A stretch of DNA of 32,000 bases, from contig NZ_CP179200.1 of NCBI RefSeq assembly GCF_051201565.1, positions 510,001 to 542,000 of the forward strand. The letters run 5' to 3'. The notes under the pieces were generated by a model. It had not been told where the DNA came from. It worked only from the letters and a program-made list of their open reading frames with translations, and did not search any database. The stretch comes from Pseudothioglobus sp. nBUS_23 (lineage in GTDB: Bacteria; Pseudomonadota; Gammaproteobacteria; PS1; Pseudothioglobaceae). Positions 1-32,000 of the stretch are shown piece by piece (the first letter of the stretch is position 1; each line of letters begins with the position of its first letter). Position numbers and translations under genes: made by a program.

Positions 1-1653
1 CTACAACCAAAAATCTCAAAAAGTGAAATTAATTTGGTTATGGATTTATATTCAACTGGCCAATTTAAGGAGGCAGTTGAAAAAATTAAAGAATTAAATA
101 ACAAATTTCCAAATGTACCTATATTATTTAATTTAATTGGGGCATGTTACAAAGAATTAGGACACCTTGAGGGTTCAGCAAAGATGTTTGAAAATGCAAT
201 AAACATTAAGCCACATTATGCTGAAGCACACTTCAATCTTGGAGCAGTACTAAAGATATTAAACAAAGATAATGAGTCAATTCAATCTTATAGGAATGCA
301 ATAGCAATTAATCATAAATATCCCGATGCACTTAATAATCTTGGAAGAGCTTTACACGAACTTGGGGAGTATGATGAAGCAATTGATTTATTAGAGTGGG
401 CTATCGCCTACAAACACGATTTTTCAGAAGCTCACAATAATCTTGGAAATGTCCTTAATGACATTGGAAAAGTAAGTGAAGCAATAGAAAGCTTTAAAAA
501 AGCTATCACGCATAATCCAAATTATTCATCAGCATACTATAATCTTGCATCTGCTCATAAAGATATAGGCAATAAAAATGCCTACCTAAAATATATTGAA
601 AAATCAGTTCAATTAAGGCCAAATTGGGGAGAGGCAAATTTCAATTTAAGTCAGGTTAAAGACTATTCCAATGGGGATCCTCACATCAAGAAAATGGAGT
701 CATTGCTGAAAATAAATAACTTAGAATTAACGGATCAAATAGGTTTAAATTTTGCTCTAGCTCACGCCTATGATAAGCTTGGAAATCATGAAAAACAATT
801 CAAATTCTTAAACGAAGCAAACAAACTGAGAAAACAAGAGGCAAATTATTCTTTTTCAATAGATAAAAATAGGTTTGCATTAGTTAAAGCTTTGTTTAAT
901 TCAAGTCCAGTTAGCCTTGAAAAGTTAAAAACTAAATCAAAAGATAAGAGACCCATTTTCATTGTTGGCATGCCTCGATCTGGAACGTCTCTAGTTCATC
1001 AAATTATCGATAGTCATCAAAAAGTAAGTGGTTTAGGAGAGTTAACTATTTTGTCAAAAATAATTAACCAGTTTTTTAGACAACATGATTCTGATGATGT
1101 TATTTCTAATGAGGAGTTGCTTTTGATAAGAAACAACTATTTACAGTATATTTCTTCATTAAAGATAAATAATAATATTTTTATTGACAAAATGCCTTTA
1201 AATTTTCGGCATATTGGGTTTATTCTTGCAGCTTTTCCAGAAGCAAAGATTATTCACATGAAAAGAGATAGTATGGCTACTTGTTGGTCAATTTATAAGT
1301 ATTACTTTAATGGCAACCTATACTCTTATAATCAAAAAGATTTAGGGAAGTACTATAAATTATATGAGGACCTTATGAGGTATTGGGACAAAAAATTTCC
1401 AACAAAAATTTATAATATTTCATATGAAGATCTTACTCTCAATCAAGAGCAAGAAACTCGGAAGCTTATTGATTACTGTGGGCTAGATTGGGATGAAAAT
1501 TGTTTGAACTTTTATAAAAACAAAGGGGCTGTTAAAACAACTAGTGCTCTTCAAGTAAGACAGAAAATGTATCAGGGTAGTTCAGAAGTTTGGAAAAAAT
1601 ATGAAAACCACCTAGAGGATCTGATTACTGTATTAGATTATTACAAAAAATAA
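1..1653 (+). CDS. TPR-repeat protein with C-terminal sulfotransferase domain (5' end runs off the window)
   Basis: The ORF track gives 34..1653 from a TTG. Frame 1 is open from nt 1 (LQPKISKSEINLVMDLYSTG...), and that stretch aligns with the conserved N-terminal motif of the three downstream paralogs (..SKIEIDSIINLFSNG.. and ..KEQIDSVVSLYSSG..), so the true start lies upstream of the window. There are about 6 TPR units (AEAHFNLG, ALNNLG, SEAHNNLGN, SSAYYNLA, GEANFNL). These are followed by a PAPS-binding loop 'IFIVGMPRSGTSLVHQI' and 'IIHMKRDSMATCWS', typical of Sulfotransfer_3-type enzymes. Confidence 0.8.
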   Translation, partial: LQPKISKSEINLVMDLYSTGQFKEAVEKIKELNNKFPNVPILFNLIGACYKELGHLEGSAKMFENAINIKPHYAEAHFNLGAVLKILNKDNESIQSYRNAIAINHKYPDALNNLGRALHELGEYDEAIDLLEWAIAYKHDFSEAHNNLGNVLNDIGKVSEAIESFKKAITHNPNYSSAYYNLASAHKDIGNKNAYLKYIEKSVQLRPNWGEANFNLSQVKDYSNGDPHIKKMESLLKINNLELTDQIGLNFALAHAYDKLGNHEKQFKFLNEANKLRKQEANYSFSIDKNRFALVKALFNSSPVSLEKLKTKSKDKRPIFIVGMPRSGTSLVHQIIDSHQKVSGLGELTILSKIINQFFRQHDSDDVISNEELLLIRNNYLQYISSLKINNNIFIDKMPLNFRHIGFILAAFPEAKIIHMKRDSMATCWSIYKYYFNGNLYSYNQKDLGKYYKLYEDLMRYWDKKFPTKIYNISYEDLTLNQEQETRKLIDYCGLDWDENCLNFYKNKGAVKTTSALQVRQKMYQGSSEVWKKYENHLEDLITVLDYYKK

Positions 1654-1654
1654 T

Positions 1655-4357
1655 ATGAATAAGATAAAACCATCCAAAATTGAAATTGACTCTATCATTA
1701 ATCTTTTTTCTAATGGGGATTTAGAAAAATGTCTAGAGACTATTGCAATTTTAATCAAAGACTATCCCGAAGAGTCTTTGTTATTTAATATTCAGGGTGC
1801 CTGTTATGCTGCTTTAGGGCAGTCTGATAATTCAGTGAAATCGTATAAAACTGCAATCACTTTAAAGCCAGATTATGCTAAAGCCCATTATAATTTGGGC
1901 GGCATTTTGCATGAAATTGGAAATTTAGATAAATCAGTTCATTCATACGAAAGCGCTCTCAGTATTGAGCCAGACTATGCAGAAGCCCACAACAATCTTG
2001 GCAATGTTTTTAGAGATCTTGGTAATCTAGATGAAGCTGCCAAAAGTTTTGAAAAAGCTTTAACCATTAATCAAGACTACATTGAGGCACGCTATTCACT
2101 TGCGATTGTCCTTCAAAAATTAGGAGATTTAGACTCTATAGATCATTTTGAAAAAGTTCTAGATATGAAACCAGACTTTGCAGAAGCTCACAATAACCTT
2201 GGCGTTGCATTAAAGGACATTGGCCAAGTTAATGAGGCGGTTGAATCATACAATAAAGCTTTAAAAATCAATCCAAATTATGCTCAAGCTTTAAATAATT
2301 TGGGTAATGCTTTAAGAGACCTTGGGAAATTTGAGGATGCAAAAGAAGCATATGAGAGGGCTTTAAGAATTAACGCTGATTATCCAACCCTGCATAATAA
2401 CCTTGGCAATGTTTTAAGAGAACTAGGAAGATTAGAGGAAGCTATTGAGTCATATCAGACTGCAATATCTCTTAATGAAGATAATCCTGATTCGTTTAAT
2501 AATTTAGGAGTAGTTTTTTTTACGCTTGGTGATTTAGATTCTGCAATTAGAGCTTATAAAAAAGCAATAATTATTAACCCAAATTTTGATAATGCACATA
2601 ATAATTTAGGCGCTGCTTATAAAAAAATAGGTGAATTTGATAAGGCGGTTGATTATTATCAAACGGCTTTAGTGATTGACAATCAAAATTTTGAAACTCA
2701 TAATAACTTAGGAAATGCTTGGTCAGAAATTGGAAATTATGATGAGGCAATTAAAAGCTTTAATAAAGCGATCGAAATTAATCCTGATTTCGAAGATGCC
2801 TATAATAACCTTGGGATTACTTTGTTGACGCAAGGAAGAATTGATGATGCATTTAAGTTAAATCAGAAGGCATTATCATTAAATCCAAATTTTGCTGAAG
2901 GGTATGTTTTTCAAGGTCGATTATTTTCTGAAATTGATCAGCAGGAAGAAGCATTAATTAGTTTTGAAAAGGCAAACACAATTAATCCAAAAATTGATTT
3001 TAACTTAAGTTCAATTTTAAATATGAAAATGGATCTTTGTGACTGGGATGGAATTGAAGATTTAGTTAGTGATTTGCCAAGGAAGCTAAATAACAGTGAA
3101 AAATTAATAAGACCTATGCTTTTAAGTGCATTGATTGATGATCCAACGCTTCAACATAAAGCTGCAGAAATATATTCAGAGTTTTACTTCCCAGAAAGCC
3201 ACCTTCTTCCTCAAATTCAAATATATCCAATTTCTTCAAAAACTCGTGTTGGTTATTTTTCTGCAGATTTCAAAGAGCACCCTGTCGCTAATTTGACTGC
3301 TGAACTCTATGAACTTCATGATAGAAATCAATTTGAAATTCATGCGTTTTCATTTGGTCCTGATACAAATGATGCAATGAACCTTCGAATAAAAAAAGGA
3401 GTTGATTACTTTCATGAAGTAAGCGAAATGTCGGATAAAGAAATTGCCATGCTTTCAAGATCTTTAAAGATCGATATAGCAGTTGATTTGGGAGGTTATA
3501 CTGCTGGAGCGAGAACAGGAATTTTTGCTTTAAGAGCAGCCCCTATTCAGGTAAATTATCTTGGGTATTCATGCACAATGGGCGCTAAATATATGGATTA
3601 TATAGTTGCTGACAGAACCATAATTAGTGAAGATCAGAAGATTAACTATTCGGAAAAAATTGTTTATTTGCCTGATTGCTTTATGGTTAATGATACAAAA
3701 GTGGCAAAATCTGAAAAAATATTCAATAAGGCCGAGGCTGGATTACCATCAGATAGTTTTATATTTTGCTGTTTTAATTCTCATCATAAATTTACTGAAA
3801 ATGTTTTTTCTAGCTGGATGAAGATCTTATTGAGCGTTGATAAAAGTGTTTTATGGCTCCCAAGTGGAGATAGATCTGCGTTAAACAACCTTAAAAAGGA
3901 AGCAGAAAAAAAAGATATTGATCCAAACCGTCTGATCTTTGCACCTCGTTTGGATTTAAGGGGAGACCACCTTAACAGAATCAAATTAGCAGATTTGTTT
4001 TTAGATACTCACCCATATAATGCTCACTCAACAGCTAGTGATGCTCTCCAAATGGGGCTTCCAGTTTTGACTTATGAGGGCTCTTCTTTTGCAAGTAGGG
4101 TGGCAACAAGTTTAAATAATGCTCTGCAATTAAATGAGTTAGTTGTTAATTCAGAAGATGAATATATATCTCTTGCAATTGAACTTGCAAAAAAACCTGA
4201 GATGATTCATGCCATTAAGTCTAAATTAAATTTAAATTTATCCACATCCAACTTATTTAATGCTGGAATATTTACTAAAAATATTGAATCTGCTTTTGAA
4301 AAGATGATCGATAGGTCTCAAAAAAAACTTGATCCAGATCATATTTATATTGATTAA
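1655..4357 (+). CDS. TPR-repeat / GT41-family (O-GlcNAc transferase, SPINDLY-like) glycosyltransferase, paralog A
   Basis: 900 aa. The ATG lies 1 nt after the upstream stop. There are about 12 34-aa TPR units with consensus AEAHNNLGNxxxxxGxxxEAxxSYxKAlxInP. The C-terminal ~450 aa aligns by eye (from memory of the sequence) with both catalytic lobes of human OGT: 'RVGYFSADFKEHPVANL' vs 'RVGYVSSDFGNHPTSHL'; 'GARTGIFALRAAPIQVNYLGYSCTMGAKYMDYIVAD' vs '[36 protein letters not shown]'; 'FCCFNSHHKF' vs '[10 protein letters not shown]' (Lys842 equivalent); 'DTHPYNAHSTASDAL' vs 'DTPLCNGHTTGMDVL'. Confidence 0.85.
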   Translation: MNKIKPSKIEIDSIINLFSNGDLEKCLETIAILIKDYPEESLLFNIQGACYAALGQSDNSVKSYKTAITLKPDYAKAHYNLGGILHEIGNLDKSVHSYESALSIEPDYAEAHNNLGNVFRDLGNLDEAAKSFEKALTINQDYIEARYSLAIVLQKLGDLDSIDHFEKVLDMKPDFAEAHNNLGVALKDIGQVNEAVESYNKALKINPNYAQALNNLGNALRDLGKFEDAKEAYERALRINADYPTLHNNLGNVLRELGRLEEAIESYQTAISLNEDNPDSFNNLGVVFFTLGDLDSAIRAYKKAIIINPNFDNAHNNLGAAYKKIGEFDKAVDYYQTALVIDNQNFETHNNLGNAWSEIGNYDEAIKSFNKAIEINPDFEDAYNNLGITLLTQGRIDDAFKLNQKALSLNPNFAEGYVFQGRLFSEIDQQEEALISFEKANTINPKIDFNLSSILNMKMDLCDWDGIEDLVSDLPRKLNNSEKLIRPMLLSALIDDPTLQHKAAEIYSEFYFPESHLLPQIQIYPISSKTRVGYFSADFKEHPVANLTAELYELHDRNQFEIHAFSFGPDTNDAMNLRIKKGVDYFHEVSEMSDKEIAMLSRSLKIDIAVDLGGYTAGARTGIFALRAAPIQVNYLGYSCTMGAKYMDYIVADRTIISEDQKINYSEKIVYLPDCFMVNDTKVAKSEKIFNKAEAGLPSDSFIFCCFNSHHKFTENVFSSWMKILLSVDKSVLWLPSGDRSALNNLKKEAEKKDIDPNRLIFAPRLDLRGDHLNRIKLADLFLDTHPYNAHSTASDALQMGLPVLTYEGSSFASRVATSLNNALQLNELVVNSEDEYISLAIELAKKPEMIHAIKSKLNLNLSTSNLFNAGIFTKNIESAFEKMIDRSQKKLDPDHIYID
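1667..2466. repeat. 800-bp direct repeat, copy 1 (inside paralog A)
   Basis: Line-by-line comparison shows 1667..2466 identical to 4388..5187 (offset 2721) with no mismatch seen. Identity starts a few codons after the two different start codons and ends at '..catatcagactgcaat'. Confidence 0.9.
3281..3424. repeat. 144-bp near-identical patch, paralog A copy
   Basis: 3281..3424 matches 6104..6247 with 1 mismatch (3382 c vs 6205 t). It encodes PVANLTAELYELHDRNQFEIHAFSFGPDTNDAMNLRIKKGVDYFHEVS. The offset is 2823, which is 2721 + 102. Confidence 0.85.
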
Positions 4358-4360
4358 TTT

Positions 4361-7177
4361 ATGAAGCATTTAAATGTTCCATCATCTAAACCATCCAAAA
4401 TTGAAATTGACTCTATCATTAATCTTTTTTCTAATGGGGATTTAGAAAAATGTCTAGAGACTATTGCAATTTTAATCAAAGACTATCCCGAAGAGTCTTT
4501 GTTATTTAATATTCAGGGTGCCTGTTATGCTGCTTTAGGGCAGTCTGATAATTCAGTGAAATCGTATAAAACTGCAATCACTTTAAAGCCAGATTATGCT
4601 AAAGCCCATTATAATTTGGGCGGCATTTTGCATGAAATTGGAAATTTAGATAAATCAGTTCATTCATACGAAAGCGCTCTCAGTATTGAGCCAGACTATG
4701 CAGAAGCCCACAACAATCTTGGCAATGTTTTTAGAGATCTTGGTAATCTAGATGAAGCTGCCAAAAGTTTTGAAAAAGCTTTAACCATTAATCAAGACTA
4801 CATTGAGGCACGCTATTCACTTGCGATTGTCCTTCAAAAATTAGGAGATTTAGACTCTATAGATCATTTTGAAAAAGTTCTAGATATGAAACCAGACTTT
4901 GCAGAAGCTCACAATAACCTTGGCGTTGCATTAAAGGACATTGGCCAAGTTAATGAGGCGGTTGAATCATACAATAAAGCTTTAAAAATCAATCCAAATT
5001 ATGCTCAAGCTTTAAATAATTTGGGTAATGCTTTAAGAGACCTTGGGAAATTTGAGGATGCAAAAGAAGCATATGAGAGGGCTTTAAGAATTAACGCTGA
5101 TTATCCAACCCTGCATAATAACCTTGGCAATGTTTTAAGAGAACTAGGAAGATTAGAGGAAGCTATTGAGTCATATCAGACTGCAATTCAAATTAGTCCA
5201 AATTATCAAGAAACTCATAATAATTTAGGTATTGCCTTATTTGATTTAGGAAGGCTTGAAGATGCAAAAAAATCATATCAAAATGCATTAGATATTGACC
5301 CAGAATTTGCTGAGACACACAATAATATTGGAACTGTTTATAAAGACTTAGGTCAAATTGAAAAAGCTATTAATTCATATGAAAAAGCTTTAGAGATTCG
5401 CCCAAATTATGCTGATGCATATAATAATCTTGGTGTTGTTTTAAAAAAAATTGGCCGCTTAGATGACGCTGTAAAATCTTATCAATATGCACTCAACATC
5501 AATCCAAATGATGCTGATACATTAAATAATTTAGGAAATATTCTATCTGAACTTGAAATTTTAAATGAGTCTGTTGAATCGTTTGAAAAAGCGATACAGT
5601 TAAGCCCTAATTTTGCAGAAGCTCATAATAACTTGAGTGTTGCTTTAATGAAGCTCAATCAATTAGATGAAGCATACAAATTCAATAAAATTGGTTTGAC
5701 TCTTAAGAAAGATTTCGTCGAAGGTTACATAACGCAAGGCCGAATTCTGTCAATGCAAAATGATCTTGAGAGGGCTCTACTAAGTTTTGAGAGGGCTCAT
5801 CAGATCAAACCTGATATTGAATTTAATTTAGGAAGTATTTTACAAACTAAGATGCGAATGTGTGATTGGAGCAACTTGAAAAATTTGCTGAATGAATTAA
5901 TAATTAAGATAAATAACAATGAGAAAGCTATATTACCAATGGATCTTTTATCCCTAATTGATGATCCAGAACTTCAGTTCAAAAGCTCAAGAATTTTTGC
6001 CAATTTTGAATATCCTTCAAGTGATATTTTGCCAAAGCTTGAGAAGTATAGAAATCATAGTAGGATAAAGATTGGGTATTTTTCTGCCGATTTTAAAGAT
6101 CATCCTGTCGCTAATTTGACTGCTGAACTCTATGAACTTCATGATAGAAATCAATTTGAAATTCATGCGTTTTCATTTGGTCCTGATACAAATGATGCAA
6201 TGAATCTTCGAATAAAAAAAGGAGTTGATTACTTTCATGAAGTAAGCCAAATGTCCGATAAAGAAATTGCATTATTGTCTAGATCAGTTGAAATAGATAT
6301 TGCAATAGATTTGTCAGGTTACACGGAAGGCTGTAGAACTAAAATATTTTCTATGTCAGCTGCTCCAATTCAAGCAAGTTATATTGGCTTATTGAGTTCA
6401 ATGGGATCTGATTATTATGACTATATAATTGCTGGCGAAGGGATGATTCCAGAGCAGAATCAGAAATATTTCTCTGAAAAAATTATTTATCTCCCTAGTT
6501 ATCAAGTCAATGATTCAAAAGAATTGCCCCCAGATATTGAAATTTCCCGAGCAGAACTTAATCTACCAGAGAATAGCTTTGTTTTTTGTTGTTTTAATAA
6601 CACATATAAAATAACACCAGCTATTTTTGATAGTTGGGCTCGTATTCTTAAAAGAGTTGAGAATAGTGTTCTGATGGTTTATGTTAACAATGAAACATCA
6701 CAAAATAACTTGATTAAAGAAATCGATAAAAGGAATGTTGATACAAGCAGACTTTTTTTTGGTGGTAATTTGTCTAGACAAAAATATTTAGCGAGATACC
6801 GCGTTGCTGACTTATTTTTAGATACATCTCCCTATAATGCGGGCACGACAGCAAGTGATGCTCTCAGAATGGGGCTGCCTGTTTTAACTTTAGAGGGTAA
6901 TTCTTTTAATAGTAAAGAGGCTTCAGGTGTTATCAGGTCTTTAAATTTATCTGAGCTTATAACAAATTCTCAGGAAGAGTACGAGTCAGTAGCTATTGAG
7001 TTGGCTAAAAACCCAGGAAAATTAAGAGACCTTAAAGATAAATTATCTATCAATTTAACTTCTGCTCCACTATACGATACTGAATTATTTACAAAAAATC
7101 TTGAGTCTGCCCTAAAAGAGATCTATGCAAGATATCAAAATGACTTAAAAACAGAATATATATATGTTAGCAAGTAA
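4361..7177 (+). CDS. TPR-repeat / GT41-family glycosyltransferase, paralog B
   Basis: 938 aa. The start is 3 nt after the paralog A stop. The first ~270 aa are identical to paralog A, coded by an identical 800-bp stretch. There are about 13 TPR units. The GT41 lobes carry 'IGYFSADFKDHPVANL', 'FCCFNNTYKITPAIFDSWARILKRVENSVL' (compare human OGT '[28 protein letters not shown]') and 'DTSPYNAGTTASDALRMGLPVLT'. Confidence 0.85.
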   Translation: MKHLNVPSSKPSKIEIDSIINLFSNGDLEKCLETIAILIKDYPEESLLFNIQGACYAALGQSDNSVKSYKTAITLKPDYAKAHYNLGGILHEIGNLDKSVHSYESALSIEPDYAEAHNNLGNVFRDLGNLDEAAKSFEKALTINQDYIEARYSLAIVLQKLGDLDSIDHFEKVLDMKPDFAEAHNNLGVALKDIGQVNEAVESYNKALKINPNYAQALNNLGNALRDLGKFEDAKEAYERALRINADYPTLHNNLGNVLRELGRLEEAIESYQTAIQISPNYQETHNNLGIALFDLGRLEDAKKSYQNALDIDPEFAETHNNIGTVYKDLGQIEKAINSYEKALEIRPNYADAYNNLGVVLKKIGRLDDAVKSYQYALNINPNDADTLNNLGNILSELEILNESVESFEKAIQLSPNFAEAHNNLSVALMKLNQLDEAYKFNKIGLTLKKDFVEGYITQGRILSMQNDLERALLSFERAHQIKPDIEFNLGSILQTKMRMCDWSNLKNLLNELIIKINNNEKAILPMDLLSLIDDPELQFKSSRIFANFEYPSSDILPKLEKYRNHSRIKIGYFSADFKDHPVANLTAELYELHDRNQFEIHAFSFGPDTNDAMNLRIKKGVDYFHEVSQMSDKEIALLSRSVEIDIAIDLSGYTEGCRTKIFSMSAAPIQASYIGLLSSMGSDYYDYIIAGEGMIPEQNQKYFSEKIIYLPSYQVNDSKELPPDIEISRAELNLPENSFVFCCFNNTYKITPAIFDSWARILKRVENSVLMVYVNNETSQNNLIKEIDKRNVDTSRLFFGGNLSRQKYLARYRVADLFLDTSPYNAGTTASDALRMGLPVLTLEGNSFNSKEASGVIRSLNLSELITNSQEEYESVAIELAKNPGKLRDLKDKLSINLTSAPLYDTELFTKNLESALKEIYARYQNDLKTEYIYVSK
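4388..5187. repeat. 800-bp direct repeat, copy 2 (inside paralog B)
   Basis: This is the partner of 1667..2466. The flanking bases differ on both sides (t/a at 4387/1666, t/a at 5188/2467). Confidence 0.9.
6104..6247. repeat. 144-bp near-identical patch, paralog B copy
   Basis: This is the partner of 3281..3424. The flanks are clearly more diverged. Confidence 0.85.
6509..6670. repeat. 162-bp near-identical patch, paralog B copy
   Basis: 6509..6670 matches 8918..9079 (offset 2409) with 1 synonymous mismatch (6649 t vs 9058 g). It encodes NDSKELPPDIEISRAELNLPENSFVFCCFNNTYKITPAIFDSWARILKRVENSV. Confidence 0.85.
6783..6889. repeat. 107-bp near-identical patch, paralog B copy
   Basis: 6783..6889 matches 9192..9298 (same offset, 2409) with 2 synonymous mismatches. 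The ~110 bp between this patch and the previous one is only roughly 60% identical by eye. Confidence 0.85.
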
Positions 7178-9586
7178 ATGAAAAATATCGAGGATAAAAA
7201 AAATCTTTCAAAAGAGCAAATTGATTCTGTTGTGTCATTATATTCTTCGGGAAAATTTATTGAAGCAATCGATGCAATTAATTTACTAAATGTGGAGTAT
7301 CCTAATGTTCCCCTTTTATATAATATTTTAGGTGTATGTCATAAGTCATTAAATCATCTTAATGAGGCGATAATTATGTTTCAGAGAGCAATAGATATTA
7401 AAGATGATTATTATGAAGCACATAAGAATTTAGGCCTTACATTTAAGGCCCTTGGTAGCTTGGATAAAGCAATTAATTGTTTTAAATATGCTCTAAAAAT
7501 CAATCCAAAATATCTTGATGCATATTACAACTTAGCAAATACTTATAATGATTTAGAAAATTTTGATGATGCGGTTACTAACTATAAAAGCGCAATACTG
7601 ATTAATCCAAATATTGCAGAAATATATAATAATCTTGGGAATGCTTTAAGAGAGAAAGGTGATCTAAATGATGCTCTTAAAAGCTATGAAAGCGCAATAG
7701 CAATAAATCCAAATATTGCTGAAATTTATAATAATATTGGAAATACTTTAAAAGACCTTGAAAGACTAGATGATGCTTTGAATAGTTACCAGAAAGCAAT
7801 AGAAATTAGTTCAAATTTTTCTGAAGCTTATTACAATAAAGGAATAGTTCTAAAGCGTCAACGAAAGTTAAATCTTGCTATTAAGAGTCTCAATAAAGCA
7901 ATTGAAATTAATCCCGAATTTGCTGAAGCTTACAATAATCTAGCTAGCTCACTTATTGCTCTAGGAAAAACTTCAAAGGCGATTGAATATTGTGAAAAAG
8001 CAATTAGACTAAAACCTAATTATGCAGAGGCATATAATAATTTTGGCAATATTCTCAAAGATTTAAGGATGTCTGATGCTGCTAAAAAATACTATGAAAA
8101 AGCAATAGAAATTAAGTCAGATTATGCCGAAGCAATAAGTAATCTTGGGACAATTTTTAGTGATAAAAAAAACAAAGAAAAAGCATTAGTTTTCTATGAA
8201 AAAGCATACAGTATTGATCCGAAGATTGATTTTCTTCTGGGCGATATAATTAATACTCAAATGAATTTATGTATCTGGGAAGGTCTGGACTCTAAAATTG
8301 AAGAATTAAAACTTGGATTAAAAAATAATCAAAAAATCATTGGTCCTTTTCCTTTGCTCAGCCTTATTGATGATCCTCAGATTCAACAAAAAGCGTCAGA
8401 ACAATTTGCAAGTTTTTATTATCCTAAAAACAATTCTTTTCCTGTAACTAGTAAACATAAAAAACATAAAAAAATAAAGATAGGTTATTTTTCCGCAGAT
8501 TTTAAGCAGCATCCAGTAGCCACATTAACTGCTGAACTTTATGAATTGCATGATAGAAGCAAATTTGAAATTCACGCATTTTCATTTGGGCCAGATACAC
8601 AAGATCCAATGAATTTAAGAATTAAGGCTGGTGTTGACTTCTTTCATGATGTATTAAATTCTTCTCATGATGAGATAGTTAGGTTGGCAAGATTAAATGA
8701 AATTGATATTGCAATTGATTTGGGAGGATATACAGCTAAGTCTAGAACTGAAATTTTTGCGATGTCAGTTGCTGAAATACAAATTTGTTACATAGGATAT
8801 CTTGGAACAATGGGGGCGGATTATTATGATTATATAATTGCAGATAAAATAATGATTCCAGAGGAAAATCAAAAATACTATTCCGAAAATATAGTCTATT
8901 TACCTAATTTTCAAGTAAATGATTCAAAAGAATTGCCCCCAGATATTGAAATTTCCCGAGCAGAACTTAATCTACCAGAGAATAGCTTTGTTTTTTGTTG
9001 TTTTAATAACACATATAAAATAACACCAGCTATTTTTGATAGTTGGGCTCGTATTCTGAAAAGAGTTGAGAATAGTGTTTTATTGATATATGTGAATAAC
9101 GAGTCTTCTCAAAAAAATTTAACAACAGAAATAATAAAAAGAAATATAGATTCTAATCGGCTTATTTTTGGAAAAAGTTTACCAAGGCCAGAATATTTAG
9201 CGAGATACCGCGTTGCTGACTTATTTTTAGATACATCTCCCTATAATGCAGGCACGACAGCAAGTGATGCTCTCAGAATGGGGTTGCCTGTTTTAACTAT
9301 GAAAGGAAATGCATATCCAAGTAGAATGGCAGCGAGCATATTAAATGCAGTCCATTTAAATGAATTAATAACAAATAACCATAAAGAGTATGAGTCTCTT
9401 GCTATTGAGCTTGCATTAAATAAAAAACAATTAAAGCAAATTAAAGAAAAATTAAATACTAATCTTGAAACTGCACCTCTATTCGATACTGCCAAATTTA
9501 CCAAAAATATTGAATCCGCTTATCAGCAAATGTATGAGATAAATCGCAAAAATCAAAACCCAGAAAATATTATTATTGAACATTAA
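7178..9586 (+). CDS. TPR-repeat / GT41-family glycosyltransferase, paralog C
   Basis: 802 aa. The ATG directly abuts the paralog B stop (TAAATG). There are about 9-10 TPR units. The GT41 lobes carry 'IGYFSADFKQHPVATL', 'FCCFNNTYKITPAIFDSWARILKRVENSVL' and 'DTSPYNAGTTASDALRMGLPVLT'. Two DNA patches are near-identical to paralog B. Confidence 0.85.
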   Translation: MKNIEDKKNLSKEQIDSVVSLYSSGKFIEAIDAINLLNVEYPNVPLLYNILGVCHKSLNHLNEAIIMFQRAIDIKDDYYEAHKNLGLTFKALGSLDKAINCFKYALKINPKYLDAYYNLANTYNDLENFDDAVTNYKSAILINPNIAEIYNNLGNALREKGDLNDALKSYESAIAINPNIAEIYNNIGNTLKDLERLDDALNSYQKAIEISSNFSEAYYNKGIVLKRQRKLNLAIKSLNKAIEINPEFAEAYNNLASSLIALGKTSKAIEYCEKAIRLKPNYAEAYNNFGNILKDLRMSDAAKKYYEKAIEIKSDYAEAISNLGTIFSDKKNKEKALVFYEKAYSIDPKIDFLLGDIINTQMNLCIWEGLDSKIEELKLGLKNNQKIIGPFPLLSLIDDPQIQQKASEQFASFYYPKNNSFPVTSKHKKHKKIKIGYFSADFKQHPVATLTAELYELHDRSKFEIHAFSFGPDTQDPMNLRIKAGVDFFHDVLNSSHDEIVRLARLNEIDIAIDLGGYTAKSRTEIFAMSVAEIQICYIGYLGTMGADYYDYIIADKIMIPEENQKYYSENIVYLPNFQVNDSKELPPDIEISRAELNLPENSFVFCCFNNTYKITPAIFDSWARILKRVENSVLLIYVNNESSQKNLTTEIIKRNIDSNRLIFGKSLPRPEYLARYRVADLFLDTSPYNAGTTASDALRMGLPVLTMKGNAYPSRMAASILNAVHLNELITNNHKEYESLAIELALNKKQLKQIKEKLNTNLETAPLFDTAKFTKNIESAYQQMYEINRKNQNPENIIIEH
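8918..9079. repeat. 162-bp near-identical patch, paralog C copy
   Basis: This is the partner of 6509..6670. Confidence 0.85.
9192..9298. repeat. 107-bp near-identical patch, paralog C copy
   Basis: This is the partner of 6783..6889. Confidence 0.85.
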
Positions 9587-9650
9587 AAAACTTAAGAGTA
9601 TTAAAATATAGCCTATAGATGTTTTCAAGATTATATTAGAGACCCAGATA

Positions 9651-10802
9651 ATGAAAAAGCCAGTGCAAGATATGTCTACTATGGAGGATAAATCTGACAA
9701 TATAGTTTTGTTTTATCCCCAGGTATCTGACCTAGCAAAACAGTATGTTGTGGACACGTTAAACTCTCGCTGGATTGGACAAGGCCCAAAAGTTAAATTA
9801 TTTGAAGACAGATTTAGTAAAAAATTCGGATCCAATCGGCCAGCTATTGCTGTGGGCTCAGGGACAGACGCATTACACTTGTCATATATATTAGCTGGAT
9901 TGAAACCTGGTGATGAAGTTATCGCACCTCTTTTTACATGTACCGCAACAAACATCCCTTTTCTTTATATGGGGGTGAAAATTAATTTTGCAGATATTGA
10001 CCCTGAAACTATGAACATTGATGTTAATCATGTACGTGATTTAATGAATGAAAAAATCAAAGCAATTGTTTGTGTTCATTATGGCGGACTTCCCTGTGAT
10101 ATGGATGAGTTACAAACGATAGCAAATGAATGGAATGTGCCAATTATTGAGGATGCTGCTCATGCAGTTGGGGCAAGTTATAAAGGAGCTGTTATTGGAA
10201 GTATTTCGGATTTTACAATGTTCTCTTTTCAGGCTATAAAACATATCACCACTGGTGATGGTGGGATGTTAATCGTTAAAGATACAGAGTTGCTGGATAA
10301 AGCAGAGCGTATTAGATGGTTTGGGATAGATAGGAAGTCAAAACAGGCGGGCATTTGGGAAAATGATATTACAGAAGTTGGCTATAAATACCAAATGACT
10401 GATATTGCTGCTGCAATGGGTATCGCATCACTTAATGAATTTGATAGTCATTCAAATCATCGTAAAACTCTGTTCAAAGTTTATGAAGAAGAGTTAAGTA
10501 AATGTGAAAGGTTAAAAATAATTGGGAGTGGATTCAATGACAGAGAGCATGGTGCATGGTTGTTCACAGTTATTGTTGAAGATAGATATACACTTCAAAA
10601 AAAATTAAGAGATCATGGGATTGAAAGCAATCAGGTCCATTTTAGAAATGATAGGTATTCAATTTTTAAAGAATTCACTTATGGAAAAATTTTTCCAAAT
10701 ATGGATAAAATTGAAGAAGACTATCTAGTTTTACCTCTCCACACAAAAATGACAGAAAATGATGTTAAGCGGGTTTGTTTTGTTATCAAATCTGGATGGT
10801 AG
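9651..10802 (+). CDS. DegT/DnrJ/EryC1/StrS-family PLP-dependent sugar aminotransferase
   Basis: The protein shows 'GTDALHLSYILAGLKPGDEVIAPLFTCTAT', 'IIEDAAHAVGASYKG' and 'FSFQAIKHITTGDGGML' (PLP lysine), typical of NDP-4-keto-sugar aminotransferases. The start is uncertain: in-frame ATGs at 9651, 9672 and 9681 are all possible, and family members usually begin ~10 aa before the 'LFYPQV' position. Confidence 0.85.
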   Translation: MKKPVQDMSTMEDKSDNIVLFYPQVSDLAKQYVVDTLNSRWIGQGPKVKLFEDRFSKKFGSNRPAIAVGSGTDALHLSYILAGLKPGDEVIAPLFTCTATNIPFLYMGVKINFADIDPETMNIDVNHVRDLMNEKIKAIVCVHYGGLPCDMDELQTIANEWNVPIIEDAAHAVGASYKGAVIGSISDFTMFSFQAIKHITTGDGGMLIVKDTELLDKAERIRWFGIDRKSKQAGIWENDITEVGYKYQMTDIAAAMGIASLNEFDSHSNHRKTLFKVYEEELSKCERLKIIGSGFNDREHGAWLFTVIVEDRYTLQKKLRDHGIESNQVHFRNDRYSIFKEFTYGKIFPNMDKIEEDYLVLPLHTKMTENDVKRVCFVIKSGW

Positions 10803-10845
10803 AGAAAGTGCTATAAATTTATAAGGTTATTATTAATACCTACAT

Positions 10846-11919
10846 ATGAAAATCAATAAGAAAATATTAGTCACTGGGGGTGCCGGTTTCATAGGTTCTG
10901 CAATGGTTAGACATTTAATTGATAGTACACACTCAACCGTCATAAACGTTGATAAACTAACTTATTCTGGAAATTTACAGTCTCTAGAATCAGTCAAAAA
11001 TAATAAAAATTACTTTTTTGAGAATGCTGATATATGCAATATTAATGACTTAAATAGAATCCTGAATAACTATCAGCCAGATATGTTAGTTCATCTTGCT
11101 GCTGAGTCGCATGTCGATCGCTCAATAGATAGTCCTGCTGAGTTCATCCAAACAAATGTAATTGGAACATTCAATCTCTTGGAGTCAGCTAAAAGCTATT
11201 GGGAGCAGCTTAAAGATCTTAAAAAAGAAAATTTTCGATTTCTTCATGTCTCAACAGATGAAGTCTACGGTGATTTGGAGAATACAAGTGATTTTTTTAC
11301 TGAAGATACATCATATAATCCGAGCTCTCCATATTCAGCGTCTAAGGCGAGTTCAGATCACCTTGTACGAGCATGGTTTAGAACATTTAAAATCCCAACT
11401 CTAATTACTAATTGCTCAAATAATTATGGACCATGCCAATTTCCTGAAAAATTAATTCCCCATATTATTCTTAGTGCCCAAAAAGGAGAAAAGTTACCAG
11501 TTTATGGTGATGGAAAGCAAATCAGGGATTGGCTGTATGTTGAAGACCATGTCCAAGCACTGGTAGCTGTTCTAATGAAAGGTAAGCCTGGTCAAACCTA
11601 TAATATTGGTGGTAATAATGAAATTCAGAATATTGATGTAGTTAAGAGAATTTGTACTATTTTAGATTCAAAAATTCCAAATAAATTAAATGGATTGAAA
11701 TCTTTTAGTGATTTAATATGTTTTGTTAAGGATAGACCTGGACATGATTTAAGGTATGCGATTGATGCTAGTAAAATTCAAACTGAAATTGAGTGGATTC
11801 CGAAAGAAAACTTTGAATCAGGTTTGGAAAAAACCATATCTTGGTATTTAGATAATAATGAATGGTGTAGTAACGTTCAAAATGGAAATTATAAGTTTAT
11901 TCGTCTTGGAGAAATTTAA
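10846..11919 (+). CDS. rfbB: dTDP-glucose 4,6-dehydratase
   Basis: The protein has the Rossmann motif '[12 protein letters not shown]', the catalytic 'YSASKASSD' (YxxxK), and '[12 protein letters not shown]'. Confidence 0.95.
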
Positions 11920-12801
11920 ATGAAGGGAATTATTTTGGCAGGAGGATCAGGAACTCGACTTTATCCTTTAACTAAAAGTGTTTCTAAGCAATTATTGCCT
12001 GTATATGATAAACCAATGATTTATTACCCATTGTCAGTTCTGATGCTTGCTGGAATTAAAGATGTCTTAATTATTTCGACTCCAGAGGATTTGCAAAGAT
12101 TCCAAAGTCTTTTTGGTAATGGTTCTGATTTAGGTATGAATTTTGAATATATAGCTCAGCCTGCACCAGATGGGTTAGCTCAGGCATTTATTTTAGGAGA
12201 GGAGTTTATTGGGTCAGATAATGTTGCCTTAATTCTGGGAGACAATATTTTTTATGGACAGGGACTAACTAGTTTTTTAGAACAAGGTGTATCAAATGTC
12301 CTAAAAAATAATATAGCAACTGTATTTGCTTACCATGTCAATAATCCTTCTCGCTATGGGGTTGTGGAGTTTGATGAAAATGATAAAGCGATAAGTATTG
12401 AAGAAAAGCCCAAGGAGCCAAAGAGTAATTATGCAGTCACTGGTTTATATTTTTATCCAAATGATGTAGTGAAAAAAGCTATAACCGTCAAGCCATCAAA
12501 AAGAGGTGAATTAGAGATTACTAGTGTTAATGAAATGTATCTTAAGGAAGGGCGCTTAAAGGTTTCATTACTTGGAAGAGGTTATGCCTGGTTAGATACT
12601 GGTTCACATGAAGATCTTTTGGAGGCTTCGACTTTTATTGAAACAATTGAGAGAAGACAAGGCTTGAAGGTTGCTTGTATAGAAGAAATTGCATTTGAAA
12701 AAGGTTATATTTCTAAAGAACAATTATCAATAATTTCTAGTCAAATGAGTAACAATCAATATGGGAAATATTTGTATAGAAGGTTAGAAGAAAAAAAATA
12801 A
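11920..12801 (+). CDS. rfbA: glucose-1-phosphate thymidylyltransferase
   Basis: The protein shows '[18 protein letters not shown]', 'LGDNIFYG' and '[16 protein letters not shown]'. Its ATG directly abuts the rfbB stop. Confidence 0.95.
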
Positions 12802-12802
12802 A

Positions 12803-13357
12803 ATGCACTTTATTGCCCAGTCCATTCCAGAAGTTTTAGTTATAGAACCCCTAGTTCATTTTGATGAGCGAGGCTATTTTATAGAATCATTTAGGCAAGA
12901 CTTGCTTGAAAAAAAACTGGGTTACCAAGTAAATTTTATTCAAGATAATGAATCAAAATCAAATCAAATGGGCATTCTACGGGGCCTACATTATCAAATA
13001 GCTCCATTTACTCAAAGTAAGTTAGTGAGAGTAAGTAAAGGAAGAGTTTTAGATGTTGCTGTTGATATTAGAAAAGATAGTGCAACTTTTGGTAAATATG
13101 TTGCAGTTGAGCTGAGTGATCAGAATAAAAGACAAGTTTTTATACCAAAAGGATTTGCCCACGGCTTTGTTGTTTTGAGTGAAGATGCGATTTTTTCCTA
13201 TAAGGTTGATCAGTATTACTCCAAAAAGCATGAAAGAGGCTTGATATTCAATGATAAAGACATCAACATCGATTGGCACATATCTGAAGAAGAGTTGATT
13301 CTATCAGTTGCAGATCAAGGCTACTCTTCGTTGAAAAATAATCAATTTTTGCTTTAG
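12803..13357 (+). CDS. rfbC: dTDP-4-dehydrorhamnose 3,5-epimerase
   Basis: The protein shows 'DERGYF.E', 'RGLHYQ', 'KLVRVSKGRVLDVAVDIRKDSATFG' and 'IPKGFAHGF'. Confidence 0.95.
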   Translation: MHFIAQSIPEVLVIEPLVHFDERGYFIESFRQDLLEKKLGYQVNFIQDNESKSNQMGILRGLHYQIAPFTQSKLVRVSKGRVLDVAVDIRKDSATFGKYVAVELSDQNKRQVFIPKGFAHGFVVLSEDAIFSYKVDQYYSKKHERGLIFNDKDINIDWHISEEELILSVADQGYSSLKNNQFLL

Positions 13358-13363
13358 CTGTTA

Positions 13364-14239
13364 ATGAATATTTTAGTAACTGGATCAAATAGCCAACTTG
13401 GAAAATCTCTAAAACAACTCTCTGATGAAAAAAATATTTCCAATAATTTTGTTTTTACTTCTAGAGAGCAACTAGATTTATCATCTATAACTGAGCTTGA
13501 AATTTTCATAGAATCTGGAAACTTTGATTTTATTGTCAATTTTGCCGCATATACAAGTGTTGATGAAGCAGAAAACAATAAAAAACAAGCTTATATAATC
13601 AATCACTTGGCAGTGAAAAGAATTGCAGAAATTTCAAAAAAAAATCAAATAAAGTTAATCCATCTCTCTTCAGATTTTGTCTTTGATGGTAGTAAAAATG
13701 AACCCTATAATGAAAATGATAATGCTTTTCCTATAAATATCTATGGCAAAAGTAAATATGCTGGTGAGCAAGCAATTCTAAAGGCTATGAAGACGAATGC
13801 TATTATCTTAAGAACTAGTTGGATGTATTCAGAATACGGTAATAATTTTGTTGATACAATTCTAAGACTTTCAAGAAAAAATGACACTTTAAATGTTGTT
13901 ACTGATCAAATTGGAAACCCAACATATGCAAGAGACTTAAGTCAATTAATTATGAAAATTATAATGAGCGATAAAATAAATTCGATTGATCAGTCATCAG
14001 AAATATTTCACTATTCTAATGAAGGTAGTTGCAGTTGGTATGATTTTGCCAGAGAAGTGATAAAAATTTCTGGAAACCAATGCATAATTAATCCCATATT
14101 GTCAAAAAAATATCCTTCAAAAGCAATAAGACCAAAAAATTCCTCAATGAGCAAAAAAAAAGTAATGAATGAATTTAATATTAAGACTACTTCTTGGAAG
14201 GATTCATTAAAAAAATGTATTGATAACATTTCAAAGTAA
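13364..14239 (+). CDS. rfbD: dTDP-4-dehydrorhamnose reductase
   Basis: The protein shows 'MNILVTGSNSQLG', 'YGKSKYAGE' (YxxxK), 'LRTSWMYS' and 'DQIGNPTYA'. Confidence 0.9.
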   Translation: MNILVTGSNSQLGKSLKQLSDEKNISNNFVFTSREQLDLSSITELEIFIESGNFDFIVNFAAYTSVDEAENNKKQAYIINHLAVKRIAEISKKNQIKLIHLSSDFVFDGSKNEPYNENDNAFPINIYGKSKYAGEQAILKAMKTNAIILRTSWMYSEYGNNFVDTILRLSRKNDTLNVVTDQIGNPTYARDLSQLIMKIIMSDKINSIDQSSEIFHYSNEGSCSWYDFAREVIKISGNQCIINPILSKKYPSKAIRPKNSSMSKKKVMNEFNIKTTSWKDSLKKCIDNISK

Positions 14240-14264
14240 TTTGATTAATTTAAGGACGCACTAA

Positions 14265-15209
14265 TTGAACAGTATTAAAGTAATAATTCCTAGAAGACTC
14301 AAAGGGGAAAGACTTGACTCTGCAATATCTGGGTTGTTGCCAAATATTTCGCGCTCAAAAATATCTTTACAGATTAAATCTGGCAAAGCACGGATTAATG
14401 ATAAAAATTTTAAGTCAAATGATAAAGTTGTTGGTGATGAAATTGTTAGTCTTGTTATAGACAAAAAAAAGAATAATAATTGGACTGCAGAAAAAATTCC
14501 TTTAGATATTGTTTTTGAAGATGAAGACATTATTGTGATTAATAAGCCATGGGGCATGGTTACTCATCCTGGAGCTGGAAATTGGACTGGAACTCTAGCA
14601 AATGCGCTATTAGACTATGATGATAATTTATCTAAACTTGACAGAGCTGGAATTGTTCATAGGTTAGATAAAAACACATCAGGTTTAATGGTAGTAGCAA
14701 AAAACTCTAAGTCACAAAAAAATCTTGTTGAACAACTGCAACAACACTTGGTAAAGAGAGAATATTCAGCTATAGTTTATGGGCAAATGATTTCCGGCGG
14801 TAAAGTTGATGAACCAATTGGAAGGCACCCTCGAGACAGGGTTAAGCAAGCAGTTCTCAGAAGTGGAAAAGATGCTATAACTCATTATAGAGTTGTGAAT
14901 CGTTATGATAATCATACACATGTAAAAGCTATTCTTGAAACTGGGAGAACTCATCAAATAAGGGTTCATTTATCTCATATTGGCCACCCTTTAATTGGTG
15001 ACCCAACCTATGGAGGCAGGCTAAGGTTTCCAAAAAAAGCAAAACAGGATTTAAAGGATGCTTTAAAAACTTTTGAAAGGCAGGCCCTTCACTCAAAAAA
15101 ATTAACCTTAAAACATCCAGAAAATGGAAATTCCATGACTTGGAAAATTGAGCTTCCAGATGATATGAAGCAGCTTCTTGAGGTTCTTAGTAGGATGAAT
15201 TCAATTTAA
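14265..15209 (+). CDS. rluD: 23S rRNA pseudouridine synthase, RluA family (RluD-like)
   Basis: The start is a TTG at 14265, with AGGA 8 nt upstream. The protein has an S4-like N-terminus, 'HRLDKNTSGLMVVAK' (catalytic Asp) and 'GRTHQIRVH'. It is followed by yfiH/pgeF, as in E. coli. Confidence 0.85.
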   Translation: MNSIKVIIPRRLKGERLDSAISGLLPNISRSKISLQIKSGKARINDKNFKSNDKVVGDEIVSLVIDKKKNNNWTAEKIPLDIVFEDEDIIVINKPWGMVTHPGAGNWTGTLANALLDYDDNLSKLDRAGIVHRLDKNTSGLMVVAKNSKSQKNLVEQLQQHLVKREYSAIVYGQMISGGKVDEPIGRHPRDRVKQAVLRSGKDAITHYRVVNRYDNHTHVKAILETGRTHQIRVHLSHIGHPLIGDPTYGGRLRFPKKAKQDLKDALKTFERQALHSKKLTLKHPENGNSMTWKIELPDDMKQLLEVLSRMNSI

Positions 15210-15218
15210 TTATTAGGA

Positions 15219-15935
15219 ATGGACGGATTTCCTAAAAATGTCAAACTTATATCTACACAAAGATTTATTCATGGAGGCAGAAGCTCTGGAAACTTTAATA
15301 ATTTCAATTTAGCTTTACATGTTAATGATAATAAAGAAAATGTAATAGAAAATCGAAATATTCTCGAAGGTCTGTTTAATTTACCTTCTTCACCAGTATG
15401 GATAAATCAAGTACACTCATCTATTTGTATAGATGCTGCATTAACAAATACAATTATTGAAGCTGATGCAAGTTTTACATCTAGAGTGGGAATTGTTTGT
15501 GGAATTATGACTGCAGATTGCTTGCCAGTCTTTGTAAGTAAAAAAAATGGGACAATGGTTGGCCTTGCCCATGCTGGTTGGAGAGGGCTGGTTTCTGGAG
15601 TTATTGATAATCTAATCAAATCCTTTAATTCGGATGGAGAACATCTAATCGTTCATCTTGGCCCTGCAATTTCAAAGCATTACTTTGAAGTTGGAGAGGA
15701 AGTTATGAGGCTTTATTTGTCCAAAAATGTCAACTTTGAGCGTTCTTTTTTAATTAAAAATAATAAAATTTATCTTGATCTATACGATGCAGCCAAAGTG
15801 ATTCTTGAGGGTTTGCACATAAATTCAATTTCTGGTGGCGATAGGTGTACTTTTCATGAATCAGAAGATTTTTTTTCTTATCGGAGAGATGGGTTGAATT
15901 CTGGCAGAATGGCACATCTTATCTGGATGGAATAG
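15219..15935 (+). CDS. pgeF: YfiH/PgeF-family protein (DUF152, laccase-domain / peptidoglycan editing factor)
   Basis: The protein shows 'MTADCLPV', 'LAHAGWRGL' and 'CTF....FFSYRRDG..GRM'. The conserved rluD-yfiH adjacency supports the call. Confidence 0.85.
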   Translation: MDGFPKNVKLISTQRFIHGGRSSGNFNNFNLALHVNDNKENVIENRNILEGLFNLPSSPVWINQVHSSICIDAALTNTIIEADASFTSRVGIVCGIMTADCLPVFVSKKNGTMVGLAHAGWRGLVSGVIDNLIKSFNSDGEHLIVHLGPAISKHYFEVGEEVMRLYLSKNVNFERSFLIKNNKIYLDLYDAAKVILEGLHINSISGGDRCTFHESEDFFSYRRDGLNSGRMAHLIWME

Positions 15936-15946
15936 GGCTCGTTTTA

Positions 15947-16348
15947 TTATTTAGGCTTCTCTTTTCCCTTTGAGGTAAATTCAATTTCTCCAGAAAATAC
16001 ATTAGGAAGGTAATAATGGAGTGACTTCTGTTTTCTTTGTTTTTGCTGAACTATGCACCCTCGAACTTCAAAGTTATTGTTTAGTTCAATTTCAGCATAT
16101 GAGGAGTTTATACATCTTAAAAATTTCCTATCATTTTCTTCAAAATATTGACGAAAATAAAGCTCATTATCTAGCTCAATAATGACGTAAGCTTTATGGT
16201 GAACTTGCATTGATGGATCAATGATGATAATGCAATTTTCACTAAACTCTGGTGACATCATATCACCAATATTTTGAAGTGCATAAGGCTCAGAGTTTGT
16301 GGAGCAGTTACTCTGATATAAAGCTTTTGGATTGTCTAATGTTGACAT
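15947..16348 (-). CDS. S24 (LexA-CTD/UmuD)-like fold protein, no HTH, catalytic dyad apparently substituted
   Basis: 133 aa. It aligns by eye with E. coli UmuD: 'YALQNIGDMMSPEFSENCIIIIDPS' vs '[26 protein letters not shown]', and 'DNELYFRQY' vs 'DGEFTVKKL'. Ser60 aligns to Met and Lys97 to Arg. The ATG sits inside the last codons of mutM, a 13-nt overlap. Confidence 0.55.
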   Translation of the reverse strand: MSTLDNPKALYQSNCSTNSEPYALQNIGDMMSPEFSENCIIIIDPSMQVHHKAYVIIELDNELYFRQYFEENDRKFLRCINSSYAEIELNNNFEVRGCIVQQKQRKQKSLHYYLPNVFSGEIEFTSKGKEKPK

Positions 16349-17148
16349 TTAGGACAGTAATAAGTTGCACGTTGATTTTGAATAATTCTTTTAATTTTAC
16401 CACTGCACCTCAAACATGGCATATTTTCCCTGCCATAAACATTAAGCACTTGTGAAAAATATCCAGGATTGCCATCAACATTTGAAAAATCATTTAGGGT
16501 TGTACCGCCATTATTAATTGCATCTGTTAATACATTTTTTATGGAATTAGTTAAAACTTTGAAGCGCTTTTTGGATGTTTTGCCAGCCTCTCTTTTTGGT
16601 GATATTCCAGCCAGGAATAGACTCTCAGATGCATATATATTACCAACTCCAACAACTACACTACTATCCATAATAAAAGATTTAATATTTCTTAATCTTC
16701 CAGTAGATGAGTTAAAAAGCGAGTCATTATCAAACTCATAGCTCAATGGTTCTGGCCCTAGGCTATTTAAAAGAGTGATGGTTTCGTTAAGGTTTTGCCA
16801 AAGAATTGATCCAAACCTTCTAGGGTCATGAAATCTTAAACTTGAGCTGTTATCTAATTTAAGTTCGAAGTGCTCATGTTTTTTTAATGGCTCAAAAGAG
16901 CTGACTACGCTTATGGATCCTGACATTCCAAGATGCATAATCAACTGTCCATGATCAAAGTGGACTAACAAATACTTTGCACGCCTTGAGATTTTTTTTA
17001 TAGTACGATTCTTTAATGTGTTTTTAAGATGAGAGGGTATCTCCCATCGAAGCCTATGTTTATATATATGAACAGATACTATTTTTCTACTAGTAATTAG
17101 TGGCTCTAGGCCTTTACGGGTAGTTTCGACTTCAGGCAACTCTGGCAT
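16336..17148 (-). CDS. mutM: formamidopyrimidine-DNA glycosylase
   Basis: The protein has the N-terminal 'MPELPEVE', an H2TH region, and the C-terminal zinc finger 'CLRCSGKIKRIIQNQRATYYCPKCQ'. Confidence 0.95.
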   Translation of the reverse strand: MPELPEVETTRKGLEPLITSRKIVSVHIYKHRLRWEIPSHLKNTLKNRTIKKISRRAKYLLVHFDHGQLIMHLGMSGSISVVSSFEPLKKHEHFELKLDNSSSLRFHDPRRFGSILWQNLNETITLLNSLGPEPLSYEFDNDSLFNSSTGRLRNIKSFIMDSSVVVGVGNIYASESLFLAGISPKREAGKTSKKRFKVLTNSIKNVLTDAINNGGTTLNDFSNVDGNPGYFSQVLNVYGRENMPCLRCSGKIKRIIQNQRATYYCPKCQH

Positions 17149-17156
17149 TCATCTAA

Positions 17157-18797
17157 TTATTGGTCATTGACTAATGCAATTTTTTTAGTAGCACCAAAGT
17201 CTGTCTTGCCACTTCCAAGTTTTGGTATCTCGTCAACAACAAGTACAGAAGATGGGTGATATAGCGGGTTAATTTTTGCATCTGAAAGAATTTTTGTAAG
17301 CGCACTTTTCTCAATTTTATTGGTTGAGAGAAGAACAATTTTTTCACCCTTACGTTGGTCTGGCAAGCAAGTGGCTGCAATCTCCAAGTCTTTATCATTA
17401 AGAGCGTCTAAAATTTCTTCTTCAACAGTTGTGAGGCTTATCATCTCACCCCCAATTTTTGCAAATCTTGAGTACCTGTCAACAATTGTTAAAAAGCCAT
17501 CATCATCCAAATGACCCTTGTCTCCGGTTCGATACCATCTGTAGCCATCAATAATCTCAATAACTTCGGCAGTTTTCTTGGGCATCTTTAGATAGCCTTT
17601 CATTATTTGAGGGCCTCCTATTAAAATCAATCCATCCTCTCCAGTAGGAATAGGCTCCAAAGAGTCAGGATCAACTATCCTAAATTCTGTTCCACTAAAT
17701 GCCTTGCCTACGGTTCCTGGTCTATTTCTAAGTTTAAATGGAGAGTCAATATCTGGTAAATTTACAGATGCACCAGGCGATGTTTCTGTTGTTCCATAGC
17801 CTTCAAAAACTGGCATATTAAATTTTTTTTCAAAACCATCCCTAACTTCAGATCTTAATTTTTCCGCACCTGCTACGACAAGCCTCAGTGATTTCATGGA
17901 TTTAGTGTTTACTTTCTTGCTTAGTGTATACATTCTGAGAAAAGTTGGTGTTCCAACTAATATTGTTCCTGAGTATTTTTGTATTCCACTCGCAATTGTT
18001 GTTACATCTTTGGGATCTGCATGGCAAACAATAGGGATGCCTTCCGATAGAGGCATTAATGTTGTAATCGCAAAACCAAATGCATGGAAGGTTGGAAGCG
18101 TAGACATAATGACATCGCTCTCAACAGCACCCAATTCAAGAGCTGCTTGTTTAGCATTCGCTGCAATATTACTATGTGATAGTTCAACGCCTTTTGGAGA
18201 GCCCTCACTACCACTTGAAAATAAAATGGCAGCTGTATCACTCATTGAAACCTGTTTAAAGTAACTTTTTCGAATCAAACTAACAGGAAATAAGATCGCT
18301 TTTAAAAGAGTAGCAATTCTGGATATAGTTGAAATTTCTTCACGAATATCTTCAAGCATCAAAAGTTTGGCATTAGGAAAAAATGACTCTAAATCCATAC
18401 CTCTCTCTAGCATCTTATCTAAGAATTTACGAGAAGTATAAATGTGTTTAACTTCAGCTTGTTGAGCTGCAGATTGAAGTGCCTTTTTCCCGGCTGTAAA
18501 ATTTAGGTTAACGATAGTTTTTCCAAGTGAAAGGATTGCTATTAAAGCAATTGCACCTCCGCCACTACTAGGCAAAAGTAAACCAACATTTTGCTCAGGG
18601 CTGTACTCAGCAATTTTTTTAGAGAACAGCAAAACTCCAGTTAAAAATCTTTTATGAGAAATTTCTACACCCTCAATATCAGCAACTGAAAAAGCAGTTT
18701 TAGATTTTTTTGCATTTTTAAGCCAAGACACATGAATAGGATCAAGGGTTGATGGATAGTCTTGCCAGTCATCGAATGAGATAGGGTGATTTGACAT
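17157..18797 (-). CDS. AMP-dependent acyl ligase resembling the acyl-ACP synthetase (C-terminal) domain of Aas, stand-alone
   Basis: The AMP-binding motifs are 'ILFSSGSEGSPKGVELSH', 'EGYGTTE', 'RPGTVG' and 'WYRTGD'. The Aas-type strings 'NFTAG', 'TSRKFLDK', 'VVAGAEKL', 'RFAKIGGEMISL' and 'LGSGKTDF' match E. coli Aas as recalled (NYTAG, TSRQFLDK, RFAKIAGEMVSL, LGSGKPDF). No PlsC acyltransferase domain is present. Confidence 0.75.
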   Translation of the reverse strand: MSNHPISFDDWQDYPSTLDPIHVSWLKNAKKSKTAFSVADIEGVEISHKRFLTGVLLFSKKIAEYSPEQNVGLLLPSSGGGAIALIAILSLGKTIVNLNFTAGKKALQSAAQQAEVKHIYTSRKFLDKMLERGMDLESFFPNAKLLMLEDIREEISTISRIATLLKAILFPVSLIRKSYFKQVSMSDTAAILFSSGSEGSPKGVELSHSNIAANAKQAALELGAVESDVIMSTLPTFHAFGFAITTLMPLSEGIPIVCHADPKDVTTIASGIQKYSGTILVGTPTFLRMYTLSKKVNTKSMKSLRLVVAGAEKLRSEVRDGFEKKFNMPVFEGYGTTETSPGASVNLPDIDSPFKLRNRPGTVGKAFSGTEFRIVDPDSLEPIPTGEDGLILIGGPQIMKGYLKMPKKTAEVIEIIDGYRWYRTGDKGHLDDDGFLTIVDRYSRFAKIGGEMISLTTVEEEILDALNDKDLEIAATCLPDQRKGEKIVLLSTNKIEKSALTKILSDAKINPLYHPSSVLVVDEIPKLGSGKTDFGATKKIALVNDQ

Positions 18798-18803
18798 ATT
18801 GTA

Positions 18804-19364
18804 TTAAACTCCGAGCATCGCTTTTTTTAAATTTTTTTGAATAGGGTTGTCTGACAAGAATATTCCAAAGAAAGCTTTCTTAAAATCAAGTCCAGGTATT
18901 GATTCAACAAGCTCATTATTCTTTAAAACATGCATACCAATCTCTGGAATGTAAATAAATTCATAGAAATCACCTGATGAAACTGAAGAATTAAATGCTG
19001 ATGACAATTGCTCTAATTCTTTTGATATTGGGGCTGTATTATTATTAGTTGCTTTTTCAAGCCCTTCACTTAAAGCTTTTTTCATAGCATCAGCTGTGAC
19101 CATTTCTGATTTGACATCAATACGAATAGCCATTGATGAATTATCAGTAACTATTTTTTGAGCATCAGAGCTTTTAGTTTCAAGGTAGAGGCTTCCCTCG
19201 TATACATTCATAAAGAAAATAACACGAGTGCCTTGACCATTAATAATTAACTTACTTCCTTGGTACTCTATCACTTCAGGAGCTTCATTTGCAATTATTG
19301 ATGAGGCTGAGAGGAAACCAATTAAGAATATTAAATAAGTAAGACGCTTAAAATTTAATAGCAT
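18804..19364 (-). CDS. secreted chalcone-isomerase-fold (CHI-like / fatty-acid-binding-protein-like) family protein
   Basis: The protein has an N-terminal signal peptide (LTYLIFLIGFLSASSIIA|NE). It also shows 'KLIINGQGTRVIFFMNVYEGSLYL' and the C-terminal 'FKKAFFGIFLSDNPI...LKKAMLG', a pattern typical of bacterial Chalcone_3-type proteins. Confidence 0.65.
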   Translation of the reverse strand: MLLNFKRLTYLIFLIGFLSASSIIANEAPEVIEYQGSKLIINGQGTRVIFFMNVYEGSLYLETKSSDAQKIVTDNSSMAIRIDVKSEMVTADAMKKALSEGLEKATNNNTAPISKELEQLSSAFNSSVSSGDFYEFIYIPEIGMHVLKNNELVESIPGLDFKKAFFGIFLSDNPIQKNLKKAMLGV

Positions 19365-19491
19365 ATTTCTTTACTTTGTTGTTAATTTATTTATAAGACT
19401 ATAATTATAAATATAAATATAAATCATAAAAAAACAATTAAATGATTTTGAACTATTTATAATTACATCAATTCAACTAAATTTTAATACT

Positions 19492-20091
19492 ATGAATCCA
19501 TTAACTTCAGTAAGAGGAACAATAATCAGTGGTTTTGTTCTTGCAATTCTTATAGCAATTTTTCTTTCACCTGAAAACTCATCTCTAATTACCAGAAATT
19601 TAAGTATTTGGCTTCATGTATTGTTTGGTGTAACCTGGATTGGTCTTCTGTATTACTTTAATTTTGTTCAGGTGCCAGCATTGGCTGATGCATTAGCTGA
19701 TGAGGGTGGGCCAGGTCCAGCAGCAATTGGAAAATATGTCGCACCACGAGCGCTCTTATGGTTCAGAATGGCTGCAGCAGCAACATGGCTGACAGGCGCA
19801 TGGGCTTTATCAATTTCACCACAGTATGGATTTGTAGATACTTTTCTATTTCAAGCTCCCGCGGGTGCCATGATGAGTTTAGGGGCATGGATGGGTACGA
19901 TTATGCTCTTTAACGTATGGGTTCTTATTTGGCCTAATCAGAAAAAAGTTCTCGGTATTGTTGAGGCAAGTGCTGATGATGTTGCAAAGGCAAAGTTCAC
20001 AGCTGCAATGGCCTCCAGAACTAATGTTGTTCTTTCAGTTCCAATGCTTCTGTGTATGATAGGTGCAGGACATGGCGGATATCTATTTTAA
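19492..20091 (+). CDS. integral membrane protein, similar to the N-terminal membrane domain of urate hydroxylase PuuD
   Basis: There are 4-5 hydrophobic spans. 'WLHVLFGVTWIGLLYYFNFVQ' and 'FNVWVLIWPNQKKVLG' resemble the recalled PuuD strings (W.H..AGI.WIG.SFYF and ..IWP.Q.KV). No cytochrome c (CxxCH) domain is present. Confidence 0.4.
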   Translation: MNPLTSVRGTIISGFVLAILIAIFLSPENSSLITRNLSIWLHVLFGVTWIGLLYYFNFVQVPALADALADEGGPGPAAIGKYVAPRALLWFRMAAAATWLTGAWALSISPQYGFVDTFLFQAPAGAMMSLGAWMGTIMLFNVWVLIWPNQKKVLGIVEASADDVAKAKFTAAMASRTNVVLSVPMLLCMIGAGHGGYLF

Positions 20092-20110
20092 AATAAGTAT
20101 CTTTAAATCG

Positions 20111-20140
20111 AAAAAAGCCGGGCACAGCCCGGTTTTTTTT
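20111..20140 (+). terminator. rho-independent terminator
   Basis: The sequence is 'aaaaaaGCCGGGCacaGCCCGGtttttttt'. It forms a 5-6 bp GC stem followed by T8 and preceded by an A-tract, so it could act bidirectionally. Confidence 0.7.
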
Positions 20141-20339
20141 CAACAAATCTCATATTTGCAACAAATAAGGATTATAGTTATTTAAATATCTAATTAAATT
20201 ACAGCTTTTTTCATTAAAAGCTTAATAATAATAGTTTTTTTAAATTCAAGTTAAATCAAGCTCTAGCAATATAATTGGGGAAAAATTATTAGCATTGTTG
20301 AAAAAAAACAACTTTTTGTATTATTTTTTCAATTAGTTG

Positions 20340-20368
20340 TTGACAAGATAATTAAAAATAGTTATTAT
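20340..20368 (+). promoter_or_regulatory. near-consensus sigma70 promoter for the Thr-rich OMP gene
   Basis: TTGACA lies at 20340-20345, followed by a 17-nt spacer and TATTAT at 20363-20368. The upstream flank is AT-rich and UP-element-like (..ttgtattattttttcaattagt). Confidence 0.6.
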
Positions 20369-20403
20369 GTGCACATTGTTATTTTTTATAGATAGCATAA
20401 GGG

Positions 20404-20420
20404 TGTTGGTAAAACCAACA
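20404..20420 (+). promoter_or_regulatory. 5'-UTR stem-loop
   Basis: 'tgttggt-aaa-accaaca' forms a perfect 7-bp stem with a 3-nt loop, ~27 nt upstream of the start codon. It may stabilise the mRNA, but its function is unknown. Confidence 0.3.
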
Positions 20421-20446
20421 ATTAAATATTCTAAATGGAGAATAAA

Positions 20447-21262
20447 ATGAAAAAACTAATCGCACTATTCGCAACTACAGCAGTAGCCTCTGGTTCTGCT
20501 ATGGGTGCTATCGCGTTAAGTGGAACAGCTTCTGTATCATATGATGATAAAGGTGCAGCTGCTTCTGCTACAACGTATGATGCTGATTTAACAGTTACTG
20601 GTACTGCTGGTGCTACAACATTTACACAGTCAATGGATATTGATACTGCTGTAGGTGTTACTGCAACAACTCTTGCTACAACTGTTGGTCCTTTGACTGT
20701 ATCTGCTGATATGTATGACGAAGATGATTCAACTACTGTAACTACAACTGGTGGTCGTAAGACTGACAGTGGTGATAACAGATCTGTAACTGTAAGCTTG
20801 GATGCGCCTCTTGGTGATGCTACTATCGGTCTTAATGATGGTGGTGATGTTACTGTTACTGGTACTTTCTCAGGTGTTACTGTTGCGCATACATTGTCTG
20901 ATGATGGTGATTCTACAACAGGTTCAGCTTCAATCGCTGGAATGGACATTAGCTTGACTAATGATGATGGTTCAACTACTTGGACTCTAGGTACTACTGT
21001 TGCTGGAACTGCAGTAACTTTAGACAGTGATGCAAACGTAACTGCAACATTTGGTGTTACAGGAAATACTGTTGTTGTGACTCATACTTCTGAGCGTGCT
21101 GCAACTACTCCAACTAACACTAATACGCACTGGAATACATCTCAGAAAGATGCTTTCACTACGATTGCTGTATCTCGTGACCTAACTTCAGGTGCTGCGA
21201 TTTCTGCAACGTATGATTCATTCGACGATGCACTTACACTTAAGGCTTCTGTTGCATTCTAA
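20447..21262 (+). CDS. Thr/Gly/Asp/Ala-rich secreted protein, putative outer-membrane beta-barrel (porin-like)
   Basis: The start is taken at ATG 20447, with GGAG 6 nt upstream, rather than the track's 20435. The protein has the signal peptide MKKLIALFATTAVASGSAMG. About 16 short alternating-polarity segments are separated by D/G/N turns. It ends 'LTLKASVAF' (terminal Phe, an OMP signature). By hand count 58 of 271 residues are Thr, and there is no Cys. I recognise no family. Confidence 0.5.
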   Translation: MKKLIALFATTAVASGSAMGAIALSGTASVSYDDKGAAASATTYDADLTVTGTAGATTFTQSMDIDTAVGVTATTLATTVGPLTVSADMYDEDDSTTVTTTGGRKTDSGDNRSVTVSLDAPLGDATIGLNDGGDVTVTGTFSGVTVAHTLSDDGDSTTGSASIAGMDISLTNDDGSTTWTLGTTVAGTAVTLDSDANVTATFGVTGNTVVVTHTSERAATTPTNTNTHWNTSQKDAFTTIAVSRDLTSGAAISATYDSFDDALTLKASVAF

Positions 21263-21310
21263 ATCTAGATTTAGATACAGCAGTTAACTTAGTAATAAGT
21301 TAGTGTTAAA

Positions 21311-21336
21311 CCCAGGGCTTGCCCTGGGTTTTTTTT
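21311..21336 (+). terminator. rho-independent terminator
   Basis: The sequence is 'CCCAGGGcttgCCCTGGGtttttttt'. It forms a perfect 7-bp GC-rich stem with a 4-nt loop, followed by T8. Confidence 0.85.
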
Positions 21337-21404
21337 GTTCAAAAATCAATTCAAATCAATAAAGTTGATAAAATAGCCTTTCAAACTATCAAGGAGCTTA
21401 TTAA

Positions 21405-22229
21405 ATGACTGTTGTTGTTACTAATAGAGCATTATTAAGGGTTTCAGGGGCTGATGCTGAAGTCTTTTTACAGTCACAATTATCTAATGATATAAACCTA
21501 CTTAAAAAAGGTGTTCAGTTAAGTAGTTTCTGTCAGCATCAAGGGAAAATAATCGCCTTATTCTGGGTAATGAGATCTGGTGATGACTTTCTGCTCTCAT
21601 TCCCAGAGGATTTAAATGAAAAAGTAATCTCAAGACTCAAGATGTTTGTGATTATGTCAGATGTGAAAATTGAGGATATTTCGAGTCAATACAACCAAAT
21701 TGGCTTAATCAATGAAAGTAACTCTAATGCTTATTCTATTAATGAAAATTTGTCATTGTTGATTGATTCCAATGAATTAATGAAAAAAGATTTCTCTTCA
21801 GGTTATGATCTATGGGCTAAAGCATGTATTGACTATAAAATCCCTGAAGTATTTTTAAGTTCAAGTGAAAAGTTTGTTCCTCAAATGCTTAATTTAGATA
21901 TAAATGAAATTGGTGTTAATTTCTCAAAAGGCTGCTATCCAGGACAAGAGGTTGTGGCAAGGCTTCATTATCTGGGAGAGGCAAAGAGAAGATTATTTGC
22001 TTTCAAATCTGATTTTGAAATGCAAGTTGGCGACAGTCTTTATTGTTCATCCTCTAAGGCTGCAAAAGCAAGAGGGAATCGTTATAAAGGGAGCGGTATT
22101 GTCGTTAATAGTGTAAAATTCAATTCGTATTTTTACTGTATTGCAACTCTGGATATCGACTTGCTGGACAGAGAAATTACTCTTAACGATGAACATGGAC
22201 CAATTCTAAAAATTAATAACAATGAATAA
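21405..22229 (+). CDS. ygfZ: folate-binding tRNA-modification / Fe-S cluster repair protein YgfZ (GcvT-like)
   Basis: AGGAG lies 8 nt upstream of the start. The signature 'FSKGCYPGQEVVARLHYLG' (KGC[YF]xGQE) is present, and the size (274 aa) is typical. Confidence 0.8.
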   Translation: MTVVVTNRALLRVSGADAEVFLQSQLSNDINLLKKGVQLSSFCQHQGKIIALFWVMRSGDDFLLSFPEDLNEKVISRLKMFVIMSDVKIEDISSQYNQIGLINESNSNAYSINENLSLLIDSNELMKKDFSSGYDLWAKACIDYKIPEVFLSSSEKFVPQMLNLDINEIGVNFSKGCYPGQEVVARLHYLGEAKRRLFAFKSDFEMQVGDSLYCSSSKAAKARGNRYKGSGIVVNSVKFNSYFYCIATLDIDLLDREITLNDEHGPILKINNNE

Positions 22230-23598
22230 AATCATATTACTACTAATCACCTTAATCCCAAGCCTAAGTTTTGCAGCCTCATCCTACGAAAGTATCGATT
22301 TAACTGACCATGCTGCGGGATACATTGCGTTAATCATATTTGTAAGTGCATATTTCTTTGTGATGATCGAAGAATTCACCCATCTTAGAAAGTCTAAGCC
22401 AGTGATTCTGGCTGCAGGTATTATCTGGGCCATTATTGGATGGATTTATGCTGTAAATGATATTCCACATGCTGCTGAGGCTGCAGTTAGACATAATTTT
22501 TTGGAGTTTGCAGAGCTATTCTTATTCCTATTAGTGGCAATGACTTACATCGAATCAATGAGGGAGCGTTTGGTTTTTGATAAGCTCAAAGTTTGGCTTA
22601 TATCAAGGGGATTCTCTTATAGACAGCTTTTCTGGCTAACTGGAATTTTAGCTTTCTTTATGTCTCCAATCGCAGACAACCTAACGACTGCTCTGGTAAT
22701 GGGCGCAGTTGTATTAGCAGTAGGTGCTGGTAATGCACGCTTTATATCCATTGGCTTTGTGAATATTGTTGTAGCTGCTAATGCGGGTGGTGCATTCAGC
22801 CCATTTGGAGATATTACAACTTTGATGGTATGGCAAAAAGGCCTAGTTGACTTTCAGCAGTTCTTTGTACTATTTGTTCCATCAGCGGTCAACTATCTTA
22901 TACCTGCAGCTATTATGCATTTTGCAATCAAAAATGAAAAGCCCAAGGCAATTAGTGAACAAGTTGACATTAAAACTGGCGGAATACTAATCACTTTTAT
23001 GTTTCTTGTAACAATTGCAACAGCAGTAAGCTTCCATAACTTCCTTCATCTCCCGCCAGCAATGGGAATGATGACAGGCCTCGGTTACCTGATGATTGTC
23101 AGTTACTTTGTGAAGCGTCATAATCCTAATGAAGATAAATCAGAAAGATTTGATATCTTTACGATGGTCTCTAGAGCGGAGTGGGATACACTTTTATTTT
23201 TCTTTGGCGTCATTGTAAGTGTTGGCGGCCTTGGCTTTATGGGTTATTTGGCTCTAGTCTCTGAGGCTATGTATGTGGAACTAGGTGCGACCTATGCAAA
23301 CGTGCTTGTAGGAATACTCTCTGCCATTGTCGATAACATCCCGGTAATGTTTGCGGTTCTAACCATGACTCCTGACATGTCCTTAGGTCAATGGCTTCTT
23401 GTAACCCTGACAGCTGGAGTTGGCGGCAGCCTCCTATCAATTGGATCGGCCGCCGGCGTTGCCCTTATGGGACAATCCAAAGGTTACTACACTTTTGTAT
23501 CTCACCTGAAATGGATTTGGGCTATTGCTCTGGGTTACGGCGCAAGTATTGTGACGCACCTCTGGATTAATGCAGCTCTTTTTGATGTCCCAATCTAA
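22222..23598 (+). CDS. nhaD: NhaD-family Na+/H+ antiporter
   Basis: The protein is polytopic, with 'MSPIADNLTTALVMG', 'GGAFSPFGDITTLMVW' and 'SAIVDNIPVMFAVL'. Its start overlaps the ygfZ stop by 8 nt (ATGAATAA). Confidence 0.75.
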   Translation: MNKIILLLITLIPSLSFAASSYESIDLTDHAAGYIALIIFVSAYFFVMIEEFTHLRKSKPVILAAGIIWAIIGWIYAVNDIPHAAEAAVRHNFLEFAELFLFLLVAMTYIESMRERLVFDKLKVWLISRGFSYRQLFWLTGILAFFMSPIADNLTTALVMGAVVLAVGAGNARFISIGFVNIVVAANAGGAFSPFGDITTLMVWQKGLVDFQQFFVLFVPSAVNYLIPAAIMHFAIKNEKPKAISEQVDIKTGGILITFMFLVTIATAVSFHNFLHLPPAMGMMTGLGYLMIVSYFVKRHNPNEDKSERFDIFTMVSRAEWDTLLFFFGVIVSVGGLGFMGYLALVSEAMYVELGATYANVLVGILSAIVDNIPVMFAVLTMTPDMSLGQWLLVTLTAGVGGSLLSIGSAAGVALMGQSKGYYTFVSHLKWIWAIALGYGASIVTHLWINAALFDVPI

Positions 23599-24277
23599 CA
23601 TCTACATCGATATAGGGAACTCTGCTATTAAGTGGCGCACTCGAGAGTCAGATGTCTATTCTAAGAGGGTAGATGAATTTTTATTAAGCACTCTGCCTCA
23701 AGCTGATACAGCTTGGGTCAGTGCTGTTGCTAATTTAGACATTGTCGAAGATATTAAGAGTCTATTTAAAGAATTTCATCTTTTAAACTCTCAAAAAAAA
23801 TGTAACAATTTGCTAGTCGCCTATGATGATCCATCAAGCCTAGGTTCAGATAGATTCTTCGCCATGCTTGGCGCAATGAACCAATTTCCTAAAAAACCTT
23901 TGCTTGTAATTGATACAGGCACTGCAACGACTTTTGATGTTATCGATGGGGATGGTATTCATCAGGGTGGTTTAATCATGCCTGGTCTTGGAGCCCTTAG
24001 AATTAGTTTTTCAAAGTTCGAAACGACAGATTTGTCTACTAATATTGATGGCTTGGCTAGTAACACAAAAGATTCATGGAAAAACGGAACACAGGCAATG
24101 CTTATATCATCCATCAATAATCAAATTGAAAAATTTAATGAAATGTTTTCAGATGGAATAGTCACAATTTGTGGAGGTTTTGTTGATGAGATAAAAAATG
24201 AACTTCCCAACTCTGTCCAAATCTTTGACAATCTGGTTCTTGATGGTTTGGAATGTTATAGCCAAACTGTGGGATAA
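23585..24277 (+). CDS. coaX: type III pantothenate kinase
   Basis: The protein shows 'IYIDIGNSAIKW' (DxGN[ST]) and 'LVIDTGTATTFD'. ATG 23585 is preferred over 23570 because CoaX proteins start a few residues before the DIGN motif. Either start overlaps the nhaD 3' end. Confidence 0.8.
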   Translation: MSQSNIYIDIGNSAIKWRTRESDVYSKRVDEFLLSTLPQADTAWVSAVANLDIVEDIKSLFKEFHLLNSQKKCNNLLVAYDDPSSLGSDRFFAMLGAMNQFPKKPLLVIDTGTATTFDVIDGDGIHQGGLIMPGLGALRISFSKFETTDLSTNIDGLASNTKDSWKNGTQAMLISSINNQIEKFNEMFSDGIVTICGGFVDEIKNELPNSVQIFDNLVLDGLECYSQTVG

Positions 24278-24322
24278 TAATTTTAACCATATAATTAACC
24301 ATATAATACTAATAAAAATACA

Positions 24323-25522
24323 ATGAAAGATCATCGCGTACTATCGGGAATGCGCCCAACAGGACAACTCCACTTGGGCCACTACCACGGAGTCCTTAAG
24401 AACTGGGCTAGGCTTCAAAATGAATATGATTCATACTATTTTGTTGCAGACTGGCATGCTTTCACGACGCACTACTCGGATAGAATTGATCTTGAAAAAA
24501 ATGTTTCAGATATGATTGTGGACTGGCTTGCAACAGGACTCAACCCCAACACAGCTACTTTATTTGTTCAGTCAAAGGTTCCAGAGCATGCAGAGCTCCA
24601 TTTGCTTTTATCTATGACTACGCCTCTCAGTTGGCTCGAGCGTGTTCCATCATTTAAAGATCAGCAAGAGAAACTTAAATCTAAAGACCTTTCGACCTAT
24701 GGTTTTTTGGGGTATCCGCTTCTTCAAAGTGCAGACATTTTGATCTACAAAGCCGGACTCGTTCCTGTTGGTGAGGACCAAGTTGCACATGTCGAATTCA
24801 CTAGAGAGGTAGCAAGAAGGTTTAACTTTGTATATGGAAGGGAGTCTGATTTTGAAGAGAAGGCTGAGTCAGCCATTACTAAGATGGGCAAAAAGCAGGC
24901 AAAACTCTACAGAGAATTAAGGAAGAGTTATCAGGAGACTGGTGATGATGAGTCTCTTGTAAAAGCCAAAGCTCTGCTCGGAGAGCAGCAAAATATTACT
25001 CTGGGAGATAGGGAAAGGCTTCTAGGCTTTATAGAGGGCTTAGGAAAGATTATTCTTGTAGAGCCCGAAGCGCTTTTAACTGAGGCATCAAAAATGCCAG
25101 GCCTAGATGGGCAAAAAATGTCTAAGTCCTACAATAACACGATTTCATTAAGAGAGGATCCCGAGACAGTCAAGCAAAAAGTCAACAGAATGCCAACTGA
25201 TCCCGCTCGAATCAAATTAACAGACCTAGGCGATCCAAACAAATGCCCAGTATGGCAAATGCATCAAATCTATTCATCTGAGCAAACTCAAAATTGGGTC
25301 AAGGATGGCTGTCAAAGTGCCAAAATTGGATGTATTGAGTGCAAAAAACCCATTGTGGATTCTATTGTTTCAGAGTTAGAGCCGATCCAAGAGGAGGTAG
25401 CTAAGTATGAGTCTAATCCAAACCTCATTCAAGAAATAATCTTTGAGGGCTCTGAAAGGGCTCGGGTTGTTGCTAGAAGCACAATGGAAGAGGTCAGAGA
25501 TGCCATGGGAATAACTTACTGA
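24323..25522 (+). CDS. trpS: tryptophan--tRNA ligase, long form with Cys4 motif
   Basis: The HIGH-type motif is 'GQLHLGHYHG' and 'KMSKS' is present. An insertion of ~70 aa relative to E. coli TrpRS lies between 'FNFVYG' and 'VEPEAL'. The protein also carries a C308-x21-C330-x6-C337-x2-C340 motif. Confidence 0.9.
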   Translation: MKDHRVLSGMRPTGQLHLGHYHGVLKNWARLQNEYDSYYFVADWHAFTTHYSDRIDLEKNVSDMIVDWLATGLNPNTATLFVQSKVPEHAELHLLLSMTTPLSWLERVPSFKDQQEKLKSKDLSTYGFLGYPLLQSADILIYKAGLVPVGEDQVAHVEFTREVARRFNFVYGRESDFEEKAESAITKMGKKQAKLYRELRKSYQETGDDESLVKAKALLGEQQNITLGDRERLLGFIEGLGKIILVEPEALLTEASKMPGLDGQKMSKSYNNTISLREDPETVKQKVNRMPTDPARIKLTDLGDPNKCPVWQMHQIYSSEQTQNWVKDGCQSAKIGCIECKKPIVDSIVSELEPIQEEVAKYESNPNLIQEIIFEGSERARVVARSTMEEVRDAMGITY

Positions 25523-25534
25523 GTAAGATAAATT

Positions 25535-26263
25535 ATGTCTGACAGAATACAAAAACTCATTGCCAATGCTGGCTATGGCTCAAGACGCTGGGCTGAGAGA
25601 TTAATCGAGCAGGGCAGGATATCAATTAATAATCTGGAAGCCAAGCTTGGTGATAAAGCTATCATTACGGATAAAGTTACTATCGATGGAAGGTTAATTG
25701 ACCTTCGTAGATACTCAGAAGAAGAAACAAAGGTATTGATCCTGAATAAGCAGGCAGGTGTCATCTGTTCCAATAAGGATGAAGAAGGTCGACAAAGTGT
25801 CTTTGAATTCTTACCCGATAACACTCGTTGGGTTATGGTAGGTCGATTGGATCTTAACACATCAGGCCTTCTTCTCTTTACAAACAACGGTGACTTGGCT
25901 AATAAATTAATGCACCCAAGCTCTGAAATAGACCGAGAATATGCAGTTCGCGTTTTAGGTAAGGTAGAAGATGAGCACATCAATAAACTCACAAACGGTA
26001 TCGAGTTAGAGGATGGTTTCGCTAAATTTCATAGAGTGACAATTGGGGGAGGTGAGGGCGCTAACCGCTGGTATCACGTGGTCGTTAGAGAAGGAAGAAA
26101 AAGAGAAGTCAGAAGGCTCTGGGAGGCGCTAGACTTTAAAGTGTCTCGTCTTATCAGAACAAGATTTAGTGACATACGTTTGCCTGAAAAATTGAGGGCG
26201 AATCAATCAGAATATCTAAAACCTAAACAGGTTCAGGCGCTCTTAAATTCAGTCGACTTATAG
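25535..26263 (+). CDS. rluB: 23S rRNA pseudouridine synthase, RsuA/RluB family
   Basis: The S4 domain is 'RIQKLIANAGYGSRRWAERLIEQGRISIN'. The catalytic motif 'GRLDLNTSGLLLFTNNG' and 'REYAVRV' are also present. Confidence 0.85.
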   Translation: MSDRIQKLIANAGYGSRRWAERLIEQGRISINNLEAKLGDKAIITDKVTIDGRLIDLRRYSEEETKVLILNKQAGVICSNKDEEGRQSVFEFLPDNTRWVMVGRLDLNTSGLLLFTNNGDLANKLMHPSSEIDREYAVRVLGKVEDEHINKLTNGIELEDGFAKFHRVTIGGGEGANRWYHVVVREGRKREVRRLWEALDFKVSRLIRTRFSDIRLPEKLRANQSEYLKPKQVQALLNSVDL

Positions 26264-26320
26264 GCCAAAATTATAATTTTTTTCTAGACTAAAATTCATA
26301 TCTTGGATGGATTATCATTC

Positions 26321-26348
26321 TTGATATAGCCTATGGGTCAAGTATAAT
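26321..26348 (+). promoter_or_regulatory. candidate sigma70 promoter for ileS
   Basis: TTGATA lies at 26321-26326, followed by a 16-nt spacer and TATAAT at 26343-26348, 33 nt upstream of the ileS ATG. Confidence 0.45.
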
Positions 26349-26381
26349 GGCGTCTTTAGATTTAAATAACTATAAGCCAGA

Positions 26382-29150
26382 ATGTCTGACTATAAAAACA
26401 CCTTAAACTTGCCTGCGACAGATTTTCCAATGAAGGCCAACTTAGCTAACCGTGAAGGCGGATTTCTCAAGGAGTGGCATGATCAAGATTTAAATCAACA
26501 GATTCGAAATAAATTCAAAGGGAGTCCCTTGTTTGTTTTGCATGATGGGCCGCCTTATGCAAATGGCGATATTCATATTGGCCATGCAGTTAATAAGGTA
26601 CTAAAGGATGTCATTGTAAAAAGTAAAACACTCTCCGGTTTTGATTCTCCCTACGTCCCTGGATGGGACTGCCATGGTCTTCCAATCGAGCATATGGTTG
26701 AGAAAAAGAAAGGCAAGGTTGGGCATAAAATCACTGCTGATGAGTTCAGAGCTGCTTGCAGAGATTACGCTGATAAGCAAATTGAAAAACAAAAGGTTGA
26801 TTTTAAGAGACTGGGAATTATTGGTGACTGGGACAATCCCTATTTGACAAAGAATTTCAAATATGAGGCTGACATTGTTCGCTCACTGGGAAAGATTGTT
26901 AAAAATGGTCATATTACAAAAGGCTTCAAGCCAGTTCATTGGTGCACTGAGTGCTCTTCTGCATTAGCAGAGGCAGAGGTGGATTACAAGGATAAGAACT
27001 CAGATACGGTCGATGTTGCATTCAAAGTTAAGGGCGATTTTTTTGCGCAAGAAAAACCGGTATCTCTGATCATTTGGACGACAACCCCATGGACACTCCC
27101 TGCAAATGAAGCGGTATCTTTGCATCCTGAATTTAATTATGCACTTGTTGATGTAGGAAAGAGTCTTTTTCTTTTATCAGAGGATTTGCTAGAATCTTCT
27201 CTCGAGAGATACGGTATACAAAAATTTAAAAAATTGAACAAGGTTTATAAGGGCTCTGAACTCGAAGGAATTATGCTTGAGCATCCTTTTTATGATAAAG
27301 AGGTCCCTGTCATACTCGGTGAACACGTCACTACGGATGCAGGAACAGGGGCAGTTCACACAGCTCCAGCACACGGACAAGATGACTATATAGTTGGTCT
27401 TAAATATAACCTGCCAGTAGACTGTCCTGTTGATGGCAGAGGCGTATTTATTGAATCTACTGAGGGAGTTGGTGGAGAGTATATTTTTAGAGCTAATTCA
27501 ACTATTATTGGAATCCTTGATGAAAAAGGCACCCTTGTAAAGCATGAACCAATAACGCATTCATATCCCCACTGTTGGAGACACAAAACCCCTGTCATTT
27601 TCCGAGCTACACCTCAGTGGTTTGTCTCAATGACCCAGAAAAACTTGAGAGAGAGGGTTAATGAAGAGATTCCAAAGGTTAAATGGATTCCTAATTGGGG
27701 TCAAAAACGAATTGAATTGATGGTAGGTAATAGACCAGACTGGTGCATTTCTCGTCAAAGGTATTGGGGTTCGCCGATTACGTTATTTGTTAATAAGAAT
27801 ACTGGTGAGCTGCATCCAGACACCGAATCTTTATTTGAAGTCATAGCAAAAAAAATTGAGGTTGAAGGTATAGAGGCATGGTTTAAGCTTGACGCAGAAG
27901 AGGTGTTAGGATCTGACGCAAAAGATTACGAGAAGACAACGGATACTCTAGATGTATGGTTTGATTCTGGAGTCAGCCATTATGCGGTATTGAATGCAAG
28001 TGAATACCTGCCTGATGTTGCTGATATGTATCTAGAGGGTTCTGATCAGCATCGTGGCTGGTTTCAATCTTCTTTGTTGACCTCATGTGCAATTAATGAT
28101 AAAGCGCCTTACAAACAAGTTTTAACTCACGGTTTTACGGTTGATCAAAACGGGCACAAGATGAGCAAATCTCTAGGAAATGTAATACCTCCACAAAAAG
28201 TTGTTAACTCTCTTGGTGCTGATATATTAAGACTTTGGATAGGCAGTACTGACTATTCGGGTGAGATGACTGTCTCAGATGAAATCCTCAATAGAAGTGC
28301 AGATAGCTATAGAAGAATCAGAAACACTATGCGCTTTATGTTGGCCAATATGCAAGGATTTGATCCAGATAAAGATTTAGTTGAAAATGAAGAAATGATT
28401 TTATTAGATCGATGGATTGTCTCTAAAACATTTGATCTTCAGCAGAATGTTATTTCAGAATACGATAATTATAATTTTCATTTTGTCATGAAATTAATTC
28501 TAAATTTTTGTACTAACGATCTTGGGGGTTTTTATCTCGATATCATTAAAGATAGGCAGTACACAACTCAGACTGATTCATTGGCAAGGCGATCAGCGCA
28601 AAGTGCATTGTTCCATATCTCTCATGCCATGGTAAGGTGGCTTTCACCAATCCTTTCCTTTACAGCTGAGGAGATCTGGCAGTTTTTACCTGGCGCAAGT
28701 CAGAAGAGTGTCTTTTTAGAGACCTGGTACAAGGGCTTAAAAGGTAATTTTGACAATATGGCGATTGAAACAGCCAGAGATATTAATACGCACCTAAGAA
28801 AAGAGCTTGAGGAAATGCGCCGTAATAAGGACATCGGCTCATCACTAGACGCTGAGGTTGATATCTACTGTGATCAAAAGAATTATCAGGCATTGTTAGA
28901 GCTTAAGAATGAGTTAAGATTTGTTTTTATTACTTCAGAAGCAAATCTCCATGAACTCAGTAATAAATCAACTGATGCCAAAGAGATTGATAGTTCTCTT
29001 TCAATAAGAGTAAGAAAGAGTGTTCATCAAAAGTGCGTTCGTTGCTGGCATCATCGCCCTGAAATAGGAGAAAATAAGAGCCATATTGATTTATGTGGGC
29101 GTTGCATAGAAAATGTATCTGGAGAAGGTGAACATAGGATATTTGCTTAA
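26382..29150 (+). CDS. ileS: isoleucine--tRNA ligase
   Basis: The protein shows '[16 protein letters not shown]' (HIGH), 'KMSKSLGN', the CP1 editing string '[11 protein letters not shown]', and the C-terminal zinc-binding 'CVRCWHH....CGRC'. Confidence 0.97.
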
Positions 29151-30241
29151 TGTCAGATAAAACAAAAATTCTTAATGTAGAGCTTGCTGATAAATCCTAT
29201 CCAATTTATATTGGTACTGATTTACTATCTTTGAACTCATTGATGACTGATCACATTGAAGGCAAGCAGGTTATGATTGTAACAAATACAACCATTGCTC
29301 CCTTGTATCTTGAAAAGCTTAAAGCAGCTCTGGAAGGCTTTAATGTTGAGTCTGTTGTTCTGCCAGATGGAGAGAAATTTAAGACATTAGAGACGTTAAA
29401 TAAAGTTTTTGATGCACTTTTGAAGGCTAAATTTGATAGAAGTTCTACACTTGTTGCCTTAGGTGGTGGCGTAGTTGGAGATATTACTGGTTTTGCTGCT
29501 GCTTCCTATCAAAGAGGGGTTAATTTTATTCAAGTGCCTACAACACTGCTCTCACAAGTCGATTCAAGCGTTGGCGGTAAAACTGGGGTCAACCATGAAT
29601 TGGGTAAAAATATGATTGGTGCCTTCTACCAACCAAAAGCAGTTATTATCGATGTTGATACACTAGATACTTTGAGCGAGCAAGAATATTCTGCTGGAAT
29701 GGCTGAGGTCATTAAGTATGGTCTTCTTGGAAACGCTGACTTTTTATCCATGCTTGAGGATAACATTGAATCAATTATGGCTCGCAATAAAGATTTAATC
29801 ATAGAGATTATTTTTAACTCTTGTCAAGATAAAGCTAGCATTGTGGCACTCGATGAATTTGAAAGAGGTAAGAGGGCACTATTGAACTTGGGCCACACAT
29901 TTGGCCACGGAATAGAAAATGCATTTGGTTACGGTAATTATCTTCATGGAGAGGCTGTTTCAATAGGAATGGTCATGGCGGCCAAACTCTCTATGGATGA
30001 AGGGCATCTATCAAATGAAGATGCGATAAGAGTTGAAAATATTCTCTCAAAAGCTAATTTACCAATAGCTATCAAAAAGAGTATTGATAGCGAAACTTTG
30101 ATAGAGGCAATGTCACTGGATAAAAAATCAATTGATGGCAAGATACGCTTAGTTCTTTTAAAGGCCCTTGGTGAGTCATACCTAACAGACTCATACTCAA
30201 AGGAAAATTTTAATGGGGTGGTCAATAATTTTTGCCACTAA
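29150..30241 (+). CDS. aroB: 3-dehydroquinate synthase
   Basis: The protein shows 'GGGVVGDITGFAAASYQRG', 'VPTTLLSQVDSSVGGKTGVN', 'LNLGHTFGHGIE' and 'HGEAVSIGM'. Its start overlaps the ileS stop (TAATG). Confidence 0.95.
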   Translation: MSDKTKILNVELADKSYPIYIGTDLLSLNSLMTDHIEGKQVMIVTNTTIAPLYLEKLKAALEGFNVESVVLPDGEKFKTLETLNKVFDALLKAKFDRSSTLVALGGGVVGDITGFAAASYQRGVNFIQVPTTLLSQVDSSVGGKTGVNHELGKNMIGAFYQPKAVIIDVDTLDTLSEQEYSAGMAEVIKYGLLGNADFLSMLEDNIESIMARNKDLIIEIIFNSCQDKASIVALDEFERGKRALLNLGHTFGHGIENAFGYGNYLHGEAVSIGMVMAAKLSMDEGHLSNEDAIRVENILSKANLPIAIKKSIDSETLIEAMSLDKKSIDGKIRLVLLKALGESYLTDSYSKENFNGVVNNFCH

Positions 30242-30253
30242 TTTATTTTAAAT

Positions 30254-30541
30254 ATGTCATTAGATCATAAAAAAGTTAAAGAAATTGCTTACCTAGCCAG
30301 GCTCAATATTGAAGATACAGACATTGAGCAGGCTACTGCTGAGCTGAATAATATTCTAAGTTTGATGGACAAACTAGGCGAAATAGATACTGGTGATTCC
30401 GAACCAATGGCCCACCCCTTAAAAATGTCCCAACGATTAAGGGAGGACAAGGTGTCGGAAGATGATCTTTTTGAAGAGTTTCAAGCGATTGCCCCAAAGA
30501 CCGGTAAAGGTCATTTTCTCGTACCAACAGTAATTGAGTAA
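30254..30541 (+). CDS. gatC: Asp-tRNA(Asn)/Glu-tRNA(Gln) amidotransferase subunit C
   Basis: 95 aa. It shows the '[13 protein letters not shown]......L..IL..MDKL' pattern and lies immediately upstream of gatA. Confidence 0.9.
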
Positions 30542-30543
30542 TC

Positions 30544-31986
30544 ATGCATAATTTAACCGTTGCAGAGCTAATAAAAGGTCTAAAAAATAAGGATTTTTCC
30601 TCTCTGGAGCTAACCCAGCATTATTTAAATAGAATCAACAACTCAGAGCTGAACGCTTTTATTTCTATTACTGAAGATGAGGCGCTTTCTCAAGCAAAGG
30701 ACGCTGATAAAAAAATAACACAGGGGGACAGCTCAATTCTTACAGGTATACCTTATGCCCATAAAGATATCTTTTGTACTAAGGGAGTCAAGACTTCTGC
30801 TGGTTCGAAAATGTTGGATTCTTTTATTTCTCCTTATGACGCAACTGTCACAAAGAGACTGAATAATGAAAATATGGTTATGCTTGGAAAGACCAATATG
30901 GATGAATTCGCCATGGGATCATCGAATGAGAACTCATATTTCGGCCCTGTTAAAAACCCTTGGGATGTCAGTAAAGTTCCAGGAGGATCCTCAGGAGGCT
31001 CAGCAGCAGCTGTTGCAGCGCGTCTCTCACCGTTTGCAACAGGAACTGATACAGGGGGGAGTATCCGCCAACCAGCAAGTCTTTGTGGCATTACTGGGCT
31101 TAAGCCAACCTATGGGAGAATTTCTCGATATGGGATGATTGCATATGCATCAAGCCTTGATCAAGCAGGGCCAATGACTCAAACTGCAGAAGATGCTGCG
31201 ATTATTCTAAATGCAATGGCTGGCTTTGATAAGCATGACTCTACTAGTGCTAATAAAGCGGTTCCTGACTATACGCAGTGCCTCAAAGATAGTGTTAACG
31301 GTCTAAAGATTGGTTTGCCAAAAGAGTACTTTTCTGAGGGGCTTGAATCAGGCGTTGAAAAAATATTGATGCAGTCTATTAAAGAATATGAGTCAATGGG
31401 GGCTGAGATTAAAGAGGTCTCACTTCCAAGCTCGATTCATGCACTACCGGCTTACTATATTGTTGCTCCATGTGAATGCTCATCTAACCTCTCTAGATTT
31501 GATGGAGTCAGGTATGGCTATCGTTGTGAAGATCCAAAGGATTTAAATGATTTATATCTAAGATCACGTTCTGAGGGTTTTGGGGAGGAAGTCAAAAGAA
31601 GAATAATGATAGGTGCTTATGCATTATCAGCAGGTTACTATGATGCCTTCTACCTAAAAGCACAAAAAGTACGTCAGCTTATAAGTGAAGATTTTAAAAA
31701 GGTATTCAAAGAGGTTGATCTTATCATGGGGCCTGTCTCGCCTACTGTTGCTTTTAAATTAGGGTCAGTTAAAGATCCTGTTTCGATGTATTTGGCTGAT
31801 ATATATACTCTCTCAGTTAACTTGGCGGGGCTTCCAGGTATGAGCATTCCAGCTGGATTTTCAGGTAACTTGCCTGTAGGGCTTCAGTTAATTGGAAACC
31901 ACTGGTCAGAAGAACTGCTCTTAAATGCAGCACATCAATTTCAAATGAGGACTGACTGGCATAAACATTCGCCAGCAGGAAGCTAG
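30544..31986 (+). CDS. gatA: Asp-tRNA(Asn)/Glu-tRNA(Gln) amidotransferase subunit A
   Basis: The amidase signature is '[13 protein letters not shown]..' followed by '[13 protein letters not shown]'. 'HKDIFCTKG' is also present. Confidence 0.95.
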
Positions 31987-32000
31987 GGGCTTGTCTATGA

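Follow-up and report, generated by a model that had tools for sequence, protein, structure and literature searches.

Human OGT, XcOGT of Xanthomonas campestris and the OGT of Thermobaculum terrenum combine a TPR superhelix with a two-lobed GT41 glycosyltransferase, and the two bacterial enzymes lack the intervening domain. HMW1C modifies its adhesin before the Sec-dependent export of that adhesin. To our knowledge, all characterised GT41 activities are on protein (CAZy GT41). The TPR-GT41 enzyme Ogt of Synechococcus elongatus is needed for pilin glycosylation and was judged cytoplasmic; the soluble cyanobacterial Ogt and OgtA (the latter in Nostoc punctiforme) modify PilA in the cytoplasm before export, are encoded by a single gene that adjoins a pilin gene in 38% of cyanobacterial genomes, and use UDP-GlcNAc (PMC9306852). 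In Caulobacter FlmG, a GT-B flagellin pseudaminyltransferase with a nonulosonic acid donor, the TPR domain binds flagellin and the C-terminal glycosyltransferase is active only when tethered (PMC7591256). Enterobacterial flagellin glycosylation islands carry GT41 genes, mostly fused to methyltransferase domains, beside sugar-nucleotide pathways including that for rhamnose (PMC4875605). HMW1C/NGT and HmwC of Y. pestis are GT41 enzymes without a TPR array that act on proteins in the cytoplasm with UDP-hexoses or UDP-GlcNAc as donors (PMC3012730, PMC11329713), and the HMW1C gene adjoins that of its substrate adhesin. Among sulfotransferases, RaxST sulfates the peptide RaxX and the outer-membrane protein Omp1X (PMC4646787, PMC4892823).

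In the present study, we analysed a window of 32,000 nt from Pseudothioglobus sp. nBUS_23, an uncultured marine relative of sulfur bacteria. Four open reading frames were found on the plus strand at 1–1653 (g1, cut at its 5′ end), 1655–4357 (g2), 4361–7177 (g3) and 7178–9586 (g4). An initial annotation had limited the unit to these four genes (1–9586); instead, the cassette begins upstream of the window, runs to nt 14239 and includes a DegT/DnrJ/EryC1-family sugar aminotransferase gene (9651–10802, plus strand; PF01041, 1.7e-96) and the dTDP-L-rhamnose pathway genes rmlBACD (10846–14239, plus strand). The latter were identified from their translations as rmlB (10846–11919), rmlA (11920–12801), rmlC (12803–13357) and rmlD (13364–14239), with orthologs and Pfam matches in the related loci L003, L084 and L086–L089. 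The gaps from g1 through rmlD were 1, 3, 0, 64, 43, 0, 1 and 6 nt, and the first three were as initially described. No plus-strand terminator-like site was found in the intergenic gaps from 1 to 14300, and the only such site on this strand lay within g3, at 6860. The proposal of one operon was supported, and g1 to rmlD are likely to form one transcription unit. The reading frame of g1 was already open at base 1, its 5′ end being lost at the window edge. Since a start at TTG 34, the first in the window, would remove the conserved head motif, and since relatives carry 9–10 additional residues, the true start is predicted to lie slightly upstream of the window. No transmembrane segment or signal peptide was detected in the products of g1–g4 (19-residue hydropathy maximum ≤1.31), which are predicted to be soluble. 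The initial annotation had missed the DegT–rmlBACD continuation, the truncation of g1 and the exact DNA tracts shared among the paralogs.

Pfam analysis assigned TPR and Glyco_transf_41 (PF13844) to g2, g3 and g4, with E-values of 1.6e-74, 2.5e-68 and 1.4e-74, respectively. In each protein the Glyco_transf_41 match was split into two stretches (for example, profile positions 78–234 in g2 and 351–543 in g3 and g4), indicating that both lobes were present and that the metazoan intervening domain was absent, as initially annotated and as in the bacterial TPR-GT41 enzymes. A PDB sequence search returned human OGT (1e-64; 1.8e-64 for g4), XcOGT (1e-58), Thermobaculum OGT (5e-50) and SPINDLY (6e-41). 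Equivalents of OGT residues D554, H558, K842, R904, T921/T922 and D925 were retained in all three proteins, and in g4 these are D441, H445, K614, R676, T693, T694 and D697. The catalytic N-lobe of the g4 AF2 model had a pLDDT below 50. The donor site differed among the paralogs: g2 carries the motif S-H-H-K together with H772 and H791, the equivalents of H901 and H920, whereas g3 and g4 carry N-T-Y-K, Tyr and Gly, as do most members of the clade at the latter two positions. Further donor-pocket changes (OGT numbering) were Q839 to N or S, K898 to R and C917 to Y. In addition, the C-lobe of g2 was just 45–52% identical to that of every other paralog. In contrast to human and bacterial OGT, the enzymes of this locus are three tandem, recombining paralogs with altered donor-pocket residues.

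The g1 product combines TPRs with a Sulfotransfer_3 domain (PF13469, E = 8.8e-44, aa 318–499; about nt 952–1602), and its AF2 model had a pLDDT of 88. In a profile search against the PDB, the matches to TPST1/2 (4e-14 to 8e-12) were followed among the matches listed by the sulfotransferase CurM (3e-5), and none of the 60 matches listed was a carbohydrate sulfotransferase at E ≤1. A single-sequence match to TPST gave an E-value of about 1e-9 at low identity. The P-loop PRSGTS, which binds the 5′-phosphosulfate in enzymes of the TPST1/2 and RaxST type, the Glu base and the 3′-phosphate motif RD..S aligned to TPST1. Among the matches listed, the solved structures closest to this domain are thus protein-tyrosine sulfotransferases, and the PAPS-type assignment made initially was supported, as were the GT41 assignments. 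TPST and RaxST are not known to have a TPR head, whereas g1 carries a head of six repeats; raxX adjoins raxST, whereas no substrate gene lies beside g1. All four proteins were confirmed to carry S-K-x-[EQ]-I-[DN]-x-[VI]-x-x-L-[FY]-S-x-G at the N-terminus, where this motif forms a degenerate first TPR of the array. The in-register repeats numbered about 6, 12, 13 and 10 in g1, g2, g3 and g4. The g1 head was 39–46% identical to the GT41 heads in register and 23–30% at shifted registers, indicating position-by-position homology. Position 6 was Asn in almost all repeats; this Asn "ladder" is not discriminating, because Asn at position 6 belongs to the generic TPR consensus.

Pairwise alignment was used to define tracts of exact DNA identity on the plus strand. 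The heads of g2 and g3 shared an exact 800-nt tract (1667–2466 and 4388–5187), and their N-lobes shared exact tracts of 101 and 42 nt (within 3281–3424 and 6104–6247). The C-lobes of g3 and g4 shared an exact 140-nt tract in the donor motif region (6509–6648 and 8918–9057) and a further 58 nt (6783–6840 and 9192–9249). In g4, Tandem Repeats Finder detected a 102-nt tandem duplication of one TPR (7604–7825; 2.2 copies, 75% matches). The proposed design of a shared head with interchangeable tails was therefore correct in part: g2 and g3 have an identical head, but g3 and g4 share tail segments while their heads differ. In relatives, C-lobes were likewise homogenised (96–100% identical) under different heads. 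These patterns show that the paralogs are mosaics produced by combinatorial shuffling of modules, with no fixed head.

Conservation was assessed in 11 contexts, including the window, from Candidatus Pseudothioglobus/Thioglobus (the SUP05/Arctic96BD-19 group). The TPR-GT41 copy number of the relatives ranged from 1 to 5 or more. In 8 of the 11 contexts (the window, L003, L083, L084, L086, L087, L088 and L089), rmlBACD came after the last GT41 gene, and rml was absent from the locus in L001 and L002/L085. A TPR-sulfotransferase accompanied the cassette in 7 of 9 assessable contexts, so that the block was found to be co-conserved in related genomes. The cassette occupied three chromosomal sites (sucD/cysC–rluD, sbmA–corC and rluB–ileS), indicating that it moves as a unit. 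Among sulfotransferase-seeded loci from diverse bacteria, GT41 genes occurred within 10 kb in just 4 of 80, with heterogeneous neighbours; the sulfotransferase–GT41 pairing is therefore specific to this clade and not general. The GT41 array is more tightly associated with rmlBACD, with or without DegT. An APS kinase gene lay close by in L001, L002/L085 and L083, together with a CysQ-like phosphatase gene in L083, a genetic coupling that resembles RaxST with the PAPS-supplying RaxP/RaxQ. NCBIfam matches of the DegT product (PseC, WecE and others) were all under the cut-off, and this enzyme probably forms dTDP-4-amino-4,6-dideoxyhexose from the RmlB product.

The account that we tentatively prefer is cytoplasmic, TPR-guided glycosylation with dTDP-6-deoxyhexoses, and sulfation, of a protein encoded elsewhere, by a hypervariable surface-diversity island. 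RmlABCD and, here, the DegT aminotransferase would supply dTDP-L-rhamnose and dTDP-4-amino-4,6-dideoxyhexose. The TPR superhelices of the three paralogs, with their Asn ladder, would grip an extended acceptor protein or peptide encoded outside the cassette for sugar transfer, and the donor of g2 is probably unlike that of g3 and g4. The TPST-like enzyme would then transfer sulfate from PAPS, produced in relatives by the adjoining APS kinase, to tyrosine or to the glycan. We know of no GT41 enzyme with a dTDP-sugar donor, which counts against this account. The protein acceptor anticipated by the initial annotation is the best-precedented reading, given the characterised GT41 enzymes and the TPST-like domain, but no candidate acceptor gene was linked to the cassette in the 11 contexts. 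There was no pilin gene nearby, in contrast to cyanobacterial Ogt, and the several paralogs are linked to rml and sulfotransferase genes; unlike for FlmG and the enterobacterial islands, no flagellin or flagellar gene was present in the window or related loci. The Tyr-Asp sites of a nearby Thr/Ser-rich, outer-membrane-like protein were not conserved, which also counts against this account.

The main alternative, possible although doubtful, is a surface-polysaccharide glycotype island (LPS O-chain, outer core or capsule). The substrate of the TPR-GT41s and the sulfotransferase would be a glycan, either lipid-linked or still being extended, and their product a sulfated rhamnose-rich polymer; the TPRs would serve oligomerisation or scaffolding, and the initiating transferase and exporter would be encoded elsewhere. 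The rmlBACD and DegT genes, classic O-antigen or capsule genes, are closely linked to the array, and rml could instead feed an LPS pathway encoded elsewhere. The GC content (0.29–0.34 in the cassette region versus 0.35–0.43 downstream), conserved flanks and variable content recall the hypervariable regions of Pelagibacter, a streamlined marine bacterium, which carry glycosyltransferases, DegT, epimerases/dehydratases and sulfotransferases and have been interpreted as surface polysaccharide islands. Cytoplasmic capsule polymerases with TPRs also exist, and one (PDB 8qoy) was among the fold matches. However, the window and the surrounding 10 kb in the 11 contexts contained no initiating transferase, flippase (wzx), polymerase (wzy), ABC exporter or ligase gene, and no polyprenyl-phosphate transferase gene lay near the cassette, even though it is translocated as one unit among the three sites. 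Unlike in the Pelagibacter island, the OGT-like TPR-GT41s are the sole glycosyltransferases beside these sugar-nucleotide genes in the window and related loci. The TPST-like sulfotransferase and the protein substrates of known GT41s also argue against a glycan acceptor.

OGT-style intracellular regulation, in which many cytoplasmic proteins would be modified reversibly or broadly, as by metazoan OGT and Yersinia HmwC, with widely used donors, UDP-GlcNAc for instance, and rml would be unrelated, is unlikely. It would agree with the strong homology to human OGT, the cytoplasmic enzymes and the reported O-GlcNAcylation of multiple proteins by Y. pestis HmwC (PMC11329713). However, the TPR enzymes were more diverged (47–57% aa) than the flanks (57–89%), and this fast divergence, gene conversion, low GC and co-translocation with rmlBACD fit a diversifying accessory trait rather than a conserved regulator. 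The variable copy number and the Gly/Tyr replacements of H920/H901 point the same way, and none of the loci contained an O-GlcNAc hydrolase gene. The paralogs are linked to genes for dTDP-sugars, with no such link to UDP-GlcNAc metabolism. A role in modifying small secreted products, either metabolites or peptides (for instance a sulfated rhamnoside or a (glyco)peptide sulfated like RaxX), rather than a structural surface protein is also improbable. In its favour, the TPST/RaxST-like enzyme has a dedicated PAPS supply, and a 2OG-Fe(II) oxygenase gene immediately upstream in one relative recalls predicted hydroxylase–sulfotransferase–PAPS synthase operons (PMC2938197). However, genes for a precursor peptide, a peptidase-exporter or an NRPS/PKS were absent from every locus, and superhelices of 10 to 13 TPRs are typical of long-polypeptide binders. 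Finally, mis-assembled repeats or a decaying pseudogene array, suggested by the exact 800-nt and 140-nt repeats within a single contig and by frameshifted copies on some related long-read contigs, are very improbable, as none of the four reading frames is interrupted and the catalytic residues are conserved, similar within-genome homogenisation occurs in the complete genome CP159806 and an independent metagenome contig, and the fragmented copies lie on low-coverage (5.8x to 12x) contigs where housekeeping genes are also split.

Under the preferred account of protein glycosylation and sulfation, the tandem paralogs would often undergo gene conversion and TPR duplication, and so re-assort their heads, on the acceptor side, and their C-lobes, on the donor side. 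Through this re-assortment, the island would diversify the displayed product, plausibly an exported surface protein, possibly under pressure from phages or grazers.

Four plus-strand genes opened the window, separated by only 1, 3 and 0 nt, as the initial annotation had reported. The TPR-sulfotransferase gene g1 is open from base 1 and ends at 1653, a few of its codons being missing beyond the window edge, and the TPR-GT41 genes g2 (1655-4357), g3 (4361-7177) and g4 (7178-9586) follow. The Pfam search matched all of the expected families, namely TPR repeats in the four products, Sulfotransfer_3 (PF13469, E = 8.8e-44) in g1 and Glyco_transf_41 (PF13844) in g2, g3 and g4. The genes thus stood as described, but the four-gene extent did not, since an ORF for a DegT-family aminotransferase (9651-10802, +), which begins 64 nt after g4, and the dTDP-L-rhamnose pathway ORFs rmlB, rmlA, rmlC and rmlD (10846-14239, +) continue the same strand to 14239, successive ORFs from DegT through rmlD lying 0 to 43 nt apart. 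No plus-strand terminator-like site was found in any intergenic gap before 14300, and the sole such site in that stretch was a weak match at 6860, within g3; neither the promoter scan nor the terminator scan rose above background, and only the absence of plus-strand terminators was informative. The GC content was 0.29-0.34 across the stretch from g1 to rmlD, compared with 0.35-0.43 in the downstream housekeeping genes. Neither Rfam nor the tRNA scan gave a match in the window. The whole, which begins upstream of the window, is referred to here as the cassette.

The N-terminal motif that had been proposed as common to these products was found in all four proteins and corresponded to the degenerate TPR that opens each array. 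The arrays of g1, g2, g3 and g4 contained about 6, 12, 13 and 10 in-register repeats, respectively, and TPR position 6 was Asn in almost all of them. The g1 head was 39-46% identical to the GT41 heads in register and only 23-30% identical at shifted registers, indicating that it is position-specifically homologous to them. A hydrophobic segment was absent from all four proteins (maximum 19-residue hydropathy <=1.31).

The PF13844 scores of g2, g3 and g4 were 251.6, 231.1 and 251.8 bits against a curated cut-off of 25 (E about 1e-70). Each protein matched the profile in two stretches, the best of which covered profile positions 78-234 (g2) or 351-543 (g3 and g4); both catalytic lobes are thus retained, and the intervening domain of the metazoan enzymes is missing, as it is from the bacterial members of GT41. 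In agreement with this architecture, which had been claimed from the outset, the two-domain alignment of g4 to human OGT (hOGT) skipped chain residues 411-501. The catalytic half of g4 matched human OGT (1.8e-64), XcOGT (1.5e-58), Thermobaculum OGT (4.6e-50) and SPINDLY (5.8e-41) in the PDB. The NCBIfam search returned generic TPR matches only, nearly all below the cut-off, and the few that passed were driven by the TPR repeats. These profile and structure-database matches identified g2-g4 as clear members of the known GT41 family.

The residues of g2-g4 were aligned to hOGT segments taken from the PDB sequence match. The equivalents of hOGT D554, H558, K842, R904, T921, T922 and D925, which we take to be the catalytic and nucleotide-binding residues of OGT, were conserved in all three proteins, with T921 replaced by Ser in g2. 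The pocket positions Q839, K898, H901, C917 and H920 varied among them. At hOGT 839-842, g2 carried S-H-H-K and g3 and g4 carried N-T-Y-K; at H901 and at H920, g2 retained His, and g3 and g4 had Tyr and Gly, respectively, variants that were nearly invariant among 28 clade members. The C-lobe of g2 was an outlier, being 45-52% identical to all other paralogs, and it had a separate set of closer homologs. It is plausible from these residues and relationships that the donor of g2 differs from that of g3 and g4. The AlphaFold2 model of g4 had a pLDDT below 50 in the catalytic N-lobe and was therefore left out of the pocket analysis and the fold search. In the strict sense, an O-GlcNAc transferase (EC 2.4.1.255) uses UDP-GlcNAc and is often paired with an O-GlcNAc hydrolase; no hydrolase gene was found in the window or the 11 related loci, and the donor pathway linked to the GT41 array was that of dTDP-6-deoxyhexose.

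The PAPS-type sulfotransferase domain that had been assigned to g1 was confirmed by PF13469 (150.8 bits, cut-off 27) and by its motifs. The P-loop PRSGTS, the Glu of GLGE (catalytic base) and the 3'-phosphate motif RD..S aligned with those of TPST1, and these positions did not vary in sets of 12 and 19 homologs. When the sulfotransferase-domain profile was compared with the PDB, TPST1/2 matched at 4e-14 to 8e-12, CurM (3e-5) and cytosolic SULTs (about 1e-3) matched less well, and no carbohydrate sulfotransferase was among the 60 profile matches listed. The g1 product is thus a TPST-like sulfotransferase, whose acceptor, judged by relative similarity, may be a peptide tyrosine. The AlphaFold2 model of g1 had a pLDDT of 88, and its fold matches were mainly TPR proteins, OGT and SPINDLY.

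A seeded genome scan found relatives of this sulfotransferase domain in at least 588 stretches, with hosts among the Alpha-, Gamma- and Deltaproteobacteria, Pelagibacter, Legionella, Burkholderia and others. Most of the 80 loci kept, which came from diverse bacteria, held one TPR-sulfotransferase gene of 500-800 residues. The 132 genes flanking the sulfotransferase loci matched 166 Pfam families without a dominant partner family, the top one being a methyltransferase family with 6 genes. A GT41 gene lay within 10 kb in only four of the 80 loci, which ruled out a general co-conservation of sulfotransferase and GT41. The expectation that the block would be conserved was thus upheld in related genomes, where it recurs, but not elsewhere, where the pairing is rare; the pairing is clade-specific. 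A TPR-GT41 homolog in Pelagibacter was likewise a lone gene.

The pairwise alignments of the window paralogs, which were otherwise 50-65% identical, revealed stretches of DNA that matched exactly. An 800-nt tract was shared by g2 and g3 (1667-2466 = 4388-5187, +), as were tracts of 101 and 42 nt (3281-3424 = 6104-6247, +), and g3 and g4 shared tracts of 140 nt (6509-6648 = 8918-9057, +) and 58 nt (6783-6840 = 9192-9249, +). In the complete genome CP159806, which contains the related locus L001, the three C-lobes were 96-100% identical and the heads 35-67%; in the related locus L084, two C-lobes were 100% identical and two heads 94%. A 102-nt tandem duplication of one TPR was observed in g4 (7604-7825; 2.2 copies, 75% matches), which offers a way for the repeat number to change between paralogs. 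Taken together, the exact tracts and the homogenised lobes and heads indicated that gene conversion and the duplication of repeats drive the evolution of the paralogs and re-assort heads and lobes. The proposal of a shared head with interchangeable tails was therefore half right: heads are common to g2 and g3, but tails are likewise exchanged, as the g3/g4 tracts and the CP159806 C-lobes demonstrated.

Eleven contexts, the window among them, were compared. The nearest named homologs came from Candidatus Pseudothioglobus singularis and Candidatus Thioglobus (SUP05/Arctic96BD-19 group), and the housekeeping flanks of the related contigs were 70-79% identical to the window in nucleotide sequence; a search for an exact match to the g4 protein gave none. 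L001 carried sucD, APS kinase, a minus-strand TPR-sulfotransferase, a second TPR-sulfotransferase, three TPR-GT41 genes and rluD, then the flank order of the window, with no rml genes. L003 held two TPR-sulfotransferases, one GT41, rmlBACD and rluD; L086 held GT41, rmlBACD and rluD; and L088 held at least five GT41 genes, rmlBACD and rluD. In L084, two TPR-sulfotransferases, a TPR-only protein, three GT41 genes, rmlBACD and rluD were followed by a sugar C-methyltransferase, DegT, FdtA and epimerases. The sbmA-corC site held a GT41 array with rmlBACD in L087, the same with a TPR-sulfotransferase, a CysQ-like phosphatase and APS kinase in L083, and a lone TPR-sulfotransferase only in L005. At the ileS-rluB site, L089 carried three GT41 genes and rmlBACD (8650-19700) and L092 a sulfotransferase and GT41 (7784-11437); ileS and rluB are adjacent in the window, where the intergenic gap 26263-26382 corresponds to this site. 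L002/L085 combined a 2OG-Fe(II) oxygenase, a TPR-only protein, GT41, a TPR-sulfotransferase and APS kinase. Overall, rmlBACD directly followed the last GT41 in 8 of the 11 contexts, and a TPR-sulfotransferase was present in 7 of the 9 assessable ones. The cassette moves as a unit, and no integrase or repeat explaining its movement was seen. It had the features of a hypervariable island, with contents that vary in close relatives between conserved flanks, one to at least five GT41 genes, three chromosomal insertion sites and atypical GC; rml, DegT, the sulfotransferase and the APS kinase gene cysC were each variably present.

Several further observations were made in these loci. In L083 (17185-19390), the TPR-sulfotransferase lies beside the CysQ-like inositol-phosphatase-family gene and APS kinase, which would supply PAPS and remove the by-product PAP. 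In Candidatus Thioglobus (L002, 982-2576; L085, 262-945), the oxygenase (PF13640, prolyl-hydroxylase-like) and a 227-aa TPR-only protein precede GT41, and TPR-only proteins of 428 and 312 aa occur in L084 and L087; these may stand for a hydroxylation or for heads that lack a catalytic part. L093 (5800-10139), from the IMG/VR giant-virus MAG GVMAG-M-3300021365-13 (GC 27%), encodes a 904-aa TPR-GT41, 48% identical to g4 over the full length, then a 504-aa TPR-methyltransferase, among eukaryote-like or viral neighbours (RNB, protein kinase, PI-PLC and dual-specificity phosphatase); this further pair of TPR-headed proteins with differing tails lies either in a giant virus or on a mis-binned contig.

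In the window flank, an AMP-binding (acyl-CoA synthetase-like) gene (17157-18797, -) was also present in L086, L088 and L092, and CP159806 had only a 49-aa ORF at its position; this gene is a second indel in an otherwise syntenic flank. A 133-aa protein consisting of a lone peptidase S24 (LexA/UmuD-like) domain (15947-16348, -) overlaps the start of fpg (16336-17148, -) by 13 nt, and the pair was kept in all relatives examined. The syntenic backbone also encodes a 275-aa Thr/Ser/Asp/Gly-rich protein (20435-21262, +) with a signal-peptide-like N-terminus and a C-terminal Phe as in outer-membrane beta-barrels; it had no Pfam match and was 55-69% identical in relatives. Asp follows all four of its Tyr residues, and it was considered as a sulfation substrate; this candidate was rejected because only one Tyr was kept in both orthologs, and the rest are replaced by Phe or His in at least one of them.

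The best-supported reading is that the cassette would be a cytoplasmic protein or peptide modification system. RmlABCD, with DegT in this genome, would supply dTDP-6-deoxyhexoses; the OGT-like enzymes, the only glycosyltransferases travelling with the rml genes, would pass the dTDP-derived sugars to a polypeptide gripped by the TPR superhelix; and the TPST-like enzyme would add sulfate from PAPS, provided by the APS kinase that adjoins the cassette in relatives. We infer the dTDP donors, the protein acceptor, the export of the product and the diversifying selection. Previous studies have reported that a cyanobacterial TPR-GT41 Ogt acts in the cytoplasm and is required for pilin glycosylation (PMC9306852), that FlmG binds its flagellin substrates through the TPR domain and that its glycosyltransferase domain by itself shows no activity in vivo (PMC7591256), that variable flagellin glycosylation islands contain GT41 genes with rhamnose pathways (PMC4875605), and that RaxST acts as a sulfotransferase on a peptide and on an outer-membrane protein (PMC4646787, PMC4892823). 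Flagellin and pilin glycosylation islands adjoin flagellar or pilin genes; none were found in the 32-kb window or within 10 kb in the 11 related contexts.

The main rival, which is still plausible, is that the cassette enzymes decorate a surface polysaccharide, as comparable low-GC Pelagibacter islands have been interpreted in the literature. O-antigen and capsule clusters combine an initiating polyprenyl-phosphate transferase with Wzx/Wzy, an ABC exporter or a synthase. No flippase, polymerase, exporter or initiating transferase was found in the window or the 11 related contexts, so that a cassette moving as a unit lacks every membrane glycan-assembly gene and overlaps with such clusters only in its sugar-nucleotide genes. 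The affinity of the sulfotransferase with TPST also weakens this reading, as do the GT41 activities, which to our knowledge are known only on proteins, at Ser/Thr or Asn. The tailoring of a small peptide is a further rival, although the cassette comes without a precursor or exporter gene. Intracellular regulation in the style of OGT fits poorly with the varying copy number, the mobility of the cassette and its linkage to rml. An assembly artefact is unlikely, since the reading frames are intact and the same mosaic pattern occurs in a complete genome.

The family of each enzyme and islands of this kind in general are already known. We found no paper on Thioglobus with OGT-like genes and none describing the cassette. 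What is new is the specific combination [TPR-GT41]n + rmlBACD +/- DegT +/- TPR-TPST-like sulfotransferase +/- cysC, along with the three sites at which it is inserted, the repeated exchange of heads and lobes by gene conversion, and the implied use of dTDP-sugars by GT41. A protein modification system of this kind might comprise the first GT41 enzymes to use dTDP-6-deoxyhexoses (protein O-rhamnosyl or aminodeoxyhexosyl transferases) and a TPR-guided tyrosylprotein-type sulfotransferase in one movable cassette, in which gene conversion continually re-pairs acceptor-binding TPR heads with donor-binding lobes. Such a cassette would act as an inherent combinatorial source of sulfated glycoprotein surfaces in a bacterial clade that is abundant in the ocean, and Pelagibacter and possibly giant viruses would carry relatives of it; we regard this full proposal as tentative and rather unlikely.

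The GT41 homolog searches returned at least 8000 candidates each, nearly all at E <=1e-20 in the homolog search. TPR-GT41 proteins are very common in marine metagenomes, and a substrate or donor is known for almost none of them. The cassette provides a concrete, clade-wide hypothesis, in which OGT-like enzymes are joined with a dTDP-rhamnose operon and a TPST-like sulfotransferase, and in relatives also with genes that provide PAPS. The recurrent conversion of heads and tails is a natural experiment on the recombination of TPR arrays with catalytic lobes. If the hypothesis is true, dTDP-sugars would join the known donors of GT41 enzymes, free-living marine bacteria would be shown to sulfate proteins, and part of the hypervariable "polysaccharide" islands, which influence how phages and their hosts interact in the ocean, would have to be read as protein-modification islands.
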